In this document: one piece after another, positions 1-64,000 of the stretch
How positions within the stretch are numbered: position 1 is the stretch's first letter
How the letters are laid out: the number at the start of each line of letters is the position of its first letter
Origin: Candidatus Omnitrophota bacterium
GTDB lineage: Bacteria > Omnitrophota > Gorgyraeia > Zapsychrales > Fredricksoniimonadaceae
Direction of reading: 5' to 3'
Length of the DNA: 64,000 nucleotides
Assembly: GCA_903908245.1 (NCBI GenBank)
Contig: CAIVRE010000030.1
Location: 11,857 to 75,856 of the forward strand
The notes under the pieces: generated by a model
Told to the model about the DNA's origin: nothing
Seen by the model: the letters and a program-made list of their open reading frames with translations, nothing else
The model's database searches: none
Position numbers and translations under genes: made by a program

Positions 1-746
1 TTACAGATCGTGAAAAAAGTGACCCCGTTGATAAATTCATTCTTCGCCGCGTAATCAATGATCCCGGATATTTCGCCTTCATTAAGGTTCTTGGCGATGG
101 TGACATTCAGGATAACGGGGACCCGCAGGGCTTTCAAATTTGCAAGGACCTTGAGTTTGACATCCAGCAGGTCCACGCCCCGCAAAACCGGATACACCTC
201 CCGCTTGAACCCGTCGAACTGAAGGTTGACCCGCTCCAATCCCGCCCGGACAAGATCTTTCAAATAATCAATATTGGTGAACTTCAACCCATTGGTATTG
301 ATGATCGCCGTCTTGTGATGCTTGCGCAGGATCGCAATGATCTCTCCCAGGTCCGGCCTGCACGTCGGTTCACCTCCGGACAAAGTAAAGAACGAAGCCT
401 TGCATTTCCTTACAACATCCTCGATATCCGCACATGAAGGGACAAGGTCCGCCTTGTGTTGCTTAATGTCCCCTAAAGAACAGATCGGGCAACTCATATT
501 GCAACTCCGGGTAGGCCAGATCTCGTACTCAAGGACCTTCTTCTTGCCCTCCATCACAGAAAAATAGAAATCATTAAGCCTTTTGTAACATTCGCTCCTG
601 TTAGACAACAAGATCCTGAAATCCCCGTGCCGGGGGCAGGATTTCTCCATCCACGCCTTGCCGTCCCTGGCCACCACCGAGGCATCCACCACGCCAAGGC
701 AGACAGGGCAGACACTCTTTGTTTTCCTTATGACCTGTGATCCCAT
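1..746 (-). CDS. radical SAM protein, partial (C-terminus beyond window start); N-terminal Cys-rich zinc-ribbon-like segment (CPVC...CPRHG) then CNMSCPIC radical SAM cluster
   Basis: Manual minus-strand translation from ATG at 744-746: MGSQVIRKTKSVCPVCLG...TRSCNMSCPICS (Cx3Cx2C)...TLSGGEPT (SAM-binding Gly-rich). Open to the window edge, so absent from the ORF track. Confidence 0.7.
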   Translation of the reverse strand, partial: MGSQVIRKTKSVCPVCLGVVDASVVARDGKAWMEKSCPRHGDFRILLSNRSECYKRLNDFYFSVMEGKKKVLEYEIWPTRSCNMSCPICSLGDIKQHKADLVPSCADIEDVVRKCKASFFTLSGGEPTCRPDLGEIIAILRKHHKTAIINTNGLKFTNIDYLKDLVRAGLERVNLQFDGFKREVYPVLRGVDLLDVKLKVLANLKALRVPVILNVTIAKNLNEGEISGIIDYAAKNEFINGVTFFTIC

Positions 747-773
747 CCACTTCCTCCCAGGAACCGGCGCCGC

Positions 774-1727
774 TCAACCACGGGGCAAGACCTGCTCTAT
801 CGCGTGAAAATAATCATTTCCCCATTCCCTGGCTTTCCAGTCCAGACACCTGGAACAATAGCTGACCTCGCCAAACTTGCGCGCCATATGCAATTCACGC
901 AGATGCTTATACGCTTCCGATCGCCAAACCTCTGCAATACCCTTCTGATTAATATCCCCGACGACCGTTTCATCCATCCAGTCTTCCACACAAAACTCCG
1001 CAAACCCATCCACATTAATAAAAATACGTTTCCAAAGCAGCGGACAGGGCCACCGGTCCCCGTCAGTGCTGATCTTTAATTTCGCCTGATCCAGAACACC
1101 CCCGATCGTCGTGAACGGACGGACCAGCACCCGGTCCACCTTCCGGCGCCAGTGATCCACAAACGCCCGCAACTCGCCCTCGGATTCCTTCTGATCGATG
1201 ATACTGACAAATATCTTTGTCCGCGCCCCCTTGCGGTCCCTCATCTCGATGAACCGGTGTACATTGGCCATGACCAGATCAAAATCACTGCCCACCCTGA
1301 TCTTCTCATAAGTGGATCTGTTTAAAGCATCCAGGCTGATCTCCACAACCTCAACCCCGATATCCAGGACCCTCCCGGCGATCTCCTGCGAAAGCCTGGT
1401 GCCATTGGTAATAAAATTGACAGGGGAAACTTTCTTATCTTTCGCGTAGCTCAGCATATCCAGGAACCGCGGATGCATCATCGGCTCTCCGTCACAAAGA
1501 AGCCTGAAAAGCACTCCCGGATAAAGCGCGACCTCATCCACGATCTTTTGATAAAGAGCCCAACTCATATGACGCGGACTATAATCAGGCTTTTTGGAAA
1601 CAGCCGTATACGGGCAATGAATACACGACAAGTTGCATACATTGGTGATCTCCATCACCACCATCGCGGGAAATTCCCTTGCCCGCTGATCCGAAAATCC
1701 GAACTTCTGCATAGGAATTCCCTTCAT
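774..1727 (-). CDS. radical SAM/SPASM-domain protein
   Basis: ITNVCNLSCIHCPYT (Cx3Cx2C); C-terminal Cys-rich SPASM/twitch-like region (CPLLW...FCVEDW...YCSRCLDW). Start chosen at MKGIP to avoid overlapping the upstream DegT gene. Confidence 0.8.
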   Translation of the reverse strand: MKGIPMQKFGFSDQRAREFPAMVVMEITNVCNLSCIHCPYTAVSKKPDYSPRHMSWALYQKIVDEVALYPGVLFRLLCDGEPMMHPRFLDMLSYAKDKKVSPVNFITNGTRLSQEIAGRVLDIGVEVVEISLDALNRSTYEKIRVGSDFDLVMANVHRFIEMRDRKGARTKIFVSIIDQKESEGELRAFVDHWRRKVDRVLVRPFTTIGGVLDQAKLKISTDGDRWPCPLLWKRIFINVDGFAEFCVEDWMDETVVGDINQKGIAEVWRSEAYKHLRELHMARKFGEVSYCSRCLDWKAREWGNDYFHAIEQVLPRG

Positions 1728-1740
1728 CTGCGCGATCTTA

Positions 1741-2802
1741 TCAGCAAGCCGCGGCCCTGACGGCCTCAATGATCCGAAGCACCTGTTGCTTGTTCAGCGA
1801 AGGGTAGATAGGGACGGAAAGCACTGACCGCATGATCATTTCCGTCACGGGAAAGTCCTTGCCCGGCAACCGAAGATACTGGTGGATCGACAGCGGCTTG
1901 ATCGTCTGCTTGACTTTCACCCCGTGCGCATAACACTGCCGCATAAAAGAATGAATATCTCCTTTAACCCTGATCATGAACCGGTGAAAAATATGCTTTC
2001 CTCCTGCCGAAGAATATGGAAGCGCGATATCCAGGTCCGAAAAGGCATCACGATAGATCGACGCGATCTTCACCCTTGCCTGGATAAACCCCTTTAATTG
2101 TTTTAACTGGGCCCTGCCAATGGCCGCCTGAAGATCCGTCATTCGATAAGTATATTTAACTCCGACATCCGACGAATCCGGCTCTTTCAATTTTCTTAGC
2201 CTCTCCAGCAACAAAGCCGAGTTGGCCACAACCATTCCGCCTTCTCCGGCAACGATATATTTTGTGCCTTGAAAAGAAAAAACCGCACAATCCCCCCAGC
2301 TGCCCACCGGCCTGCCCTTGTATTCTGCGCCGATAGAATGCGCACAATCCTCGATCACGGGGACACCCAGGGCCTTGAACCGGTCGATCTCGGCCGGACA
2401 GCCGAACATATGGGCCACGATCACGGCTTTTGTCCTGCGGGTCAATTTCTTCTTCGCCTGGGCAAAGGACAGGTTAAAATCATGCTCATCCACATCACAA
2501 ACGACAGGCACGGCACCGCAATAAGCCACCGCGTTAAGCAAAGACCGGCAGGCATAACTCGGCAAGAGCACCTCGGATCCCCGCTCCACACCCAACGCGA
2601 CCAGCGCCAGATGCAACGCGAGGGTCCCCGTGCTTGTTGCAACCGCGCCCAGGCATCCCACGCGATCCGTCACGGCCTCCTCGAACGTTTTAACAAAACG
2701 GCCTTCCGCAAGGAACCTGGTCCTCAAAACCGCGGCCACAGCCTCTTTTTCAGCCCTGCCGATGGTCGGCATGGAATGCTCGATGAACTGCTTTCTTTTC
2801 AC
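1741..2802 (-). CDS. DegT/DnrJ/EryC1/StrS-family PLP-dependent sugar aminotransferase
   Basis: Family-typical N-terminus and FSFQGTKYIVAGEGG lysine motif; 4-nt overlap with the downstream gene. Confidence 0.85.
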   Translation of the reverse strand: MKRKQFIEHSMPTIGRAEKEAVAAVLRTRFLAEGRFVKTFEEAVTDRVGCLGAVATSTGTLALHLALVALGVERGSEVLLPSYACRSLLNAVAYCGAVPVVCDVDEHDFNLSFAQAKKKLTRRTKAVIVAHMFGCPAEIDRFKALGVPVIEDCAHSIGAEYKGRPVGSWGDCAVFSFQGTKYIVAGEGGMVVANSALLLERLRKLKEPDSSDVGVKYTYRMTDLQAAIGRAQLKQLKGFIQARVKIASIYRDAFSDLDIALPYSSAGGKHIFHRFMIRVKGDIHSFMRQCYAHGVKVKQTIKPLSIHQYLRLPGKDFPVTEMIMRSVLSVPIYPSLNKQQVLRIIEAVRAAAC

Positions 2803-3710
2803 TTCGCTCCGGGAATATTTTTTGCTCTTTCCTCATCTTCCGCCTTGAGCCTTTGCGCCAACGAAGAATCAGGATATTTCTCCAGGACTTCGTGCCTGAC
2901 ACTCTGAACATCGTCCAACTTTTTCAATGCGTCATACGCAGTCATCAACTTCTGATAAACATCCTGGATGAACGCACTCTCGATATCCCTGGAAAGGAAA
3001 AAATTCGCCCTGATAAACTCGAAACTTTTCACCGAAGCCTCATTATCCTTGGAATTATCACTCACCAAACCCTGCAGATAAACACTGGCGAACTTGAAAG
3101 GGATAAATATATCATCCGAAGAAAATCCCTGGATCGTCCTGCAGGTAAATTCCTCCAATAAAGCATCCGGATAACGGGCAGCGACTTTCCCGATCTCATC
3201 CGCAAAAAGCAATGCCTGTTCTTTATCGCCCGCCAAAAGAGCTTTATTAAATAAACAATAAGCACCCATGAATTCGGCATCCTTGGCGAACCTGCTGTTC
3301 GGATTATCTTTGGAAAACTGCGTAAACTTATCCGTCGCCTTCGCCAATAACGGCCCGGTCCATCCGGCCTCCTTGGACGATTGAAAAATATCACTCAAGA
3401 TCTGACCGAAAAGATCCCGCTTGTCGGCAGGTGCATACTCCCGGGGCGCTCCCGCACTGACAACAGGCGGTACAGCACCCTGCGCCGGAGAACCGGCACT
3501 CGCTGCCTGCCCATCCACCATATCGATCTCATCAAGGTAATATTTGATCGGCGTCCCGTTAAACTCAACCTCAACATATTCCGCGGTCTTGTTGATAAGC
3601 TTTCCTTCCACCACCTTTCCGGTCTTCAAATGAATAACCTCGGCGGAAACGATCAACGGGATAAAGATCCATACTGCTGTGGCAAAAACAATAACCATTC
3701 GCTTCTTCAT
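2799..3710 (-). CDS. hypothetical exported protein (signal peptide MKKRMVIVFATAVWIFIPLIVSA)
   Basis: ORF with N-terminal signal peptide, no recognisable catalytic motif; translationally coupled to the flanking DegT genes. Confidence 0.5.
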   Translation of the reverse strand: MKKRMVIVFATAVWIFIPLIVSAEVIHLKTGKVVEGKLINKTAEYVEVEFNGTPIKYYLDEIDMVDGQAASAGSPAQGAVPPVVSAGAPREYAPADKRDLFGQILSDIFQSSKEAGWTGPLLAKATDKFTQFSKDNPNSRFAKDAEFMGAYCLFNKALLAGDKEQALLFADEIGKVAARYPDALLEEFTCRTIQGFSSDDIFIPFKFASVYLQGLVSDNSKDNEASVKSFEFIRANFFLSRDIESAFIQDVYQKLMTAYDALKKLDDVQSVRHEVLEKYPDSSLAQRLKAEDEERAKNIPGAK

Positions 3711-4867
3711 ACCTGCCCCCCCTTTTCTTTAACATCCTCTTCACCACCCAAAAATACCCTTAGAACATTGACGACCTGACCCTGCTGCTGCGCGGAAAGC
3801 CCTGTCCAAAAAGGCAAGCTTACCGTCTCATTCCCGATCCTTTCGGCACATGGAAAATCCCCTTCATTATACCCGAATCTGGAGCGGTAAAAAGACAAAA
3901 GATGAACCGCTCGATAATGCACCGCGCATCCGATCCCTTTTTCCGACAATTCCCGCAACAAGGCATCCCGGCACCCCCCGCTCACGCGGACCGTAAAAAG
4001 ATGATACGCACTTTTCACGCCAGGCACGATCCCGGAAAGGCTCACCGGACTGATACCCGCCAGCTCATCCGCATATTTCCTGTATAAAGACGCCCTGGAT
4101 CGCCAGCGACGCTCAATATGCGGGATCTGCGGCAGGAGCATGGCGGCCTGTATATTGCTCATATTATATTTCCAGCCAAGCTCGGGCATATCCCAATGGA
4201 CATAACCGGCTTCGTGCCTGTCCGCCGGCCCCTTGCTCATTCCATGATTTCTCAGGGCCATGACCCGCCCCGCCAGATGGGGATCATTCGTGGCGACCGC
4301 TCCCCCTTCACCGCTCGTTACATTCTTCGTCGCGTAAAAACTGAAACACGCGATATCGCTCAACTGGCCCGGACGGATACCATCTCGCGCGCCCTCGACA
4401 CAGTGCGCGGAATCCTCAATGATCTTCAAGTGATGCGCATCCGCTACTGCCTTGATCGCGCGCATATCACACATTTGGCCGTAAAGATGGACCGGAATGA
4501 CCGCTTTGGTCCTTGGCGTGATCGCCTGCCCGATATTCCGCGGATCGATCAATCCGGTGTTTGGATCAACGTCAACAAAAACCGGCTTCGCCCCTGCATA
4601 AAGAATGGCATTAGGCGTTGCGATAAACGTCATTGGCGTAGTAATGACCTCATCACCCGGCCCCAGCCCAAGGGCAAGAAGAGACAAGTGCAGCGCGGCC
4701 GTGCATGAACTCAGCCCAACAACATGTTTTACCCCCAGATATTCAGCGAATTGACTTTCAAAATCCTTGACATATTGCCCCGTTGTTAAAAATATCCCGT
4801 CGAGGCATTCAAGGACTTTCTGCTTCTCTTCAGCGCCCAGGTTGTGTTTATAGAATTCAACCTTCAT
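3707..4867 (-). CDS. DegT/DnrJ/EryC1/StrS-family PLP-dependent sugar aminotransferase
   Basis: MKVEFYKHNLGAEEKQKVLECLDGIFLTTGQYV...FSFYATKNVTSGEGG lysine motif. Confidence 0.85.
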   Translation of the reverse strand: MKVEFYKHNLGAEEKQKVLECLDGIFLTTGQYVKDFESQFAEYLGVKHVVGLSSCTAALHLSLLALGLGPGDEVITTPMTFIATPNAILYAGAKPVFVDVDPNTGLIDPRNIGQAITPRTKAVIPVHLYGQMCDMRAIKAVADAHHLKIIEDSAHCVEGARDGIRPGQLSDIACFSFYATKNVTSGEGGAVATNDPHLAGRVMALRNHGMSKGPADRHEAGYVHWDMPELGWKYNMSNIQAAMLLPQIPHIERRWRSRASLYRKYADELAGISPVSLSGIVPGVKSAYHLFTVRVSGGCRDALLRELSEKGIGCAVHYRAVHLLSFYRSRFGYNEGDFPCAERIGNETVSLPFWTGLSAQQQGQVVNVLRVFLGGEEDVKEKGGQV

Positions 4868-4868
4868 G
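4845..4868. repeat. 24-nt sequence tgtttatagaattcaaccttcatg covering start codon + first 7 codons (MKVEFYKH) of the DegT gene; identical copy at 6171-6194
   Basis: Exact 24/24 nt identity read directly. Confidence 0.8.
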
Positions 4869-4897
4869 GATCGCCACCCCTGTAATAAGTATCCGTT

Positions 4898-6193
4898 TCA
4901 TTGGGACAGGACCGGTCTTTTTTTAAAAACTTCTTTGAGTATAGTATTGGCCATATTCTCGGCCAGCAGGCGGTTGCCTTTATCTGTACAATGGCCAAAG
5001 TCATAACCGAACGAATCACGGAAATATTCCCGGTAGCTGCCCTTCTCAAGCGCCGCTTTAAATATCTTTTCGTTATCCACGAAAACAACGCCTTCTGCCT
5101 TGCCTTGAAAGATCTTCTTTAACGGTCCCAAATTGCGAATGGGATACTGCGCACAGACATATACTATGCCTCTTTTATGCAGGATCGTCCGGAGTTTAAG
5201 ATAATTATTATTTGTCATTGGACAATAGTAACCTGCTCTTAATTCCCTGGCCTTCTTGCCGTATCTGCCCGCAAGCACCGAATTACCCTTTTCTATATTT
5301 AATACTTCCAATGCTCCGTATGTCATGTCATCTTTTGGATTGAGTTCTATTGCCCTCTTGAATGCCTCTTCCGCCTCGGCAAATTTATTCTGGTTCAGAT
5401 AAGAAACTCCCAGCTCAACATACGCCCAATCATTTTTAGGATCATGCCCTATTGTCCTCCTGAACAGCTCCTCCGCCTCGGCAAATCTCATCTGCCGCCG
5501 GTAAGAAACTCCCAGCTCAATAGGCGCCCTGGCATCTTTGGGATCAAGTTCAATGGCCCTCCTGAATAACTCATCCGCTTCAGAAAATTTACCCTGGCGT
5601 CGATAGAAAACTCCCAGCTCGACATCCGACCCATTGTTCTTTGAGTTGAGATCTAAAGGCCTGCCCTGGTTTGGAGAAGGAACTTCCTCCCTGTGAACAT
5701 CTTCTTTCTTCAGCTTCTTGAGGATATGCGTGTATATGAGCCGGCTGAACCTGTATGCCCGGCAGTGCCGAAATAGCCAGCCATCAGCCTCGGGTATGTC
5801 CTGATAATACATTATCCCGCCATCATTACACCCCATCATTGTTACCACTATATCAGGCTTATACTTGTCAAGATTCGCCTCTAATTGCGATAATATCACT
5901 CCTGTATCAATGCCGATCAATCCCCTGTCGATAACACTGAATTTAACGCCAACATTCCGCTGGTTAAGCACCTCCTCAAGAAACCGCGGGTATTGGTTCA
6001 GGGTGGTCGACTCTCCCAGGCACATGATGCGGCAAGAGCCTTTCTCTTTGATGGCTTGCAGGTTCTTATATTCCTGCAGGGATAACATTATAAAACCGCC
6101 CAGGCGCAAACCTGTCTCAAGGATCAAGGCAGCCAGGAACAATCCGCAAAATATGACGGCAAGTCTTTGATGTTTATAGAATTCAACCTTCAT
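4898..6193 (-). CDS. membrane-anchored SGNH/GDSL-family hydrolase with inserted TPR repeats (paralog 1 of 3)
   Basis: N-terminal TM helix; SGNH blocks GESTT (I), GCND (III), DFGHCT (V); ~5 TPR-like repeats (ELFRRAIELDPKDA...) between blocks III and V. Confidence 0.75.
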   Translation of the reverse strand: MKVEFYKHQRLAVIFCGLFLAALILETGLRLGGFIMLSLQEYKNLQAIKEKGSCRIMCLGESTTLNQYPRFLEEVLNQRNVGVKFSVIDRGLIGIDTGVILSQLEANLDKYKPDIVVTMMGCNDGGIMYYQDIPEADGWLFRHCRAYRFSRLIYTHILKKLKKEDVHREEVPSPNQGRPLDLNSKNNGSDVELGVFYRRQGKFSEADELFRRAIELDPKDARAPIELGVSYRRQMRFAEAEELFRRTIGHDPKNDWAYVELGVSYLNQNKFAEAEEAFKRAIELNPKDDMTYGALEVLNIEKGNSVLAGRYGKKARELRAGYYCPMTNNNYLKLRTILHKRGIVYVCAQYPIRNLGPLKKIFQGKAEGVVFVDNEKIFKAALEKGSYREYFRDSFGYDFGHCTDKGNRLLAENMANTILKEVFKKRPVLSQ

Positions 6194-6194
6194 G
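6171..6194. repeat. second copy of the 24-nt start-codon repeat (see 4845-4868)
   Basis: Exact identity; gives the SGNH-TPR gene the same MKVEFYKH N-terminus as the DegT gene. Confidence 0.8.
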
Positions 6195-7052
6195 CCTCTC
6201 CGCCCTCATAACCGATGAACCGCTCTTCCACATATGATTATTAAAAAAGAACCAGTAAATGCCCCTGATCAATTCGTAAGGAAAAGAAACAATATGCACC
6301 AACACCTGCCGCCCGAAACGATCATTCTTGGTGATCATCCAATACCTGTTCCGGATACATAAATACTGCCGGATATCCCGGCCTGTCTGTGAACCATTGC
6401 CCGTATGTGTGCACGTGATCCGAGGGCAGAATAATACCGCCCAGCCAGCCAGCCTGGCCCGCCAGGCGAGATCCACATCCTCGACAAGAAAGAAGAACCT
6501 TTCATCAAAATACCCCGTTACCTCTTTAAGCTTCTCCAGCATCTTTCGCCTGTAAAAAGCCGCCGCACTGCAAGGGCCGATGATCTTCCCTTCCGCCGGA
6601 ATAGCCATCACCTTCTTCCGTCCGCGATTAAGATCATGGAACCTTCTCAAGAACGTCAGGTCGATCCCATGGGAATAAACCGTCTCGCCATCCTCGTTCA
6701 ATATATCGGCCTGAACCATTCCGATGTTATCCGCAAATGAAAAACTGGCCGAAATGAACTGCCGGATAAAATCATCACCGATCACCACATCACTGTCCAG
6801 CGTCAGGACCCAATCCCCGGATGAAGCCGCTATCCCCTGGTTCCTGGCCCTGCAAGCGCCCTCATTCCCTGAATTCTCTATCAATCGGACTTGCCTGTAA
6901 TTCTCCTTGAGAATACGAAGGGTCGCGTCTTTCGAGCCATTATCAACAACAATGACCTCAACACCCTCGTCCCCCTGGCGAAACACAGCATCCAGGCACG
7001 ACTGAACATGTTCCTGGCTATTGAACGTAACAATGATTATTGACAGCCGCAT
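6183..7052 (-). CDS. family 2 glycosyltransferase
   Basis: MRLSIIIVTFNSQEHVQSCLDAV...VIVVDNGSKD; DxD-type motifs. Confidence 0.85.
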   Translation of the reverse strand: MRLSIIIVTFNSQEHVQSCLDAVFRQGDEGVEVIVVDNGSKDATLRILKENYRQVRLIENSGNEGACRARNQGIAASSGDWVLTLDSDVVIGDDFIRQFISASFSFADNIGMVQADILNEDGETVYSHGIDLTFLRRFHDLNRGRKKVMAIPAEGKIIGPCSAAAFYRRKMLEKLKEVTGYFDERFFFLVEDVDLAWRARLAGWAVLFCPRITCTHTGNGSQTGRDIRQYLCIRNRYWMITKNDRFGRQVLVHIVSFPYELIRGIYWFFFNNHMWKSGSSVMRAERHEG

Positions 7053-8407
7053 TTGCCCTTGAAAATTTGATAAAGAGTTGGCTTGATGCTTTCCAGGTCA
7101 TCAATGCTTAAATCCATGGTCCTGACAATGAACTTCTCATTGCCATCATAATCATCCCAATCAACGGAACCCAACCAGCCCTTGCCCTGGGCATACCGAA
7201 AATATTCCGTTCCCGGGTACGGCGTGGCAAACGTGAACTGCAGCGAATCAGGATCCATTTCTCTGGCAAAATCGATGGTGCTTTGCATCGTTTGCCGGGT
7301 TTCTCCAGGAAGGCCGATGCAAAATGTTAAATGAACTTTTATTCCCAGCCGCTTCGTGACCCCTATCACTGCCCTGGCTTTATCCAGGTCCAGGCTTTTC
7401 TTGCACTGGCTGCGAATATCCTGATCTGCCGATTCAATGCCATATTTCACGGCATATGCGCCGGCACGAGCCATGGTCTCCAGCAATTCTTCATCCATCA
7501 GATCCACTCGCGTCATCGCCGCCCAAGGGACATGAAGACCTCTCCTGATGATCTCTTCACAGATCTTTACAACGTACCCTCGATCACAATTAAAAACCTC
7601 GTCGTCAAAATAAACCGCTTTAAAATCAAACTGCCGGACAAGATGCTCCATCTCATCCACCACATCCATGAAATCCCTTTTCCTGTACCCGTTGCCTTTA
7701 TAAAGAGTCTGCGGCAAAAGACAAAAGGAACACTGGAATGGACATCCCCGGCTGGCCAACATCTGGACACTGGGACATGGCAGCCCCGCGAATCCGTCAT
7801 TGTACTTATAGATCAGGGGCACAAGCCTTTCCGGCCAGGGCAAAACATCCAGATCGTCAACAGATCCCCGCCGGTCGCTCAAAACAACCCCGCCCCCTTC
7901 GCGATATGCCAATCCGGCCACAGGCCTCAAATCCCTGCCGCCCTCAAGGGCATTAACCAGATCAAGGGCTACCTGTTCATATTCTCCGACGATAACATAA
8001 TCGATGCTCTCATGCTCTTTGAGGATCTCGGCAGCGAATTCCCCGGCATGCGCGCCGCACAGGCCGATCTTGATGCCTTTAAGGCTTTGCCGAATGGCCG
8101 CAATGATCCTCATATCATTCTTGAAAGACGGCGTGGATGTTTCAACCAGAACAAGCCCCGGATCAAAGCCGGCGATCTCCTCGATACAGGCAGCCTCCGA
8201 CATTTCGCCGGCGATCGCGTCGACCAGTTTCACGCCCTTGCCTTCTTTTTTCAATAACGCCGCCGTATAAGCGAGGAAGAACGGGAACGGGATATAATGA
8301 ATATGCCCGTCCCGTTCAGGTTTCGACGTAAACGGCCAGCGCGACCCCGCCCTGACCCCGAAGCGCCCGTCTTTAAACCATGGAAGATTGACCAGGACCG
8401 TTCTCAT
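7037..8407 (-). CDS. B12-binding-domain radical SAM protein (class B, putative C-methyltransferase)
   Basis: N-terminal cobalamin-binding Rossmann-like region, then ASRGCPFQCSFC (Cx3Cx2C). Start set at MRTVLVNLPW (ATG 8405-8407) abutting the upstream stop. Confidence 0.8.
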   Translation of the reverse strand: MRTVLVNLPWFKDGRFGVRAGSRWPFTSKPERDGHIHYIPFPFFLAYTAALLKKEGKGVKLVDAIAGEMSEAACIEEIAGFDPGLVLVETSTPSFKNDMRIIAAIRQSLKGIKIGLCGAHAGEFAAEILKEHESIDYVIVGEYEQVALDLVNALEGGRDLRPVAGLAYREGGGVVLSDRRGSVDDLDVLPWPERLVPLIYKYNDGFAGLPCPSVQMLASRGCPFQCSFCLLPQTLYKGNGYRKRDFMDVVDEMEHLVRQFDFKAVYFDDEVFNCDRGYVVKICEEIIRRGLHVPWAAMTRVDLMDEELLETMARAGAYAVKYGIESADQDIRSQCKKSLDLDKARAVIGVTKRLGIKVHLTFCIGLPGETRQTMQSTIDFAREMDPDSLQFTFATPYPGTEYFRYAQGKGWLGSVDWDDYDGNEKFIVRTMDLSIDDLESIKPTLYQIFKGKCGCQ

Positions 8408-8408
8408 A

Positions 8409-8828
8409 TTATTTATTAAGATCAATGTGCCTCTGGATCTGTTCGAAGAATACCCTGACCTGATCAAGATTCTGATTAATATCTTTTGAATCACAATTGA
8501 TCTGGTCAACCGCGTGATTAATGCCCTCCAGGCGGTCGAGCTTCTCGAGCCGGCCGAGCTTTTCAAGGTTATCGAGCCGGGACAGGCCCTGCCTTAATTC
8601 TTCCAGCTTCCTGTTCTGATCAAAGATCATTTGCGCGATATTACCGAAAACCCGGATCAACAGCGCGGCAAGGGCCCCCGCGAACATGATCAAACATCCC
8701 GCAATGACCGCGCGAAGACCGGCCGATCCGGCAACGATCCAATACCCTCCGCCCAGCACTCCGAGCGCGCACAAGCCCCAGGCAAAAACATTCAAAACAA
8801 ACACCGTCGGGATCTCTTTAGTTTTCAT
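8409..8828 (-). CDS. small membrane protein: two TM helices + C-terminal coiled coil (LDNLEKLGRLEKLDRLEG)
   Basis: Hydrophobic segments and heptad-like LxxLEK repeats; function unknown. Confidence 0.5.
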   Translation of the reverse strand: MKTKEIPTVFVLNVFAWGLCALGVLGGGYWIVAGSAGLRAVIAGCLIMFAGALAALLIRVFGNIAQMIFDQNRKLEELRQGLSRLDNLEKLGRLEKLDRLEGINHAVDQINCDSKDINQNLDQVRVFFEQIQRHIDLNK

Positions 8829-10173
8829 GAACAGGGTCCTTTGTGTTGATGTCCAGTTCTACGGCTTCTTGCGATCCCTCCAGCCGCCTGATGAGATCGG
8901 ACGACTGAAATTTCTGATCATCCAACCATCGCTTGATCATAAGAGATATTTGCAGGAAATACTGCCTCAGATACGGATGCTCTTTCTGAAGCAACCCGGG
9001 CCAATCCGGATGCGACCCAAGCATATCCAACAGCTTTTCAAGCAAAACCTCGTCATTGACCTTATAAATAGAGAACAAAAGATGTTTATAAAGCAATCGT
9101 TGGAATCTGGCCCCGCCGAACCTGTCGACGATACAGCGGTTAAGCGCCAGCATCAAGGCAAAGAAGTTCAGGGAAAAACTTTCTTTCGGATAAAGCAGGC
9201 TGGGCATCCCTTCCCGCTCCCCGGCATAATGATAACAGAAAGCCAGGTCCGTCAATGCCAGCCAGGACGACACCTTCGGTGCACTCTTCGCTCCGTTGAT
9301 GCCCGTATCCCGAAAGATAAAATGCTCCAGGTCCCTCAAAGAATGATGAATGGCCAGAAAGAAATCCAGATATAACAACCCATCCCGGCGAAACGCCAGG
9401 TCCTCCTCAAGATAACGATTGGCCAGGCCTACATTCTCTTTCATTTTAGCGGAAAAACCGCCAGAATCGGCAAAGAACTGCTGCTCATAATAATATTCCC
9501 GCCGCCAGTTCCAATATGTATTGAACAGCGAAAAAATATCGTCTTCTTTCCAGTGATGCACGACCGCGCCGGATTCATACGCCAGCGCCTTTCCCGACCT
9601 CACCAGCCGGCGGCTTAAATCCACATCCTCGTAATTACTCCGAAACGCTTCATCATAAGCCCCCGCGCCAAGAACGGCCTCCCGGCGAAACACCGCATTG
9701 GCGCCAAAAAGAAAATCAGGCTTTTGATCCTCCGGCCCCCAGGATTGCTTCATATGGACCGAACGCCAAAGGTCGAACACGGACAATATCTTGTCTTCCA
9801 CCAAATTCCCGCCCGCACCGCATATCCCGGGATCGTCAAACCTTTGCATTAAACGCGAAAGCCAATCGCGATCCGCAATGCAATCCGCATCCAGCGACCC
9901 GACAAACTCTGTATCCATGTTCTTCAAAGCCGTATTCCTGGCGGCGGCAAGACCCCTGTTGGATCCATGGCGCAACAACCGGACACGGTAAGACAACGCG
10001 ATCGCAACGGTCCTGTCTGTTGAACCATCATCCACCACCACCACTTCGGCCAGAGGATGATCCTGCCTGAAAACAGCGTCCAGGCAGGCCGCAATGGTCT
10101 TTTCAGCATTAAAACACGGGATATAAAGGCTGACCTGTTTCACTGGCATTAATACCTTATATCTGCCGGGCAA
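8818..10173 (-). CDS. family 2 glycosyltransferase with ~200-aa C-terminal extension
   Basis: LYIPCFNAEKTIAACLDAVFRQDHPLAEVVVVDDGSTDRT; real start may be the internal MPVKQ. Confidence 0.8.
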   Translation of the reverse strand: MPGRYKVLMPVKQVSLYIPCFNAEKTIAACLDAVFRQDHPLAEVVVVDDGSTDRTVAIALSYRVRLLRHGSNRGLAAARNTALKNMDTEFVGSLDADCIADRDWLSRLMQRFDDPGICGAGGNLVEDKILSVFDLWRSVHMKQSWGPEDQKPDFLFGANAVFRREAVLGAGAYDEAFRSNYEDVDLSRRLVRSGKALAYESGAVVHHWKEDDIFSLFNTYWNWRREYYYEQQFFADSGGFSAKMKENVGLANRYLEEDLAFRRDGLLYLDFFLAIHHSLRDLEHFIFRDTGINGAKSAPKVSSWLALTDLAFCYHYAGEREGMPSLLYPKESFSLNFFALMLALNRCIVDRFGGARFQRLLYKHLLFSIYKVNDEVLLEKLLDMLGSHPDWPGLLQKEHPYLRQYFLQISLMIKRWLDDQKFQSSDLIRRLEGSQEAVELDINTKDPVHEN

Positions 10174-10214
10174 TAGGTTTCTTTCAAGATAATTCCCCCT
10201 TCAGAATGGACCAT

Positions 10215-11865
10215 TCAATTCTGCGATTGATCTAAAATAAAATTCCCCAGCACCAAATAATCCATCGCGCTCTTTTTAAAACTTGAAATAGCATCCTCGG
10301 GCGTACACACAACTGGCTCACCCCTCAAATTAAATGACGTATTAAGGATGACCGGCACCCCGGTTATTGATTCAAAAGCCTTGATAAGGCGCCAAAGTTT
10401 TGGATTTACGCCCTGACTGACCGTTTGAACACGCGCCGTTCCGTCGACATGCACAGCGCCGGGGATCGCATCTTTCTTTTCAGGCCTGACCCTGGGCGCC
10501 AGCAACATGAACGGCGATGCCCCCGACAACTCAAAAAAATCCCGGGCACGCTCCTCCAGGACCATCGGAGCATACGGGCGAAAAGGCTCCCTTTTCTTGA
10601 CTTTATTGTTCAAGAATTCCTTCATATGCGGATCACATGGATTGCCCAGGATAGACCTGCCGCCCAAGGCCCTCGGCCCGAATTCCATCTTTCCCTGGAA
10701 CCATCCCACGACCTTATTCTCCGCTATCTTCCGGGCGACAAACCCGGACAGCTCATCATCCCCCAACTCGCTAAAGATCATATTATGATTTACCAGGACC
10801 CTTTTGATCTGCTCATCGGCATAGCCCGGCCCTAAATACGCATGCCGCAGCCCCCAAAGCCCCTCCGCTATCCCCGGCCGCAGGTTGAATAAAAACCTCC
10901 TTAAAAAGGCCCTGCTCCAGGATCTTGCTGTTAGCGACGCAATTCAAGAACAATCCGCCGCCAAGGCACAATTTGTCAAGCTTCGTCTCATCATGAAGAT
11001 GCCGCGTGATCGTCAACAGGGTTTCTTCAACAAACTTTTGCAAACTGGCCGCGATATCACAATGCCGCTCATCGATCGGCGTTTCAGGCATTCGATCACT
11101 GCCGAACATTCTTAAAAACCGCCGGCTGTACATCCTGTCACCATGATTAAACCCGAAAAATCTTTCATCGATCCTGTAACTTCCGTCCGCGCTGACCTTA
11201 ACGATCTCTTTGAATCGATCCAAATACCTGGGCTTGCCACAACCGGCCAAAGCCATGACCGTCCCCTCCCCCTCATGCGCGGCAAATCCCAAATAAGTGG
11301 TCACAGCTGTATACAACAACCCCAGGGAATGAGGATACCGGATCTCCCTGCGGATCTGGATATCCCGCCCTTGACCACGGCCATACGTCATGGTCGCCCA
11401 TTCTCCAACAGCATCACCCGTCAAAATAGCCGCCTCATCAAACGGAGAAACCAGAAAAGAACCCGCCGCATGCGATAAATGATGCTTGATAAAAAAACAC
11501 TTCCCTTTAAACCCGATCTCCTTTTCCAATATCAACGGAAGGACCAGCCTGTCTTGCAGCCAATAAGGCACGGCCTGAAGAAAATTCCTTAACGAGAACG
11601 GGTAGGCCCGCAGGTGTTCAATGATGACCCGTGAAAACTTCAGGAACGGCTTCTCATAAAAACCCACATAATCGATCCCGGCAAACGTGATCCCGCCTTC
11701 CTGGATACAACAATTGATCGCATTAATGGGAAATTCCGATGTGTTCTTCCTGCGGGTAAATCGTTCTTCCTGAACAGCCGCCACAACTTCGCCGTCCCTG
11801 ATCAGGCACGCCGCAGCGTCATGATAATAACACGATATCCCTAAAATATTCATACCCGGCACCAA
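10215..11865 (-). pseudogene. NodU/CmcH-family O-carbamoyltransferase split by a frameshift near 10820-10860 (ORFs 10813-11865 and 10215-10781)
   Basis: N-terminal ORF MNILGISCYYHDAAACL...AGDSGGALGAAA; C-terminal part (KVVGWFQGKMEFGPRALGGRSILG...HVDGTARVQTV) in another frame. The C-terminal frame stays open upstream (AYLGPGYADEQIKRVL) across the N-terminal ORF's stop; the site is next to a C5/G5 homopolymer. Confidence 0.7.
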
Positions 11866-11888
11866 ACCTTGTCACATTATTATTACGT

Positions 11889-12050
11889 TCAGATCCCGGC
11901 ATAAATAAATGTTGTCACAATAGCAGGGCCGACATAATACGCCGCAAAAACAAGCAAGGACAACACAATAAAGATCGGAAGCAAAAAAGCCAATTTATGC
12001 TTCTTGATCAAATAAGACATTTCCTGAAAGACATACCGCACTTTATTCAT
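11889..12050 (-). CDS. 53-aa membrane mini-protein, DUF5989/SxtK-like (not in ORF track, <60 aa)
   Basis: Manual translation: MNKVRYVFQEMSYLIKKHKLAFLLPIFIVLSLLVFAAYYVGPAIVTTFIYAGI. I recall this pattern (basic patch, TM helix, ...PFIYT..) as the DUF5989/SxtK small proteins that accompany carbamoyltransferase genes. Confidence 0.55.
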   Translation of the reverse strand: MNKVRYVFQEMSYLIKKHKLAFLLPIFIVLSLLVFAAYYVGPAIVTTFIYAGI

Positions 12051-12068
12051 CACCACCCCCTCGATCGG

Positions 12069-12299
12069 TCATGCCTGCCGCAAATGGTCATCCCGACCTG
12101 CTTCATACCCCGACGCGTCACGCCAACACGTGTTCTTCACTTCACATTTCTCTGAAAAAAAACTGCGTTTAAAGATCCTTAAGAATAAAGACGTCAGACC
12201 GAATCCAATAACATATAAGATGGCCAGGACCATAGTGATCAGGATCCTTTGCAGCACTTCCATTAAAGCCTGTATTATCTTTTGAACGCGCTTCAACAT
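12069..12299 (-). CDS. small membrane protein, possibly a short SxtJ-like protein
   Basis: 76-aa ORF with a TM helix (ITMVLAILYVIGFGLTSLFLRIF), between the amidotransferase and the DUF5989-like ORF. Assignment by position and loose motif resemblance only. Confidence 0.4.
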   Translation of the reverse strand: MLKRVQKIIQALMEVLQRILITMVLAILYVIGFGLTSLFLRIFKRSFFSEKCEVKNTCWRDASGYEAGRDDHLRQA

Positions 12300-12305
12300 G
12301 GCCTT

Positions 12306-13385
12306 TTACGCCCCCTCATCCTGCTCCAACTTTTGCATCACACGTTTCAAAAGATCCTGGCCAAAATTGATCTCCAGAAGTTTTAACGCCTCCGACCGTG
12401 ACAATAATGATCCCCGGATCATTTTGCTCATTTCCACATGATAATGAGTATACCCAAAGTCCTTCATCGAGCGATAAACCGAGAGAAAATTCAAATAACA
12501 ATTGGTCGATGATCCAGGATAACTGAACCGCGGGAACTTCCAATTTAATTCCTTTTTCAATATTTCAACATAAACAGCGGGATCCATAGGCAAGAACCAG
12601 TGAGGTGAAACGACCGTGGCTTTATGGCGTTTCTTCGCGATATTCAAGACCTCTTCCATACTCCGGGGGAAATCCTTATATTTCAGGTTTTGCCGGGTAT
12701 ACCGGTCCAGGAACTCCCGGGTCGCTTTCGACATTGAAACAAATTCTGCCTGACGGGTATTACAACCGCAACGCGACGCCAACGGCTGGTGCATCACCTG
12801 TCCCTTGGTCCATCCTGCAACGATCATCGGAATATCAAAACGCGCCGCCATTTCAAAAGTAAGCCCCATATACCATATGGAACACGGATGACACAAAACA
12901 GCCTTATCGCCGCCCTTAACGATCGCGGCAAACATCTCTTTCATGAAATCCGACTTAAAAAGCAGGAGATCAACCCCCAATATCCGAACGGCATTGTGAA
13001 TATTCTCCAAAGCATCTTCTGTTTCAAAGCCATGGTCGAACGTGAACGCCAAAGGATTAAGCTTATAGCGCTTTTTCATATAATAAAGCGCCGCCGTACT
13101 GTCTTTCCCGCCGCTGCACATGACCAGGCAGTCATACCGCCCCCTGCTTTTATTCTGATCCAATATCTTGACAAAGTCACTTTCCAGAAATTTCACCGGC
13201 GGGTTGGCATCTTTTTGTTTGTCAAACTCATGACAAATATTACAAACACCGCTGCTGTCCAGCCAGATATCGGGCCTGCTTTCAGGCAGGACACACCGCT
13301 GGCAAAGGCTCCTCGGCTCCAACGCTATTTTTGTACCCGCAGAATCCATTGCTTTCCCCGCTGTTCGCTGGCGATAACCCGGCAC
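12306..13385 (-). CDS. N-acetyl sugar amidotransferase (PP-loop ATP pyrophosphatase, WbpG/PseA-like)
   Basis: N-terminal Zn-ribbon (CQRCVLPE...CNICHEF) and SGGKDS PP-loop. Confidence 0.75.
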   Translation of the reverse strand: MPGYRQRTAGKAMDSAGTKIALEPRSLCQRCVLPESRPDIWLDSSGVCNICHEFDKQKDANPPVKFLESDFVKILDQNKSRGRYDCLVMCSGGKDSTAALYYMKKRYKLNPLAFTFDHGFETEDALENIHNAVRILGVDLLLFKSDFMKEMFAAIVKGGDKAVLCHPCSIWYMGLTFEMAARFDIPMIVAGWTKGQVMHQPLASRCGCNTRQAEFVSMSKATREFLDRYTRQNLKYKDFPRSMEEVLNIAKKRHKATVVSPHWFLPMDPAVYVEILKKELNWKFPRFSYPGSSTNCYLNFLSVYRSMKDFGYTHYHVEMSKMIRGSLLSRSEALKLLEINFGQDLLKRVMQKLEQDEGA

Positions 13386-13440
13386 CCCTCAAGAAGAATA
13401 GAAAAAACAAATCCTTGCCGCCAGAACAGGCATTTATGCC

Positions 13441-14844
13441 TTATGTTTGCCGGACAACAGAATATTCTTTATTGCCCTTCTGATCGATCTCTTCGAGCAT
13501 CTTCAAACGCCTGTTGCGCACTTCAATGGTGTTCTGCCCGTCAAGCGAACGCCACAACCCGAGATGATACCCGTCAAGCACGATCCCGAATTCCTCTTTA
13601 TGCTTTTCCAGATAAGAGAACTGATTGATCGTGAGCGTGCTGAAGGTGTTGCGCTTGATCTGCCCGGCGTACCTGGCGATGAACGCCGCCGTCTGCATGA
13701 AATCGTCATCATTCTCGCCGGGAAAACCGACGACCCAATTGACCACGATATCGATCCCGGCCTCACGGCATAAACCGATGAACCTCTCTGCTTCCTCGAT
13801 CGTAAACCCCTTGCGCATCAGGCCCAAAACCTTGTTCGAGGCGCTTTCTATCCCCAGATTAAAATATCGGCATCCGGCTTGCCGGATCTTCTTGAGGACC
13901 TCGATGTCGATCCTTTTATCTATCCTGAAATTACCGCCCCACGCAACATTAAGCCGACGCTTGACCATCAGGTCACACAGCCGAAGCAAATTGGGCAGAT
14001 TGCCGTTGATCAGCGAATCATTGAATGCAAATGAAGTATTGCGATACTTCCGTTTAATGAGCTCCATCTCTTTAATGATATTCCCGGCGCTCCTGAACCG
14101 GTACGGGCTCCAGAATTTCGTATCCGTGCAGAAAACACACTGCATGACACACCCCCGGCTGGTAAGAATGGGGAATTCCGTCCAATCGGTATACGCGCTG
14201 AGGTCATAAACACTGAAATCCGGATAAGGCAGGCTGTCAAGGTCCATGATCGCCGGCGCAAGACCGTTAAAGACCCATTTGTCCCCCCGGGGAAGAAGAA
14301 CGCCCTCGCAGCCTTCCAGGGATTTTTTGGCTTTAAGCCGCGCGAGCACATTGACCAGGGTCCTCTCTCCTTCTCCGACAATGACGATATCCGCGAACGC
14401 CTGCAGGCCATACGGCAATATCCAGTCGGCGTCATTCCCGCTAAGATTGTAGCAATTAGGCCCCCCCAGAAGGATCTTGATGCCCGGACACCGGCTCTTT
14501 ATTCTTTTAACGATATTAAGCGTGAATAACGCCGACGTGTTCTGGACGGAAAACCCGATGATGTCAGGACGGACCGCCAGGATATGCCCGATACACTTGT
14601 CATAAGTGGCTTCATTGATGAAAGGCAGCTGATAAAAACTGTCCTCCAGGTACCAGCGATACCCGTTATTACTGTCCCAACAGATCTTCTGGTCATCCGC
14701 CGCCTGTTTGTAGAGCATAATGCTCAGGTCGATGACATGCGCGCGATACCCCGCCTTCTTAAGCGTTGAATAAAGATACGCCAGGGCCAAAGGCGGCATT
14801 CCGACACCGAAAGAACAAGGGGCTTGAACCAGCGCAATTTTCAT
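13441..14844 (-). CDS. B12-binding-domain radical SAM protein
   Basis: MKIALVQAPCSFGVGMPPLALAYLYS (B12-binding fold), then TSRGCVMQCVFC. Start set at MKIALV, where ATG overlaps the upstream TGA (ATGA). Confidence 0.8.
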   Translation of the reverse strand: MKIALVQAPCSFGVGMPPLALAYLYSTLKKAGYRAHVIDLSIMLYKQAADDQKICWDSNNGYRWYLEDSFYQLPFINEATYDKCIGHILAVRPDIIGFSVQNTSALFTLNIVKRIKSRCPGIKILLGGPNCYNLSGNDADWILPYGLQAFADIVIVGEGERTLVNVLARLKAKKSLEGCEGVLLPRGDKWVFNGLAPAIMDLDSLPYPDFSVYDLSAYTDWTEFPILTSRGCVMQCVFCTDTKFWSPYRFRSAGNIIKEMELIKRKYRNTSFAFNDSLINGNLPNLLRLCDLMVKRRLNVAWGGNFRIDKRIDIEVLKKIRQAGCRYFNLGIESASNKVLGLMRKGFTIEEAERFIGLCREAGIDIVVNWVVGFPGENDDDFMQTAAFIARYAGQIKRNTFSTLTINQFSYLEKHKEEFGIVLDGYHLGLWRSLDGQNTIEVRNRRLKMLEEIDQKGNKEYSVVRQT

Positions 14845-16262
14845 CAGGACTGGACCTCGCATTGATAATGGCCATGCAACTCTCTGGCCAGGGCCCGGAA
14901 CCGCTGCAACCGGCCCTGCCTTATCTCCGGCGTGCTGACGGGGCTGCACCAGCCGTGATCTTCACGGATAATGCCGTATTTTTCAAGATTTCGCCCCAGA
15001 AAAGAATTTTCCTCGATATGACATCCCGTGACCTGGTCGAAACGGTGAATAAAGCGCGCATTCTGCCGGATAAAATCCAGGGTCATCTCGAAATCCTCTT
15101 CCGTTTCCGTCGGGTACCCGATGAGAAAGAAACAATTCGCTTCGATCCCCGCCAGAGACGTTTCCCGGATGATCCTTCTGGCATCATCCAGGTCCATATT
15201 CTTGCGCATATCCGAAAGAACACGCGGAGAACCGCTCTCAACACCATACGCCAGGCTGCCGCATCCGGCGGCCCGCATTTTTGTCAATAACCCGAGGCCC
15301 ATCCCCGGATGAAATGCGACTTTCGCGGACCATTGGATCTTAAGGCCGGACCCTGTGATAAGATCGCATATCTCTTCCACCCGCCGGATATCCCCGTTAA
15401 AAAGCGAATCCGCGAACTCGAATTCAGTGATCTCATATGTCTGGACCAGGGCTTTAAGGTCATTCACGACTTTGAGCGCAGAGCATGCGCGGTATGTTTT
15501 CCAGAGAGGGCTATCCGCGCAAAAAGTGCACCGGTTCACACAGCCCCGGCTTGAAACCACAGGCAATGACTTGCGGACATAACGGCCGACCTCAAAATCG
15601 CTGTAGTCCGGAACACCCAGCGCATCGAGGTCCCTGATCATGGCCCTGGGCTTGTTCTCCACCATCACCCCGTCGCGCCGGTATATGATGCCGTCGGCCT
15701 TCTGCCAATCCCCGCCCTGCCGCTTCAACATGACGAGCTCGCGCAACGTTTCCTCGCCCTCTCCGACAACAAAAATATCAAAGATCCCTCCCACGAATGC
15801 CTCGGACCTGAGGGCAGCGAACCTGGTCATCTTGTCGAGCAGAACCTGCTTAAAGCGCGTCACTTCCGCCCCGCCGGCGATCAGGACCAGGTCCGGCCTT
15901 TTGAGTTTCAAATGTTGCGCCAGGATAATGCTGACATTAAGGCTCGACATGAACAACGAGAACCCGACCATTCCCGGATCGTGGCTCAGGATCCTGTCCG
16001 CCCATTGCTCGATAAACGGTATTAAGGAAGGAACAATATTTTTCTCAAAAAGAGGCAAATCCGTAAAATCATCCGGATGATTCAGGTCCCAGTATTGATT
16101 CTTTGGCATGGCCTTGTAAAGGTCAAAACTGAGGTCGAAACATTTGGCGCGCACGCCGGCCCCGTTCAAATATCCTTTTAAATAACCGAGACCGACAGGA
16201 GGCTGCACAACGCCCCACGCAGGACACATCACCAATGCCAGGTCCGTCTTTTCCATCCTCAA
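14844..16262 (-). CDS. B12-binding-domain radical SAM protein
   Basis: LALVMCPAWGVVQPPVGLGYLKGYL..., SSRGCVNRCTFC. Confidence 0.8.
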   Translation of the reverse strand: MRMEKTDLALVMCPAWGVVQPPVGLGYLKGYLNGAGVRAKCFDLSFDLYKAMPKNQYWDLNHPDDFTDLPLFEKNIVPSLIPFIEQWADRILSHDPGMVGFSLFMSSLNVSIILAQHLKLKRPDLVLIAGGAEVTRFKQVLLDKMTRFAALRSEAFVGGIFDIFVVGEGEETLRELVMLKRQGGDWQKADGIIYRRDGVMVENKPRAMIRDLDALGVPDYSDFEVGRYVRKSLPVVSSRGCVNRCTFCADSPLWKTYRACSALKVVNDLKALVQTYEITEFEFADSLFNGDIRRVEEICDLITGSGLKIQWSAKVAFHPGMGLGLLTKMRAAGCGSLAYGVESGSPRVLSDMRKNMDLDDARRIIRETSLAGIEANCFFLIGYPTETEEDFEMTLDFIRQNARFIHRFDQVTGCHIEENSFLGRNLEKYGIIREDHGWCSPVSTPEIRQGRLQRFRALARELHGHYQCEVQS

Positions 16263-16274
16263 GCCCTTTGCATT

Positions 16275-17393
16275 CTACTTGAACAATTCACTTTTCTGCC
16301 GCTCCGCAACGATCACATCAAAATCATCCCGATAAGAACACCACTGCAGGCAGGGCTTGTCGCACTTGCGGATCAACTTGCGCAAAACTCTCGCCCTGCC
16401 GGAATACCAGAGGCTCCTTAAACTGTCGCGCTTGACATCCCCGAAAGTCGCCTCATGCTCGGGCTGTTTAACGCAAAAATACACCTTCCCCTCCTGGACG
16501 ATCTGAATACGGTTGAACCCCGCGTAACAATTCATCTTTTCGGCCCCGGACCGTCCCCGAAGATACTTCTTGATGGACTCCAGATTCTGAAGGCTGTTCG
16601 CGATAAAATCGAAATTGTCCGCGCTGGACTTCTTGTATTGGATGATCGCGTTGATCGCATTATCCAGGACCTGGAACCTTTCAGGCTTCACGAACACATC
16701 CGAACCGGCGTCCGCCTTTGCCTGGTCCGTGTTATCCCCGACAACAGGCTGGAAGATGATCTTGCCTATCTTCAATTGCCGGCAAAGCTCGATCACCCCC
16801 GTCAATTCCTCCAGGTTCTGGTCCATGATCGTGCATACACAGCAGATCGAAGGGATATTTTCCTTCCGTTGCTCTTTCATTTCATTGATCAAATTGATAT
16901 TGGCAATGATCTTGGCCAGATACTTCTGCCCCCGGATCCTGGCAAAAGACTCCTCGGAAGAGGCATCAATGGAAACGCTCAGGCTGCTCAAACGGGACTT
17001 GAACATTTCCTCCACGAGCTTCTCCGACATAATGGTGCCATTGGTGACCACCGTTATCGATGTGATCCCGCAGCTCACGCCGTAAGCCACCAGCTCGAAC
17101 AACCGCGGCTCCAGGAACGGCTCGCCCCCGATCAGGATCAGGGACCTGACCTTCATGTCCGCGCCCTCTCTAATAAGTTTCTTTATCGTATCAATATCCA
17201 GATCGACCGGACGGTTGAGCGCCTTATTGGACTCCATCCGTTCGTGCATACTGCACATCTTGCATCTCAAATTGCAATTGAACGTAAAGTTGATCTGCAA
17301 GGCATCCGCGGGAACAAGGGGATGATCGATCTTCCGGGAAAGCCAGAACAAGAAATTCCTTACAAGCAATCGAATGAACCTGTTGTTATCCAT
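16275..17393 (-). CDS. radical SAM/SPASM-domain protein
   Basis: FNCNLRCKMC cluster; C-terminal Cys-rich SPASM-like region (CYAGF...FCVKQ...CDKPCLQWCSY). Confidence 0.8.
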   Translation of the reverse strand: MDNNRFIRLLVRNFLFWLSRKIDHPLVPADALQINFTFNCNLRCKMCSMHERMESNKALNRPVDLDIDTIKKLIREGADMKVRSLILIGGEPFLEPRLFELVAYGVSCGITSITVVTNGTIMSEKLVEEMFKSRLSSLSVSIDASSEESFARIRGQKYLAKIIANINLINEMKEQRKENIPSICCVCTIMDQNLEELTGVIELCRQLKIGKIIFQPVVGDNTDQAKADAGSDVFVKPERFQVLDNAINAIIQYKKSSADNFDFIANSLQNLESIKKYLRGRSGAEKMNCYAGFNRIQIVQEGKVYFCVKQPEHEATFGDVKRDSLRSLWYSGRARVLRKLIRKCDKPCLQWCSYRDDFDVIVAERQKSELFK

Positions 17394-17434
17394 TTGTCCT
17401 TTCCAAATATTTCAGGCTTTTCCCGCCTGTCGTA

Positions 17435-20158
17435 TTATCCCTGAACAACGATCCTTGCCATAAAAGCGACCTTTTCCTGCGGCCGGAGCGTTTTCAGTTC
17501 TTTTTCAAGATACTGCAGGACCCTGCCGCGATGGTAAAGATCCGAATTCACAACATTCATGATCGTGGTGACACTCGGGCCGCAAGGCAATATGCTGACA
17601 TCCGGCAACCCCTCCGGGCCCGAGATGCCGGCCGATACGGTCATAGATCCCCCGGGAACATCTTCCGTATTAACGCCCGAATGAACAACTTCCCAATCTT
17701 CATCAATATTGGCCTTGAACGGAGGCAAAACCCCGCTCACGCCATTGACGGAGAACTTGTCGTATCTTTCCGAGAGCATAACATTGGTCTGAATGCGATC
17801 AAGCTCGATCTCTTCAGCCGCGACCATCCAGGCGCGCAATTCGATCCGATCCCTGTCGAGCAATTTGATCTCCCAATACTGGCTCAACGGTAACCGCAGC
17901 CAATGGCCTTGAGCAACGATCGTATGCTCATCCATACGCTCGACTCTCCAGGCTGCCGTTAAACCGGAAGAATGCCACCTTCCCCTGCATCGCAAAGCAG
18001 TATAGACGCCAAGATTCTTCGTCAACTCTTTGCCTTTCCAAAAAAGCTGCCCCCGGCCCTGGTCAAAACAACAACTCAATTCACCCCGCTCAACCCTGCC
18101 GACAATTTTTTCATTGGCGACAATGTTTTTCCTGCCGAAAGAAGCCTCGACATTAAAACAGGCATATTCCCCGGGCTTGATCCTGCTCCCGCTCTCGCTC
18201 TCGACCTTCCAGACGCGGATCTCACGGGATCGGGAAAAAATATCGGAATTAAAGACCTTTACAAAATTATCCAGGCCATCCGCCCCCCTGAGCACCACGG
18301 CAGGGACATCATTGATCCGGCTGAACATCCCGACTTCAGACTGCCGGACACACCCGTGAAGGACATCAACCTCATACTCGAGAAAATCAGCCGAAAAATC
18401 CTTCTCAAGAGGGCCGCAGAACCATGATGTGTATCCTTTGACAAATACCCAGTTGAGCAAATGCTGTTCAATGGAGACTTCTTCACTGACCTCTATAAAA
18501 ACTTTAAACCGGAACGCATCTTCCCCGGCCGCCTCGATCTCCCAGACCTGGATAACCGGCAGATCCGGCCAGGACACCTTGATGATCATTTTATCATCGG
18601 AGACCTTTTCAACCGTCCATTGCGCAAACGTAGACAAATACCTTCGTCCGCCAACGTAAACAGAAGACACAACGGAATTCAACGCCACCGGGACAGGCCC
18701 CCGGCGAACAATATCGCATCGCCCGTTATTAAAGATCAGATTCACCGTTTTAAGCGATACGGTATAACCTGCCCGCAAGCCGTCCAGATATTGCTCCAGG
18801 TCCGGGACATTCAAAAGGAACTTGCCCGAAAACCAGTGCGAATGGTCCGTTTGCGGCATATTATGCTGCGCGCCGGATATCCTGTATTGCAGGACCCTTG
18901 AATCAACGATAGAGTCGGCATTCAATATCTGGGCCCTGCACTGATCATCCCGGCATTCCAGGATCAATCCAGGCAATCCCGCGTCATCGGGCCCCGAAGG
19001 CATCACGCCCATGCATTGATGGGGAATATTCTTTTCAATGAACGACTGCCAGTCCTTGCTGTTCTGGTCAATGGGCGGGAAATGCCCTTTCTCGGAAGGA
19101 GTGAACCAGTCGGCATACTCCTTCTGCAATAAGATATTAATATATCCTTCCTGAATATCCAAAGCCTCATCCGCCTCGACCGCCACGTCCCATTTCAACC
19201 CGTGATCTTCGGTGATCTCTATTTTCCAGACCAGGGTCAACGCCAGCTGATATATTCTTCCCCGGGCCACGAACCGTGTTTCGCCCTCTTTCTGCACTTC
19301 CCAATCCGCCTGAAAAGAATTGTAATTCCTGCCTTCGATCTGAAACCGGGTATATCCCCCGGAATTCGACGTGACCGGCCTGTCGTTCCAATTAAAGAAT
19401 ATCCGGCCGTTATTAAAAATAACCGAAAGAGGGCCTTTAGCCAACACTGCGACTTTCTCCCTGGCGCCGATCATCTGCGTGTAAAAAGGGATGACTTTCT
19501 CGGCCAGGCCGTCTTTCATTATCCTTCCGTCTTTAACAAGAATGACCCTTTGGCAAAGCCTGCGCAGCATATTCATGTCATGCGTCACACAAATGATCGT
19601 CGTGCCGGAATCTTTAAGCTCAAATATCCTTTTAATACACTTCTTTTGAAAGAACTCATCCCCCACGGCGAGAATATCGTCGATAACCAGGATCTCGGGC
19701 TCAACATGGATCGCGGCGGAGAACGCCAGGCGTACGAACATGCCCTGGGAATAGCATTTTACCGGAGCGTCGATGAACCGGCCGATATCGGCAAAATGGA
19801 TGATCCGCTCCACGATCTCCGCCTGCCTGGCCTGATCGATGCCGGACAAATTCAAATTAAGATATACATTCTCCCGTCCGGTCAATTCCGGCTGGAAGCC
19901 GGCCCCCATTTCCAGAAGCCCTGCCACTCTTCCGGCAACCCTGGCTTCTCCCCGGTCCGGCTTCAAAAGCCCTGCAATGACCTTCAGGAGCGTTGTCTTG
20001 CCGGCCCCGTTCTCTCCGATGATCCCCAGTGTTTCACCGGCCTCGATCTGGAAACTGATCCCTTTCAAGGCCCAGAAATTCTCCCAGGAAACCTTGCCGC
20101 CGACAACGAACTTGATCCGGTAAATTTCCCAGACATCCTTCAGATCTACAATAGCCAT
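17435..20158 (-). CDS. wzt: Wzt/TagH-like polysaccharide-export ABC ATP-binding protein (907 aa) with long C-terminal extension holding three tandem ~200-aa repeats
   Basis: Walker A GENGAGKTT, ABC signature YSQGM, Walker B ILVIDD in first ~240 aa. Repeats start IFNNGRIFFNWNDRPV / LIFNNGRCDIVRRGPV / QLFWKGKELTKNLGV, with conserved W..E.....G.W..LP..Q.WEI positions. Confidence 0.85.
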   Translation of the reverse strand: MAIVDLKDVWEIYRIKFVVGGKVSWENFWALKGISFQIEAGETLGIIGENGAGKTTLLKVIAGLLKPDRGEARVAGRVAGLLEMGAGFQPELTGRENVYLNLNLSGIDQARQAEIVERIIHFADIGRFIDAPVKCYSQGMFVRLAFSAAIHVEPEILVIDDILAVGDEFFQKKCIKRIFELKDSGTTIICVTHDMNMLRRLCQRVILVKDGRIMKDGLAEKVIPFYTQMIGAREKVAVLAKGPLSVIFNNGRIFFNWNDRPVTSNSGGYTRFQIEGRNYNSFQADWEVQKEGETRFVARGRIYQLALTLVWKIEITEDHGLKWDVAVEADEALDIQEGYINILLQKEYADWFTPSEKGHFPPIDQNSKDWQSFIEKNIPHQCMGVMPSGPDDAGLPGLILECRDDQCRAQILNADSIVDSRVLQYRISGAQHNMPQTDHSHWFSGKFLLNVPDLEQYLDGLRAGYTVSLKTVNLIFNNGRCDIVRRGPVPVALNSVVSSVYVGGRRYLSTFAQWTVEKVSDDKMIIKVSWPDLPVIQVWEIEAAGEDAFRFKVFIEVSEEVSIEQHLLNWVFVKGYTSWFCGPLEKDFSADFLEYEVDVLHGCVRQSEVGMFSRINDVPAVVLRGADGLDNFVKVFNSDIFSRSREIRVWKVESESGSRIKPGEYACFNVEASFGRKNIVANEKIVGRVERGELSCCFDQGRGQLFWKGKELTKNLGVYTALRCRGRWHSSGLTAAWRVERMDEHTIVAQGHWLRLPLSQYWEIKLLDRDRIELRAWMVAAEEIELDRIQTNVMLSERYDKFSVNGVSGVLPPFKANIDEDWEVVHSGVNTEDVPGGSMTVSAGISGPEGLPDVSILPCGPSVTTIMNVVNSDLYHRGRVLQYLEKELKTLRPQEKVAFMARIVVQG

Positions 20159-20206
20159 CAGATCGTCCTTATCCGCTTTAAGCCCTGTGGGATCAACCTT
20201 TTCACC

Positions 20207-21685
20207 TTAATGCGCCCCGGCCTCTTCCAACAAAGTAACGCCAAAAACATCGCGCAAAATAACCCGGGCAATATTCCCGGCCAACATGGTGTTGCCCAGG
20301 TCCGTACAATGGCCAAAGTCCCCGGCGAACCTGTCCCTGAAAACCTGCTCGAAACGGTATTTCTTCAACGCATCCTTGAACAGCCTTTCATTATCGACAA
20401 AACTGACATTCTGGCGTTGGTCCGCAGGGAAAATCTGTTTTAACGGCTCTATATTGCGCATGGCATACTGCACACACACAAGGCGGATCCCGTGCTGATC
20501 GAGCAATTTCTTTATTTTATGGTAATTTTCCACAGTCACCGACGCATACCCTTGCGGCGCTACGGCATACCCCCGCGCAAGATAATCCTCACTCAAATCA
20601 AATTTCCCAAGGACACGGTAAACATGAGCCAGGCCGAAATAAGGGCTGACATCAATGATCCCACCCGGCTTATTAAGCTCTATGGATTCTTTATACCGCA
20701 CCACCGCCTCATCATACCGGCCCTGCGCCGCGGCCACTTCCCCGGCGAACAGGCTTATCCATCCGGCATGACAATGATCCATAAGGGCCTTCAGCAAAAC
20801 TTCCGCTTCTGCATACTTATGCATGGCGATCAATTGGACAAATAGCATCCTCAGGTCCCCGCTCTCTCGAGGGCATAACACAAATTCTTTTTTATATTTC
20901 TCGATCATCCGTTCGAGCATCTTTTGCTGCTCTTTCGGCTCACACAGCCACATCAACCTGAAATAAGCATCGGAATTCCCGGGATTGATCCTGATGGCCT
21001 TATGGAACGCAAATTTTGCCGCATTGACCTTGCCCTGAGCGTTAAGCTCCATACCGCGTTTCACATAAAAACTGTCATCTCCCGGCGACACAACCGCCGG
21101 CTGCGGCATTGTTGCGCCGCCTGAGGCAACGGGCAACACCCCTGGTCGAGGCTCTCCTGGCGCCTCCTGCTTCTTTTCCCCCCACTTAGCCTGAATATGC
21201 AGGCCAAGCAATTGCATAAGCTTGTATGTTTTTAAAGCCTGGAAAAAATTCTGCCCGTGCGCATTGAACCCGGCGGGCATGTGCCTGGCACCCGCGTCAT
21301 TAATGCCGATCATGGCCACCACCGCATCAGGCCTGTATTTTCTGATATTACTCTCCATCCTTTCAAGGATAAGATCCGTATTGGTCGCCGACAAACCTTC
21401 ATCAATAACGCTGAACTGTGTTTTGATCCGCTGGGCATTGAGGATCTTTTCAAGGAACCGCGGGTACTGCCCCTGCGTCGTCGATTCCCCGACACACATG
21501 ATCCGGTAGGCCGCCCCGTTCTTACTAGCGGACCAATTCTTGTACTGCTGTACAGCCAGAATAACAAAACCCGCTGTCTGCAGCCCTATTTCAAGAATGA
21601 CCAAAGTAAGGAATACGCCAAACAACATCAGCGCTATTCTCTGGCCTGGAGAACTTACCGTTGGGGGTTTTTGATCCTTTTCCAT
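20207..21685 (-). CDS. membrane-anchored SGNH hydrolase with inserted TPR repeats (paralog 2)
   Basis: TM helix, CVGESTT, GIND, DFGHCT blocks and TPR repeats; collinear with 4898-6193 and 21721-23208. Confidence 0.75.
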   Translation of the reverse strand: MEKDQKPPTVSSPGQRIALMLFGVFLTLVILEIGLQTAGFVILAVQQYKNWSASKNGAAYRIMCVGESTTQGQYPRFLEKILNAQRIKTQFSVIDEGLSATNTDLILERMESNIRKYRPDAVVAMIGINDAGARHMPAGFNAHGQNFFQALKTYKLMQLLGLHIQAKWGEKKQEAPGEPRPGVLPVASGGATMPQPAVVSPGDDSFYVKRGMELNAQGKVNAAKFAFHKAIRINPGNSDAYFRLMWLCEPKEQQKMLERMIEKYKKEFVLCPRESGDLRMLFVQLIAMHKYAEAEVLLKALMDHCHAGWISLFAGEVAAAQGRYDEAVVRYKESIELNKPGGIIDVSPYFGLAHVYRVLGKFDLSEDYLARGYAVAPQGYASVTVENYHKIKKLLDQHGIRLVCVQYAMRNIEPLKQIFPADQRQNVSFVDNERLFKDALKKYRFEQVFRDRFAGDFGHCTDLGNTMLAGNIARVILRDVFGVTLLEEAGAH

Positions 21686-21720
21686 AAAATCCGCTCCATT
21701 GAACAGGACACTTCCGAGAT

Positions 21721-23208
21721 CTATCTCATCTTCAAGACTTCTTTTATAACAACACCGGCTATCTGCTCCGCCAAAAGCTTATTCCCCAGACTGGTGCAAT
21801 GCCCGAAATCACCTCCGAACATATCCAGGAAATATTCATGGATATGCCCGCCAGCTACCGCCGCTTTGAACACCCCCTCATTATCAACAAAAAAAACTCC
21901 GTCCGAGGACGCAAAGATCTTCTTAAGCACCGAGACTTTACGCATGGGATACTGCACGCAGACCAGCTTGATCTTTCTTCGATCCAATATCGCCTTCAAA
22001 TTCCGATAATTTGTAACAGTAAACAAACTGTAGAAATCATCGTCCAAAGACTTTACCGTCGGCTCATAAACCGCGGCCTCTTTGGCCTTCCCCATCTCCT
22101 GATAAAACAGCATCAACCTTCGATAACAACGGTCATTCTTCGGGTTTTTTTCGATATACCATTTTAATTCTTTCTCGGCATCGGCATATCGCTTCTGGAT
22201 CATATAAATATAAACCAAAGAAAAAGTCACATTCTCGTTTTTATTATTGAAAAACTCCGCCTTCTTATACGCCGCTTCCGCCTGCTCATATTTCTTCTGA
22301 AACAAATAAAGATCTCCCAATGAGCAATATACCACTGCATCACCGGATGTTAATTCAATGACCTTTAATAACAAGGCCTCCACAGACTCCCAGCGGTTGG
22401 TGCTCCTATAGATCCATGACAACCCGTAATAAGCCTGGGCATTCCGGGGGTTCTTTGCCAAAACCTCATTGAACGCCTTCTCTGCCTGTTCCTGGTCCCC
22501 CCTCGAAAAAGCATCCCACCCGTCGGATAAGAACTTCTGTTCATCCGCCGAATGACGGCCGCCCGAAACACCAAGGAGCTCCTGACCGCTTGAAAGCCCA
22601 AAATTCTTCAATTTCTTCCCTTTTACCTCCGCCGGCGGCTCAGACAAGCCAGGAGCCTGCACGGCAGAAGGCTTTGCCGTACGGATCTCTTGCATTTTTG
22701 CTGTCAAATGAAGCCGCAAGAATCGAGCTAATTTACAAACACGCAAAGAGAACAACCACTGAACAAACCCCGATGAACCCTTTACCTGCTGCGGCATATG
22801 CAGCCCCTGATCGTTGATCCCCATCATCACCACGACCAGGTCCGGCTTATATTTATCCAGATTCACTTCCAGTTGCTCCAGGATCACATCGGTGTTAACC
22901 GAAGGCATCCCTTTATCAATAACGCTAAATTTTATATCCTTACCACGACGATTAAGCGCCTCTTCAAGAAAAGGGGGATATTGCTTTGCGGTAGTAGACT
23001 CCCCCAAACACATAATACGATAACCATTGGCCCTTAAAGAACGCAAATTCTCGGACTCCTGAAGAAAATAGAATATTGCGCCGCCTATACGCAGCCCTGA
23101 TTCCAGAAGGACAAGACACAGGAATATCCCGAATAAAACAAGCCCTGTTTTCTGCAATAATGTCGTCCTGAACTCACTGCGCGGCTCATTGCTCATAAGA
23201 TCGATCAA
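21721..23208 (-). CDS. membrane-anchored SGNH hydrolase with inserted TPR repeats (paralog 3)
   Basis: TM helix, CLGESTT, GINDQG, DFGHCT blocks and TPR repeats. Confidence 0.75.
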   Translation of the reverse strand: MIDLMSNEPRSEFRTTLLQKTGLVLFGIFLCLVLLESGLRIGGAIFYFLQESENLRSLRANGYRIMCLGESTTAKQYPPFLEEALNRRGKDIKFSVIDKGMPSVNTDVILEQLEVNLDKYKPDLVVVMMGINDQGLHMPQQVKGSSGFVQWLFSLRVCKLARFLRLHLTAKMQEIRTAKPSAVQAPGLSEPPAEVKGKKLKNFGLSSGQELLGVSGGRHSADEQKFLSDGWDAFSRGDQEQAEKAFNEVLAKNPRNAQAYYGLSWIYRSTNRWESVEALLLKVIELTSGDAVVYCSLGDLYLFQKKYEQAEAAYKKAEFFNNKNENVTFSLVYIYMIQKRYADAEKELKWYIEKNPKNDRCYRRLMLFYQEMGKAKEAAVYEPTVKSLDDDFYSLFTVTNYRNLKAILDRRKIKLVCVQYPMRKVSVLKKIFASSDGVFFVDNEGVFKAAVAGGHIHEYFLDMFGGDFGHCTSLGNKLLAEQIAGVVIKEVLKMR

Positions 23209-23214
23209 TTGCCC

Positions 23215-24408
23215 CTATCCGATATTCTTTAACTTCTTTTGCAGGATCTCCCTGGAAACCCTTATCTCTTTTAGCAACTCGACACATTGAGACTTGTCCG
23301 CTCCGCGCCATAACACGAACCAAAGCCTTGCCTTATTGGCTATCTTTCCAAGAACATATTTCGCGTTCTGATACACCCGATAATACATCCTCTTATAAAA
23401 ACTCCATGTGCCAAGCTTTTGCGCTTTCAGCGCGATAAGCCGATCGAATTCAGGCTTTCCAAAATTCTGGTCATAACAGCTCATCATGCATCCGCCACAA
23501 CCTTTTGTCACTATCTCCCGGCGCAATTGATCATGCTTCGGCGAGCCCCAGATCGCGGACAATCTTTTCCCCTTAACATTACCGATAACCCTGTTCGACA
23601 ATACCCAGCAGGGATAAACATCTCCCCCCGCCGAGACAGGGCACGAACTGAAGATCGCTGAACAGCCTTTCTGCTCCGCATTGATCCTGGCCTCTCCGCA
23701 CAAATAGGAAGGGATATTCTGAAGATACTCCGAAGGATTGGTCATGATCCTGTATTCTTTTGCCAGCCGCTCCACTTCCGCCATGCTTCGCTCAATATCT
23801 TCCCGCAGCTCTTTTGGCGCAAAAAATCCCGACCGGATCGCTTTGTCTTTTATAAAAATATCGCTGAAAGGCTGGAACTTTACCGTCGTAACCCCGAATT
23901 GATGCGCCAGCTCGATCACCCGCGGCAACGCCGCATAGTTCTGCCGGCTGACGATCGAAGCGATCGTTGTTTCGATCTTATACCTGGAAAGATTTCTCAA
24001 AGCATCCACGGCTTTGACAAAACTTCCTTTCCCTCTTAAAGAGTCGTGTGTCTGCTCATCTCCCTCGATCGAAATATTAACAACCCCGATCCCGGCCAGG
24101 CTCAGTTTATGCGCCACTTCATCCGTCAGTAAAGTACCATTGGACGCCAGGCAGGTATTGATCCTCGACCGGCTGACAGAAGCGATCAGGTCAAAAATAT
24201 CTTCACGCAAGAGCGGCTCACCGCCGCTGAACACAATACTGCGCGGGCAAAGCCGGACAGCGTCCGCGATCAGGCACTGCATCTCTTGCGCGCTTAATTC
24301 CTCATTGTTGCCGGATCCCGGGATCTGGCACATCGCGCAGCGCAAATTGCAGCGGTTCGTGATCGACAGGATCACTTCATTTAGCCGGTGTTCCATAGTG
24401 TTTATCAC
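23215..24408 (-). CDS. radical SAM/SPASM-domain protein
   Basis: ITNRCNLRCAMC; Gly-rich FSGGEPLLR; C-terminal Cys cluster (CSAIFSSCP...CWVL...CGGCMMSC). Confidence 0.8.
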   Translation of the reverse strand: MINTMEHRLNEVILSITNRCNLRCAMCQIPGSGNNEELSAQEMQCLIADAVRLCPRSIVFSGGEPLLREDIFDLIASVSRSRINTCLASNGTLLTDEVAHKLSLAGIGVVNISIEGDEQTHDSLRGKGSFVKAVDALRNLSRYKIETTIASIVSRQNYAALPRVIELAHQFGVTTVKFQPFSDIFIKDKAIRSGFFAPKELREDIERSMAEVERLAKEYRIMTNPSEYLQNIPSYLCGEARINAEQKGCSAIFSSCPVSAGGDVYPCWVLSNRVIGNVKGKRLSAIWGSPKHDQLRREIVTKGCGGCMMSCYDQNFGKPEFDRLIALKAQKLGTWSFYKRMYYRVYQNAKYVLGKIANKARLWFVLWRGADKSQCVELLKEIRVSREILQKKLKNIG

Positions 24409-25552
24409 CTAAAACGACCTCTTCATATTTATCCATTGAACCGATCCCCTCTTCCAGCGCCTGCCTCTTTTCCGCCTTTGTCAATGATGAACGGTCCAAC
24501 GCTGTCACAAAATCATTCACGACCATCTTTAAAGAATCCGCCCCCGGCCGCGCCCAGCATGTTTGCAGGCACGGCTTATCGCACGCGCGCATTCGCTCCC
24601 TGGCCATCCTCGCGCTCTCCGTATGCAGGCAATCATTCAGGCTCATATCCTTGATATTGCCGAACGAGGGGCCGCAACTGCGCACAGCACCGTCGGGACC
24701 GACATCAACGAATACGAAAGGATTACACTTCCAGTCGCTCTTGGTCAGCGAACCCTGAAAATATCCTAACCACTGGTAAGGATCATGCAGGAATGCGACC
24801 AGGCCGGAGCTCTTCTGATATTCAACGATCCGGTCGACCTGGCTTTTAAAAACGCCCAGCAATTCCGGCGTGATCCAGAGCCCCCCGCCTTTGATGGTGT
24901 TCTGCATATCGGCTTGCGCCACGATCACCGGATGATACACCAGGCATTCCACCCCAACCTCCCTGGCCAAAGGAATGATGTCGTATAACTCATGAACGTT
25001 CTCTTTCATCATGGTGACCCAGGCCGAGATCTGCGGGCCATGCGAGGCCTTCTTTTTCTCCTCAGACAAAAAACGCAACGCCCTGATCGCCTTAGAATAA
25101 GCCCCTTCCGTCCCCCGGATATAGTCGTGCGTCCTGGCACAGGCCCCGTCGAGAGAAACCGCAATATTGCTCAGGCCGGAGTCAATGACCCTGGCCGCGA
25201 ATTGCGGAGTATCAATGAGGCTGCCGTTGGTCACTGCCTCGGTCTTCAGACCCAACGAAACCGAGTAACAAATGATCTCAAAAATGTCTTTTCTTAAAAA
25301 TATCTCCCCGCCGGTGAACAGGACCGTGCAATCCGTCCCCCAGCCGGCCACTTCATCCAGGCTCTTTTTTAATACATTTATGTCCAGCTCCTGGTCCTGC
25401 AGGACCTTCTTTACCCCGCACATCTGACAATTAAAATTACACTTGTGCAATAAGCTGAAAAAAACCCAATACGGCCTGGCGAAAGGCCGGTTCAGAGCTT
25501 CGGAAAAATAATAATCCAGGTTCTTCTGAAATTCACCGACGATATTGGACAT
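24377..25552 (-). CDS. radical SAM/SPASM-domain protein
   Basis: HKCNFNCQMC; FTGGEIFLRKD; C-terminal Cys-rich region (CNPFVF...CGPSF...CDKPCLQTC). Confidence 0.8.
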   Translation of the reverse strand: MSNIVGEFQKNLDYYFSEALNRPFARPYWVFFSLLHKCNFNCQMCGVKKVLQDQELDINVLKKSLDEVAGWGTDCTVLFTGGEIFLRKDIFEIICYSVSLGLKTEAVTNGSLIDTPQFAARVIDSGLSNIAVSLDGACARTHDYIRGTEGAYSKAIRALRFLSEEKKKASHGPQISAWVTMMKENVHELYDIIPLAREVGVECLVYHPVIVAQADMQNTIKGGGLWITPELLGVFKSQVDRIVEYQKSSGLVAFLHDPYQWLGYFQGSLTKSDWKCNPFVFVDVGPDGAVRSCGPSFGNIKDMSLNDCLHTESARMARERMRACDKPCLQTCWARPGADSLKMVVNDFVTALDRSSLTKAEKRQALEEGIGSMDKYEEVVLGDKHYGTPAK

Positions 25553-25575
25553 GGCATTGACTTCTTGTTGTTATT

Positions 25576-27486
25576 TTAATCACAAAAACACGGCAGCAAA
25601 CACGGCCAGTGGCATTTCCTGGCCGCCGCCCTGGCCTTGACGATCTGAGGCCCCATCATGATCTCTTTAAGCGTTTGCTTGCGAATATCCCCGTAAGCTG
25701 AAAAACAGGTGGTGCACATCCCCTGGTTGGAGACCAGGATCGTTTTCTCTCCCGAATGGCACTGGACATCATCGCAGGTCAAACTGCCGCGGTAATATTT
25801 CTTCATCAGCTCAAGATTCCGGGCCGAGTTCTTTATAAATCCGGGGGCTTCTTCTTTCAACTTTTTAAGCTGATCAAGGGAATTATCCAACAAAGAAAAC
25901 CTTTCTTCCTTGACCCAGAACGGAGAATGCTTCCTTTCCGCCATCATCAGATTGTTGGGCAGCAAAGCCTGGAATTGCAGGGAATTGGCCCCCAGCGACC
26001 TGACAAAATCCACCAGCGCGGCCAACTCTTCCAGGTTCTCATTAAAGATGATCGTGATCAGATTGAAATTCACCTGCGGATGCTTCCTCTTGAGCGCCGA
26101 AAGCGCCTGCAGCCCCTGGACCGTTTCCTGCCAGGCTGTATCGGAATTCCTGACATGATTATGCGTCTTTGCCTGCAAGGAATCCAGCGAAACGACCGGA
26201 GCAATGGTGCCGTCCAGTAAATATGGCTCCAACCGGTCCATATATTTATTGATCAATATGCCATTGGACAGGATCCCCAAGTTCTTGATCCCGATCGACC
26301 GGGCGTGATCCATGATCTCAAAAATATCTTTTCTTAATAAAACCTCGCCGCCGGATAAAGCGATCTCCGCAAAGCCCGACTCTTTCCCCTGGGACAGCAT
26401 GCTCCTGACACTGTCCAGATCCATATCTTTCTCATCCCGGGACGTTTTCCAGATATCGCAGATCCGGCAGCTTAAATTACAGGCATGCGTGATGTCCAAT
26501 ATCAGCAGGTTCGGACGGTCCGCCTTTTGCGGCCGCTCCTTTTGTATCAGATCAGCGCCGGCCCTGAAAAATTCCACGATATTGCCCGCGATATAAAAAA
26601 CCTTGTGCAACGCAAAAAGAGCGAATACAGCCGCTTTCTTTAAAGGGTGCCTGATCTTGTGTTCATGGATCAGCGCCGTCCCAAGCCTGCAGCTGAACCA
26701 GGGGATCTTAAGGCTATTGATCAATGTCGCTGCCCAGAACTCCAGCGTCCCTGTCCTCAATTCCTTGAGCAAAGGATGATCACGGTGTAAATACGCGACA
26801 AGATAATTCCCCCTGCCGTATTTATACGCCTGGTCCGCACAGCTGCGCAGCGTGTCCTCGCGATAATGGGTCACGCGGATGTCTTTGTTCCAAATGAACC
26901 TGTGCCCTTTCTTATAAAGCCGCCAGGACAGCTCCAGGTCTTCACCGCCGGGCAACGGAAAATCCTCGTTGAATCCTTCCGCTGCCAGAACATGCCGTTT
27001 GAACGAAACATTGCATGTAGGAAAAAATATCGTCTCCCGGCTCCCCTTGATCTCCGTCTCAATGCTGCCATTGGCCAGGAACTGCCCCAGGAGCACCGGC
27101 GCTCTGTCGGTAGCCGTCACCGTTAATCCGCCGATCGCGGCGATACCGGGATTCTCTTCATGCGCGCGCGCCATGGACCCCGCCCAATCGGCCGCGGCGA
27201 CACAATCATCGTCGATAAAACAGATGACCCCTCCCCGGGAATGTTTGATCCCAAGGTTCCTCGCGACCGCGGGGCCCTGATGATCCTGGGTGAGGCACTT
27301 AAGATTCGCATGCCCGATCCTTAACTGATCGACCAGGCTGTTTGTCGCGGGACTGCCGCCATCATTGACCACCACGATCTCTATCGCGTCCTGAGGATGA
27401 TCCTGGGCAAACAGCGAAGCCAGGCACCGGGCCAGCATTGCATCCCGGCCGCGCGTAGGAATAATGACGGAAACCTGAACACTCAT
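25576..27486 (-). CDS. bifunctional fusion: N-terminal GT2 glycosyltransferase (~310 aa) + C-terminal radical SAM/SPASM domain (~320 aa)
   Basis: N-terminus VSVIIPTRGRDAML...VVVNDGGS...FIDDDC (GT2). From ~aa 320: ILDITHACNLSCRICD (Cx3Cx2C), LSGGEVLLRKD, C-terminal CDDVQC...CTTCF...CHWPCLLPCFC. One uninterrupted 636-aa ORF. Confidence 0.8.
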   Translation of the reverse strand: MSVQVSVIIPTRGRDAMLARCLASLFAQDHPQDAIEIVVVNDGGSPATNSLVDQLRIGHANLKCLTQDHQGPAVARNLGIKHSRGGVICFIDDDCVAAADWAGSMARAHEENPGIAAIGGLTVTATDRAPVLLGQFLANGSIETEIKGSRETIFFPTCNVSFKRHVLAAEGFNEDFPLPGGEDLELSWRLYKKGHRFIWNKDIRVTHYREDTLRSCADQAYKYGRGNYLVAYLHRDHPLLKELRTGTLEFWAATLINSLKIPWFSCRLGTALIHEHKIRHPLKKAAVFALFALHKVFYIAGNIVEFFRAGADLIQKERPQKADRPNLLILDITHACNLSCRICDIWKTSRDEKDMDLDSVRSMLSQGKESGFAEIALSGGEVLLRKDIFEIMDHARSIGIKNLGILSNGILINKYMDRLEPYLLDGTIAPVVSLDSLQAKTHNHVRNSDTAWQETVQGLQALSALKRKHPQVNFNLITIIFNENLEELAALVDFVRSLGANSLQFQALLPNNLMMAERKHSPFWVKEERFSLLDNSLDQLKKLKEEAPGFIKNSARNLELMKKYYRGSLTCDDVQCHSGEKTILVSNQGMCTTCFSAYGDIRKQTLKEIMMGPQIVKARAAARKCHWPCLLPCFCD

Positions 27487-27503
27487 CGCATTTATCCTTG
27501 AAT

Positions 27504-28283
27504 TCAGATCTTCTTTAAAATACCGGGTTCGAATTTAATGAATATCGCCAGACCCAGGGACAAACTGGCCATCGCGAATAACACGACCTGAATGAATACC
27601 GCCGGCCCCGGCAGCACCCCTTCGAAAATGATCTTTTGATAGAAAGCGATATACGGCGTCAGCGGATTGACGTTGTATATCCAATGGAACTGCGCGGGGA
27701 CCATTGCCATCGAATAAAAAACAGGGGTGACCCAGAACCAGAACATCAGTACCACGCTTAAAAGATGCTCAATATCCCGAAAAATAATATTGAGAACAGA
27801 TAACGCCAGGCAGAGACCCGCCGTTAAACAAAGAAGCAGGACAAAGATCAGCGGGAGCAGCCAGGCCAGAATAATGATCTTTGGATTAAAGAACAGGAAG
27901 ATCGGGTACATCACGACCCAACCGATAAGAAAATTAAGGAAATTCGCGATGACCGATGCCAGCGGAAAGATCACAACAGGGACATTGTATTGCCGCATAA
28001 TGCCCTGTCGATTCAATATGGAAGCGGGCGCCTCGGACAATGCGTTCGAAAAGAACATCCACGGGATAATGCCTGACAGGACAAAGAACGGATAATTGGC
28101 AATGCCGGCCTTAAAGACCTGGGTAAAAACAAAAGCGATCGCGGACATGATCAAAAGAGGATTGATGACCGCCCAGAAGATCCCCAAAAGAGAGCCGGCA
28201 TACCGGCTCCTCAATTGCGCGATCGACAGGCTCCACAACGCATGTCGAAAATAAAAAATGTTTTTAACCAAACCTTTATCCAT
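27504..28283 (-). CDS. wzm: ABC-2-type polysaccharide-export permease (Wzm/KpsM/TagG-like)
   Basis: 259-aa polytopic membrane protein with the ABC-2 pattern (FWAVINPLLIMSAIAFVF...). Confidence 0.8.
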   Translation of the reverse strand: MDKGLVKNIFYFRHALWSLSIAQLRSRYAGSLLGIFWAVINPLLIMSAIAFVFTQVFKAGIANYPFFVLSGIIPWMFFSNALSEAPASILNRQGIMRQYNVPVVIFPLASVIANFLNFLIGWVVMYPIFLFFNPKIIILAWLLPLIFVLLLCLTAGLCLALSVLNIIFRDIEHLLSVVLMFWFWVTPVFYSMAMVPAQFHWIYNVNPLTPYIAFYQKIIFEGVLPGPAVFIQVVLFAMASLSLGLAIFIKFEPGILKKI

Positions 28284-29577
28284 GGGCCAACCGCTCCCCG
28301 GTCTTTATCCCGTCGAGGATCGCATCTTCCATCGACATATAACGCCAGCTCCCGTAGCGCCCGCAAGTCAGGACCCGATGCGCCTGGAGGAACTTGAGGA
28401 TCTCCCCCCGCGCCGCCGCATAACCCTTGTCATACACAGGATAAGCGTACTCAATATCATTGATGTCGCGAACAAGCACCGCATCGCCCGCTGACAGCAA
28501 TCCGACTTTCTCCAGGTCCTGTTCAATGCGCGCAACGATCCCGGCCTTATCCAGCGGTTTCTGCCTGGAATACGAAACCTCCGCGTACAAAGAGCTTTTC
28601 CCCGCCGGAACAAGATCGGACGAGAAATTATGATAAAACCCCACCCGAAAAAAGCTGATATCTTTCTGTGGAAAATAGGCCCAATGTTTCTTGCTCGGAC
28701 AGGCCTGCCGCAACCCGAGGTTCAAATTGAACAGGGAGTTCCAGCGCAAACGGCCGAACGCGGCCTTGATCCCCCTGGGCAGGCCGCTGATCATGCCGGA
28801 CAATTCCGGCAGGGGGATCGTCGAGACCAAATGAGCGTAATCCTGCTTCACGCCATTGGAAAACTCGACCCGCTGCTTCTTCAGGTCGATCGTCCGGACC
28901 TTAAACCCCGTATGGATATTATCCAGGCCCGCCTTTAACGCCCGGGGAAGCGCTTCGATCCCGCCTTTGCGGGGATACCAGAAATGCGCGTTATAACCCA
29001 AAGGCTCCTGCCGGCCCGGACCGCCGGACACCTGGCGCAGCGTGGGTTGAGGCACAAACCCTTCCGTCCAGGCGCACGTCATCATCCTTGGAGAGACCGT
29101 CCAGAACTTCGTGTTATACGGGACCATAAAATGCTTCGCGATCCCGTCCCCAAACGTCCCCTTGATCCAGCGCGCAAGGTCCGCACCCGCCTTTACACGC
29201 GAACCCCGGCGCGCCTTGATAAAACCGTCAAGGCACTCTTTCCGGACATTGTCCGGCAACGCCGAAAGATTGGCCTGAAAAGGATACCCGATGAACCGCT
29301 CATGCGAATAGACCCAAGCGCTTCTCTGATGCCCCGCCAGGCCTTCTTTCAGCAATCCATTGACCAGGCCCAAAGACCCTTTATGCCTGAAATGGAGCAA
29401 ATGTCCGTCGATATCAAACGTGAACCCTTTGGCCTTCCTTGACCGGCACAACCCCCCGACCTCAGGTTCTTTTTCATAAACATGGCACGCCTGCCCCTGC
29501 CCCTGCCCCTGCAGATGCCTGGCCGCGCTCAGGCCCGCCAGCCCCGCGCCAAGGATAACATACCCCTTATCTGTCAT
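28276..29577 (-). CDS. FAD/NAD(P)-binding oxidoreductase, UDP-galactopyranose-mutase-like
   Basis: N-terminal Rossmann GxGxxG (VILGAGLAGLSAA), EKEPEVGG; resemblance to Glf/amine-oxidase folds. Precise function uncertain. Confidence 0.5.
   Translation of the reverse strand: MTDKGYVILGAGLAGLSAARHLQGQGQGQACHVYEKEPEVGGLCRSRKAKGFTFDIDGHLLHFRHKGSLGLVNGLLKEGLAGHQRSAWVYSHERFIGYPFQANLSALPDNVRKECLDGFIKARRGSRVKAGADLARWIKGTFGDGIAKHFMVPYNTKFWTVSPRMMTCAWTEGFVPQPTLRQVSGGPGRQEPLGYNAHFWYPRKGGIEALPRALKAGLDNIHTGFKVRTIDLKKQRVEFSNGVKQDYAHLVSTIPLPELSGMISGLPRGIKAAFGRLRWNSLFNLNLGLRQACPSKKHWAYFPQKDISFFRVGFYHNFSSDLVPAGKSSLYAEVSYSRQKPLDKAGIVARIEQDLEKVGLLSAGDAVLVRDINDIEYAYPVYDKGYAAARGEILKFLQAHRVLTCGRYGSWRYMSMEDAILDGIKTGERLAHG
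29491..29512. repeat. hexanucleotide microsatellite (ctgccc)x3.5 encoding GQGQGQ in the oxidoreductase
   Basis: Seen directly: ctgcccctgcccctgcccctgc. Confidence 0.7.
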
Positions 29578-30553
29578 TGCGCTCCGCCTTCATCAGCACC
29601 CTGAAGAAAATATAACTTGTCAGCAAGACCGCCAATATCAACAGCCCGCCCGCCCAGTCATCGCATTGGCTAAGAATGATCCCGCAAACCGCGGCGAACA
29701 ACGACAAGCCCAGCAGGACCAACAACGCGCTTTTGCGCGTCAGGCCCAGCGCGACCAGCCGAAGCGCCATATGATCATCACTTTTATTGAACGGAAGAAT
29801 GCGCTTGCTGCAACGAAAATAAATAAGGACGGCTGTTTCCAGAAGAGGGACCCAGAACAGAAGGATCGGGCTCAATAACGCGACCGGCTCACCCCTTCTG
29901 GCATAACTGACCATTAACGCCAATGCCGCCAGGACAAACCCCAGGAAATGGCTCCCGGCATTGCCCAGATAGATCCTTGCCGGAGGAAAATTAAAGAACC
30001 CAAAACCCGTGATCACCGCGAAAAGGCCCAGCGCCAATATCCGGGCATTCACATCGGGATAAAAGAACGTAAGGGCGAATATGGCCCCTGTCACCGTCAA
30101 GGCCACGCCGGCGCTTAACCCGTCGATGACGTCGAGCAGGTTAAAGGCATTGGTGATCCCGATGATCCACAAGAACGTGACCAGGGCATTACCCCAGTCA
30201 TTAAGATAGATCATATGCGTCCTGACATCGATCAGGATCAGCACGACCGCACATACAGACTGCAGCAGGAGCTTCTGGACAACCGACGCCTCTTTCAGGT
30301 CGTCCATCACCCCGAACGCCAGCATCGCCAGGGATATGCCCAGGACACTCATGATCCTGCCGGGATCAATGCCGAAACCAATAACCCCTAGGACAGAGGA
30401 AACCACCAGAGCGCCGCCTATCCCGATCCCGCCGACAAGCGCGATCTCGCCGGATACCAGGACACGGGTCCTGAACGCCAGGCGGCGCAACACCACCATC
30501 AATAACAGGCTGCAAACCAGTGCCGACGAAGCGACCAGGTAATATTTAAACAT
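29567..30553 (-). CDS. polyprenyl-phosphate N-acetylhexosamine-1-phosphate transferase (WecA/WbpL/MraY family, GT4 membrane)
   Basis: Polytopic membrane protein with VMDDLKE and NAFNLLDVIDGLSAG motifs. Confidence 0.8.
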   Translation of the reverse strand: MFKYYLVASSALVCSLLLMVVLRRLAFRTRVLVSGEIALVGGIGIGGALVVSSVLGVIGFGIDPGRIMSVLGISLAMLAFGVMDDLKEASVVQKLLLQSVCAVVLILIDVRTHMIYLNDWGNALVTFLWIIGITNAFNLLDVIDGLSAGVALTVTGAIFALTFFYPDVNARILALGLFAVITGFGFFNFPPARIYLGNAGSHFLGFVLAALALMVSYARRGEPVALLSPILLFWVPLLETAVLIYFRCSKRILPFNKSDDHMALRLVALGLTRKSALLVLLGLSLFAAVCGIILSQCDDWAGGLLILAVLLTSYIFFRVLMKAERNDR

Positions 30554-31709
30554 TCACCGCCCGCATGTTCGAATAAAGCGCCTCGATCTTCCGGACCGCA
30601 TGACCGGAAGTGAACTCGCTGCCCGCAATAAATTCGGCAGCTCTTCGGGATACCGTCATCCTCAGCTCAGGGTTTCCCAATAATTCCAGGACCCTGTCCC
30701 GCATACCCCGGATATCTCCTGTCGGGACCAGGTATCCGGTATCCCCCTGCACAATAACATCCCGAATGCCTCCCGTATCAGTCGCGACCACCGCAACACC
30801 GGCCGCCATGGACTCCAGGACAGCGACCGGAAGGCCTTCCCATAACGATGTCAGGACGAACACATCCAGGGCGGAAAGGACGGACCCGACATCCCGCCGC
30901 CAGCCCGTCAATACAATATCCTTCTCCAACCCGGCCTCACGAACAAGCGCGGTGATCGCGCCGCGCAGGATCCCGTCACCAGCCAGCACAAACTTTACGC
31001 CTGGCAATGCCGTCTTAAGTTCAGCCGCCAGCCTGATAAAATCCAGCGGCGCTTTCTGAGGCTTGAAACAGGCGACCATCCCGACCACAAGGTCCAGCTC
31101 ACCGAACCCGAACTCCCTGCGCGCCCGTCCGCGCTGATCTTCACGCTTAAAGTCTTCCCTGTTGATGCCGCAACGAATGACGCAATAGCCCTCAAGAGGA
31201 ACGATCCCGTTCTCCCGCCCCCGCTGTTCATCCCGCGCCGAAACCACGATCAATCGATGGGTAAATCCGGCACAAAACTTTTCCAGGAACAGGAACGATC
31301 GATAAATCCATCCCGATTGATGCTCATGAAAACTCCAGCCATGAACGGTATGAATGATCCGCCTGACCCCGGCCGCCCCGGCCGCCAGCCTGCCCAGCAC
31401 CCCGGCTTTTGAACTGTGCGTATGGACCAGGCCTATCTTATTTTTTTTTATAAAGAAATACAAAGAAATAAACGTAAAAAGATCCCTGAACGGATCGATA
31501 CGGCGCTCCAGGAAAGGCGAACGGAAAACACTCAAACCCGCGATGGCCAAAGCCTCGTCGACCAGGAACCCGTCCCGCGCGGTAAAAAGAAAAACATTGA
31601 ACTTGCGGCGGTCAATGCCCCGGATCAGGCTTAATAAATGCGTTTGAGCTCCACCCAGCTCAAGCTTGGTGATAACATACAGCAAATTGATCTTGGTCTC
31701 TGTCACCAT
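30546..31709 (-). CDS. GT4 (group 1) glycosyltransferase
   Basis: LLYVITKLELGGAQTHLLSL...; C-terminal EGLPVAVLESMAAGVAVVATDTGG motif. Confidence 0.8.
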   Translation of the reverse strand: MVTETKINLLYVITKLELGGAQTHLLSLIRGIDRRKFNVFLFTARDGFLVDEALAIAGLSVFRSPFLERRIDPFRDLFTFISLYFFIKKNKIGLVHTHSSKAGVLGRLAAGAAGVRRIIHTVHGWSFHEHQSGWIYRSFLFLEKFCAGFTHRLIVVSARDEQRGRENGIVPLEGYCVIRCGINREDFKREDQRGRARREFGFGELDLVVGMVACFKPQKAPLDFIRLAAELKTALPGVKFVLAGDGILRGAITALVREAGLEKDIVLTGWRRDVGSVLSALDVFVLTSLWEGLPVAVLESMAAGVAVVATDTGGIRDVIVQGDTGYLVPTGDIRGMRDRVLELLGNPELRMTVSRRAAEFIAGSEFTSGHAVRKIEALYSNMRAVNV

Positions 31710-31756
31710 GACTGTCCGGCCTTGAAAATAAGCATATCTGATATAATACTTTAATT

Positions 31757-32923
31757 ATGTTTATATTATTACTATTTTTTATAACTCTCCGGCCGTTCAT
31801 CTGTTCTTTTGCCTTTCTTGAACCCGAGATCATTTATGCGACACTGCTGTCCCTCTTTCTTCTTTCCTGGATATTTATAAAGAAGATCGAGCTGGCGACC
31901 TCCCCCAGGATGACCATCGCCCTTTCCCTGTTCCTGCTTGCCCTGGCCGTATCCCTGATATTCTCCAAAAACCAGATGTTCGCGGCCATCCACACCTGTC
32001 AGTTCATTAACGGCCTCCTGCTTTTCCTTGTTTGCCGATCCCTGCCCCGTGAAAAGATCCCTGCGGTCCTGCTGTCAATGCTGATAACCGCCCTGTTCAT
32101 TTGCGCCCTGGCATTATATCAATCCTTCGGAAAGGCACCCGAAGCCCTCACATCAAAAAATATCATCGACCAGATAGGCATCACTTATATCGAACAACAC
32201 CGGGCCTACGCTCCTTTTATCACACCCAACGCGCTGGGGGGCTACCTCATCCTCATCATCCCCCTTGCCTTCACCCTCAAAAACCGGGCCTGGCTGGCGG
32301 CCCCCCTGATCCTTACCCTCCTCCTGACCAAATCCCTGGGAGCGATCATCAGTTTCACCGCAGCCACAACACTATATTTTTATTTTCAAGGCAACTTAAA
32401 GAAAAAACGCATGAGGACTATCCTGCTCGGGCTTATCGCCGGCGCTCTCATCATCTTCCTGATCAGGGCACAGGCGAACCAGCACATATTCCAGCCATCA
32501 TTCTCTGTTCAAATGCGCCTGGAATACTGGCGGCTAACCTGGAAACTCATCAGCGCATATCCTTTAACAGGAACAGGCCCGGGCTGTTTCGACCTGCCCG
32601 ATGCGCGCTACACCCACAATTCTTACCTGCAGCTCTGGGCAGAAACAGGGATAATAGGCATAACATCTTTCCTTTACCTGCTGTTTACCCTGTTCAAATC
32701 GGGACGGGGCATCTTAAAAGAAGGGCTTGATAAAAACCTGGCCGCCGGATTAATATGGGCCTCCGTCGGCTTCTTTATCCACAACTTTTTTGATTTTACG
32801 TTCTTTCTGCCGGAAGTTTCGTTTATGTGTTGCGTTGTCCTGGGGTTGCTCTTGAACCGCTCGCCCCTCTCCGGCGCAGCGCTGATAAAAGATAATGGCA
32901 CCGGGCAAGAAAGATCCCGATAA
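31757..32923 (+). CDS. O-antigen ligase/polymerase-like membrane protein (Wzy_C domain)
   Basis: ~10 predicted TM helices; HNSYLQLWAETGIIG-type motif. Only plus-strand gene; AT-rich divergent promoter region 31710-31756 shared with the GT4 gene. Confidence 0.7.
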   Translation: MFILLLFFITLRPFICSFAFLEPEIIYATLLSLFLLSWIFIKKIELATSPRMTIALSLFLLALAVSLIFSKNQMFAAIHTCQFINGLLLFLVCRSLPREKIPAVLLSMLITALFICALALYQSFGKAPEALTSKNIIDQIGITYIEQHRAYAPFITPNALGGYLILIIPLAFTLKNRAWLAAPLILTLLLTKSLGAIISFTAATTLYFYFQGNLKKKRMRTILLGLIAGALIIFLIRAQANQHIFQPSFSVQMRLEYWRLTWKLISAYPLTGTGPGCFDLPDARYTHNSYLQLWAETGIIGITSFLYLLFTLFKSGRGILKEGLDKNLAAGLIWASVGFFIHNFFDFTFFLPEVSFMCCVVLGLLLNRSPLSGAALIKDNGTGQERSR

Positions 32924-33806
32924 CACGCGGCCGGAACACAACCACATAGCCCCATGCGCACAGGTCATGGACGAGCATCGGGACAAAATGCAACACGAAC
33001 CCGAAAAACGTTTCGTTCTTGATGATCGCAAGATAACGGTTCTTGATCAGGTCGGCATGAAGGTCATCGCTTAAATACTGCCGCGCGAAAGACCTAGCCG
33101 ATCCGGGATCCACACGCACCGATCCTCCCCGCGCATGATACGCCAGCGCCGAAGGGATATAATACGCCCTCCACCCATTCCTGTTGGCCCGCCAGGCAAG
33201 ATCTAAATCTTCATTGAATATCCGGAAATCAGGATCGAACCACCCCGCGGCTTCCTTGACCTGATCTAGCATCTTTTTACGATAAAAAGCCACGGCCCCG
33301 CCGACACCGAAAACAACCTCTTCCTGCCCGAACTGCCCGTGATCCGGCCTGCCGTAACCTCGTTCCATGGCAGTCCTCCAGACACTCAGGAACAAGCCCG
33401 TACTGTCCACGGTCTTTTTATCCTGCCGCAGGACCTTGCCGCTCACCATCCCGATATCCCCGCTGAACAGGAACCCCCCGAGCGCTTCCCCGATAAAATG
33501 ATCGTCGAGGACCACATCATCGTTCAAACACAAGACAAACTCCCCCCGGCTCATGGCAATGCCCTGATTCATGGACCCGCAATAAAAAAGATTCGTGGAA
33601 GAAGCGTGCACCCTCAGGGACGGGCATAATTCCTGCGCCCTGCGGCTTACGGCAGGGTCAAAAGAATTATCGATCAGAATAATATCAAGAAAAGGATGTG
33701 TTTGCCTGTTAACCGACTGAAGGCAGGAAATAAAATAATCATTCTTCCCGCAGGTGACAACAACAACTGAAACCAGCTTGTCCATATTAAAACCTTGTGC
33801 CGACAC
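32823..33806 (-). CDS. family 2 glycosyltransferase
   Basis: LVSVVVVTCGKNDYFISCLQSV...ILIDNSF...LNDDV; its 3' end overlaps the convergent Wzy-like gene by ~100 nt. Confidence 0.8.
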   Translation of the reverse strand: MSAQGFNMDKLVSVVVVTCGKNDYFISCLQSVNRQTHPFLDIILIDNSFDPAVSRRAQELCPSLRVHASSTNLFYCGSMNQGIAMSRGEFVLCLNDDVVLDDHFIGEALGGFLFSGDIGMVSGKVLRQDKKTVDSTGLFLSVWRTAMERGYGRPDHGQFGQEEVVFGVGGAVAFYRKKMLDQVKEAAGWFDPDFRIFNEDLDLAWRANRNGWRAYYIPSALAYHARGGSVRVDPGSARSFARQYLSDDLHADLIKNRYLAIIKNETFFGFVLHFVPMLVHDLCAWGYVVVFRPRVIGIFLARCHYLLSALRRRGASGSRATPGQRNT

Positions 33807-34880
33807 CTAACCCTTGGCCCATCGGGGGCGGTTATGGTCGTAGATCTCTTTAAGAATATCGTCGGAATTCCTGGTCAATGCCCAACCCGGATAATGCGCC
33901 ATGAACCTGGACACATCGCTGATCCACCAGATATCGTCCCCGCTCCGGTTGGCTTCCACATAAGAGACCTTCATCTTCCTGCCCGTGATCTTTTCACACA
34001 TGCCGATCGATTCCAGGAGGGAGCAATTACTGAAACGGCTGCCTCCCATGTTGTAAACTTCTCCGCACTTCGGGTCCTGATAGAAATGATAGAACGCGTT
34101 CACGAGATCGTAACTATGGATATTATCCCTGACCTGCTTCCCCTTATAACCAAAGATCTGGTATTCCCGGCCGATCACGGCGCATTTCATCAAATAGGCC
34201 AGATACCCGTGCGGCTCAACCCCGCTGTGACGGGGGCCGGATAAACAGCCTCCCCGGAAAACGCCGGTCTTCATGCCGAAATAACGGCCATACTCCTGCG
34301 TGAGAAGGTCGGCCGCCGCCTTGGAAACGCCGAACAGCGAATGCTTGCACTGGTCGAGCGACATACTCTCGTCGATACCCCTGGCAAAATAAGGATGCGC
34401 CGGATCCAGCTCCCAACGGGTGTCCAGCTCGACAAGCGGCAGGCGGTTACAGTTATCCCCGTAAACCTTGTTGGTCGACATAAAAATGAATACCGTATCC
34501 GGACAATGCTTGCGCGCAGCCTCCAGCAGATTCAGCGTCCCGACCGCGTTGACGCCAAAGTCCGTGAACGGCTCCTTCGCGGCCCAGTCATGGCTGGGCT
34601 GCGCGGCATTATGGATGATCACCGCGATATCCCGGCCGTATTCTTCAAAGATACGCGTCAACGCCGCCATATCACGGATATCAATATCATGGTTAATGAA
34701 GCCATCCCCGCATTCCTGCCTAAGCTCGTCAAGATTCCAGCCGGTAGCCCCCTCCGTACCGAAGAAATATTGACGCAGGTCATTATCGATCCCGACGACC
34801 CGGAACCCCCGGGCATGAAAGAACCGGACCGATTCGGAACCGACAAGCCCGGCAGACCCTGTGATCAACGCGATCTTCAT
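33807..34880 (-). CDS. NAD-dependent epimerase/dehydratase (SDR), CDP-paratose/tyvelose 2-epimerase-like
   Basis: [36 protein letters not shown]. Confidence 0.8.
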
Positions 34881-34905
34881 TATTATCTCCGATACGAACT
34901 GACGC

Positions 34906-35976
34906 TCAAACCATTATATCCTTGAGATCATCCGCATGACCCCTGATCCATTGAAAAGTATCCTGCAAAATATCCTGTGCCGAACGCGAAGGCTTCCAGT
35001 CAAAAGCCTCTGCGGTCCGGCCATTATCGGTCACATACCAGATCAGGTCGCCAGGCCGCGTTGGCGCCACGCTCCCGATCTCCAGGCGATGCCCGGTCAG
35101 TTGCGCGCAGATCGCGGTTGTTTCCTTAAGCGACAGCGTCACCCCGGCCGAACCGCCGACATTGAATACCTCCCCGCGGAACACAGGATCATCATCGACC
35201 AGGCATTGAACCTGACGGGCCACAAGGCTCGACAGATCATCCACATGTAAAAGGTCCCGCACCTGTTTTCCCAGGCCGCCGAATCCGGTATAGTTCAGCG
35301 GCCTTTTGAAAAAATGGCTCGCCAGCCAGAACGTAAAGACCCCTTGGTCGATCTTGCCCAACTGCCACGGGCCGGCAACAACCCCGCACCGGTTAATGAT
35401 CGACGGCAACTCATACCGGGCGCCATACTCCCTCAGGATCAATTCCGCGGACAATTTGCTCGCGCCATAGAGCGTGCGGACCCCGTCCAAAGGCATCTGC
35501 ACCTGAACGCCAACCGGTGTTATTCCCGAAGACGATTGCGCAAGATCAAATCTGGTTTCATTTTCGACATAACGGCAGGCATTGATACGGTCGTAAGGAT
35601 AAATGCGGGAACTGGAAAAGAAAATGACCGGGACTTTGCGCTCCCTGGCCCATTCAAAACAATTGATCGCGCCCAACAGATTGACATCCAGCAGATAGCG
35701 CGCATCCCCGGGACCGGAACCGGTCTGCGCGGATGACTCCGCGCTGCACTCGATCATCAGGGCAAAATCGCCGCCGAGACCTTTAAGGTTTTCAGGATCG
35801 CGGATATCCCCGTGGACCACTGTAACGCCATGCGCCAGGACCCTGGCACGCAGGAACTCCGAACCCCGCCGGCTCAGATTATCCAGCACCGTCACCGCAT
35901 AACCGCGGGAAACAAGGTCGACCGCCAGATTTGATCCTATGAAACCACACCCCCCTGTAATGAGTATCCGTTTCAT
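34906..35976 (-). CDS. NAD-dependent epimerase/dehydratase (SDR), paralog of the preceding gene
   Basis: [21 protein letters not shown]... Start set at MKRIL so the gene does not overlap dnaJ. Confidence 0.8.
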
Positions 35977-35995
35977 AGCGGCTTGATCCGACCTG

Positions 35996-37132
35996 TTATT
36001 TAAAGACTTTTTTGATCTTGTCCTGCAAAGAATCCGCTGCGTCCGTACTTTCACCGCTGGCTTTGGCAAATTCTTCCAGCAGGCGGCGCTGTTCACTGGA
36101 CAGCCTTTTGGGGACATCGACCATCACACGGGCATAGATCTCGCCGGACACGCGCTCATCGCGCAGGTCAGGCATTCCCTTGCCCTTCACACGGAAAACT
36201 TTTCCGCTTTCAGTCCCCGCGGGGACTTTCATCGTGACCTGTCCGTCAACAGTGGGCACCACCACTTCCCCTCCCAGAGCCGCCTTCACGAAACTCACAG
36301 GAAGATCAAGCTCCAGGTCATTGCCCACACGGCGGAATTTCGCGTGCGGCTTGACACGGATGAACAGATACAGGTCGCCCGGCCCTCCGGGGCCGATCTC
36401 CCCCTCGCCGCGCAAACGCATCTGCGAATCATTATCCAACCCGCGCGGGAAATTCACCTCGATCTCGCGCACATGCTTGATCGCGCCGCGCCCGCTGCAC
36501 TTGGGGCAGGTCTCTTTAATGATACGCCCTTCCCCCTGACAGGACGGACAGGTCTGCGCCATGCGGAAGAACCCGCTGTTCATCATCACCTGGCCGCGCC
36601 CGCCGCATGCCTGGCAGTCAGAAAGAGCCGTGCCATTCTTCGAACCATTGCCCTGGCAATCCCGGCACACTTCATTGCGCGGGACCTTGATGGTTTTTTT
36701 AGCCCCGCTGTACACTTCTTCGAGCGTAAGCTCCGCTTCATACTGGATATCACGGCCGCGCGCCGCCCGGCGCTGCTGGCGCCGCCCGCCGCCTCCGCCA
36801 AAAGACCCTCCGAAAAACTGGCTAAGGATATCGTCCATACCGCTTTCCCCGAAAACACTGGAAAAATCCGCCCCGCGGAAAATATCATCCGAGGTATAGC
36901 TCTGATCAATACCCGCGTGGCCATGCTGGTCATAGGTCTGGCGCTTCTGCGCGTCCGAAAGGACGCCGTAAGCCTCCGAGATCTCCTTGAACTTCTCCTC
37001 CGCCTGCTTTTTCTCGGACTCCTCGACACGGTCCGGATGATGGCGCATCGCCAGCGCCCGGTATGCCTTCTTGATATCCGCGACAGCCGCGTCTTTCTTG
37101 ATCCCTAATATTTCGTAGTAATCTTTTTTCAT
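35996..37132 (-). CDS. dnaJ: chaperone DnaJ
   Basis: J-domain MKKDYYEILGI...HPDR, G/F region, four CxxCxGxG zinc-finger repeats. Confidence 0.95.
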   Translation of the reverse strand: MKKDYYEILGIKKDAAVADIKKAYRALAMRHHPDRVEESEKKQAEEKFKEISEAYGVLSDAQKRQTYDQHGHAGIDQSYTSDDIFRGADFSSVFGESGMDDILSQFFGGSFGGGGGRRQQRRAARGRDIQYEAELTLEEVYSGAKKTIKVPRNEVCRDCQGNGSKNGTALSDCQACGGRGQVMMNSGFFRMAQTCPSCQGEGRIIKETCPKCSGRGAIKHVREIEVNFPRGLDNDSQMRLRGEGEIGPGGPGDLYLFIRVKPHAKFRRVGNDLELDLPVSFVKAALGGEVVVPTVDGQVTMKVPAGTESGKVFRVKGKGMPDLRDERVSGEIYARVMVDVPKRLSSEQRRLLEEFAKASGESTDAADSLQDKIKKVFK

Positions 37133-37160
37133 ATATTAATTAACCGTTTCACCCCGGGAA

Positions 37161-37187
37161 CCTCCTTCACCCCCGGGGTGAAGGAGG
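37161..37187 (-). promoter_or_regulatory. near-perfect 27-nt GC-rich palindrome (12-bp stem) right after the dnaK stop codon
   Basis: cctccttcacccccggggtgaaggagg is almost its own reverse complement; lies between dnaK stop (37188) and dnaJ start (37132); no U-tract follows. Confidence 0.55.
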
Positions 37188-39119
37188 TTATTTATCATCC
37201 TTTACTTCAAAGTCGGCATCAATAACGCCGTCGCGTTTCTTGGGGCCGTCAGACTTCGGCTCTTCCTTGGGCTGATCCGGCTGGCCCTGCCCGGCACCGG
37301 CCGCATCCGGCCCCGCCCCGCCGCCTTCGGCCGCCCCGGCTCCGCCGGCCTGCGCAGCCGTGGCTTTATACATTTCCTCGGCCAATTTATGGCTGGCCTT
37401 GGTAAGCGCTTCCGTCGCGGTCTTGACGCGGTCCGCGTTCTTGTCCTTGACCGCCTGCTTGAGCGCTTCAAGCTCCTTCATGATCTCCTCACGCTCGGCC
37501 TGCGGCACCTTGTCGCCGTAATCCTTGAGCGCTTTCTCCGTCGAATAAACAAGGGTGTTCGCCTGGTTGACCATCTCGGCTTCTTCCTTGCTCTTCTTGT
37601 CCTGCTCGGCATATTTCTCGGCGTCTTTGACCATCTTCTGGATCTCTTCCTCGGACAATTTCTTGGGGGACGTGATCTGAATGGACTGCTCTTTCCCTGT
37701 AGCCTTATCCTTGGCGTGCACATGCACGATCCCGTTCACGTCGATATCAAAGGTCACCTCGATCTGCGGAACCCCGCGCGGAGCAGGCGGAATACCCACC
37801 AGGTCAAAACGGCCCAGCTCGACATTGTCATTGGACATCTGGCGCTCACCCTGCAGGACGCGGATCGTGACCGCGGGCTGATTGTCTTCTGCCGTTGAAA
37901 ATACATTGCTCTTCTTGGTCGGGATGGTCGTATTGCGTTCGATCATCTTGGTCATGACCCCGCCCATTGTCTCGATCCCGAGCGTCAGGGGCGTCACATC
38001 CAAAAGAAGCACATCTTTCACATCCCCCTTGATGATCCCCGCCTGGACCGCGGCCCCGAGGGCCACGCACTCCATCGGGTCGATCCCGCGCTCGATCTTC
38101 TGGGCAACCTCTTTCTCCACGAAATCCTGAACGATCGGCATGCGGGTAGGCCCACCGACCATGATGATCTTGTCGACTTTCACTTCTGTCCCGAGCTTGG
38201 CCGAGGCATCTTTCATCGCCTGACGGATAGGTCCGCGGCAACGTTCCACAATAGGGCCGACCAGGGATTCCAGTTTCGCGCGGTCAAGGGTCAGGGCCAA
38301 ATGCCGCGGGCCGGAAGCGTCCGCCGTAATGAACGGAAGGTTGACCTCGGTCTGGACCGTGCTGGAAAGCTCAACCTTGGCTTTTTCCGCCGCTTCACGC
38401 AAACGATGGAACGCCATCTTGTCCTGCGAAAGGTCAATGCCGCTTTCCTTCTTGAACTCATTGACGATATGCCCGATCAGCGCATTATCCATGTCTGTGC
38501 CGCCGAGCAAATTGTCGCCGCTGGTGGAAAGGACCTCAAAGGTCCCGCCTTCGCCCATCTCGAGGATGGTCACGTCCAGCGTACCGCCGCCAAGGTCGAA
38601 CACCATGATCTTCTGTTCCTTGCCGGCCTTGTCGATCCCGTAAGCCAGGCACGCGGCCGTCGGCTCATTGATGATCCGCATGACCTTGAGGCCCGCGATC
38701 TCGCCCGCATCCTTCGTGGCCTGGCGCTGATTGTCATTGAAATACGCCGGGACCGTGATGACCGCGCCATCAACCGTATCACCCAAATACTTCTCGGCAT
38801 CCGCCTTAATCTTCTGCAGGATGAACGCCGATACCTGCTGGGGCGTGAATTCCTTGCCCATCACATTGAATTTATGGTCGGTCCCCATCTTGCGCTTGGC
38901 GGCATAAATCGTGCCCTGGGAATTCACCGCGGCCTGACGGCGCGCCGGTTCACCCACCAGGCGCTGGTCATCCTTGGTGAACGCCACAAAAGAAGGGAAC
39001 GCCTTGCCCGAAGCCACGCCGGCGCCTTCCGCCGACGGAATGATCACCGGACGGCCGCCTTCCATGACTGCCGCCGCTGAATTTGATGTGCCTAAATCGA
39101 TACCTATGAACTTTGCCAT
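37188..39119 (-). CDS. dnaK: molecular chaperone DnaK (Hsp70)
   Basis: [22 protein letters not shown]...; full Hsp70 signature regions. Confidence 0.97.
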
Positions 39120-39166
39120 ATCATGCCCCTTTTTATATTATTAAAAATTTAATCCTTGATCACGCG

Positions 39167-39724
39167 TTAATTCCTCTTTGAAACCTTCACCTTGGCCGTG
39201 CGTACGACGCGGCCATCCATAATATAACCCTTCTGGAACACTTCCAGGACCGTCCCGTCATCGACATCGTCCGACTCGACCGCCATGAGCGCTTCATGGC
39301 AGGTATGGTCGAATTTCTTCCCCGCAGCGTCGATCTCAGTCACGTCATATTTCTTGAGAAGTTCCTGCATCCTTTTTAAGACCATCTCGACACCCTTTAA
39401 CAACGACGATCCTTCCGCAGGATTCGCGCGCGCAGCCGTTACCGAACGCTCAAAATCCTCATAAAACCCGAGCATCTCAATAATAACTTCCTCATGAGCA
39501 TATTTGATAAGCTCCGCGCGTTCACGTTCATGGCGCTTGCGCATATTGTCAAACTCGGCGAACAGGCGGATATATTTATCTTTGGCTTCGCCCAACTCTT
39601 GTTGAAGCTTTTCGATTTCAGTGACGACCGGAGTATTGTCTATTTGCCGGGCCGACACAAGGTCGGCCCCTACGCCAACGTCATTCAATCCCGCATCATT
39701 CGCTTTTTCGTCTGCCATAATCAA
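39167..39724 (-). CDS. grpE: nucleotide exchange factor GrpE
   Basis: GrpE coiled-coil and C-terminal domain motifs (YIRLFAEFDNMRKR...). Confidence 0.9.
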   Translation of the reverse strand: MIMADEKANDAGLNDVGVGADLVSARQIDNTPVVTEIEKLQQELGEAKDKYIRLFAEFDNMRKRHERERAELIKYAHEEVIIEMLGFYEDFERSVTAARANPAEGSSLLKGVEMVLKRMQELLKKYDVTEIDAAGKKFDHTCHEALMAVESDDVDDGTVLEVFQKGYIMDGRVVRTAKVKVSKRN

Positions 39725-40452
39725 TCCAACTCTCTCATCAATTCCGACACATATTCAAGGGCCGAGACCACCCGCGCGTAATCCATCCTGGTCGAACCCA
39801 ATACCGCAATATGCCCGGCCGCACCGCCGCGGGTCTTGAAATGCGATACCGCCATGGCACAGTCATCAAAATCCACGCACGCTGTTTCCTGGCCGATATA
39901 GATCTTTATTCTTTTATCCAGGTCCCGGCGCAACACCTCCAGGATCCGCTCTTTTTCTTCCAACGCCTTTAAAATACACGCCATCTTGCGCAATCCCTGC
40001 GCGCCCACCGCCTCTGCCAGATAATTAGTGCCGCGGAACGAATAGGTCCGCGGATAACCCTCAAGGGTCACAATGCTCGCGCAATGCGTAAGGTCCGATA
40101 TCACCGCGGAAGTGCGCTCCATCAAAGATACCAGCTCCCGCACCCCCTGCTCGTATTCCCGCTGGATACAACGGCGCTCTTCTTCCACCAGCGCGATCTC
40201 CCTCATCAGAAAATCAACAAAGTACCGGTACCCGCGCTGGGTCGGGATCCGCCCCGCCGAAGTATGCGGATGCATCAGATAACCATCAGACTCCAGGTCC
40301 GCCAGAATATTACGGATGGTCGCGGAACTGATACCGTCCTCATAACCGTCCGCGATGAACGCCGAACTTACCGGCGTATCCGTACGGATATACTGCTGGA
40401 CCACCATCGTCAGGACAACATCTTTGCGCTGCTGTTGATTGGCACGAACCAT
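39721..40452 (-). CDS. hrcA: heat-inducible transcription repressor HrcA (short, 243 aa)
   Basis: N-terminal winged helix (VVQQYIRTDTPVSSAFIADGYEDGISSATIRNILADLESDGYLMHPHTSAGRIPTQRGYRYFVD); first gene of the hrcA-grpE-dnaK-dnaJ arrangement. Confidence 0.85.
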   Translation of the reverse strand: MVRANQQQRKDVVLTMVVQQYIRTDTPVSSAFIADGYEDGISSATIRNILADLESDGYLMHPHTSAGRIPTQRGYRYFVDFLMREIALVEEERRCIQREYEQGVRELVSLMERTSAVISDLTHCASIVTLEGYPRTYSFRGTNYLAEAVGAQGLRKMACILKALEEKERILEVLRRDLDKRIKIYIGQETACVDFDDCAMAVSHFKTRGGAAGHIAVLGSTRMDYARVVSALEYVSELMRELD

Positions 40453-40465
40453 ACAAACATCCTTT

Positions 40466-40492
40466 TTGGCACTCTTGACGCCTCTTTGCTAG
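40466..40492 (-). promoter_or_regulatory. degenerate CIRCE-like operator (minus-strand CTAGCAAAG-N9-GAGTGCCAA) between promoter and hrcA start
   Basis: One half matches CIRCE GAGTGCTAA 8/9; the other half (CTAGCAAAG vs TTAGCACTC) 6/9; correct 9-nt spacer and position. Confidence 0.45.
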
Positions 40493-40498
40493 CGCGAG

Positions 40499-40527
40499 AT
40501 TATAAAAAAAAGAACGCATAATGTCAA
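40499..40527 (-). promoter_or_regulatory. consensus sigma70-type promoter for the hrcA operon: TTGACA-17-TATAAT
   Basis: Minus strand: ttgaca (40522-40527), 17-nt spacer, tataat (40499-40504); ~45 nt upstream of the hrcA ATG. Confidence 0.7.
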
Positions 40528-40550
40528 ATGCTGTTACAACGCGTTCTTCG
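40503..40550 (-). terminator. possible intrinsic terminator of the MORN-repeat gene (8-bp stem AAGAACGC/GCGTTCTT, 23-nt loop, U-tract), overlapping the hrcA promoter
   Basis: Inverted repeat aagaacgc (40510-40517) / gcgttctt (40543-40550) followed on the minus strand by an 8-nt T run; loop is large, so weak. Confidence 0.35.
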
Positions 40551-41574
40551 CCCCTCCCGTCTCGCTGAAAAAATACTGGTCGCTCTTCACTTTTCCCGAC
40601 GGAAAGTATTCGACCCTCCGCGCGAGCCGGCCGGCCTCGTAAGTCTCTTCCGCGGCCAGGACCCCCGCGCCATCGTAAACTTTAAAAACACCGGAACGCT
40701 CGTTATCCTTGAAAGGCCCTTCACATTTAAGCTGGCCGTCTTCAAAATATTCCCGCCCGACACCTTCTTTACTGTCCATCCTGACAGGGACAAGCCAATG
40801 GACCGCGCCGCCCTCATAATATTCACGCCAGGCCGGATCATCCATCCTTCCGGCGGTATAATTCGTTTTGACCCGCAGCTTGCCGCTCTTGTAAAAGATC
40901 TTTACAGGGCCGCTCAAAGCATCGTTCTCATAAAAACCTTCGTTCTGCAACTCACCCGTCGGAGAATATTCCCGGCCAACCCCGCTGCGAATTCCATCGG
41001 AAGACCGATAAACGCCCTTAAGGTTCCCGTCGGGGGTGAATTCACGGATACGGCCGTACTGCACGCCGTTGCGGTAATCGTATTCGCGATAAACCCCGCC
41101 CGAACTGAAATATTTCTTGGTCAGCCCGTCCTCCTGGTTATGGCGGTACTGGCGCTCAAAGACCAGCACACTGTCCTCGGAATATTCACGGACGATGCCC
41201 TCTTTCCAGCCGGCAACGAACGGCTCCTCCCTCATGATCCGCCCGCTCGGATAATAACTCGTCACAAGCCCGTGAAGCACGCCATCGCGGTAGAAGGACT
41301 TGACCTTGGGCTTGCCATCGGGATAATATTCCATCAGCAGCCCGTTAAGCTTGCCGTTAAGGTACGTCCCGCTCAAATGCAAGAGACCGTCGGGATAGAA
41401 AGCACGGAACCGTCCGTGGGCCACCCCCAACTGATATTCGACCGTCCGCGCCAGCACGCCCTTGTCATCAAATTCATCATAGAACCCGTCCTTCATGGCC
41501 TGGGCCGCGAACAACGGCGCATCAATACCGGCGATGAAAAGCCCAAGGACAAAAATGACATCATGTTTACGCAT
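40534..41574 (-). CDS. exported MORN-repeat (MORN_2/YwqK-like) protein
   Basis: Signal peptide MRKHDVIFVLGLFIAGIDAPLFAA, then >10 repeats of the Y..G.L.G....YY.NG..K pattern. Confidence 0.7.
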   Translation of the reverse strand: MRKHDVIFVLGLFIAGIDAPLFAAQAMKDGFYDEFDDKGVLARTVEYQLGVAHGRFRAFYPDGLLHLSGTYLNGKLNGLLMEYYPDGKPKVKSFYRDGVLHGLVTSYYPSGRIMREEPFVAGWKEGIVREYSEDSVLVFERQYRHNQEDGLTKKYFSSGGVYREYDYRNGVQYGRIREFTPDGNLKGVYRSSDGIRSGVGREYSPTGELQNEGFYENDALSGPVKIFYKSGKLRVKTNYTAGRMDDPAWREYYEGGAVHWLVPVRMDSKEGVGREYFEDGQLKCEGPFKDNERSGVFKVYDGAGVLAAEETYEAGRLARRVEYFPSGKVKSDQYFFSETGGAKNAL

Positions 41575-41616
41575 GACAGCATTCTAACAAACCGGCAATG
41601 CAATTCAAACCGATTT

Positions 41617-43724
<2,108 letters not shown>

Positions 43725-43725
<1 letters not shown>

Positions 43726-44435
43726 TATTTTACTTCTACTTTCTGCGCCGCATCTTTCTTCGAGGCGGCTTCTTTCTTGTTAACAGTGACGATCAAAACC
43801 CCGTTATCATACCTGGCTTGCACGCCATCAGACATCGCGTCTTTCGGCAACGGGATCCTCCGGGAGAAATACCCGAAACTCCGCTGCTGGCGATACACTT
43901 TACTCCCCTGGCTGGCCTCGGCCTCGGACGACCTTTCTCCGGAAACCAAGAGGACGCCCTCTTTCACTTCCACATTGATCTTGGCCTTATCCATCCCCGG
44001 CATATCAAACGTAATGATATACGCCTGGCCGCTTTCCTTAATATCATAATCCGGACTAAATGCGCCCAGACTATTGCGCGCCCTGGGCATCATGCCCGTT
44101 CCGGGAGCGAACTGCCCCATCATGGCCTGCATATTCTGCTCCATTGCATCCATCATGACAAAAGGATCATAACTATATCCAACGGATCCTGCCGGATTCA
44201 CTGAATATGATGTCCCCACAGAAGCCGCCACAGGAACGCCAGGACCACTTTGCGCACCAAGCTTCTGTTCCAGCACCTCGATCTTGCCCTGCAATGCCGC
44301 GACCTGGTCCTTCAATGCGACAACCTCATCCTTATCCGGCGCTGCCTTTCCCAATGACGCATGAACTGGCGTCGATGACAACAACAGAACTCCGGTTAAG
44401 ACGGCCACCATCGCGACTGACGAATCCCGTTGCAT
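43725..44435 (-). CDS. Hsp20/alpha-crystallin small heat-shock protein with N-terminal signal peptide and coiled-coil linker (predicted exported)
   Basis: Start [27 protein letters not shown], preceded by AAGGAGG SD 5 nt upstream. C-terminal ACD ([30 protein letters not shown]...[12 protein letters not shown]). The longer ORF-track start (44492) lacks an SD. Confidence 0.75.
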
Positions 44436-44506
44436 AAACCCCTCCTTGTTAAATTCCCTTACTTTCTTTTCCTTAATTATCCTTACCTTCACGGTACATC
44501 ACTTGT

Positions 44507-44977
44507 TTACCGCACATCGATCCTGATCTGTTTGGGTTTTGCCTCTTCCTTCTTGAGCACCGATAACTCAAGGACCCCGTTCTCGAACTTCGCACTCACT
44601 TTCTGCGCGTCAACACTTGACGGTAAAGTAAACGCCCTGTAAAACGAACCATAATACCGCTCGGACCGCAACACATCTGCCTCCGGATTCTCCAACTCGG
44701 GCTTCTTCTCTCCCTGGACCGTAAGGACATTATTCTCAATGGAAACATTGATATCGTCTTTCCTGATCCCCGGCAATTCCACTTTTACCACCACACCGTC
44801 CTTGTTATCAATCACATCCACGGCCGGCGACCATCCGCCTGTCAGTAAAGAAACGTCATCATCTCCCCTGCCGGGGATCGACGCCTCAAGGAACCGGTTC
44901 AGGTCACGATGGAACCTCTGCATCTCGAACAAAGGGCTTTTCCACGCTGCATTTTGTTTTTGTAGAAAAAATGACAT
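44507..44977 (-). CDS. Hsp20/alpha-crystallin small heat-shock protein (IbpA-like)
   Basis: ACD motifs (VDVIDNKDGVVVKVELPGIRKDDINVSIENNVLTVQGEKK...AKFENGVLELSV); AGGAGG SD 6 nt upstream. Confidence 0.9.
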   Translation of the reverse strand: MSFFLQKQNAAWKSPLFEMQRFHRDLNRFLEASIPGRGDDDVSLLTGGWSPAVDVIDNKDGVVVKVELPGIRKDDINVSIENNVLTVQGEKKPELENPEADVLRSERYYGSFYRAFTLPSSVDAQKVSAKFENGVLELSVLKKEEAKPKQIRIDVR

Positions 44978-45034
44978 AACACACCTCCTGATTTGAATGT
45001 TAATGATTGGTCGTGATCAAAACTGAAATCTTTT

Positions 45035-45061
45035 CCAGCACTCAATCGCCGTGAGTGCTAA
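45035..45061. promoter_or_regulatory. CIRCE operator (HrcA site) upstream of the hsp20 genes
   Basis: Minus strand reads TTAGCACTC-acggcgatt-GAGTGCTGG (left half 9/9, right half 7/9 to TTAGCACTC-N9-GAGTGCTAA); 58 nt upstream of the hsp20 start. Confidence 0.8.
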
Positions 45062-45078
45062 GCATCAATCAAAAAAAA

Positions 45079-45363
45079 TTAATGCCGAGGGGCTTCCATC
45101 TCAAGAATCACTTTGACACCGCTGATATTGACCCGGCGCTCTTCCATTAAATAACGCACATACGTCAGCCGCCGGATCTGAACCTGCGAATAACAGCGCG
45201 TACGCACGCCAACGCGCTGAGGACTGACCACGCCCATCTCGTCAAGCTTGCGCAAGGTCCAGATCGGGACCCCGACCATATCGGACGCGACGCCTATCAC
45301 AAAGAGCGGAGCCTGCGGATCGATCGGAACATCAAAATCGTTCAGATTTCTTTCTGTCCGCAT
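45079..45363 (-). CDS. hspR: MerR-family heat-shock repressor HspR
   Basis: PLFVIGVASDMVGVPIWTLRKLDEMGVVSPQRVGVRTRCYSQVQIRRLTYVRYLMEE matches the HspR HTH region. Start set at MRTERN because the upstream ATG lies inside the -10 element. Confidence 0.8.
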   Translation of the reverse strand: MRTERNLNDFDVPIDPQAPLFVIGVASDMVGVPIWTLRKLDEMGVVSPQRVGVRTRCYSQVQIRRLTYVRYLMEERRVNISGVKVILEMEAPRH

Positions 45364-45368
45364 ATTGC

Positions 45369-45421
45369 CCTCTTGACCTCCACTGAAAAGCATAATACAA
45401 GCTCATCACTTTGTCAAGAGG
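45369..45421 (-). promoter_or_regulatory. hspR promoter (TTGACA-17-TATGCT) bracketed by a perfect 9-nt inverted repeat CCTCTTGAC...GTCAAGAGG (candidate HspR operator)
   Basis: Minus strand: ttgaca (45412-45417), 17-nt spacer, tatgct (45389-45394). IR half-sites at 45369-45377 and 45413-45421, overlapping the -35 and the RBS. Confidence 0.6.
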
Positions 45422-45455
45422 AACTTATCAAAAAAATTAGATTATCTAATCGCCA

Positions 45456-46697
45456 TCATCCGTTCTTGAACTGCTCCGCGCGATGCGCCGGCACACGCGC
45501 CTGCAAATGAATACCGTCAGCGCCGTATTCCTCTAATATGACATCGCCTTCCTGATGGGCCAAACGCACCAGGTCCATCCGGTCCATCGGCAGCACCACA
45601 TCCACTTCAATGACCTGCTCGGCAAGATGATCTTCCACAAGGCTCAAGAGCGCGCCGATATTCAACTGGGACGATGCCGATATCTCGACCGTGTTCTCGA
45701 ACTTGCGATGAGCATCGACAATAATACTTTTATCCGCCACCTGGTCGATCTTGTTAAGCACAAGGATCGTCGGCTTCTTGAGCGCGCCGATCTGCTCAAG
45801 CACATGATCGACCGATGTCTTAAAGTTCAGGTATTCCGGATTGCTGACATCCAGCACATGCAACAAAAGATCCGCGCCCTGGACTTCTTCGAGCGTTGCC
45901 TTGAACGCCTCGATCAGATTGTGCGGCAAATCATGCATGAACCCAACAGTATCGGAAAAAACAACCTGCTGCCGGTTCGGCAGGCTGCACTGGCGCGCCA
46001 GCGAATCAAGCGTGGTAAAAAGGCCGTCCCTGGTGACCGCGTGCGCATCGGTCAGCGTATTGAGTAATGTCGACTTCCCTGCATTCGTATACCCGACGAG
46101 CGAGATGAGAGGGATATACCGCCCCTGACGCTTCTTGCGTTTCACCTGGCGCGACCGGGTCACATCCTCCAGGTCTTTCTTGATCCTGTCCACCCGCTGT
46201 TCGATCCGCCGGCGGTCAGTCTCGAGCTTTGTTTCGCCGGGGCCGCTGGTCCCGATGCCGCCGCCCTGCCGTGAAAGAGCCTCATAATTCCCCGACAGGC
46301 GCGGCAAACGATATTGCAGCTGCGCCAGCTCGACCTGCAGCTTCCCCTCGAGCGATATGGCACGGCGGGCAAAGATATCCAGGATCAGCTGCGTGCGGTC
46401 AAACACCCTTGCGCCCAAAGCTTCTTCCAGCTCACGCTGTTGGCGTCCTTTAAGTTCAGCACTGAAAATGACCGTATCAGCCTCAAGGACCGGCACCAAT
46501 GCCGCGATCTCCTGGACCTTGCCCTTGTGGATCAGCGTTGCCGCTTCCGGCGGATGCGCGGGGCACATCACCTTGCCCGCCACCTCCCCGTTACACGCCT
46601 TGACCAGCTCCTCCATCTCATAGGCTGTCTGATGCAAAGGCCACGGACTCCTCTCTTTAAAATCAACGATCGCCAGCAATACACGTTCTTTTTTCAT
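45456..46697 (-). CDS. hflX: GTPase HflX
   Basis: HflX N-terminal domain, then G-domain (GYTNAGKSTLLNTL, DTVGF). Confidence 0.9.
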   Translation of the reverse strand: MKKERVLLAIVDFKERSPWPLHQTAYEMEELVKACNGEVAGKVMCPAHPPEAATLIHKGKVQEIAALVPVLEADTVIFSAELKGRQQRELEEALGARVFDRTQLILDIFARRAISLEGKLQVELAQLQYRLPRLSGNYEALSRQGGGIGTSGPGETKLETDRRRIEQRVDRIKKDLEDVTRSRQVKRKKRQGRYIPLISLVGYTNAGKSTLLNTLTDAHAVTRDGLFTTLDSLARQCSLPNRQQVVFSDTVGFMHDLPHNLIEAFKATLEEVQGADLLLHVLDVSNPEYLNFKTSVDHVLEQIGALKKPTILVLNKIDQVADKSIIVDAHRKFENTVEISASSQLNIGALLSLVEDHLAEQVIEVDVVLPMDRMDLVRLAHQEGDVILEEYGADGIHLQARVPAHRAEQFKNG

Positions 46698-47599
46698 ACA
46701 AGAGCACTCCATTTGATCCGTTGATCTTTACGAAACCAGGTCATTTGCCTTTTGATATAATGACGCGTATGAAGCTTCATCAACTCTACGGCCTTTTCTT
46801 CCCCGTATTCACCGTCAAGGAACCCCTTCACTTCGGGGATCCCGATCAGCCTCGCAGCGCTGGATGACAGCTTCCGTGCCATCAACCCGCGCACCTCGTC
46901 CACCAGCCCCGCCGCGAACATGGCGTCCACCCGCGCTTCCGCCCGGGCATACAGCTCCTCACGCGGCCGTTCAAGCCCGATGAGCGCGATCGGCTGTTTT
47001 CCCCAAAGCCCGTCGCGCGTTCTCTGCAACCGGGAGATCGGAATGCCGGAAGCCTCGAAAACCTCCAGCGCCCGGACAATGCGCACCCGGTCGTTGGCAT
47101 TGATCTTCGCCGCGGCGTCAGGATCAACCTCTCCCAGCCGCCGATAGAGCACACCCAGTCCCTCATGCCCGGCACGTTCAAGCAGTGCCTCCCGCACCCC
47201 ATCCGGCACCGGAACAGATTCAAACATCCCGTCGAGAATGGCCGCCATATACATCCCGCTGCCGCCACATACGACCGCCTTGCGCTTGCGCCTTACGATA
47301 TCCTCGATCGCGGCGACCGCCAGCACCCGGTATTTGGCCGCATTAAAATCTTCTTCCACCGAAACCACGTCCAGAAGATGATGCGGCACGGCGGCGCGCA
47401 TGAACGCGGATGGCTTGTCGCTGGCAATATCGACCTCGCGGTAAACCTGCATCGCGTCGCAGGAAACGACCTCACCGTTCAGGCGACGGGCCGCCTCGAA
47501 CGCGAACGCGGATTTCCCGACAGCCGAAGGCCCGACCAGGAACACAATATCATTTTCAGACAAGGACCGTTGAAGGAAAGCGGAGAAAGTATCGTCCAT
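46694..47599 (-). CDS. miaA: tRNA dimethylallyltransferase MiaA
   Basis: P-loop GPSAVGKS, CDAMQVYREVDI. Confidence 0.9.
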   Translation of the reverse strand: MDDTFSAFLQRSLSENDIVFLVGPSAVGKSAFAFEAARRLNGEVVSCDAMQVYREVDIASDKPSAFMRAAVPHHLLDVVSVEEDFNAAKYRVLAVAAIEDIVRRKRKAVVCGGSGMYMAAILDGMFESVPVPDGVREALLERAGHEGLGVLYRRLGEVDPDAAAKINANDRVRIVRALEVFEASGIPISRLQRTRDGLWGKQPIALIGLERPREELYARAEARVDAMFAAGLVDEVRGLMARKLSSSAARLIGIPEVKGFLDGEYGEEKAVELMKLHTRHYIKRQMTWFRKDQRIKWSALV

Positions 47600-48381
47600 T
47601 AAGGATAGATCAGGGTTGGATAACCCAGGCCGGAAAGTTTCTGCTCCAGCTCCAGGGCGTCTTTAAGTGCGGTCAACTGTCCCGCGCGCACGCGATAATA
47701 CTGCCGGCCCTCGGGCGAACGGGTCTCGACGATATACGCGTACTCCTTGCGGTCCAGAAGCTCTTTCATCAGCTTCTCGGCGCGCGACTTGTCGTTGAAC
47801 GACCCCACCTGGACGGCAAAATACTGTTTTTCTTCCAGAAGGCCGCGGGCAATATCAGCCTCGAAACTCTCCGGATATTCGCTGATGATCTTCTGCAAAA
47901 ACTCGCGGGCCTTGTTCCAGCGCGCCAGCTTGAGGTTCACGCGCGCAGCCTTCAAATAAATAAGTCCCATCTGCTCCGAATCGCGGCGCTTCCCCATCAA
48001 AGAAGTAACTTCTTTTAAAGCGCTTTCGTATTGCCCCTGCATGTAAAGCGCGTCGATGACCCCCACCGAGGCCTTGTCATAAATATCGATAGCCGGGCGT
48101 TCCGACAAAAGCTTCCTGAAGATCTCATACGCCTTGGGATATTCTGCCAGGCGTAAATGGCTCAACCCCAGGTAATATTCAACCTCGGCCGACCGGGACC
48201 GGGACAGGTGCTGCCCGAGCAGGTCTCTGGCAAGAGTGTTCGCGCCCTTGAAATCCTCCTGGATGATCGCGGCCTTGAGGTCGGCCAGAGGATCCGTCGC
48301 GGCGTAAAGGGGCGTAACGGCAGAGAACAGCGTTAACAACAGAAAGAAATATCGCATATAAGATTGCAACCTAAATATCAT
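47599..48381 (-). CDS. exported TPR-repeat protein with C-terminal SPOR (peptidoglycan-binding) domain
   Basis: Signal peptide, TPR-like repeats, C-terminal YFAVQVGSF...YYRVRAGQL SPOR pattern. Confidence 0.7.
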   Translation of the reverse strand: MIFRLQSYMRYFFLLLTLFSAVTPLYAATDPLADLKAAIIQEDFKGANTLARDLLGQHLSRSRSAEVEYYLGLSHLRLAEYPKAYEIFRKLLSERPAIDIYDKASVGVIDALYMQGQYESALKEVTSLMGKRRDSEQMGLIYLKAARVNLKLARWNKAREFLQKIISEYPESFEADIARGLLEEKQYFAVQVGSFNDKSRAEKLMKELLDRKEYAYIVETRSPEGRQYYRVRAGQLTALKDALELEQKLSGLGYPTLIYP

Positions 48382-48530
48382 GTTACAAGTCCATTAAAAC
48401 GGATCAGGTTAAATTGTATCGTCAGCGCCCCTGGTGTCAACGCAAATAAACCCCGCGTCATTTCCTTCTTACAGGATCGCCATCCCGGGCCCAAAAAACC
48501 GACAGAGGTGGCCACCCTATTGATTGACGA

Positions 48531-49280
48531 TCATTTCAAAGACCGCCGGTGTTCCATATAATCCGCGATCACACGATCATGATCGAACGCATATTTCAAA
48601 TTACGCAATTCCGCCAGCGGGACGATCATAAGCGCCTTGGCATCATCCCCGGCCTGCGCCTGGCCTATGCCCCGGGCAATGAAGACCGTCGTCACTGTAT
48701 GGAACCGCGGGTCACGGCCCGGGTCGGAATAGGTATGGAACTGCTTAAGGTCGGCCAACTCCAGGCCGGTCTCTTCCCTGGCCTCACGGCAGGCGGCGTC
48801 TTCCAGGCTCTCGCCGTTATCCACGAACCCGCCGGGTAAAGCCAGGCCATAGGGTGGATTGGAACGCTCGATCACGACGACCCCGCCCTCGACCTCAATA
48901 ATAATATCGGTCGTCACGTACGGCCCCCAGCCCATATCTTCCGTCACATGCCGCAGATACCCGAATACCTGTTTGGCAAAAATATCAAAGGCCTGATCCG
49001 TATCCAGGCAAATATTGATCTCTCCCAGCGACCCGCGGCCTTCGCGCCCGGCGCGCAGCACTTCCTGTGAAATGATCTTGGCGCAGCCCACCAAAGGGAA
49101 CGCGCCCCTGGCACAACCCAGTGCCGGGATCATGACCGAAGGCTTCCCCTGCGCCGCAGCTTGCCTGATCATGTCCGCGCACGCGGCGCGGACCGTGAAC
49201 TCATTGACAATGCCCGTCATCACCGGCAGGCCGGCAACAGAGCCTTTGACGATATTGACTTCGATATTACGAATCTTCAT
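48531..49280 (-). CDS. Nudix hydrolase with N-terminal degenerate macro-like domain
   Basis: C-terminal Nudix box GGFVDNGESLEDAACREAREETGL. N-terminal ~110 aa resembles the ends of macro domains but lacks the Gly-rich ADP-ribose loop. Start set at MKIRN. Confidence 0.6.
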   Translation of the reverse strand: MKIRNIEVNIVKGSVAGLPVMTGIVNEFTVRAACADMIRQAAAQGKPSVMIPALGCARGAFPLVGCAKIISQEVLRAGREGRGSLGEINICLDTDQAFDIFAKQVFGYLRHVTEDMGWGPYVTTDIIIEVEGGVVVIERSNPPYGLALPGGFVDNGESLEDAACREAREETGLELADLKQFHTYSDPGRDPRFHTVTTVFIARGIGQAQAGDDAKALMIVPLAELRNLKYAFDHDRVIADYMEHRRSLK

Positions 49281-49302
49281 TTTTTTATCCCAAACCTCCT
49301 CC

Positions 49303-50733
49303 CTACCGGAGAGGGAGGAGGTAAACAAAATCCAACGCCTGCTCACGAGTCGTAATCTTCCCCAAATGCTGAGCCTCATCAATAGCGGCCAGGATAGATT
49401 TGAACTCCGGGCCAGGAACCAATTTTAACTCTTTGATCAGGTCATTGCCATCAATAAGACGAACAAACGGCTTCTCTCTCTTCTTCTCAAAAAATAATCC
49501 GATCAAAGGATCGATGATCTCCGCCTGATGTTGGATATCTTCAGGTTTCGTCAGTGGGCCGCGGGTAGCGCGCTGGTCACAAAGTGCCAGTAGAAGCACC
49601 GACACAGCCTCTTCTTTTGCATCCCGCAAGAAACGGAACACCATCTTCCCGGGCGCCTTCTTATAATTCGACATATACCCCGGCCGCAGATGCAATGCCA
49701 CCATATCTTCCAGGGCGTACCGTTCGGCCGTCGACAGCTTAAGCTGACGGCTGATAATGCGCGTAATATCCCGGCCCACACGCTCGTGGCCATGAAAGCT
49801 CAAACGCCCGCCCGGCATTTCCTTGCGGGTTTCCGGCTTGCCGGTATCGTGCAGTAAACAGGCGAATTTAATAAGCGCGGCGCGTGAATGCCCGCCGCCA
49901 ACAATGGCCGAAAAATACTGCCCCAACTCGGATCCGGGCTGGACCGCCTTCAGCGATTTTTCAAACTCGGCCAGCGCAAGCAGCGAATGTTTCCACACAT
50001 TCAAATGATGATACCCGCCCTTGGGCACACTTTCGAGCAGCTTCAGCTGAGGGATGACCGCAAACAGCAATCCGCTTTTTTCCATCAGCCGAATAGTCCG
50101 CGCAGCCCGCGTCGTCTCAAAGATCTTGAATAATTCGTCACGGACCCGCTCGGGCGATACTTTACGGATCAGGCGTATGCGCGGCTTAATGGCCAACAAT
50201 GTCCTGGGATCGACCCTGAACCCCGTCTGGGCCGAAAGGCTGTACGCCCGCAACAGACGAAGAGGGTCATCATCGAACGCCGCGGCGCCGGTCATGCGGA
50301 TCACCTTGGCTTTTATATCCGAAAGGGCCCTGGGATTTTTCAGGCACGCAGAAAGGATGTCCTGTCCGGCCTTAAGTGCCATCAGGTCGACGACCAGCGT
50401 ATTGATGGTGAAATCGCGCTTTTTAATATCGCCGGCGAGATCTTTCGCCCTCAGGTCGGCAAAGTCATAAGTCCAAAGCCCCTCACGGCTTTTAATGGCC
50501 ACACGGGCACAGCCGTTCTCGGCATCAAGCAGGATAAAAGCCCCGCGCGACTTCCGGGCGAAAACCCGGGCAAACGCCACAGCTCCCTTCGATACGATAA
50601 AATCCAGGTCACGGCCGCAGCGGCCAAGGTGCTGGTCGCGCAAATACCCGCCGACCAGATAAAGGGACACGCGCTCTTTGCGGGCTAATCCGATCAGTGA
50701 GGGGACTTCAGGCAGACTACAAAAAGTGGGCAC
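49303..50733 (-). CDS. cca: CCA-adding tRNA nucleotidyltransferase / poly(A) polymerase-family enzyme with HD domain
   Basis: VGGYLRD head motif; HD motif LLHDTGKP...HGHERVG. Confidence 0.85.
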   Translation of the reverse strand: MPTFCSLPEVPSLIGLARKERVSLYLVGGYLRDQHLGRCGRDLDFIVSKGAVAFARVFARKSRGAFILLDAENGCARVAIKSREGLWTYDFADLRAKDLAGDIKKRDFTINTLVVDLMALKAGQDILSACLKNPRALSDIKAKVIRMTGAAAFDDDPLRLLRAYSLSAQTGFRVDPRTLLAIKPRIRLIRKVSPERVRDELFKIFETTRAARTIRLMEKSGLLFAVIPQLKLLESVPKGGYHHLNVWKHSLLALAEFEKSLKAVQPGSELGQYFSAIVGGGHSRAALIKFACLLHDTGKPETRKEMPGGRLSFHGHERVGRDITRIISRQLKLSTAERYALEDMVALHLRPGYMSNYKKAPGKMVFRFLRDAKEEAVSVLLLALCDQRATRGPLTKPEDIQHQAEIIDPLIGLFFEKKREKPFVRLIDGNDLIKELKLVPGPEFKSILAAIDEAQHLGKITTREQALDFVYLLPLR

Positions 50734-50742
50734 AGGGATGCC

Positions 50743-51147
50743 TCACAAATCATTCGTTAATGCTTGGGAAAAAACCTTTTCTTCCACGAACATCATGGCC
50801 TTATAACGGACGGCCACCGCGATCCCGTCCGACGGACGGCAATCAATGCTGACCGAATGCCCCGCCTTGTCGCGCAAACGCAGCTTGGCAAAGAACGTGC
50901 CGTCCACCAGGTCATCGATCGACAGGCACTCCACCTCGGCGCCCAGCGCGGAGATCACCGCGACAAGAAGGTCATGCGTGAGCGGCCGCAGCGCCTCGAT
51001 CCCGGCGATCTTCATCTGGATGCTGGTAGCTTCCACGAGGCCGATAACAATAGGGATCTGCCGGGAACCGCCTTTTTCGCGCAGCACCACGGCCTGATCG
51101 TGATTCTTTTCATCAATGATGATCTTGACCAACTCGATCTCGACCAT
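50743..51147 (-). CDS. bifunctional nuclease (BFN/DUF151) family protein
   Basis: 134-aa protein with the BFN-domain pattern (VVLREKGGSRQIPIVIGLVEA...). Confidence 0.65.
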   Translation of the reverse strand: MVEIELVKIIIDEKNHDQAVVLREKGGSRQIPIVIGLVEATSIQMKIAGIEALRPLTHDLLVAVISALGAEVECLSIDDLVDGTFFAKLRLRDKAGHSVSIDCRPSDGIAVAVRYKAMMFVEEKVFSQALTNDL

Positions 51148-51148
51148 A

Positions 51149-51625
51149 TTATTTCTTCCTTTTCAGGTCGCGTTCACGCTCCAGGATCACCTGGATCTCT
51201 TTCATGAAATGACTGACGTCACGGAACTGGCGGTATACCGACGCGAAACGCACGTAAGCCACCTCATCAAGCGTGTAAAGCTTGTCCATGATCAGCTCGC
51301 CGATCACCGAAGAATCCACCTCACGGTCATATTTCTTCTGGATCGTACGCTCGATATCAACCGCAACCTCTTCCACCTGCGCCACGCTCACCGGCCGCTT
51401 CTCGCAGGCCTTCATAATACCGTTGATCACGCGCGAACGGTCATACGGCTGGCGCCGCGCGTCTTTTTTGATGACCATCAGCGATACCTGTTCAACATAT
51501 TCATGCGTGGTGAACCGTTTGGCACATTTAAGGCATTCCCGACGCCGGCGGGTAGACGTGGCTTCCGCGTTCTCACGCGAATCAACGACTTTTGTATCCT
51601 TATACGCACAGGCAGGGCATTTCAT
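51149..51625 (-). CDS. nrdR: transcriptional repressor NrdR
   Basis: [17 protein letters not shown]...CLKCAKRF Zn-ribbon plus ATP-cone. Confidence 0.9.
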   Translation of the reverse strand: MKCPACAYKDTKVVDSRENAEATSTRRRRECLKCAKRFTTHEYVEQVSLMVIKKDARRQPYDRSRVINGIMKACEKRPVSVAQVEEVAVDIERTIQKKYDREVDSSVIGELIMDKLYTLDEVAYVRFASVYRQFRDVSHFMKEIQVILERERDLKRKK

Positions 51626-52872
51626 CAGTACACCAACCCCTCATAGATAGGAAATTTCCGTGTCAATGCCTCGACCCCCGCGCGGACCTTGTCAAGCGCA
51701 GCCGCATTATCACGATGGACAATGGCCTCGTCGATCAAGCCGGCAACAATGTCCATTTCGGCTTCTTTCATCCCGCGCGTGGTAAGCGCGGGCGTGCCAA
51801 TACGGATCCCGCTGGTCACCGCCGGTGCCTGGGTATCAAAAGGAATAAGGTTCTTGTTAACGGTGATCTTGACAGCATCCAGCAACGTGGCCGCATCCTT
51901 GCCCGAAATATTCTTCGGGCGAAGATCAACCATGAACAGGTGATTATCCGTCCCTCCGGAAACAATACGAAAACCCCGTTTTTCCAGCGCCGCAGCGAAC
52001 GCCTTGGCGTTTTTCACCACCTGCTGCTGATACGCCTTGAATTCCGGCTTAAGCGCCTCGCCGAACGCGACCGCTTTCCCGGCGATCACATGCATGAGAG
52101 GCCCGCCCTGGATCCCGGGGAAGATATTCATGTCGACCTTCTTGGCAAATTCAGCCTTGCACAGGATGATCCCGCCGCGCGGGCCGCGCAGGGTCTTATG
52201 GGTCGTCGACGTAACAAACTCCGCGTACGGCACCGGGCTCGGATGAACGCCCGCCGCGACCAATCCCGCAAAATGCGCCATATCCACAAAAAGCACCGCC
52301 CCGACCTTGTCGCAGATCGCGCGAAAACGCTTGAAATCCAGCACGCGCGAATACGCCGAATACCCGGCAATGATCATTTTGGGTTTATGCTCCAGGGCCA
52401 GGCGCTCGACCTCATCCATGTCGATCAACTCGGTCCTGGGATCGACCTTGTACGAAACCATATTATAAAGCTTTCCGGAAAAGTTGATCTTCAACCCGTG
52501 CGTCAAGTGCCCGCCGCAGGCCAGGTCCAACCCCATCACCGTATCGCCCGGCTTGACCGCGGAAAGATACACCGCCATATTCGCCTGCGACCCGGAATGC
52601 GCCTGTACATTCGCGTGATCCGCACCAAAAAGTTCCTTTAAACGGTCAATGGCCAGCTGTTCGACCTCATCCACATTCTCACAACCGTTATACCAGCGCG
52701 CCTTGGGATACCCCTCGGCATACTTGTTGGTCATGACCGAACCCATGGCCTCCATCACCGCCTGAGAAACGATATTTTCCGAAGCAATAAGCTCCAGATT
52801 CTCTTTCTGGCGCTTAAGTTCGCTGGAAATGCTTTTGTAAACCTCGGGATCCGCCTTCTGTAAGTCCTTCAT
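51625..52872 (-). CDS. glyA: serine hydroxymethyltransferase
   Basis: [42 protein letters not shown]. Confidence 0.95.
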
Positions 52873-52880
52873 AACCGCCC

Positions 52881-53351
52881 CTACCCCTTGCTTTTGGAAA
52901 ATTGTTTTTCAATAGCCCTGATCTGCCTGACCCGGCGCAAATGGCGCCCGCCCTCAAACTCCGTCGAAAGCCACACCTTGATGATCTCAAGCATTGCCTT
53001 CTCACCAACAAACCTGGACCCCAGCACCAGCACGTTGGCATTGTTATGCTGACGGGAGAGCTCGGCCGCTTCCCGGTTATAACACAAAGCCGCGTAGGCT
53101 CCCGGCACCTTGTTGGCCGCGATGGAGTGCCCGATCCCCGTCATGCACACCAGGATACCGCGCGAATTCTTGTGTTTCACCACATTCGCCGCAACGGCCA
53201 GCGACAATTTCGGGTAATCGCACGGCGGTTCAGGCTCGTACGTACCGACATCAACGACTTCATGCCCCGCGCCGCGCAAAAACGCGACCACCTTGCCCTT
53301 GAGTGCAAACCCGCGATGATCCGCGCCGATAAAAACCGTTAATTGTTTCAT
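52881..53351 (-). CDS. rpiB: ribose-5-phosphate isomerase B
   Basis: RpiB/LacA/LacB pattern ([13 protein letters not shown]...[17 protein letters not shown]). Confidence 0.9.
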
Positions 53352-53373
53352 TGACCCCTCTGACCCGAAAAAA

Positions 53374-54444
53374 TTAAATTAATGGCACAACCCTGTCCAG
53401 GCAATCCTCGATGAACGCCGCGCAGGCCTGGTATTGCGCCCGCGCGTGGCCGATAGGATCGGGAATATCCAGGTCGGCCTCCCGAAGGGCCGCGGCACTG
53501 CGAAACTCGCCCAGCAGATAAACCCTCGCCTCAACGCCCGGCACGCGCTCAAGCACCTGAGAACGGTGCGCGCGCGTCATCACAAAAACAAGGTCCGACT
53601 TCTTGAGCAGCATGTTGGTGACCGGCTGGGACAAATGCTCGCGCGCGTCCATCCCGAAACTCTTGAGGACCTGCACCGCTTCCTGACTAGCAGATGTCGG
53701 AAAAAGCACGCCGGTCCCGCAGGACGCCACATCGACGTTCTGGCGGCCCTTGACCCTCTTCTTTAACAGATATTCCGCCATCACCGAACGACAGCTGTTA
53801 CCGGTACAAACGAACAGGATATTCTTCCGCCCGACCACCGCATCAACGTCTTTCTGACTGATCACGCCCTCACGAACGACCGTCGGCCTCGGCTTCGTAA
53901 AATCAACGATCGTTGACGCCGTTCCTATATTGACCTTCCCGCTGTCGATCGCAATATCGACCAGCCCCTCCAGGTCACGCAAAGCCTCGGCACAGGTCGT
54001 CGGTGCCGGATTGCCTTCAAAATTCGCCGATGGCGCCGCGATCGTGCAACGCGCGTTCTCCACCAGCCTGAGGGCCACCGGATGGTCCGGGATACGGATC
54101 CCGATCGTCGCCCCCGTCTTTTCACCGGCCGCAGGGACGATCACTGTAAGCGGCCCCGGCCAATAACGGTCGATCAATTTAAAAAGTTTCGGGTCTGTAT
54201 ATGACGTATAATTACGGACAAGTTCTTTCTGCGCGATCATCACAGAGAACGGCTTGTCATCCGAACGTTTCTTGACTTCCCGCAAACGCTTCATCGCCAC
54301 AGGATTGGAATTGTCCGCCGCGATCCCGTAAACCGTCTCCGTCGGAAAGACCACCAGCCCCCCCTTGTGCACGCAGGCCGCGGCTTCAAGGATGGCGGAC
54401 GCCCCCGGGGCGCTCAGATCGATCTTAAGGACTTTGGTCTTCAC
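53374..54444 (-). CDS. fusion: L-threonylcarbamoyladenylate synthase (YrdC/TsaC, Sua5/YwlC-like) + C-terminal low-molecular-weight protein (Tyr/Arg) phosphatase
   Basis: N-terminal half FPTETVYGIAAD...SANFEG (YrdC fold); C-terminal half NILFVCTGNSCRSVMAEYLL (CX5R P-loop) and DIPDPIG (DP acid). Confidence 0.8.
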   Translation of the reverse strand: MKTKVLKIDLSAPGASAILEAAACVHKGGLVVFPTETVYGIAADNSNPVAMKRLREVKKRSDDKPFSVMIAQKELVRNYTSYTDPKLFKLIDRYWPGPLTVIVPAAGEKTGATIGIRIPDHPVALRLVENARCTIAAPSANFEGNPAPTTCAEALRDLEGLVDIAIDSGKVNIGTASTIVDFTKPRPTVVREGVISQKDVDAVVGRKNILFVCTGNSCRSVMAEYLLKKRVKGRQNVDVASCGTGVLFPTSASQEAVQVLKSFGMDAREHLSQPVTNMLLKKSDLVFVMTRAHRSQVLERVPGVEARVYLLGEFRSAAALREADLDIPDPIGHARAQYQACAAFIEDCLDRVVPLI

Positions 54445-54455
54445 CGCAGCACCTG

Positions 54456-54932
54456 TTAACCCTTCAATATCTTCTCGGCCTGGTCATTCGTAAAATTGTC
54501 CAGTTTCTTTAGAAGCTTCGCGTCAGACAATGCCAGGATACGCACCGCGATCAATGCCGCGTTCTTGGCGCCGGGCTTGCCGATGCCAACGCCCGCCACC
54601 GGAACTCCGGGCGGCATCTGGACCGTCGAAAGCAGGGCATCCAGGCCATTGAACCCCATCGACTCAAGCGGAATGCCGATGACCGGGATCTGGGTATGCG
54701 CCGCAACGGTCCCGGCCAATGCCGCGGACCCGCCAGCCGCACAGATCACCACCTTGATCCCGCGCGCGCCAAGCCCTTGCGCATATTCCGCGGTCTGTCT
54801 GGGCGTACGATGCGCGGAAAGCACCTTCACTTCATTGCCTATGCCAAAGGCATCGAGCATCTTGACCGCCTCTTCCACGACCGGCATATCGTTCTTGCTG
54901 CCCATCATTAACGCGACCTGTATATTTGACAT
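54456..54932 (-). CDS. purE: N5-carboxyaminoimidazole ribonucleotide mutase
   Basis: VALMMGSKNDMPVVEEA...LSAHRTP...VVICAAGGSAALAG. Confidence 0.95.
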   Translation of the reverse strand: MSNIQVALMMGSKNDMPVVEEAVKMLDAFGIGNEVKVLSAHRTPRQTAEYAQGLGARGIKVVICAAGGSAALAGTVAAHTQIPVIGIPLESMGFNGLDALLSTVQMPPGVPVAGVGIGKPGAKNAALIAVRILALSDAKLLKKLDNFTNDQAEKILKG

Positions 54933-54943
54933 AAATTTCTCCC

Positions 54944-56209
54944 TTATCTTTGAAGCGCCTTCTGCCCGATATCTTTTCTGTATTGCATGCCGTCAAAAGA
55001 GATCACAGACACCGCCTTATAAGCATATTCGATCGCCCGCGTGATGCCGGGGCCCAGCGCGGTCACGCCCAAAACCCGCCCGCCGGAACTGACGACCTTA
55101 CCACCTTCTTTTTTAGTCCCCGCGTGAAACACGCCCGCATCCCCTGGCACATCCCCCAGACCCCTGATCTCTTTGCCTGAGGAATAATCGCCCGGATACC
55201 CGCCGGCCGCCATCACCACGCAAACACACGCGCGGCTGTCCCATTCCAGTTCCATCCCTGACAAACCGCCGGCAACAGATGCCAGCATCATAGTTACAAT
55301 ATCACTTTTTAACCGCGGAAGCACGGCCTGTGTTTCAGGGTCGCCAAAACGCGTGTTGAACTCCAGGACCTTCGGCCCCTGTGCTGTCACCATAATGCCC
55401 GCATAAAGAATCCCCTTGAACGGCGCGCCGTCCTTGTGCATCCCCTCGATCGACGGCCGGATGACCGTCTCTGATATCTCCGCCATCAAAGCAGGCGTCA
55501 CGACCGGCGCGGGCGAATACGCCCCCATCCCGCCGGTATTCGGCCCCTGGTCATTGTCAAAGATACGCTTGTGGTCCTGGCTTGATTCCAGAATAATAAA
55601 ATCTTTTCCATCAGCGACCGCCAGGATGGACGCTTCTTCACCGTAAAGAAATTCTTCAATGACCACGCGCTTGCCGGCATCCTTGAAAACACGGTCCGAC
55701 ATAATGCTTTTAAGCGCGGCAACAGCCCCGGCTTTATCCTGACAAATAATAACGCCCTTTCCCGCAGCCAATCCATCAGCCTTAACGACCAAAGGAAAGC
55801 GGCACTTGTCCAGGAAAGCAATGGCCGGCGCAATAGCATCAAAAGAACCATACGAGGCCGTCGGGATATGATGGCGGGCCATGAACTCTTTAGCAAAAGC
55901 CTTGCTGCCTTCCAGGCGCGCCGCGGCTTTGGAAGGGCCAAAGGCCTTCAAACCTGCCTTTTCAAAAACATCAACGATCCCCAGGACCAAAGGCACTTCA
56001 GGCCCGACGACCGTCAGATCTATTTTGTTGTCTTGAGCAAACTTGAGGAGGGAAGCAATATCATCCGCTTTGATATTAACGCAATCGGCGAGAGCGGCGA
56101 TGCCCCCGTTGCCGGGAGCGCAGAAAACTTTTGTCACACGAGGACTCTGGCGGATCTTCCACACCAGGGCATGCTCACGACCGCCTGAACCAACGACAAG
56201 GATCTTCAT
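54944..56209 (-). CDS. purD: phosphoribosylamine-glycine ligase
   Basis: MKILVVGSGGREHALVWKI... Confidence 0.95.
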   Translation of the reverse strand: MKILVVGSGGREHALVWKIRQSPRVTKVFCAPGNGGIAALADCVNIKADDIASLLKFAQDNKIDLTVVGPEVPLVLGIVDVFEKAGLKAFGPSKAAARLEGSKAFAKEFMARHHIPTASYGSFDAIAPAIAFLDKCRFPLVVKADGLAAGKGVIICQDKAGAVAALKSIMSDRVFKDAGKRVVIEEFLYGEEASILAVADGKDFIILESSQDHKRIFDNDQGPNTGGMGAYSPAPVVTPALMAEISETVIRPSIEGMHKDGAPFKGILYAGIMVTAQGPKVLEFNTRFGDPETQAVLPRLKSDIVTMMLASVAGGLSGMELEWDSRACVCVVMAAGGYPGDYSSGKEIRGLGDVPGDAGVFHAGTKKEGGKVVSSGGRVLGVTALGPGITRAIEYAYKAVSVISFDGMQYRKDIGQKALQR

Positions 56210-56229
56210 TCGCCTGCCTTCATGCTAGG

Positions 56230-56394
56230 GCTTTTCGGTTGAAGCCAATGACCAATATTTTTTCGGCCGGGCCGACCATGACGCCCTAAAAAGCCGTGAG
56301 ACTCGACCTTCATATTCGGCAGGGTTTTGGTTATGCCACCGGTCGGCCCTTAAGCCTTCAAAAACATTAGTCATTGGCTTAGAGACCGAAAAGC
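56230..56394. repeat. ~165-nt imperfect palindrome (nested inverted repeats) in the purM-purD intergenic region / purD 5' leader; candidate structured RNA or MITE-like element
   Basis: Arms: gcttttcggt (56230-39) / accgaaaagc (56385-94); aagccaatgac (56242-52) / gtcattggctt (56370-80, perfect 11 nt); gggccgacc (56269-77) / ggtcggccc (56341-49); ~63-nt apical region. Ends 20 nt upstream of the purD ATG. Confidence 0.6.
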
Positions 56395-56490
56395 TGCAAA
56401 ACAATGAAACCAATTCCAACTTTTCATTACTGCGCAATTGGCTTAAGTTCCAACGACAGCCCCGGCAAGCAATAAGGCGACAAAACACAT

Positions 56491-57489
56491 TTAGATCAAT
56501 TCTAACTTCTCTTTGCCGCGCTTGATGACCTTGCCGATCACATACGACGGTATACCGGTCTTGCGCAAGGCCTGTTGGACTTTAATAACCTCAATAGGCT
56601 TCACGACCACAATAAACCCGACGCCCATGTTAAAAGTGCGATACAACTCGCGCTCGGCAATATCTGCCTTCTTCATGATCAGATCAAAGACCTCAGGCAT
56701 GGGCCAGGTCCCTTTGGTGATCTCAAGCGCGCAGGTGTCGGGCAAACATTTAGTCAATTTCTCATAAAACGCACCGCCGGTATTATGCGCCATACCATGA
56801 ATATCAAACCTGCCGATCAAAGGCAGGATGTTCTTCACATAAATGCGCGTCGGCTCAAGGATCAGCTTCGCATATTTCTTTTGCTCTGCAGGACTAAAAA
56901 CTTTACGCACCAGCGAATAACCATTGGAATGCGCGCCGCTCGATGGAAGCGCGATCACTACATCTCCCGGCTTTATTTTAGAACCATCAATGATCTTCGA
57001 CTTCTCGACCACGCCAACGGTAAAACCCGCAAGATCGTAATCTTCCGCCTTATACATCCCGGGCATTTCGGCGGTTTCACCGCCGGTCAACGCGCAACCC
57101 GCCTGACGGCAGCCTTCGGCAATGCCCTTCATCACCTCAACTAAAATTTTCTTGTCAACCTTCCCGCAGGCCACATAATCAAGGAAGAACAATGGCTTGG
57201 CTCCAACACACAGAACATCATTAACATTCATCGCAACAAGGTCAATGCCCACCGTATCGTGCTTGCCAACATGATTGGCGATCAAAAGCTTGGTACCAAC
57301 GCCATCGGTTGAAGAAACCAGCACCGGCTCTTTGTACCCCTTAGGCAACGCGAACAGCGAACCAAATGCGCGGGTACGGTCCATCACGCCAGGCTGGCGC
57401 GTTGACTTCACCAGGCCCTTGATAGCCCCGACAAATTCATCCGCCTTCTGGATATCCACACCACTGTCTTTATAAGTCAATTTCTTCAT
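56491..57489 (-). CDS. purM: phosphoribosylformylglycinamidine cyclo-ligase
   Basis: PurM/AIR synthase pattern (YKDSGVDI..., GGETAEMPG). Confidence 0.95.
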   Translation of the reverse strand: MKKLTYKDSGVDIQKADEFVGAIKGLVKSTRQPGVMDRTRAFGSLFALPKGYKEPVLVSSTDGVGTKLLIANHVGKHDTVGIDLVAMNVNDVLCVGAKPLFFLDYVACGKVDKKILVEVMKGIAEGCRQAGCALTGGETAEMPGMYKAEDYDLAGFTVGVVEKSKIIDGSKIKPGDVVIALPSSGAHSNGYSLVRKVFSPAEQKKYAKLILEPTRIYVKNILPLIGRFDIHGMAHNTGGAFYEKLTKCLPDTCALEITKGTWPMPEVFDLIMKKADIAERELYRTFNMGVGFIVVVKPIEVIKVQQALRKTGIPSYVIGKVIKRGKEKLELI

Positions 57490-58313
57490 AGCAAGTGCTT
57501 CTTCACGTAATCAATGCCATTCTGGAAGACCTTGGCGCCGTCGCCGAAACCCGTTCGGGCGACCCGGCGGGACGCCCCTACATTCAGGCGCGTCCAGAAA
57601 GGATGCTGCGTAAAAAGAAAATGACGCTCCGGGTGCGGCATAAGCCCCAGGATACGCCCCGTCGGATCGCAAATGCCCGCGATATCTTCCGTAGATCCGT
57701 TCGGATTATCCGGATACGCCGGCTTACTTCCGTCGGCCGCGACATAAGAGAACACGATCTGCCCGTTCTTCTTAAGGCCATCCATCACAGCCCTGTTCAC
57801 AGGAATAAATTTCCCCTCGCCATGGGCGACAGGGATAAAAATTGTTTTTGGAAGATCTTTCGTCCAGACGCATTTCCCGTCAACCTTCAGGTGCACCCAG
57901 CGGTCCTCGAACTTGCCCGAATCATTATTGAATAAAGTCGCCGTCTGGATCGTCTTTGAACCTGCGGCAAAAGGCCCGGGCAGGATCCCGCTCTTCACCA
58001 GGATCTGAAACCCGTTGCAAATACCGATAATGAGCTTCCTGTCCTTGATGAACTTCGCCACATCTGCGCCCAACCGGACGCGCAGCTCATTGGCAAAGAT
58101 CCGCCCCGACGCAATATCATCGCCGTAGCTGAACCCGCCCGGCAGCGCCAGGATATGATAATCCTTCATGGCCACACGCCCGGCAAAAAGCTCCTGCAAA
58201 TGGACCTGATCGACATCGGCGCCGCATTGCTCAAAGGCAAAAGCGGTCTCCACGTTGCAATTCGTTCCGGCGGTGCGCAATACTAGGACGCGGGGTTTAT
58301 TGGCCATGCTCAT
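57486..58313 (-). CDS. purQ: phosphoribosylformylglycinamidine synthase I (glutaminase subunit)
   Basis: Class I GATase with catalytic IGICNGFQ. Confidence 0.9.
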   Translation of the reverse strand: MSMANKPRVLVLRTAGTNCNVETAFAFEQCGADVDQVHLQELFAGRVAMKDYHILALPGGFSYGDDIASGRIFANELRVRLGADVAKFIKDRKLIIGICNGFQILVKSGILPGPFAAGSKTIQTATLFNNDSGKFEDRWVHLKVDGKCVWTKDLPKTIFIPVAHGEGKFIPVNRAVMDGLKKNGQIVFSYVAADGSKPAYPDNPNGSTEDIAGICDPTGRILGLMPHPERHFLFTQHPFWTRLNVGASRRVARTGFGDGAKVFQNGIDYVKKHLL

Positions 58314-58972
58314 TTCTTCTTGCGATAAAAATCCTTGATGATCCTGACCACTTCTTCCGGCTCATCAACAATATGATAAAGATACAGATCGTTCTCATCG
58401 ATGCACTTCTCGCCCAACAGCCTTTCCTTCATCCACTCCTGCAGGCCCTTCCAGAAATAACTGCCCACCATAATGACCGGGACTTTCGGCATGCGCCCGG
58501 TCTGGGTGAGCGTAAGGCTCTCAAAAAGCTCATCAAGCGTACCAAAACCGCCCGGGAACACCACCACCGCTTTGGCGTATTTCACGAACATCACCTTGCG
58601 GCAGAAGAAATAATGGAAGTTCACCAATGTCCGGATATACGGATTGGGCTTCTGCTCGAAGGGAAGCTCGATATTAAGCCCGATGCTCTCGCCCTTCGCC
58701 ATGAACGCCCCGCGATTGCCCGCCTCCATGATGCCAGGCCCTCCGCCTGTAATAACAGAATATTTGTTCTCTGCCAGCAACTTCGCCGTCTGCTCGCACA
58801 ATTGATACATCCTGTGGTTCGGCTTCAAACGTGCCGACCCAAAAATAGTCACCGCGTTCTCGACAGAATGAAGCCGGTCAAACCCCTCCACGAATTCCGC
58901 CATGATGCGAAAAATGCGCCACTGGTCCATTTCGTAAAAATCCGTCGACACCTTCTGTTCTTTTTTAGGCAT
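58310..58972 (-). CDS. LOG-family (TIGR00730) nucleotide 5'-monophosphate nucleosidase-like protein
   Basis: GGGPGIMEA and PGGFGTLDELFE LOG motifs. Confidence 0.85.
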   Translation of the reverse strand: MPKKEQKVSTDFYEMDQWRIFRIMAEFVEGFDRLHSVENAVTIFGSARLKPNHRMYQLCEQTAKLLAENKYSVITGGGPGIMEAGNRGAFMAKGESIGLNIELPFEQKPNPYIRTLVNFHYFFCRKVMFVKYAKAVVVFPGGFGTLDELFESLTLTQTGRMPKVPVIMVGSYFWKGLQEWMKERLLGEKCIDENDLYLYHIVDEPEEVVRIIKDFYRKKK

Positions 58973-58982
58973 TAGGGGCCCC

Positions 58983-61892
58983 TTAAAACATTAATGGTTT
59001 CTTCCACTGTGCCTTAAGCACATTGATATCCGCCTTCAGGCAAAGATTGTCCTTCAGGCCGTAATAAAACACCGCTTCATCCGCCAGCACCTGCCCGACC
59101 AGCTTGCAGGGAACATCCTTCACGGCCTTCTCAAAAGCCTTCTTGTCCTGAGGCGCGACCTCAACGACAAAACGGGAATTCGACTCGGAGAACAGGAGCA
59201 TGTCATCACGGTCCGAATGCCCCTCATACGGCACGCTTTTCAAAAGAAGCGCCGCGCCTAACCCTCCGGCAAAAGCCATCTCGGCCACCGCAACGGCCAG
59301 GCCGCCTTCGGAACAATCATGCGCCGAAGATACCAGTCCCCTGGCGATCGCCTTCGACAGCGACGTATAAACAGCCAATGCTTCCCGCGGACGGACCACC
59401 GGCACCTGCCCGCCGATATAACCGTACGACGCCAGGTAAGCCGACGCGCCCCATTCATCATATGTTGAACCGACCACATAAAGCAGCCCGCCGGCCCGCT
59501 TAAGGTCCATGGTGACCGAACGCGTAACATCGGCCACCATCCCGATCGCAGAGATCAGGATGGTCCCGGGGATCGCAATGGACTTGCCTTTATCGTTATA
59601 CTCGTTATAAAAACTGTCCTTGCCGGAAATGAACGGTGTGCCATAGGCGACCGCGAGATCATGACAACCTTTGGCCGCACGCACCAGCCCGCCCAGGCGA
59701 TCAGGTTTATCCGGATTCCCCCAGCAGAAATTGTCAAGCAGCGCGACCTGCGAAAGATCCCCGCCGACTGCAATGATCTGACGGATCGCTTCATCGACAG
59801 CGGACGCTGCCATCCAGTACGGATCGATCGCGCCAAAACGGGGATTGATCCCGTTGGATATCGCGATACCTTTATCCGTCCCCAAACGCGGCCGGAGCAC
59901 ACTGGCGTCGGATGGGCCATCGCATTTCGGCCCCGCGAAAGGCTTCACCACGCTGCCGCCCTGCACTTCATGATCATAACGGCGGACAACCGCTTCCTTG
60001 GAACAAATATTGAAATCCGCCAGGACCTCCATCAGCTTCGGCGTAAGGTCCGCCGGGCTTTCGAATTTCGGCATTTCATGCTTCGGCGCGGACCACAACG
60101 CTTTTTTGGTGATCCGGGGAGTCCCTTCATGCATAAAGGCCATATCCAGGTCGGCCATCCGCATGCCATTATAAAAAAGTTCGAGCCGCCCCGTACCGGG
60201 GAAAGTGCCGATGACCGCAAAATCCACATTCTCGGCGGCGAATATCTGCTTGAAACGTTCCAGGTTCTTCGGAGGGACCGACATGACCATCCGCTCCTGG
60301 GATTCCGAGATCCAGATCTCGGCATAATTCAACCCATGGTATTTCAGCGGCACAAGCTCCAGGTCAACGCGCGCGCCCAATTCCGCACCCATCTCGCCGA
60401 CCGCGCTCGAAAGCCCGCCCGCCCCGCAATCAGTAATGGCGGTATAAAGGCCTTCATCCCGCGCCTTGAGCAGGACATCCAAAACCTTCTTTTCTTCAAT
60501 AGGATTCCCGATCTGCACCGCGCCGGAAGACACCACCTCGGACTCGTGCGTCAGGTCTCCCGACGAAAACGTTGCGCCGTGAATGCCGTCGCGCCCGGTG
60601 CGGCCGCCGCAAACAACGATCAGGTCGTTCTTTTTAACTTTCTTGTGTTCCATCTTTCTGGGAATGATCCCGACCGTACCGCAAAAGACCAGCGGATTGC
60701 CCACATAACGGTCATCAAAACAAATAGCCCCGTTGACCGTCGGAATGCCCATCTTGTTGCCATAATCACGCACTCCGCTGACCACCCCCTTCATCACACG
60801 CTTGGGATGAAGGGCTCCGGACGGCAATTGATCAAAAGCAAAATCCGGACGGGCAAAACAAAACACATCCGTATTGCATATCGGCTTTGCGCCAAGGCCG
60901 GTCCCCAGGATATCGCGGATAACGCCACCCACGCCCGTATTGGCGCCACCGAACGGCTCCAGCGCGGAAGGATGGTTATGCGTCTCCACCTTGAAACACA
61001 CGTTGAACTTGTCATCAAATTTAATAACACCGGCGTTATCATGAAAGACCGACACACACCACGGCTTGTTCAGCGTGTTGGTGGCTTTAACGATGGTCTG
61101 CTTGAGCAGATTCTCAATGAACTCGGTCGTCGACTTCTTGCCTTCGGTGACGGTATACTCGATATTCCCGCGGAAAGTCTTGTGATTGCAATGCTCGCTC
61201 CAGGTCTGCGCCAGCGTCTCAAGCTCGATATCCGTCGGCTCGCGCTTCAAGCCCGCGAAATACTTCTCGATGACCTTCATCTCGTTCAAATTCAGATAAA
61301 GCTGCCCCTTTTTGCTCAACTCAACAAGCGCTTTATCGGACAAGCCGAGCATCCTGACCCTGGCCGGTTCGGGCGTGCTTAACACAGGTTCTTTTTGAGC
61401 AACAGACAACGGCCGGAAACTGTCCCGGGCATCTTTGACCGCATGCTGAACGATCTTGTTCATCAATACTTTATCTTTGATCAGCTCAAGCTCTTTGGAC
61501 GACAACGCGCCTTCTATAATATACCTGCGTGCCGTACGGACCGCGGTCACACCGCTTAACCCAAGGTCATGGATGCCTTTTAGAGTTGACGCTTCGACAG
61601 GGTCCATCACGCCGGGATTATACGCAACCTCAACTTCGCTGATACCTTTGCGGGGAGAAACTTTTGACGGGCGGTCGGTCAGGATATAATCCTGCACAAC
61701 AAGATCGACCAACAGGTTCCGGCAAATGCGGTCGGCGACAGGGCGGTCAATATCGCCTTCCAGAAGAAAAACCTGCACCGCACGCACATCCTTCACCGAC
61801 ACAATGCCAAGGTCAAGGATATCGTGACGCACGCCGGCGCCTGTCGAGTCAAATATGCCAGGTTTTTCCTGGATCTCAATACGCCAGATCAT
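58983..61892 (-). CDS. purL: phosphoribosylformylglycinamidine synthase II (PurL) with ~230-aa N-terminal PurS-like extension
   Basis: Core smPurL motifs (TWSEHCNHKTF...); 969 aa vs ~740 for smPurL, the extra N-terminus looks like two PurS-like units. No separate purS ORF seen. Confidence 0.85.
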   Translation of the reverse strand: MIWRIEIQEKPGIFDSTGAGVRHDILDLGIVSVKDVRAVQVFLLEGDIDRPVADRICRNLLVDLVVQDYILTDRPSKVSPRKGISEVEVAYNPGVMDPVEASTLKGIHDLGLSGVTAVRTARRYIIEGALSSKELELIKDKVLMNKIVQHAVKDARDSFRPLSVAQKEPVLSTPEPARVRMLGLSDKALVELSKKGQLYLNLNEMKVIEKYFAGLKREPTDIELETLAQTWSEHCNHKTFRGNIEYTVTEGKKSTTEFIENLLKQTIVKATNTLNKPWCVSVFHDNAGVIKFDDKFNVCFKVETHNHPSALEPFGGANTGVGGVIRDILGTGLGAKPICNTDVFCFARPDFAFDQLPSGALHPKRVMKGVVSGVRDYGNKMGIPTVNGAICFDDRYVGNPLVFCGTVGIIPRKMEHKKVKKNDLIVVCGGRTGRDGIHGATFSSGDLTHESEVVSSGAVQIGNPIEEKKVLDVLLKARDEGLYTAITDCGAGGLSSAVGEMGAELGARVDLELVPLKYHGLNYAEIWISESQERMVMSVPPKNLERFKQIFAAENVDFAVIGTFPGTGRLELFYNGMRMADLDMAFMHEGTPRITKKALWSAPKHEMPKFESPADLTPKLMEVLADFNICSKEAVVRRYDHEVQGGSVVKPFAGPKCDGPSDASVLRPRLGTDKGIAISNGINPRFGAIDPYWMAASAVDEAIRQIIAVGGDLSQVALLDNFCWGNPDKPDRLGGLVRAAKGCHDLAVAYGTPFISGKDSFYNEYNDKGKSIAIPGTILISAIGMVADVTRSVTMDLKRAGGLLYVVGSTYDEWGASAYLASYGYIGGQVPVVRPREALAVYTSLSKAIARGLVSSAHDCSEGGLAVAVAEMAFAGGLGAALLLKSVPYEGHSDRDDMLLFSESNSRFVVEVAPQDKKAFEKAVKDVPCKLVGQVLADEAVFYYGLKDNLCLKADINVLKAQWKKPLMF

Positions 61893-62596
61893 TTCCCTGT
61901 TACTCTCTTTAAGACTTCCTGATAACCTTCTTTAATATTGCCAAGGTCATTGCGGAAGCGGTCTTTATCCAGGCGGACACCGGTCCCGACCTCCCAAAGG
62001 CGGCAGGTATCGGGTGAGATCTCATCCGCCAGGATGATCTCGCCCTTACAGCGGCCGAACTCGATCTTGAAATCGATCAGCTCGATATTAAGCGCCAGAA
62101 AAAACTTCTTCATCAGCTCATTGACCTTCATGGTGATCGTCCTGATCGCACGCAGTTCCTCTTCCGTCGCGAGGCCAAGCGCCACCACATGGTCGTCATT
62201 CATGAGCGGATCATTGAACGCATCGTTCTTGTAGCATAATTCATAGATCGGCCGCGCAAGCGTCTTGCCTTCCGGCACTCCGTAATTACGGCACAGGGAG
62301 CCAGCCGCACGGTTACGGATAATGACCTCGACCGGGACAATACTGACCTTCTTGACCAGCATTTCACGGTCACTCAGCTTCTTGACAAAATGCGTAGGGA
62401 CCCCGCTCTTTGTCAGGAATTCGAACATGCTCGATGAAATACCGTTGTTCATCACGCCTTTTTCATCGATAACGCCCTTCTTCTTGCCATTCCCTGCCGT
62501 CGCATCATCCTTGAAATACTGGATGACCAGGTCCGCGTTATCCGTCGCGTAAAGGATCTTGGCCTTGCCTTCGTAAAGCTTCTCTCTTTTCTCCAT
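61889..62596 (-). CDS. purC: SAICAR synthetase
   Basis: MEKREKLYEGKAKILYATD...; start at the internal MEKRE. Confidence 0.93.
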   Translation of the reverse strand: MEKREKLYEGKAKILYATDNADLVIQYFKDDATAGNGKKKGVIDEKGVMNNGISSSMFEFLTKSGVPTHFVKKLSDREMLVKKVSIVPVEVIIRNRAAGSLCRNYGVPEGKTLARPIYELCYKNDAFNDPLMNDDHVVALGLATEEELRAIRTITMKVNELMKKFFLALNIELIDFKIEFGRCKGEIILADEISPDTCRLWEVGTGVRLDKDRFRNDLGNIKEGYQEVLKRVTGK

Positions 62597-62686
62597 ACAT
62601 TGCCCCTTTATCATTATCGGGACACATAGAATTTTCGATCAGTCGACCGCAGAAAAATTCAATATGTCCCGTGCATGACCTCAGTA

Positions 62687-63982
62687 TTATTTAATCCCCA
62701 CGCGCTTGAACACATAATCGCGATGCTTGATGTAATACTTGATATCAAAACACGCATCGATCTCTTCCTTGGAAAGATACTTGCGCACACGGCGGTCGCG
62801 GTTAAGCACATCACGGAAGTCGGATGTTTCCTGCCACACCTGCATGGCCGCGCTCTGAATGATCTCGTAAGCCTCGCTGCGCGCCAGGCCCTTCTTCATC
62901 AACTCCAGCAAACAACGCTGGGAATAGATCAGCCCGCGCGTGATCTGCAGGGAATTGATCATGTTCTTGGGGTAAACCAGAAGCCCGTCGATCAAGGGGA
63001 TGAACTTGTTGAGCATATAATCCAGGGCGATCGTGCTGTCCGGCAGGATGATCCGCTCGGCGGAACTGTGGCTGATGTCGCGCTCGTGCCACAACGCGAT
63101 ATTATCCAGCCCGATCGACGCATTCGCCTTGAGGATACGCGCCAGCCCGCAGATCCGCTCGCACGTCACAGGGTTGCGCTTGTGCGGCATGGCCGAAGAC
63201 CCGATCTGGCCTTTGAAAAAAGGCTCTTCCACTTCAAGCACTTCCGTCTTCTGCAACAGGCGGATCTCGGTCGCGAATTTATTGAGGGACGCGCCCACCA
63301 GGGCGAGCACATTGAGGAAATTCGCGTGATGATCGCGCTGAATGACCTGGGTCGCGATATTCGCCGGCTTTAAATTCAATTTCTGACAAACATATTCTTC
63401 GACAAAGGGGTCAATATTCGCGTATGTTCCGACCGCCCCCGAAAGCTTACCCACGCGCATATCTTCCGCGGCGAGCTCCAGGCGCTTGAGGTTGCGCGTC
63501 ATCTCATCATACCAAAGCGCCATCTTGAGGCCGAACGTCATCGGCTCGGCATGTACGCCATGGGTACGCGCGATACAAACCGTATCCTTGTACTTCTTGG
63601 CTTTCGCCTTGAGGATCGCCAGCAGCTTCTTCATGTCGCCGATCAGGATATCGGACGCTTCCACGCACTGAACAGAAATAGACGTATCAATAAGGTCGGA
63701 CGACGTCATCCCCATATGAAGATACTGGGCTTCCGCTCCGATATTCTCGCCGACATTATGGATGAACGCCACCACATCGTGCTTGGTGCGCTCTTCAATG
63801 CGCTTGACCTCGTCAAGGTCGAACTTGGCGTTCTTTTTGATCTTCTCGAGCGCGGGCTTGGGGATCTTGCCGAGCTGACACATGGCCTCACAGGCCAAGA
63901 CTTCGATCTGAAGCATGATCTCGAGCTTGCGCTGCTCGGACCAAATGCGGCCCATCTTGGAAAGTGTGTAACGGTCGATCAT
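62687..63982 (-). CDS. purB: adenylosuccinate lyase
   Basis: MIDRYTLSKMGRIWSEQRKLEIMLQIEVLA...; fumarate-lyase signature. Confidence 0.95.
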   Translation of the reverse strand: MIDRYTLSKMGRIWSEQRKLEIMLQIEVLACEAMCQLGKIPKPALEKIKKNAKFDLDEVKRIEERTKHDVVAFIHNVGENIGAEAQYLHMGMTSSDLIDTSISVQCVEASDILIGDMKKLLAILKAKAKKYKDTVCIARTHGVHAEPMTFGLKMALWYDEMTRNLKRLELAAEDMRVGKLSGAVGTYANIDPFVEEYVCQKLNLKPANIATQVIQRDHHANFLNVLALVGASLNKFATEIRLLQKTEVLEVEEPFFKGQIGSSAMPHKRNPVTCERICGLARILKANASIGLDNIALWHERDISHSSAERIILPDSTIALDYMLNKFIPLIDGLLVYPKNMINSLQITRGLIYSQRCLLELMKKGLARSEAYEIIQSAAMQVWQETSDFRDVLNRDRRVRKYLSKEEIDACFDIKYYIKHRDYVFKRVGIK

Positions 63983-64000
63983 AAAAAAATCTCCTTTATT

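Follow-up and report, generated by a model that had tools for sequence, protein, structure and literature searches.

The closest characterised analogues of the Omnitrophota proteins described here, as judged from published features, can be taken to be TviD and the AlgK-AlgX complex, and these were also the analogues that surfaced in our literature searches, which returned no paper on the present family. TviD is the O-acetyltransferase of the Vi antigen in Salmonella Typhi and Bordetella, and homologues have been reported in Vi-type loci only (PMC8760489). Like the present proteins, it combines an SGNH-fold acyl-handling domain and a TPR array in one chain, and its gene lies in a surface-glycan locus of the ABC-transporter-dependent type; the TPR domain of TviD serves partner binding and membrane association, not catalysis (PMC8760489). 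In the AlgK-AlgX machinery, to which AlgJ, WssI and PatB are related, a periplasmic SGNH-like enzyme acts on an exported polymer and is bound to a TPR scaffold, with AlgJ resembling the present proteins in its N-terminal helix anchor (PMC9734138, PMC4148444). The small carbohydrate-esterase-type SGNH hydrolases of the Lipase_GDSL_2 group (7ddy, 3p94, Axe2 4oao/3w7v) have the same four SGNH blocks in the same order, but are soluble, single-domain proteins of ~200-230 aa with neither anchor nor insertion.

A membrane-held extracytoplasmic SGNH domain that acts on O-antigen or peptidoglycan is known from the AT3-SGNH fusions OafA/OafB and OatA, and from Ape1. In OafA, OafB and OatA, a polytopic AT3 domain supplies the acetyl groups, whereas the present proteins have a single helix. 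Ape1 carries an inserted CBM35, and thus a binding module nested within the SGNH fold; the corresponding module in the present proteins is a TPR array and not a CBM. SGNH-mediated acyl editing of surface glycans shapes antigenicity, recognition by phages and predators, and the stability of the envelope. TPR scaffolds organise polysaccharide export machines. To our knowledge, the Omnitrophota have no cultured representatives, and we know of no description of their envelope chemistry. Here we describe three paralogous genes, A, B and C, in a 64-kb window (the entire stretch of 64,000 nucleotides that was analysed) from an Omnitrophota genome.

Results

Paralogue A (20207-21685, minus strand) is an intact ORF of 492 aa with an ATG start. 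Paralogue B (21721-23208, minus strand) is an intact ORF of 495 aa when read from the TTG at 23208; public gene calls start at the ATG at 23196, giving 491 aa, and the B protein is 100% identical to a public protein (P0001). Paralogue C (4898-6193, minus strand) is an intact ORF of 431 aa, with an 11-bp overlap between its start and the stop of the GT2 gene that lies upstream. A family HMM matched A, B and C and no other gene in the window, and the A locus has been independently assembled in other metagenomes too. The initial annotation of three membrane-anchored SGNH paralogues was borne out, as the proteins are 35-42% identical to each other and a hydrophobic helix is found at the N-terminus of all three.

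All four SGNH blocks are present in A, B and C, with the motifs GESTT (block I), FSVIDxG (block II), GxND (block III) and DFGHCT (block V). Conservation of blocks I, III and V had been noted before; pairwise alignment shows that Ser, Asp and His are kept in all three proteins, and that block II is present as well. On the minus strand, these motifs are located in B at 22990-23004 (GESTT), 22909-22929 (FSVIDKG), 22810-22821 (GIND) and 21793-21810 (DFGHCT), in A at 21476-21490 (GESTT), 21395-21415 (FSVIDEG), 21296-21307 (GIND) and 20303-20320 (DFGHCT), and in C at 6002-6016 (GESTT), 5921-5941 (FSVIDRG), 5822-5833 (GCND) and 4985-5002 (DFGHCT). The block I Ser is Ser68 in A, Ser71 in B and Ser62 in C. 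Across 58 diverse homologues, GESTT does not vary, and there is likewise no variation in the Ser of block I, the Gly of block II, the Asn of block III or the His of block V. The same holds for G100, G130, N132 and D133 (B numbering); the Gly of block II and the Asn of block III form the oxyanion hole. The Asp of block V is N, E or S in some homologues, a replacement that SGNH enzymes tolerate. Block I reads GEST in 113 of 138 family ORFs at related loci and has another form, mostly GDSx, in eight; the remaining 17, which are fragments or divergent members, did not match the block I search pattern.

The Pfam family Lipase_GDSL_2 (PF13472; curated cut-off 32.9 bits) matched the native sequences with 36.4 bits for A, 35.3 bits for B and 30.9 bits for C, the last being just under threshold, and the match covered the N-terminal half only. 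When the insert was excised in silico, the scores were 39.7, 38.7 and 31.9 bits, respectively, and the match spanned the junction. A TPR-excised profile had its best matches among SGNH esterases in the PDB (7ddy, 1e-6; 3p94, 4.5e-5; the acetyl-xylan esterase Axe2, 4oao, 1.4e-4), with alignments that continue through the excision point. Since these E-values reach only 1e-6 to 1e-4, the family represents a distant branch. The AF2 models of B and C agree in their layout: a long helix at the N-terminus is followed by the first half of the SGNH domain (beta-alpha), the helical insertion and the second half of the SGNH domain. In B, the first half comprises residues 60-135 (22804-23031, minus strand; motifs, Pfam and AF2 strands 63-69, 94-100 and 124-128) and the second half residues 393-495 (21724-22032, minus strand; motifs, excised profile, and an AF2 helix 395-410 followed by strands 414-418 and 438-441). 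The models have a pLDDT of 79.9 for B and 81.8 for C, and the arrangement of their domains relative to each other is predicted with low to moderate confidence (pTM 0.57 and 0.74, respectively). TPR structures take up the Foldseek matches listed for them, among which none is of the SGNH type. The conserved Cys that follows the catalytic His is unlikely to form a structural disulfide with the Cys at the end of strand 4, because the latter is retained in homologues with GHA or GHF.

The TPR array is inserted after block III and ahead of the second half of the SGNH domain, before the helix that precedes strand 4, in agreement with its original placement between blocks III and V. In B the insertion spans residues 136-392 (22033-22803, minus strand; AF2, Pfam TPR families and Foldseek) and consists of a basic/hydrophobic helical hairpin (147-176), a disordered linker (177-220) and the TPRs (221-385). 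The hairpin is conserved, the linker is rich in Pro, Ala and Ser, and both precede the TPRs within the insertion. In A, a degenerate TPR array occupies about residues 134-382 (20540-21286, minus strand), and in C the insertion covers residues 126-324 (5222-5818, minus strand). About five repeats per protein had been proposed. The arrays are real, but their repeats are fewer: four helix pairs and a capping pair in B, three canonical TPRs and a capping pair in C, and only two Pfam-significant units in A. The family length range of 422-697 aa reflects such differences in repeat number. The repeats do not represent a low-complexity artefact, as all three proteins have significant Pfam matches to TPR_1, TPR_2 and TPR_19 (E = 4.6e-24 for TPR_1 in C), the pLDDT across the repeats is 80-97, and Foldseek superposes them on consensus-TPR crystal structures and MamA with target-normalised TM-scores of 0.78-0.90 (the best being C against a consensus TPR), with an rmsd of 1.6 A for the consensus TPRs.

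The single N-terminal hydrophobic helix of A, B and C is the only segment above a mean hydropathy of ~1.5. In B, anchor and stalk form one continuous AF2 helix at residues 17-59 (23032-23160, minus strand; AF2, hydropathy, charge bias and conservation). Near-invariant polar residues (E36, R40, GG42-43, Q50 and N54 in B numbering) indicate that this helix is more than a plain anchor. Over 58 members, the 15 residues that precede the hydrophobic core contain 3.8 K+R on average, against 1.9 after the core; the N-terminal tail has 3-6 basic residues in most members, and the flank C-terminal to the core also has conserved basic residues. This charge bias is the basis of the predicted type II topology, N-in/C-out, with the catalytic domain facing the periplasm. 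A cleavable signal peptide is unlikely, because the hydrophobic stretch is long (~30 residues) and conserved, lacks small residues at -1/-3 and hence a good signal-peptidase site, and the AF2 helix is unbroken to residue 59. With either a signal peptide or an anchor, the SGNH domain would be periplasmic. No Acyl_transf_3 Pfam match was found in A, B or C, and the polytopic N-terminal fusion typical of AT3-SGNH proteins is absent from them.

The three proteins belong to a large, unnamed and uncharacterised family that is centred on the Omnitrophota and conserved throughout this phylum. It comprises at least 1,600 clusters at 50% identity, its architecture occurs in thousands of Omnitrophota proteins, and up to seven copies occur in tandem, with at least 15 in one MAG. 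The architecture is therefore unusual, as first stated, in comparison with characterised enzymes, but not within this phylum. Public databases name the members only ‘tetratricopeptide repeat protein’, and the family has no NCBIfam model; the only NCBIfam matches were to families that contain TPRs, all of them far under their cut-offs. The catalytic halves of the paralogues are 48-67% identical, and their TPR arrays 20-28%. A recent expansion, which had been offered as one explanation for the three copies, is contradicted by the 35% identity of A and B and by the conservation of the tandem pair in another MAG (locus L001), where the orthologues of A (65%) and B (69%) adjoin each other. Both observations indicate that the A/B duplication is old.

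A, B and C lie in a glycan cluster that was delineated by Pfam and NCBIfam scans at 774-36117 on the minus strand. Its genes specify a Wzm-like ABC-2 permease (27504-28283), a Wzt-like ATPase (17435-20158), a WecA-like GT4 (29567-30553), a GT2-radical-SAM fusion (25576-27486), a WbuX-like amidotransferase (12306-13385), a carbamoyltransferase (10215-11865) and, on the plus strand, an O-antigen-ligase-like protein (31757-32923). GT1 and GT2 genes, two DegT aminotransferases, two epimerases and eight further radical SAM genes are also included, three of the latter with B12-binding domains, four with SPASM domains and one with neither. A and B are located between the wzm and wzt genes. All three genes run in the same direction as the glycan genes and are packed closely against them, with starts and stops that overlap or abut their neighbours. 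They appear to be co-transcribed with the polysaccharide cluster. A scan for promoters and terminators in the region 17-25 kb gave counts near the shuffle expectation. Only three polytopic proteins are encoded in the window, namely the ABC-2 permease, the WecA-like GT4 and a Wzy_C protein. No MBOAT or AT3 (Acyl_transf_3) acetyl-donor gene was present in the 64-kb window, to which this search of the genome was confined, and no enzyme that would supply the ester on which A, B and C act was identified in it.

Neighbourhoods were compared at 78 related loci. The Pfam matches of 141 immediate neighbours included Radical_SAM (23), SPASM (8), carbamoyltransferase (7), PMT_2 (7), B12-binding (6) and GT2 (5). 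The share of radical-SAM-like genes decays from 14.9% at +/-1 gene to 4.7% at a distance of at least 8 genes, and that of Carbamoyltransferase/WbuX genes from 6.8% to 0.7%. In gene maps of about 40 loci, family genes are interleaved with Wzm/Wzt, radical SAM and Carb-WbuX genes, and the Wzm/Wzt adjacency recurs at L001, L037, L038, L039 and L055. Recognisable cluster genes were found within 10 kb at 40 of the 78 loci; as this is only about half of them, some family members may work elsewhere. The 82 polytopic neighbours at the 78 loci fall into 54 families, the top 25 of which include neither MBOAT nor Acyl_transf_3. The commonest (15 of 82) are PMT_2 GT-C enzymes, a type that works at the periplasmic face, as do ArnT and the PMT enzymes. 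The best NCBIfam matches of the SPASM and B12 radical SAM genes adjacent to the family genes are peptide maturases. However, a RiPP-related role of these radical SAM neighbours was rejected, since all such matches are far under cut-off and since sugar-tailoring enzymes and GT2 fusions are encoded in between.

Discussion

Our leading reading, which we hold tentatively and at slightly less than even confidence, is that A, B and C are periplasm-facing, type-II-anchored glycan esterases or transacylases that are targeted by their TPR arrays and are not of the AlgX/AlgJ type. The periplasmic domain would be a canonical Ser-His(-Asp) SGNH hydrolase on a single-pass inner-membrane protein, the conserved anchor and stalk of which would fix the active site to the outer side of that membrane. 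Docking on a partner may be the task of the TPR superhelix, and this partner could be either the polymer or some component of the machinery for export or tailoring. The SGNH site would then strip ester-linked acyl groups from the radical-SAM-tailored glycan that is exported via the adjacent Wzm/Wzt, or alternatively from a lipid-linked form of this glycan; acyl transfer by the same site seems less likely than removal. The paralogues would share a common chemistry and differ in their TPR arrays, and hence in partner or site. Each paralogue might also have a target of its own, in keeping with the conservation of the catalytic halves and the divergence of the TPR arrays. Periplasmic acylation or deacylation of the polysaccharide had been suggested from the outset and appears reasonable, as the charge bias of the anchor favours N-in/C-out and the genes lie within a polysaccharide cluster. 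It counts against a periplasmic site of action that ABC-transporter-dependent glycans are normally completed in the cytoplasm, and that TviD, the single characterised enzyme of such a pathway with both SGNH and TPR domains, is a cytoplasmic protein (PMC8760489).

The catalytic and TPR domains might instead reside in the cytoplasm, as in TviD. They would then carry out an acyl-CoA-dependent O-acylation of the growing polymer before export, with the TPRs tethering the enzyme to a glycosyltransferase or the Wzm-Wzt complex. This view gains support from the position of A and B between wzm and wzt, from the recurrence of this adjacency at the five loci named above, and from the missing MBOAT or AT3 genes in the window and the top 25 neighbour families, since a cytoplasmic enzyme needs no such partner. 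The precedent is TviD, an SGNH-fold O-acetyltransferase of the ABC-transporter-dependent Vi capsule, with a TPR domain that binds the polymerase TviE and mediates membrane association (PMC8760489). By its description, however, TviD is a cytoplasmic, acetyl-CoA-dependent protein with a C-terminal TPR domain and a Cys-His(-Asp) centre that lacks blocks II and III and a TM helix (PMC8760489), whereas the present family has a Ser nucleophile, canonical Ser/Gly/Asn/His residues in four blocks, a nested TPR array and an N-terminal hydrophobic helix. In addition, an N-terminal tail with 3-6 basic residues in most members would need translocation, and the PMT_2 neighbours indicate the periplasmic face. 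We regard a TviD-like mode of action as unlikely. A further view, to which we assign a rather low probability, is that the proteins are not directed at glycans but are esterases or lipases of the envelope, with peptidoglycan O-acetyl groups, lipids, lipoproteins, or TPR-bound peptides or proteins as their substrates, and that the link to glycan clusters is partial or indirect. The loci without recognisable cluster genes, the very high copy number (at least 15 in one MAG), the catalytic domain directly on the membrane with its conserved basic/hydrophobic hairpin, and the weak resemblance of the adjacent radical SAM proteins to peptide maturases all fit this view, and TPR arrays usually bind peptides or proteins. 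It sits poorly with the finding that radical SAM, carbamoyltransferase, WbuX and Wzm/Wzt genes are less associated with family genes as the distance grows, with the interleaving of radical SAM genes with sugar-tailoring genes and GT2-radical-SAM fusions, and with the overlapping or abutting starts and stops of A, B and C and the glycan genes in the window.

Membership of the AlgX/AlgJ/WssI group, by analogy with which the proteins had originally been interpreted, could not be upheld. Enzymes of this type, including PatB, would pass on to the polymer the acetyl groups that an MBOAT or AT3 protein in the membrane hands to them, and a membrane-anchored, probably periplasmic SGNH-like domain in a polysaccharide cluster is in line with such a role. 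A fusion of the two functions is conceivable too, given that the TPR protein AlgK binds the SGNH-like AlgX in alginate synthesis (PMC9734138). Yet neither native nor insert-excised sequences gave an ALGX or DltD-type Pfam match at E <= 1, and no MBOAT or Acyl_transf_3 gene was encountered in the window or among the top 25 of the 54 polytopic neighbour families. Moreover, the complete set of four canonical blocks is more typical of hydrolases among SGNH enzymes. Unlike the synthase-dependent AlgK-AlgX system, the present family joins enzyme and TPRs in one chain, has neither an ALGX-type domain nor a CBM, has no MBOAT (AlgI) partner that we could find, and belongs to a Wzm/Wzt-dependent pathway. 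An AlgX-type O-acetyltransferase is, in our view, very improbable.

Returning to the favoured periplasmic glycan esterase or transacylase, a more speculative extension, which we think is quite improbable, is that these proteins form the periplasmic acyl-editing arm of an undescribed glycan-tailoring system shared throughout the Omnitrophota. The TPRs would then be exchangeable addresses, each for another partner or site, and the number of paralogues (three here, at least 15 in one MAG) would set the combinatorial diversity of the surface in ultra-small, host-associated bacteria. The tailoring system could consist of radical SAM enzymes, GT2-radical-SAM fusions, carbamoyltransferase and WbuX, together with Wzm/Wzt export. 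In a bolder variant, the conserved Glu- and Arg-bearing TM helix could help to deliver the acyl group or a lipid-linked substrate, and the family would then need no MBOAT or AT3 partner.

Conclusions

Current views are not overturned by these findings, and the chemistry involved is probably ordinary ester hydrolysis or transfer. What sets the family apart is that it unites scaffold and enzyme by nesting a TPR array within a catalytic fold, and that it is greatly expanded in the Omnitrophota. Its recognition would allow a better annotation of thousands of entries that are now listed under their repeats, and the family may serve to mark a glycan cluster that is rich in radical SAM genes and recurs in this phylum. 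The soluble ectodomains would be a tractable target for learning what the Omnitrophota display on their surface.

Three intact SGNH-TPR paralogues

Three intact open reading frames on the minus strand encode the membrane-anchored SGNH proteins with a nested TPR array, here called A (20207-21685, 492 aa), B (21721-23208, 495 aa from a TTG start codon) and C (4898-6193, 431 aa). In public gene calls, B is also started at an ATG four codons downstream, yielding 491 aa. The initial annotation had counted three copies, and indeed a family HMM of 58 members matched A, B and C in the 64-kb window and nothing else. Their pairwise identities are 35-42%, and the alignment confirmed that the catalytic motifs are common to all three: GESTT, FSVIDxG, GxND and DFGHCT represent SGNH blocks I, II, III and V in the canonical order. 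The Ser, Gly, Asn and His residues of these blocks are invariant across an alignment of 58 diverse homologues. At related loci the Asp of block V sometimes gives way to N, E or S; the His is unchanged throughout.

The SGNH catalytic domain is interrupted by an insertion. The Pfam Lipase_GDSL_2 model covers only the first half of the native proteins, with scores of 36.4 bits for A, 35.3 for B and 30.9 for C, the last being under the cut-off of 32.9 bits. When the insertion was excised in silico, the Pfam match became longer and slightly better, and a profile from 27 excised sequences matched solved SGNH esterases (7ddy, 1e-6; 3p94, 4.5e-5; the acetyl-xylan esterase Axe2, 1.4e-4) in alignments that continue across the excision point. 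AF2 models of B (pLDDT 79.9) and C (pLDDT 81.8, pTM 0.74) have the same layout. In B, a long N-terminal helix (residues 17-59) is followed by strand-helix units bearing blocks I to III, by the insertion (residues 136-392), and by a helix, two strands and the block V loop that complete the SGNH fold.

The insertion consists of a basic/hydrophobic helical hairpin, a disordered Pro/Ala/Ser-rich linker and the TPR array. The hairpin is conserved, with Y158, R162 and H167 (B numbering) near-invariant. The TPR array is genuine, as had been proposed, with a Pfam TPR_1 match of 4.6e-24 in C and Foldseek superpositions on crystal structures of consensus TPRs and MamA (target-normalised TM 0.78-0.90, rmsd down to 1.6 Å). 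B has four helix pairs and a cap, C has three and a cap, and the array of A is degenerate. The family is a bona fide SGNH superfamily member with a bona fide TPR array.

Membrane orientation

Near the N-terminus, all family members have a hydrophobic segment of ~30 residues, and a search of these proteins for a second such segment found none. On average, the 15 residues preceding it contain 3.8 Lys+Arg, versus 1.9 in the 15 residues following it. By the positive-inside rule, this bias favours an N-in/C-out topology, so that the catalytic and TPR domains are likely to face the periplasm. The N-terminal helix is more than a bland anchor, because E36, R40, G42-G43, Q50 and N54 are nearly invariant.

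Age of the duplications

The same tandem pair is present at locus L001 of an Omnitrophota MAG, where the upstream copy shares 69% identity with B and the downstream copy 65% with A, whereas identity between A and B is 35%. The duplication is therefore older than the species split, and both copies have been kept, which refutes the recent expansion considered in the initial annotation. Identity between paralogues is 48-67% in the SGNH halves versus 20-28% in the TPR arrays; the TPR module has diverged, and the chemistry appears to be conserved. Longer arrays occur elsewhere: a tandem run of six complete family genes with a further, seventh copy cut off at the contig edge (L032, 1208-11768, plus strand), and four head-to-tail (L008, 9995-16378, plus strand). 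The four L008 copies are near-identical over the first ~110 and last ~110 residues, the extent compared. This would indicate that some lineages have amplified the genes locally and not long ago, in contrast to the window, where the duplication is old.

Size and spread of the family

With B as query, 739 proteins were significant among 8,000 candidates scored. The best 120 of these all had E < 1e-102, mostly at near full-length coverage, and where the listed matches have a name, it is "tetratricopeptide repeat protein" or "PilF". When the TPR-free first 140 residues of B were searched exhaustively against 1.84 billion proteins, 3,044 cluster representatives had E ≤ 1e-3, and 1,625 had E ≤ 1e-10. 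At least 483 loci in species-representative genomes encode a relative. Among the listed loci these are mostly Omnitrophota MAGs, some relatives being labelled Elusimicrobia, Planctomycetales, Patescibacteria, Firestonebacteria or Sumerlaeota. Family lengths (422 to 697 aa) reflect repeat number. Tandem genes are frequent: the 78 loci retained contain 21 pairs as well as arrays of 3, 4 and 7, and the MAG PLLJ01 carries at least 15 copies over six contigs. The window locus was recovered by independent assembly in several metagenomes. Given this size and spread, the architecture, initially regarded as unusual, is so only in comparison with characterised enzymes. No Pfam or NCBIfam model represents the nested architecture, and no description of it was found in the literature searched.

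More distant relatives at L006 (18361-19824 and 13227-14495, both minus) and L061 (3783-5051, plus) have the same N-terminal 'LE..LR' helix and the SGNH blocks GDSF... DxxHC, with another central insertion. This suggests that anchored SGNH enzymes form a wider superfamily in which the nested module varies.

Genomic context

A, B and C all lie inside a co-directional glycan cluster of ~36 kb, with intergenic gaps of 6-48 bp and an 11-bp overlap between C and the upstream GT2 gene. Housekeeping genes occupy the remainder of the window, among them one for a 260-aa TPR protein with a C-terminal, peptidoglycan-binding SPOR domain (47599-48381, minus). The cluster encodes WecA-like GT4, GT1 and GT2 glycosyltransferases, two DegT aminotransferases, two epimerases and, for export, an ABC-2 permease and a 907-aa Wzt-like ATPase (17435-20158, minus). 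The nucleotide-binding domain of this ATPase spans only residues ~26-235; its C-terminal extension of ~670 residues, which had no match in a Pfam search, may be a glycan-recognition domain of unusual size. An O-antigen-ligase-like (Wzy_C) gene (31757-32923), the only plus-strand gene of the cluster with a Pfam match, supports a route in which the exported polymer is ligated to lipid A-core. Tailoring functions are represented by a NodU/CmcH-type carbamoyltransferase (10215-11865, minus) and a WbuX-like N-acetyl-sugar amidotransferase (12306-13385, minus), which are paired in the window and almost always at other loci. The former is encoded by two ORFs 31 bp apart (N domain 10813-11865, C domain 10215-10781), which could reflect a frameshift, an in-frame stop or a real split. 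Flanked by the two DegT genes is a gene for a 303-aa protein (2799-3710, minus) with a clear signal peptide, whose short N-terminal domain matches NCBIfam Lepto_7_Nterm (LA_0442/LA_0875).

Nine radical SAM genes lie within ~27 kb (774-27486, minus): three B12-binding, four SPASM, one neither and one GT2 fusion. Their best NCBIfam matches, all far under cut-off, are peptide maturases and C-methyltransferases, and comparable densities occur at other Omnitrophota loci, such as L038 and L053. The fusion (25576-27486, minus, 636 aa) combines a GT2 domain (residues 6-157) with a radical SAM domain (332-495); we know of no characterised protein of this kind. Its homologues adjoin family genes at L034, L043, L046, L049, L051, L053 (three copies) and L061 (two).

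The association of family genes with such gene types is conserved at other loci. The 141 immediate neighbours at the 78 loci include 23 radical SAM, 8 SPASM, 7 carbamoyltransferase, 7 PMT_2 GT-C, 6 B12-binding radical SAM and 5 GT2 proteins. Homologues of the window radical SAM genes account for 14.9% of all genes at position ±1 versus 4.7% at ≥8 positions, and carbamoyltransferase/WbuX falls from 6.8% to 0.7%. In the gene maps of ~40 loci, family genes are interspersed among radical SAM, GT2-radical-SAM, Carb-WbuX and Wzm/Wzt genes.

Proposed function

Our tentative proposal is that A, B and C are type-II-anchored, periplasm-facing serine esterases that edit acyl groups on an exported glycan. 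The conserved anchor and stalk would keep the enzyme at the membrane surface, and the nested TPR array would direct it to a partner or site. There it would edit the acyl substituents of the Wzm/Wzt-exported glycan or of the lipid-linked form of that glycan. The paralogues would then carry out one chemistry at different addresses. A hydrolase is favoured over a transferase, transacylase activity being less likely, because each of the four blocks is canonical, small carbohydrate esterases are the closest relatives of known structure, and a search for an acyl-donor partner found none. The window encodes only three polytopic proteins, no acyl carrier among them. The 82 polytopic membrane proteins within 10 kb of family genes are most commonly PMT_2 (15), followed by MFS_1 (6) and ABC-2 permeases (5), and neither MBOAT nor Acyl_transf_3 is among the best 25 of the 54 families that they match.

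The missing MBOAT/AT3 partner, in the window as among these neighbour families, also makes a periplasmic acetyltransferase of the AlgX/AlgJ type quite improbable; the family has no ALGX domain, and the initial analogy with AlgX, AlgJ and WssI fails as far as membership of that group is concerned. The family resembles a single-chain version of the AlgK-AlgX pair, but lacks its defining features, and likewise those of AT3-SGNH fusions. The strongest precedent is offered by TviD, an SGNH protein with TPRs from an ABC-transporter capsule locus whose TPR binds the polymerase (PMC8760489). TviD is also the system that works most like the family, although its defining features are absent here. A TviD-like cytoplasmic acyltransferase nevertheless seems unlikely in view of the Lys+Arg bias of the N-terminus, the canonical Ser centre and the PMT_2 neighbours. 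An envelope esterase directed at something other than glycans, which we regard as slightly less probable still, may apply to family members outside glycan clusters. Overall, we are dealing with a large, lineage-specific and mis-annotated enzyme family that is tied to an unusual, radical-SAM-rich glycan cluster, and whose chemistry is probably ordinary.

Follow-up and report, generated by a model that had tools for sequence, protein, structure and literature searches.

A GT2 glycosyltransferase–radical SAM fusion protein in Omnitrophota and its conserved gene cassette

Does a single open reading frame of Candidatus Omnitrophota join a glycosyltransferase to a radical SAM enzyme, and what might such a protein act on? 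The question arose from the initial annotation of a 64,000-nucleotide stretch of DNA (the window), in which one gene was read as a full GT2 domain followed by a radical SAM core and a SPASM-like tail. The gene and its parts are listed below.

25576..27486, minus strand: GT2–radical SAM fusion gene, 636 aa plus stop (ORF listing, Pfam, homologues)
26851..27486, minus strand: GT-A catalytic core of the GT2 half, residues 1–212 (Pfam, invariant columns, Foldseek GT2 matches)
26554..26850, minus strand: conserved helical extension, residues 213–311 (AF2 model pLDDT 88–98; conservation 0.65)
26521..26553, minus strand: inter-domain hinge, residues 312–322, DLIQKERPQKA (pLDDT <50; low conservation; site of gene splitting in loci L052 and L055)
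25807..26520, minus strand: radical SAM core, residues 323–560 (Pfam, invariant columns, model, BlsE as top match)
25579..25806, minus strand: C-terminal auxiliary-cluster (SPASM/twitch-like) tail, residues 561–636 (Pfam, conservation, model)

One polypeptide carries both enzymes

The gene encodes a genuine single-polypeptide fusion of a GT2 glycosyltransferase and a radical SAM enzyme with intact catalytic motifs. According to the ORF listing, it is one ATG-started frame of 636 codons with zero internal stops, with an AAGGA Shine-Dalgarno-like motif 11 nt 5' of the start codon, and it lies 17 nt from wzm upstream and 23 nt from the next radical SAM gene. The GT2 half (residues 1–311) and the radical SAM half (residues 323–636) are separated by an 11-residue variable hinge, and the quoted motifs were located at 27205–27213 (DDD), 26458–26481 (CNLSCRIC) and 26344–26355 (SGGE). 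Two genes might have been falsely joined by chimeric assembly or through a frameshift that escaped notice: the halves lie in different frames in two related genomes (L052 and L055), and at least one apparent frameshift occurs elsewhere in the window, in a carbamoyltransferase gene. Against this, six contigs of independent assemblies bear the identical 636-aa product, 113 further full-length homologues (627–670 aa, 45–73% identity) have the length and architecture of the fusion, and GC3 is the same in the two halves (0.66 vs 0.67). The chance of such an artefact is, in our judgement, negligible, and the uninterrupted frame proposed in the initial annotation stands.

In 114 aligned sequences, the invariant positions include D42, D92, D94, E182 and D183 of the GT2 half, and C336, C340, C343, S378-G-G-E381, C576, C594, C625, C629 and C633 of the radical SAM half. 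The fusion is found in about 52 species-level genomes, down to 39% identity, mostly of Ca. Omnitrophota; a few belong to DPANN archaea and one is a CPR metagenome-assembled genome (MAG). It is a widespread family, already present in databases under the name 'glycosyltransferase', and is not unique to the window. No NCBIfam model reached its cutoff for the fusion or for any of the radical SAM neighbours, no characterised GT2–radical SAM fusion was found in the PDB, and no description of one was found in the literature, most subscription-journal work being beyond reach, so that absence is not proof. As far as these sources go, they agree with the earlier remark that no such fusion has been characterised.

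The GT2 half matches Glycos_transf_2 (PF00535) over residues 6–157 with 88 bits (cutoff 23.3), and its GT-A core contains the invariant D42, the DxD motif D92/D94 and G181-E182-D183 (26935–26946), as expected of the full GT2 domain that had been claimed. The AF2 model shows a GT-A fold with pLDDT above 90, and the top Foldseek matches are all GT2 enzymes (HAS, PcManGT, AvpGT, TarP and K4CP). On these grounds, it is best read as a predicted inverting, metal-dependent GT-A glycosyltransferase. Its best family match is the EpsD-type GT2 model (NF041875), which spans both core and extension (fusion residues 5–299 against profile positions 1–303 of 325), and the second-best NCBIfam match is the mycofactocin glycosyltransferase MftF (TIGR03965). 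Both scores lie well below the cutoffs (138 bits vs 370 for EpsD, 131 bits vs 280 for MftF), and neither family carries a fused radical SAM domain.

The core is followed by an extension of three helices in the AF2 model (residues 213–233, 247–275 and 281–315) with the invariant residues Q219, Y223, G224, G226, N227, H294, K295, Y298 and G301. This region, which lies beside the hinge, is conserved to the same degree as the catalytic cores, and the GT2 half aligns across core and helices with the membrane-associated GT2 enzymes HAS and PcManGT. The moderately hydrophobic extension is possibly a membrane-interface element. A transmembrane helix was considered and not called: the hydropathy of residues 286–306 is borderline (Eisenberg <H> 0.60; best 19-residue KD window 1.71), and the invariant H294-K295 pair falls in the middle of the helix.

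The radical SAM half and its cysteine-rich tail

Since a fold search with the full-length model returned GT2 matches only, the radical SAM half was modelled on its own (pLDDT 94.4, pTM 0.91). The model has the partial (β/α)6 TIM-barrel fold, and Radical_SAM (PF04055) matches residues 332–495 with 71.9 bits (cutoff 29.5). The core carries the cluster motif CX3CX2C (C336/C340/C343) within CNLSCRIC, and S378-G-G-E381. The initial annotation had named failure of this half to match radical SAM profiles as grounds for rejecting the fusion; the match is clear.

By three methods, the closest solved relative of this half is BlsE (PDB: 7vob), the cytosylglucuronate decarboxylase/dehydratase of blasticidin S biosynthesis; DesII and viperin likewise rank high in both match lists. 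In BlsE, too, a C-terminal cysteine motif has been proposed to ligate a second cluster (PMC3715490). However, BlsE is only 19% identical to the radical SAM half, its tail motif is CxCxxC compared with CX12GX4C...CX3CX3CXC in the fusion, and it is a stand-alone, soluble enzyme of an antibiotic pathway with no fused glycosyltransferase. The score of the fusion against the BlsE family model (NCBIfam TIGR04466) is 60.1 bits vs a cutoff of 400. The relation is one of resemblance only, and the comparisons suggest a radical SAM half of the sugar-acting type.

The tail folds as a β-hairpin plus helices in the AF2 model and contains two groups of cysteines, C576-x12-G589-x4-C594 (25705–25761) and C625x3C629x3C633xC635-D636 (25579–25614). 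Five of these cysteines (C576, C594, C625, C629 and C633) are present in 114/114 sequences and C635 in 109/114; C571, by contrast, shows no conservation, and C591 occurs in 53% of homologues. The first group agrees with the first half of the SPASM motif, CX9-15GX4C, both cysteines being invariant and G589 at least 90% conserved. In the SPASM enzymes, the second half canonically reads CX2CX5CX3C...C. This arrangement is absent from the tail, which ends in CX3CX3CXC and has six conserved cysteines in total, compared with 7–8 in SPASM and 3–4 in twitch domains (PMC9477430). The Pfam profile of the SPASM family (PF13186/TIGR04085) matches residues 576–626 of the window copy with 18 bits, short of the cutoff of 21.5, which two homologues pass (P0125, 33 bits; P0126, 27.4 bits). 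The fusion shares the fold, the CX9-15GX4C motif and the following β-hairpin and helix after the radical SAM core with the SPASM/twitch enzymes anSME, SkfB, SuiB, PqqE, BtrN and MoaA, and differs from them in the position and spacing of its last cysteines, in their number and in having no RRE. The earlier description of a radical SAM core with a cysteine-rich, SPASM-like tail thus needs qualification in its second part: the first half-motif is there, and the tail as a whole is non-canonical.

The conserved cassette and the class of substrate

The genes around the fusion bear on its likely substrate. Those of the window are as follows, with the number of loci in which a counterpart was found.

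30546..31709, minus strand: GT1-type (GT-B) glycosyltransferase (19/29 loci)
29567..30553, minus strand: WecA/MraY-family polyprenyl-phosphate sugar-1-phosphate transferase, WecA-like GT4 (PF00953, 106 bits; 21/29 loci)
28276..29577, minus strand: FAD enzyme, homologue of eukaryote-type UDP-galactopyranose mutase, UGM (4dsg, E 5e-51, residues 6–424; 23/29 loci)
27504..28283, minus strand: Wzm-type ABC-2 permease, immediately upstream of the fusion (Pfam PF01061, 49.7 bits; 28/29 loci)
24377..25552, minus strand: radical SAM/SPASM partner rS_24377, immediately downstream of the fusion (BlsE as best PDB match)
23215..24408, minus strand: radical SAM/SPASM partner rS_23215
17435..20158, minus strand: Wzt-type ABC ATPase, 907 aa, with a C-terminal extension of about 670 aa (27/29 loci; long C-terminal region homologous in 26/29)
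16275..17393, minus strand: radical SAM/SPASM partner rS_16275, closest paralogue of the radical SAM half of the fusion (26% identity, E 3e-38)
13441..16262, minus strand: two B12-binding radical SAM genes, 13441–14949 and 14844–16262 (B12-binding radical SAM genes in 26/29 loci)
7037..8566, minus strand: third B12-binding radical SAM gene

The counts refer to 29 loci at species level whose flanks reach 7 kb or more on both sides and are approximate, as neighbours were labelled by best hit with the window's own proteins. All 29 loci contain other radical SAM genes of either type (median 6 within ±10 kb, range 3–9), and the best-conserved co-travelling partner is rS_24377, with 420–494 bits in DPANN and Omnitrophota loci. 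The canonical order is GT1-GT4-FAD-Wzm-Wzt-fusion-radical SAM genes; in the window, wzt is displaced from its usual place beside wzm. Six of the 29 loci lack the UGM homologue and eight lack the GT4, in some cases perhaps because the gene lies beyond the 10-kb flank. This conserved multi-radical-SAM cassette is, as a whole, more striking than the fusion itself.

The cassette has the parts of a Wzm/Wzt system, namely an ABC-2 permease with a Wzt-type ATPase, and a polyprenyl-phosphate primer with GT1 and GT2 glycosyltransferases. The nucleotide-binding domain of the ATPase matches the Aquifex O-antigen Wzt (E 6.7e-65). Its C-terminal region (668 aa) has no Pfam match at E≤1, no PDB sequence match, no BLAST-detectable internal repeats and no recognisable Wzt carbohydrate-binding domain. 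The gap at 11866–12305 holds two hydrophobic small ORFs of 55 and 76 aa, which resemble DUF5989 and partner ORFs adjoining the carbamoyltransferase in another locus (L004); the carbamoyltransferase of the window is the gene with the apparent frameshift. The two ORFs were considered as RiPP precursors and are not precursor-like.

The radical SAM/SPASM half and its SPASM neighbours might instead mature a RiPP or, like anSME, a protein, which the GT2 half would glycosylate in the manner of SunS/ThuS or MftF. The SPASM-type enzymes SkfB, SuiB, anSME, PqqE and CteB are indeed close structural neighbours, MftF is the second-best NCBIfam match of the GT2 half, and the B12-binding neighbours match RiPP C-methyltransferase models, albeit below cutoff. 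The RiPP and MftF models, however, all score far below their cutoffs, and an RRE would have no place, as the radical SAM core begins directly after the hinge in the fusion and at residues 15–39 in its neighbours; no RRE/PqqD Pfam match occurs in the locus. The operon is tight, with only the two hydrophobic ORFs in the sole sizeable gap examined, the exporter is of the Wzm/Wzt type with no peptidase or peptide-type exporter, and the conserved neighbours are the WecA-like GT4, the UGM homologue and GT1. We consider a peptide or protein target improbable. Because of the WecA-like GT4, the UGM homologue, GT1 and Wzm/Wzt, and with neither an RRE nor a precursor peptide, the context favours a carbohydrate substrate, as the initial annotation had argued for the radical SAM enzymes of the locus.

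Among known ABC-transporter-dependent galactan and O-polysaccharide pathways are the mycobacterial WecA-Glf-GlfT1/GlfT2-Wzm/Wzt pathway and the Klebsiella O1/O2 wzm-wzt-glf-wbb pathway. Such pathways (cf. PMC10951656) share with the cassette a WecA-type primer, a UDP-galactopyranose mutase homologue, one or more GT2 enzymes and a Wzm/Wzt exporter. They differ in that here the GT2 is fused to a radical SAM enzyme with 3–9 more radical SAM genes beside it, the mutase is of the eukaryotic type, and the Wzt carries the uncharacterised C-terminus in place of a recognisable Wzt_C domain. We know of no pathway of this kind with radical SAM enzymes, and none was found for Wzm/Wzt/UGM glycan loci in the literature within our reach, which excludes most subscription journals.

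A precedent for the order of reactions comes from the hopanoid cyclitol ether pathway and from calditol synthase (Cds). In the HpnI–HpnJ and Cds systems, a sugar is first transferred to a lipid-linked acceptor and then altered by a radical SAM enzyme, with a ring contraction proposed after hydrogen abstraction (PMC13459092). The enzymes of the hopanoid cyclitol ether pathway (HpnI, HpnK, HpnJ) and Cds are separate proteins, their products are lipid head groups rather than exported polymers, and HpnJ is a B12-domain radical SAM enzyme; the likeness of these systems to the fusion is a mechanistic analogy only. Since HpnJ and Cds act on lipid head groups, these precedents could also be taken to mean that the target of the radical SAM half is the polyprenyl carrier or a lipid of the membrane, altered by C–C chemistry of the Tes/Mss/Hbs type, and that the GT2 half supplies a sugar as head group, yielding a glycolipid rather than a polysaccharide. 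Omnitrophota have been reported to possess the lipid radical SAM enzymes Mss and Hbs (bioRxiv 10.1101/2023.10.20.563219), and the GT2 half resembles the DPMS-like PcManGT. Yet Tes comes lower in the ranking than BlsE and the SPASM enzymes, with an alignment restricted to the core (TMq 0.51), the several glycosyltransferases and the Wzt-type exporter are typical of polymers, and the cassette contains no lipid-synthesis genes; a lipid target strikes us as very improbable.

Linkage of the halves and a proposed function

The hinge is poorly conserved: the top-residue frequency is 0.12 with 43% gaps, and the spacing between E305 and P325 varies between 10 and 25 residues across homologues. With a full-length pTM of 0.58 and a disordered hinge (pLDDT<50), the AF2 model does not fix the relative orientation of the domains. 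In L052 and L055, the halves are adjacent genes, cut exactly at the hinge; in a further natural split form, a Methanosarcinales MAG (L063) encodes the orthologous halves as separate genes within one cluster. Conversely, P0107 and P0126 are larger fusions retaining both orthologous halves. Such recurrence as split genes and larger fusions indicates, by Rosetta-stone logic, that the two halves are functionally linked.

Whether linkage extends to catalysis is a separate matter. The halves may be independent enzymes of one pathway, acting at non-consecutive steps and joined by compaction in very small genomes, the tether serving co-expression or co-localisation. The disordered hinge of variable length and low conservation, the low full-length pTM and the split forms are consistent with this reading, as are the stand-alone members of the same radical SAM clade (P0125, P0129 and P0130) and the ultra-small nature of the hosts (PMC10066038). 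On the other hand, several GT2–radical SAM architectures have arisen, including one in which the orthologous radical SAM enzyme is joined to a different GT2 (P0122) and a distant lineage with the order GT2-radical SAM-radical SAM, which points to selection for the pairing as such. Moreover, the fused state has been kept across the roughly 52 species, also after transfer to archaea, and conservation of the extension adjoining the hinge matches that of the catalytic cores. A fusion with no catalytic coupling is, to our mind, rather unlikely, though it carries real weight. Of the physical coupling of transfer to radical chemistry that was first claimed, the single polypeptide is secure; with a variable, disordered hinge and natural splits, coupling as such is no more than possible, and the fusion may give co-localisation or stoichiometry only, not channelling.

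On balance, we favour the reading that the fusion is a bifunctional enzyme of a conserved, radical-SAM-rich cassette for a surface glycan, probably furanose-containing, that would be assembled and exported by the Wzm/Wzt route. The WecA-like enzyme would prime polyprenyl phosphate, and the UDP-galactopyranose mutase homologue would provide a furanose nucleotide sugar. The GT2 half, presumably kept near the membrane by its helical extension, would move a sugar onto a lipid-linked acceptor. At the [4Fe-4S] cluster of the CX3CX2C motif, the tethered radical SAM half would cleave SAM reductively, and the 5'-deoxyadenosyl radical would take a hydrogen from a sugar carbon, either of the nucleotide-sugar donor just before transfer or of the lipid-linked residue just after it. 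The electron could be handled by one or two auxiliary Fe-S clusters bound to the six cysteines of the tail, and the sugar might undergo a redox change or a rearrangement of the BlsE, DesII, BtrN or Cds type, such as dehydration, oxidation, ring contraction or epimerisation. Five to nine other radical SAM enzymes, SPASM-type and B12-type, would then tailor the glycan before export by Wzm/Wzt.

More tentatively, the cassette might represent an undescribed class of glycan pathway with the fusion as its signature enzyme, in which a Wzm/Wzt-exported, furanose-containing surface polymer is built by transfer paired with radical chemistry and then rewritten by 5–9 further radical SAM enzymes; we regard this as possible but less likely than not. 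If it were so, the rewriting could comprise C-methylation, ring contraction to carbocycles, C–C cross-links or deoxygenation, a surface carbohydrate chemistry so far without precedent among the glycans of cell envelopes. The cassette would then have passed between ultra-small lineages with an episymbiotic or predatory way of life (Omnitrophota, DPANN archaea and CPR), and could set host attachment or resistance to host glycosidases.

Radical SAM enzymes are known to modify the sugars of antibiotics, cofactors and lipid head groups; in the building of polysaccharides for export to the cell surface, to our knowledge, hardly any have been described. From the cassette one would expect, in Omnitrophota and some DPANN and CPR organisms, a family of surface glycans that bear modifications installed by radical chemistry. 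These lineages have essentially no cultured representatives that we know of, and their dependence on hosts is believed to be governed by the biology of their cell surfaces. With 636 residues, well-defined motifs, a confident model and relatives in which the halves are naturally split or built into larger fusions, the fusion offers a compact entry to its enzymology, and could reveal new carbohydrate radical chemistry and serve to test whether such a fusion channels reactive or unstable sugar intermediates.

Reading frame and modular architecture of the fusion

The GT2-radical SAM (rSAM) fusion is encoded by one ORF with a single ATG start and no internal stops. An AAGGA motif lies 11 nt 5' of the ATG, and the gene is placed 17 nt downstream of the preceding gene and 23 nt from the following one. 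The ORF and the three motifs quoted in the initial annotation, all present, are:

25576..27486 (-): GT2-rSAM fusion ORF, 636 aa (ORF listing)
27205-27213: DDD motif, GT2 half
26458-26481: CNLSCRIC motif, rSAM half
26344-26355: SGGE motif, rSAM half

Both Pfam domains score above their cutoffs (Glycos_transf_2 at residues 6-157, 88 bits against 23.3; Radical_SAM at residues 332-495, 71.9 bits against 29.5), and the initial reading of a single polypeptide is thus borne out. No stop or frameshift separates the domains, and the identical 636-aa product recurs on six contigs from independent assemblies (ENA ERZ27313096, ERZ18626558, Logan ERR4193360, NCBI). In the three places shown, the identical ORF is followed by the same rSAM gene and, wherever the contig reaches, preceded by an ABC-2 permease. 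The two halves are also alike in GC3 (0.66 and 0.67). Together, the six contigs and the matching GC3 rule out an assembly or frameshift artefact. We consider the fusion almost certain to be a real, conserved bifunctional protein.

The full-length AlphaFold2 model (114 homologues) has a mean pLDDT of 91.9 and a pTM of 0.58; its sole low-confidence stretch is residues 312-322 (pLDDT <50), while the C-terminal half modelled by itself reaches a pLDDT of 94.4 and a pTM of 0.91. The prediction is therefore one of two well-defined modules joined by a hinge, whose mutual orientation the model does not give. The conservation profile agrees with this architecture, and the E305-P325 spacing varies from 10 to 25 residues across homologues.

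Conservation of fusion regions (mean top-residue frequency over the 114-sequence alignment)
GT-A core: 0.50
Helical extension of the GT2 half, residues 213-311: 0.65
Hinge: 0.12, gaps 43 %
rSAM core: 0.68
Cys-rich tail: 0.65

Invariant in the alignment are D42, D92 and D94 (DxD) and E182-D183 in the GT2 half, and C336, C340, C343 and S378-G-G-E381 in the rSAM half; every catalytic element expected of the two halves is covered by these residues. The helical extension has invariant residues of its own (Q219, Y223, G224, G226, N227, H294, K295, Y298, G301) and is moderately hydrophobic (KD maximum 1.71; Eisenberg <H> 0.60 for residues 286-306). It is a possible membrane-interface element, short of a proven transmembrane helix.

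The tail, initially described as SPASM-like, deserves that name in its first half: C576-x12-G589-x4-C594 matches the CX9-15GX4C hallmark of SPASM and twitch domains, and a predicted beta-hairpin and helix come next in the model. The second half is non-canonical, C625x3C629x3C633xC635 at the extreme C-terminus in place of CX2CX5CX3C...C, and the Pfam SPASM model scores 18 bits on residues 576-626, below its 21.5-bit cutoff. Of the tail Cys, five show no variation (C576, C594, C625, C629, C633) and C635 is kept in 96 % of sequences; C591 is found in just 53 %, and C571 lacks conservation. With six conserved Cys, the tail falls between twitch domains (3-4 Cys, one cluster) and SPASM domains (7-8 Cys, two clusters; PMC9477430).

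Homologues and linkage of the two halves

The fusion is no singleton but one member of a widespread family. A large-database search returned at least 120 full-length homologues (627-670 aa, identity 45-73 %), all with PF00535 and PF04055, under generic source names such as 'glycosyltransferase [Candidatus Omnitrophota bacterium]' or 'MoaA/NifB/PqqE/SkfB family radical SAM enzyme/GT2 family glycosyltransferase'. The closest non-identical relative (73 %) is from the Omnitrophota MAG GCA_043803685.1, which makes an Omnitrophota genome the most likely origin of the window. A scan of species-representative genomes gave 175 relatives at 70 loci; about 52 of the genomes have the fusion ORF intact. 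Almost all hosts carry the label Omnitrophota, and several TPA MAGs the label Planctomycetia or Planctomycetales; beyond these there are one Paceibacterota MAG (L032) and three DPANN archaeal MAGs (Woesearchaeota L048, Nanoarchaeota L049 and L062; identity 39-40 %).

For the rSAM half, three methods ranked BlsE, the sugar-acting enzyme of blasticidin S biosynthesis, first (PDB 7vob; phmmer against PDB sequences, E 1.7e-13; Foldseek TM 0.72/0.70 over 343 columns), with DesII (TDP-sugar) and viperin (CTP) as further prominent neighbours. The BlsE substrate is cytosylglucuronic acid, on whose glucuronic acid ring the enzyme works, and the C-terminal CxCxxC of BlsE was proposed by its discoverers to bind a second cluster (PMC3715490). 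Two rSAM/SPASM partners in the window are similar: BlsE is the best PDB match of rS_24377 (24377..25552, -; E 7e-16) and the second-best of rS_23215 (23215..24408, -). The GT2 half is nearest by sequence to chondroitin polymerase K4CP and to 9jma, deposited as GalNAc5-diNAcBac-PP-undecaprenol beta-1,3-glucosyltransferase. Structurally, its GT-A core and helices are closest to hyaluronan synthase (aligned over 390 columns) and to the DPMS-like mannosyltransferase PcManGT (TM 0.61, target-normalised), both membrane-associated GT2s. The best NCBIfam models for this half, EpsD (138 bits, residues 5-299) and MftF (131 bits), score far under their cutoffs.

The two halves also occur in other arrangements. 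A Methanosarcinales MAG (L063) encodes orthologues of the GT2 half (331 aa, 242 bits) and the rSAM half (389 aa, 301 bits) as separate genes in one rSAM-rich cluster. In two Omnitrophota loci (L052 and L055, 59-60 % identity) the GT2 gene has its own stop exactly at the hinge and the rSAM follows in another frame. That two such breaks would arise by random error within one ~30-nt stretch of a ~1900-nt gene is unlikely, but both could stem from a single ancestral fission, and sequencing error is also conceivable. Both orthologous halves are kept in larger proteins, GT2+rSAM+rSAM (P0107) and B12-rSAM+GT2+rSAM (P0126); in P0122 the orthologous rSAM (54 %) has another GT2 (25 %) as its fusion partner, and proteins of 1100-1500 aa in a distant lineage have the order GT2+rSAM/SPASM+rSAM. 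These several independent observations indicate that the halves are functionally linked, and the repeated joining of a GT2 to this group of rSAMs speaks for selection on the pairing as such. Physical coupling of the two chemistries, as first suggested, is plausible; the hinge is floppy, however, and split forms are viable, so that a fixed active-site tunnel between the domains is only a possibility. With these three caveats, on tail, coupling and family breadth, the initial interpretation was largely right.

The glycan locus and its conserved cassette

The fusion lies in an almost unidirectional glycan locus of ~35 kb (774..36117). Its genes encode two NAD-dependent epimerase/dehydratases, a GT2, a Wzy_C-domain protein (+ strand), a GT1 and a WecA/MraY-family GT4; an FAD enzyme, the permease Wzm, the fusion and two rSAM/SPASM enzymes; two GDSL+TPR proteins, a 907-aa Wzt and another rSAM/SPASM enzyme; two B12-rSAMs, a WbuX-like amidotransferase and a carbamoyltransferase; two more GT2s, a third B12-rSAM and a third GDSL+TPR protein; and two DegT aminotransferases and one further rSAM/SPASM enzyme. 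Eight radical SAM domains are present, five SPASM-type (counting the fusion) and three B12-type.

The FAD enzyme (28276-29577, -) matches eukaryote-type UDP-galactopyranose mutases (UGM) almost from end to end (4dsg, E 5e-51) and resembles those of T. cruzi and Aspergillus, whereas the bacterial Glf model TIGR00031 gives only 29.5 bits. A eukaryote-type UGM is unexpected in bacteria. The Wzt (17435-20158, -) nucleotide-binding domain matches Aquifex O-antigen Wzt structures (E about 1e-64). Its C-terminal extension of ~670 aa (residues ~240-907) found no counterpart in Pfam, at a cutoff as loose as E<=1, or among PDB sequences, yet is homologous in 26 of 29 related loci, whose Wzt proteins have 905-929 aa; a novel module for glycan recognition, in place of the usual Wzt_C carbohydrate-binding domain, is one possibility.

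Other features of the locus were noted:

10215-10781, 10813-11865 (-): carbamoyltransferase interrupted by a frameshift, the ORFs for its N-terminal part (350 aa) and C-terminal part (188 aa) lying in different frames with 31 nt between them; one intact 580-598-aa protein in L004 and L068, so either a pseudogene or a sequencing error here
11889-12056, 12069-12299 (-): two ORFs for small hydrophobic proteins of 55 and 76 aa, flanked by the WbuX-like and carbamoyltransferase genes, resembling DUF5989 and partner ORFs adjoining the carbamoyltransferase in L004
4898-6193, 20207-21685, 21721-23208 (-): GDSL/SGNH hydrolase-like N-terminus with C-terminal TPR, three paralogues, possibly glycan O-acyl transferases or esterases; outside the canonical cassette (3/29 loci)
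2799-3710 (-): 303-aa ORF between the DegT genes, no significant Pfam match (best E 0.02)
13441-14949/14844-16262 (-): B12-rSAM ORFs overlapping by 106 nt
34906-36117/35996-37132 (-): epimerase and dnaJ ORFs overlapping by 122 nt; both overlaps are likely due to over-extended GTG/ATG start calls
35996-40452 (-): canonical hrcA-grpE-dnaK-dnaJ heat-shock operon, marking the cassette edge

To count gene context, the window proteins were searched against six-frame ORFs from every fetched locus; the counts cover the 29 species-level loci in which the fusion has at least 7 kb of flank on both sides.

Cassette components among the 29 loci
Wzm: 28
Wzt: 27
B12-rSAM: 26
UGM homologue: 23
WecA-like GT4: 21
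GT1: 19
Other rSAM genes: 29 (within +-10 kb, median 6 of either type, range 3-9)

The fusion thus resides in a WecA/UGM/Wzm/Wzt glycan cassette (21-28 of 29 loci), canonically ordered GT1-GT4-FAD-Wzm-Wzt-FUSION-rS_16275-like-B12-rS_24377-like-rS_23215-like-(GT2)-B12, where rS_16275 is a third rSAM/SPASM partner. The window holds a rearranged version, with wzt moved ~5 kb downstream. Some related loci carry up to nine additional rSAM genes in succession, or double-rSAM proteins (e.g. 786 aa, L003 15110-17470). A ~722-aa protein with a Glyco_hydro_44 match lies between wzt and the fusion, overlapping the fusion start, in L002 (7864-10032) and L005 (7177-9348).

The DPANN loci pair the fusion with orthologues of the window's SPASM partners (rS_24377-like, 421-447 bits; rS_23215-like, ~280 bits); the module therefore moves as a unit. 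SPASM and B12 partner orthologues accompany the fusion in L048, L049 and L062 (Woesearchaeota/Nanoarchaeota) and in L032 (Paceibacterota, CPR). The pattern points to the entire module having passed horizontally between ultra-small, host-dependent lineages, with mis-binning as the alternative.

Proposed chemistry and significance

In the fusion sequence the inverting-type GT-A and radical SAM active sites are intact and the auxiliary Cys set is conserved. The protein very probably works in an ABC-transporter-dependent glycan pathway. A peptide substrate is disfavoured because no SPASM-type enzyme of the locus leaves room for an RRE, the locus has no plausible precursor ORF, peptidase or peptide exporter, and the conserved neighbours are glycan-assembly genes. 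We lean towards a sugar as the substrate.

The GT2 half would extend a polyprenyl-PP-linked acceptor at the cytoplasmic membrane face, plausibly from a furanose donor made by the UGM homologue. The rSAM half would abstract a hydrogen atom from a sugar carbon. That sugar could be the nucleotide-sugar donor, by analogy with BlsE, DesII and viperin, whose substrates are nucleos(t)ide-linked, or the residue just transferred. The auxiliary cluster or clusters would accept or donate an electron. Dehydration, oxidation, epimerisation and ring contraction are all conceivable outcomes. Glycosyl transfer followed by radical chemistry on a lipid-linked sugar has precedents in HpnI-HpnK-HpnJ and in Cds, which, unlike the fusion, are separate proteins only (PMC13459092).

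The domains individually come from well-known superfamilies, and export follows the scheme used for ABC-transporter-dependent O-polysaccharides and galactans. As initially supposed, NCBIfam, the PDB and full-text literature searches yielded no characterised GT2-radical SAM fusion; nor did they yield a Wzm/Wzt glycan pathway with radical SAM enzymes, let alone six to ten, and the Omnitrophota genome papers checked do not mention the fusion. The sequence itself is not new, since the family is already in public databases under generic names; the uncharacterised part is the fusion architecture and its cassette. What really makes the family interesting is its glycan cassette, which is conserved, rich in radical SAM genes, horizontally mobile and carried by ultra-small prokaryotes.

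Follow-up and report, generated by a model that had tools for sequence, protein, structure and literature searches.

The window, the 64,000-nt stretch of DNA that was analysed, derives from a Candidatus Omnitrophota MAG and carries a purine operon on its minus strand. The operon contains, in the direction of transcription, purB (62687-63982), purC (61889-62614), a PurS-PurL fusion gene (58983-61892) encoding a 969-aa PurL with an N-terminal region matching PurS, a TIGR00730/LOG-family gene for a PpnN-like nucleotide nucleosidase (58310-58972), purQ (57486-58313), purM (56491-57489), purD (54944-56209), purE (54456-54932), and a Sua5/TsaC-phosphatase fusion gene that joins tsaC to a low-molecular-weight phosphatase domain (53374-54444). 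purM encodes phosphoribosylformylglycinamidine cyclo-ligase (TIGR00878, E = 5e-131) and ends with a TAA stop codon at 56493-56491, while purD encodes phosphoribosylamine-glycine ligase (TIGR00877, E = 3e-170) and starts with an ATG at 56209. The window PurM is present on ENA and Logan metagenome contigs, and its named relatives are all Candidatus Omnitrophota MAGs.

The junctions of the operon measure -4 to 11 nt, with the exceptions of purB-purC (72-90 nt) and purM-purD (281 nt; 56210-56490). An earlier note, made from the sequence of this DNA, had called the two genes correctly and put the gap between them at 280 nt. Its statement that every other junction spans a few nucleotides or overlaps holds for the junctions of -4 to 11 nt but not for purB-purC. 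Although unusual in a purine operon, the LOG-family gene is stably kept. Its position between purL and purQ is the same in all inspected relatives with sequence there (L001/L002, L015/L016, L017, L018-L020, L022-L024, L050, and L051).

The purM-purD gap contains a palindromic element of ~167 nt (56228-56394), which can be read on either strand and whose bounds are the start and stop of homology to a second copy in the related genome L021. The inverted-repeat arms span 165 nt and end 20 nt before the purD ATG. Specifically, the element comprises an outer stem (56230-56239/56385-56394) with 10/10 complementary positions, a middle stem (56242-56262/56360-56380) with 19/21, and an inner GC stem (56269-56277/56341-56349) with 9/9, which enclose an asymmetric apical region of 63 nt (56278-56340). 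The bulges are asymmetric as well, with TG on one side and AGAG on the other. The nested arms, the ~63-nt apical region, and the ~165-nt extent up to 20 nt before the purD AUG had all been described in the earlier note and were confirmed here. The 20 nt of purD leader outside the hairpin (56210-56229, minus strand) contain a Shine-Dalgarno (SD)-like GAAGG at 56221-56217, 7 nt before the AUG.

The long hairpin before purD is real and far above chance. The RNA fold of the spacer, a check proposed in the earlier note, scored z = -6.3 for the minus and -5.9 for the plus strand, and a fold as good was seen in 0 of 200 shuffles. Folded as single-stranded DNA, the element has a z-score of -7.8. When 170-nt windows were slid along the 64 kb (2554 in all), none deviated more than the element on either strand; after regression on GC content, its z-scores were -7.5 (minus) and -5.3 (plus).

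The rest of the spacer also has a recognizable structure. Read from purM, the order is the true purM end, ~38 nt of intervening sequence, a pseudo-purM end, the element, and the 20-nt leader. The first of these, copy A (56474-56521, minus strand), comprises the true purM 3' end and stop codon followed by TGTGTTTTG..GC.TT. Copy B (56390-56435, minus strand), directly upstream of the palindrome, is a decayed pseudo-3' end of purM (GCGCAGTAATGAAAAGTTGGAATTGGTTTCA TTGTTTTG). The two copies were detected as direct repeats D1/D2; their local alignment scores 28, compared with a shuffle mean of 14.6 (sd 2.4), and only 1 of 1000 shuffles reaches 28 (p ~0.001). Copy B also matches the purM 3' ends of two relatives, L017 and L019, in blastn. 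The ~38-nt segment between the copies (56436-56473, minus strand; repeats D5, I2, and I11) includes a stretch, TAAGCCAAT at 56445-56437, whose weak homology to the 5' arm of the element hints at a degenerate second copy of that arm. The significant duplicate of the purM 3' end marks the spacer as the scar of a rearrangement. Specifically, a tandem duplication of ~86 nt, covering the junction of the purM end and the element arm, supplied the rest of the spacer. It happened once the element was in place and left the decayed pseudo-purM end behind.

The purM-purD junction was compared in nine related genomes, found via their PurM or PurD proteins. The element has no counterpart in five of them, whose PurM proteins are 84-90% identical to that of the window: L016 (PurM 90%; gap 3 nt), L023 (88%; gap -4, an overlap), L047 (87%; 6 nt), L050 (86%; 34 nt), and L051 (84%; ~23 nt). 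L019 (93%) and L022 (88%) have gaps of 147 and 96 nt, respectively, each with a short hairpin and a sequence unrelated to the window spacer. L021 (GCA_002753745.1; 92%) holds the element in a gap of 193 nt. The contig of L017 (GCA_015233765.1; 93%) ends 90 nt after purM, and these 90 nt contain no full element. A search with PurD for further members of the clade returned only more distant relatives, the closest of which, P0152, has a gap of 58 nt. Since the junction is tight in most relatives, a tight purM-purD junction is ancestral. In the PurM tree, long spacers are confined to a small clade consisting of the window organism, L017, L019, L021, and L022. The element is thus not conserved among relatives, an outcome that the earlier note itself had named as a refutation and that speaks against its regulatory readings.

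The L021 copy (2458-2625) is 91% identical to the window element over 165 nt and lies in the opposite orientation. The L021 strand that reads in the purM direction corresponds to the plus strand of the window, which is antisense to purM there. The whole interior is flipped between the two genomes, including the asymmetric bulges and the 63-nt apex, while the site is the same: in both, 10-11 nt separate the purM stop codon (for the window, the pseudo-stop) from the start of the element, and 17-20 nt lie between its end and the purD AUG. The flip is not a mis-orientation introduced by assembly, because perfect runs within the arms are at most 13 nt long, far below assembler k-mer sizes, and because two independent assemblies have an identical window spacer. 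No target-site duplication is visible at the window or the L021 copy; the sequences across the ends are ...ctagg|GC..GC|tgcaaa for the former and ...gcgcg|GGCC..GGCC|aacaca for the latter, and neither pair of flanks forms a direct repeat.

Two further genomes retain a single outer arm. In L017, whose PurM is 98% identical to that of L021, the 90 nt after purM contain one outer arm, CAACCGAAAAGCCCT, followed by a right flank of the window type, such that L017 and the window have CAACCGAAAAGCCCT.G..GGCAGGC in common. In the outgroup L051, the other outer arm stands alone, as GGGCCTATCGGT (3016-3027), immediately before the purD ATG. The outer-arm 12-mer (forms GGGCCTATCGGT or its complement ACCGAAAAGCCC), which lies at 4041-4052 in L017, occurs nowhere but at this junction in the 51 loci compared. 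The solo arm of L051 fits growth of a palindrome in place from the native spacer as well as it fits the remnant of a deletion. The L017 contig stops (4089) inside the variable spacer, which may reflect an assembly break at a palindrome or repeat.

Further copies were sought in the host, in the relatives, and in public collections. The earlier note had suggested a multi-copy test by blastn. Within the 64-kb window, blastn at word size 7 found only the element itself, as did searches with the arm patterns (up to 3 mismatches), with a general repeat finder, and with covariance model R1, which was built on both copies and run with filters off. There was no further copy in 55 kb of the relatives' loci. 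In GTDB genomes, the exact arm 20-mer AAGCCAATGACYAATRTTTT gave 12 single matches of ~20-25 nt each in unrelated phyla, and in JGI metagenomes an internal 20-mer common to both copies gave 20 matches of only 20-28 nt; both sets were read as chance. Two exact 20/21-mers gave 0 matches in viral contigs, and blastn with the element gave no match in plasmids, phages, or E. coli. The six-frame translation of the element, concatenated, had no match at E<=1 among 5.8 billion protein clusters. The power of these searches is low, as they cover the host by the 64-kb window, the relatives by 55 kb, and the collections by exact 20-mers; exact 20-mers would miss diverged copies, and AAGCCAATGACYAATRTTTT does not match even the L021 copy.

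The element was compared with known families of palindromic repeats. GTAG-tagged REPs have an unpaired terminal GTAG (or GYAG/GTRG), a stem of 6-13 bp, and a short loop (Di Nocera et al. 2013, PMC3733652). The window contains one hairpin of this type, GTAG-GGGCCGAC-cttgt-GTCGGCCC-GGCAAATAGACAATA at 39673-39634 (minus strand), located at the hrcA-grpE junction within the annotated grpE ORF, upstream of the GrpE domain. Its GTAG, 8-bp stem, and 5-nt loop (39673-39649) agree with the GTAG-REP definition. The GTAG motif is also found in the purM-purD spacers of L019 (4044-4104) and L022 (3395-3434), which share GTAGGGGCYGAC-loop-GYCGGCCCG..RAATAGACRATA. GTAG-type REP hairpins, mainly described from Proteobacteria, therefore appear to exist in Omnitrophota too, as judged from these sequences. 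In L022, purM reads through the GTAG motif to give a 340-aa protein.

The large palindrome shares the stem GGGCCGAC/GTCGGCCC(GGC) with the hairpins of the window and of L019 and L022. On its more stable strand, the inner stem reads TTAAGGGCCGAC...GTCGGCCCGGC, compared with GTAGGGGCCGAC...GTCGGCCCGGC in the REP stem, with 10/12 and 11/11 bases matching. Like REPs, the element lies between unidirectional ORFs near the upstream stop codon. It differs from a GTAG REP in three respects. In both copies the stem is preceded by TTAA (TTAA+GGGCCGAC) instead of GTAG, the loop is 63 nt rather than the 2-15 nt of REPs, and the outer 35 bp of the stem have no REP counterpart. REP dimers, or REPINs, form a single large hairpin as well (Bertels and Rainey 2011, PMC3116915), whereas neither arm of the element is a tagged REP hairpin, and a weak TCGGC-CGG-GCCGA stem occurs in one arm only. 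By definition, the large palindrome is thus neither a REP nor a REPIN. A REP at this junction is a plausible source of it, or a plausible partner with which it recombined.

ERIC (enterobacterial repetitive intergenic consensus) sequences of Enterobacteriaceae are reportedly imperfect palindromes of ~127 bp that lie in intergenic regions undergoing transcription. The element is likewise a long imperfect palindrome of similar size class that lies between co-transcribed genes in either orientation, varies between related species, has no clear target-site duplication or transposase, and is expected to form a hairpin in mRNA. It differs from ERIC in its phylum and in its single copy per genome seen here, as opposed to a multi-copy family, and blastn against 5,426 complete genomes of E. 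coli, a carrier of ERIC, gave no match to it. With MITEs and Correia-type elements (Neisseria CREE, pneumococcal RUP, and Rickettsia RPE), it has in common a length of ~100-200 bp, occurrence in both orientations, co-transcription with neighbouring genes, and terminal inverted repeats, here the outer 10-bp and 21-bp arms that are retained in the L021 copy. Insertion polymorphism between close relatives is a further common feature. Correia hairpins are RNase III substrates. In the searches made, the element showed no target-site duplication, additional copies, or related autonomous element. Of the four options in the earlier note, a MITE comes nearest, in view of the presence/absence polymorphism and the two orientations, but neither a target-site duplication nor a second copy was found in the data searched. 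A literature search gave no paper pairing Omnitrophota with MITEs.

Quasipalindromes are said to grow, to be corrected, and to invert by template switching between inverted repeats. With no need for a transposase, such a process would explain why the arms change jointly and why the interior flips while the outer arms stay fixed, as well as the adjacent duplication and the lone arms of L051 and L017. Template switching is a mutational process and not an element family, and is here a candidate explanation.

Taken together, the comparisons make it probable, though well short of certain, that the element is a young, lineage-restricted palindromic insertion of the ERIC/REP/MITE-like kind in an operon junction, and not a conserved leader. 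Its anatomy, location, polymorphism, and orientation behaviour are like those of ERIC, REP dimers, Correia elements, and MITEs, but it fits the sequence and multi-copy definition of none of these families. Either it is mobile at low copy number, or it has grown and inverted in place. In the ancestor, purM and purD overlapped or lay a few to ~30 nt apart. In one small clade, the junction would then have become a hotspot that accumulates palindromic DNA, in keeping with the other small palindromes at nearby junctions, namely at 39673-39634 in the window, between purM and purD in L019 and L022, and between purQ and purM in L023. Between the lineages of the window and L021, everything within the 10-12-bp outer inverted repeat is flipped. 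The outer arms could have recombined or served as sites of template switching, which would flip the interior in place, or a site-specific mobile palindrome could have inserted anew.

The element is presumably read through in the operon mRNA, where it would fold into an imperfect hairpin with ~40 stem bp. As the hairpin is not followed by a U-tract, it should not terminate transcription, and since purD keeps its own SD in the 20 nt outside the stem, its translation is possible without coupling to purM. Any effect would be that of a generic intercistronic hairpin, which might block 3'-exonucleases or be cut by RNase III and so shift the stability of the upstream segment relative to the downstream one, and would not depend on orientation. 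Such a generic, orientation-independent effect on the operon is most likely, and the element may well be neutral.

As an insertion, the locus would be a compact natural example of a tight operon junction that tolerates palindromic DNA. Duplication at the junction appears to have preserved the gene ends, purD acquires a ribosome-binding site of its own, and inversion or collapse of the insert can apparently occur over a span in which PurM changes by 2-8%. If whole genomes prove to carry more copies, the element would represent a new repeat family in a poorly studied phylum.

An alternative is that the element is a lineage-specific, selected intercistronic RNA, a recently evolved RNase III/exonuclease-barrier or translational-coupling device that sets the purM:purD ratio in either orientation. 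We consider this unlikely, but it accounts for several features. Besides the exceptional fold (z = -7.5 within the window), the stems of the window and L021 copies differ by two double changes from T-A to C-G (56232/56392 and 56256/56366) and by one repaired A.C mismatch (56257/56365). They also differ by one A-U to G-U change and two pair-breaking changes, and the apex differs by six substitutions or indels. This pattern suggests that palindromy has been maintained between the copies. The compensatory changes could reflect selection on RNA structure; palindrome-templated correction would yield the same paired changes without any RNA function. A covariation test on the two sequences has no power, as 132 of 500 shuffles reach the observed value.

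The strands of the element are also unequal. In the window, positions that are mismatched on the plus strand form G-U pairs on the transcribed minus strand, which folds to -84.0 kcal/mol compared with -73.7 kcal/mol for the plus strand, as would be expected of a selected RNA. However, the corresponding values for the L021 copy are -81.1 and -73.4 kcal/mol, and L021 transcribes the weaker strand. Because the same strand of the element folds better in both copies, whichever is transcribed, the strand asymmetry is uninformative on selection at the RNA level. When the whole spacer is folded to its minimum free energy, the SD/start region of purD pairs with the region just after the purM stop codon, which would suit a coupling device. 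This long-range pairing does not exceed chance expectation (p = 0.07 for shuffled sequence, and 16% of genomic 39-mers are as good), and translational coupling of purM and purD by this route was rejected. Moreover, the nearest relatives manage without the element, as illustrated by L017, which lacks the full element in its 90 nt despite its near-identical PurM to L021.

A bolder version of the insertion reading takes the element as the first known case of a new class of long palindromes in Omnitrophota, derived from REPs, that would home to tight junctions and flip in place between 10-12-bp outer repeats. As an intercistronic hairpin switchable by orientation, it would tune the downstream gene, here purD, and the GTAG hairpins at this junction in the sister species would be earlier or collapsed stages. 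We regard this as improbable.

The reversed interior could also point to an invertible DNA switch (inverton), in which the 10-12-bp outer repeats would serve as recombination sites and flipping of the interior within populations would modulate purD. The opposite interiors in two related species, the fixed outer arms and insertion point, and the restriction of the outer-arm 12-mer to this junction among the loci compared would all be expected of such a switch. It is nevertheless very unlikely: the interior is near-palindromic, so that a flip alters little beyond the 63-nt apex, which has no promoter-like site; the two independent assemblies of the window organism show a single orientation; the flanking genes are purine genes and tsaC, with no recombinase gene adjacent; and the inversion is seen between species and not within a population.

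An independent gene in the gap, either a small RNA gene (6S-like or other) or a gene for an 87-aa protein (56225-56488, minus strand), could sit in either orientation, and an 87-codon ORF with a GTG start does span the spacer. There is, however, no Rfam match to 6S or any other RNA and no sigma-70-like promoter in the spacer, and the 6S-like RNA proposed in the earlier note is dropped on these grounds. The ORF was not called by the gene callers of the source assemblies, has no NCBIfam match, and is broken in frame in L021. Its only matches among 1.84 billion representative proteins were two marginal ones to eukaryote-like tandem-repeat proteins, read as chance. An independent gene therefore deserves very little credence.

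The large structured RNA directly upstream of purD would also suit a riboswitch or attenuator responding to a metabolite of the purine pathway; we give this reading next to no credence, as there is no Rfam match in 56000-56700 (cmscan, 4227 families, E<=10; only a chance SmY match inside purM) or in the whole window on both strands at gathering thresholds (0 matches), the element has no fixed orientation in relatives (absent from L016, L023, L047, L050, and L051, inverted in L021, and replaced by other sequence in L019 and L022), a long duplex this close to perfect cannot accommodate a ligand pocket or a second fold, and GAAGG lies outside the hairpin with no significant pairing to cover it. 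The earlier note had already failed to recognize the cores of purine, ZTP, or PRPP riboswitches, in agreement with the Rfam scan; the riboswitch-like leader that it still entertained is contradicted by the same scan, by the absence of the element from most relatives, and by its inversion relative to purD in L021. Its further option, an internal terminator or attenuator, fails in that the hairpin has no U-tract after it on the transcribed strand. No intrinsic terminator was found on the minus strand of the spacer, where the hairpin is followed by CCCUAGCAUGAAGG and not by a U-run. For annotation, the lesson is that even a very strong hairpin before a purine gene does not attest to a riboswitch; here, a comparison with three or four related genomes sufficed to establish this.

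Other repeats and variable sites were noted in the window and its relatives. The purQ-purM junction, which is an overlap of 4 nt in the window, is a second variable junction of the operon. In relatives, it contains small unannotated ORFs of 81, 177, and 45 aa with no Pfam match (L015/L016, 2753-2998; L017, 2438-2971, and L021, 885-1418; L047, 1503-1640). In L023, the purQ-purM gap (2364-2500, 137 nt) contains a different palindrome, GTGTCATCCTGAGGGCGAAGCCCGAAGGATC ... GCTTCGCTTCGCTCAGCATGACG, another junction-colonising repeat. Within the window, a palindrome with perfect 15-bp arms around a single central nucleotide (AACCTCCTTCACCCC G GGGGTGAAGGAGGTT; 37159-37189) lies directly after the dnaK stop codon and has the appearance of a terminator-type hairpin. 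A tandem repeat at 5329-5624, with a period of 102 nt, 2.9 copies, and 73% matches (Tandem Repeats Finder), probably codes for a protein repeat of 34 residues.
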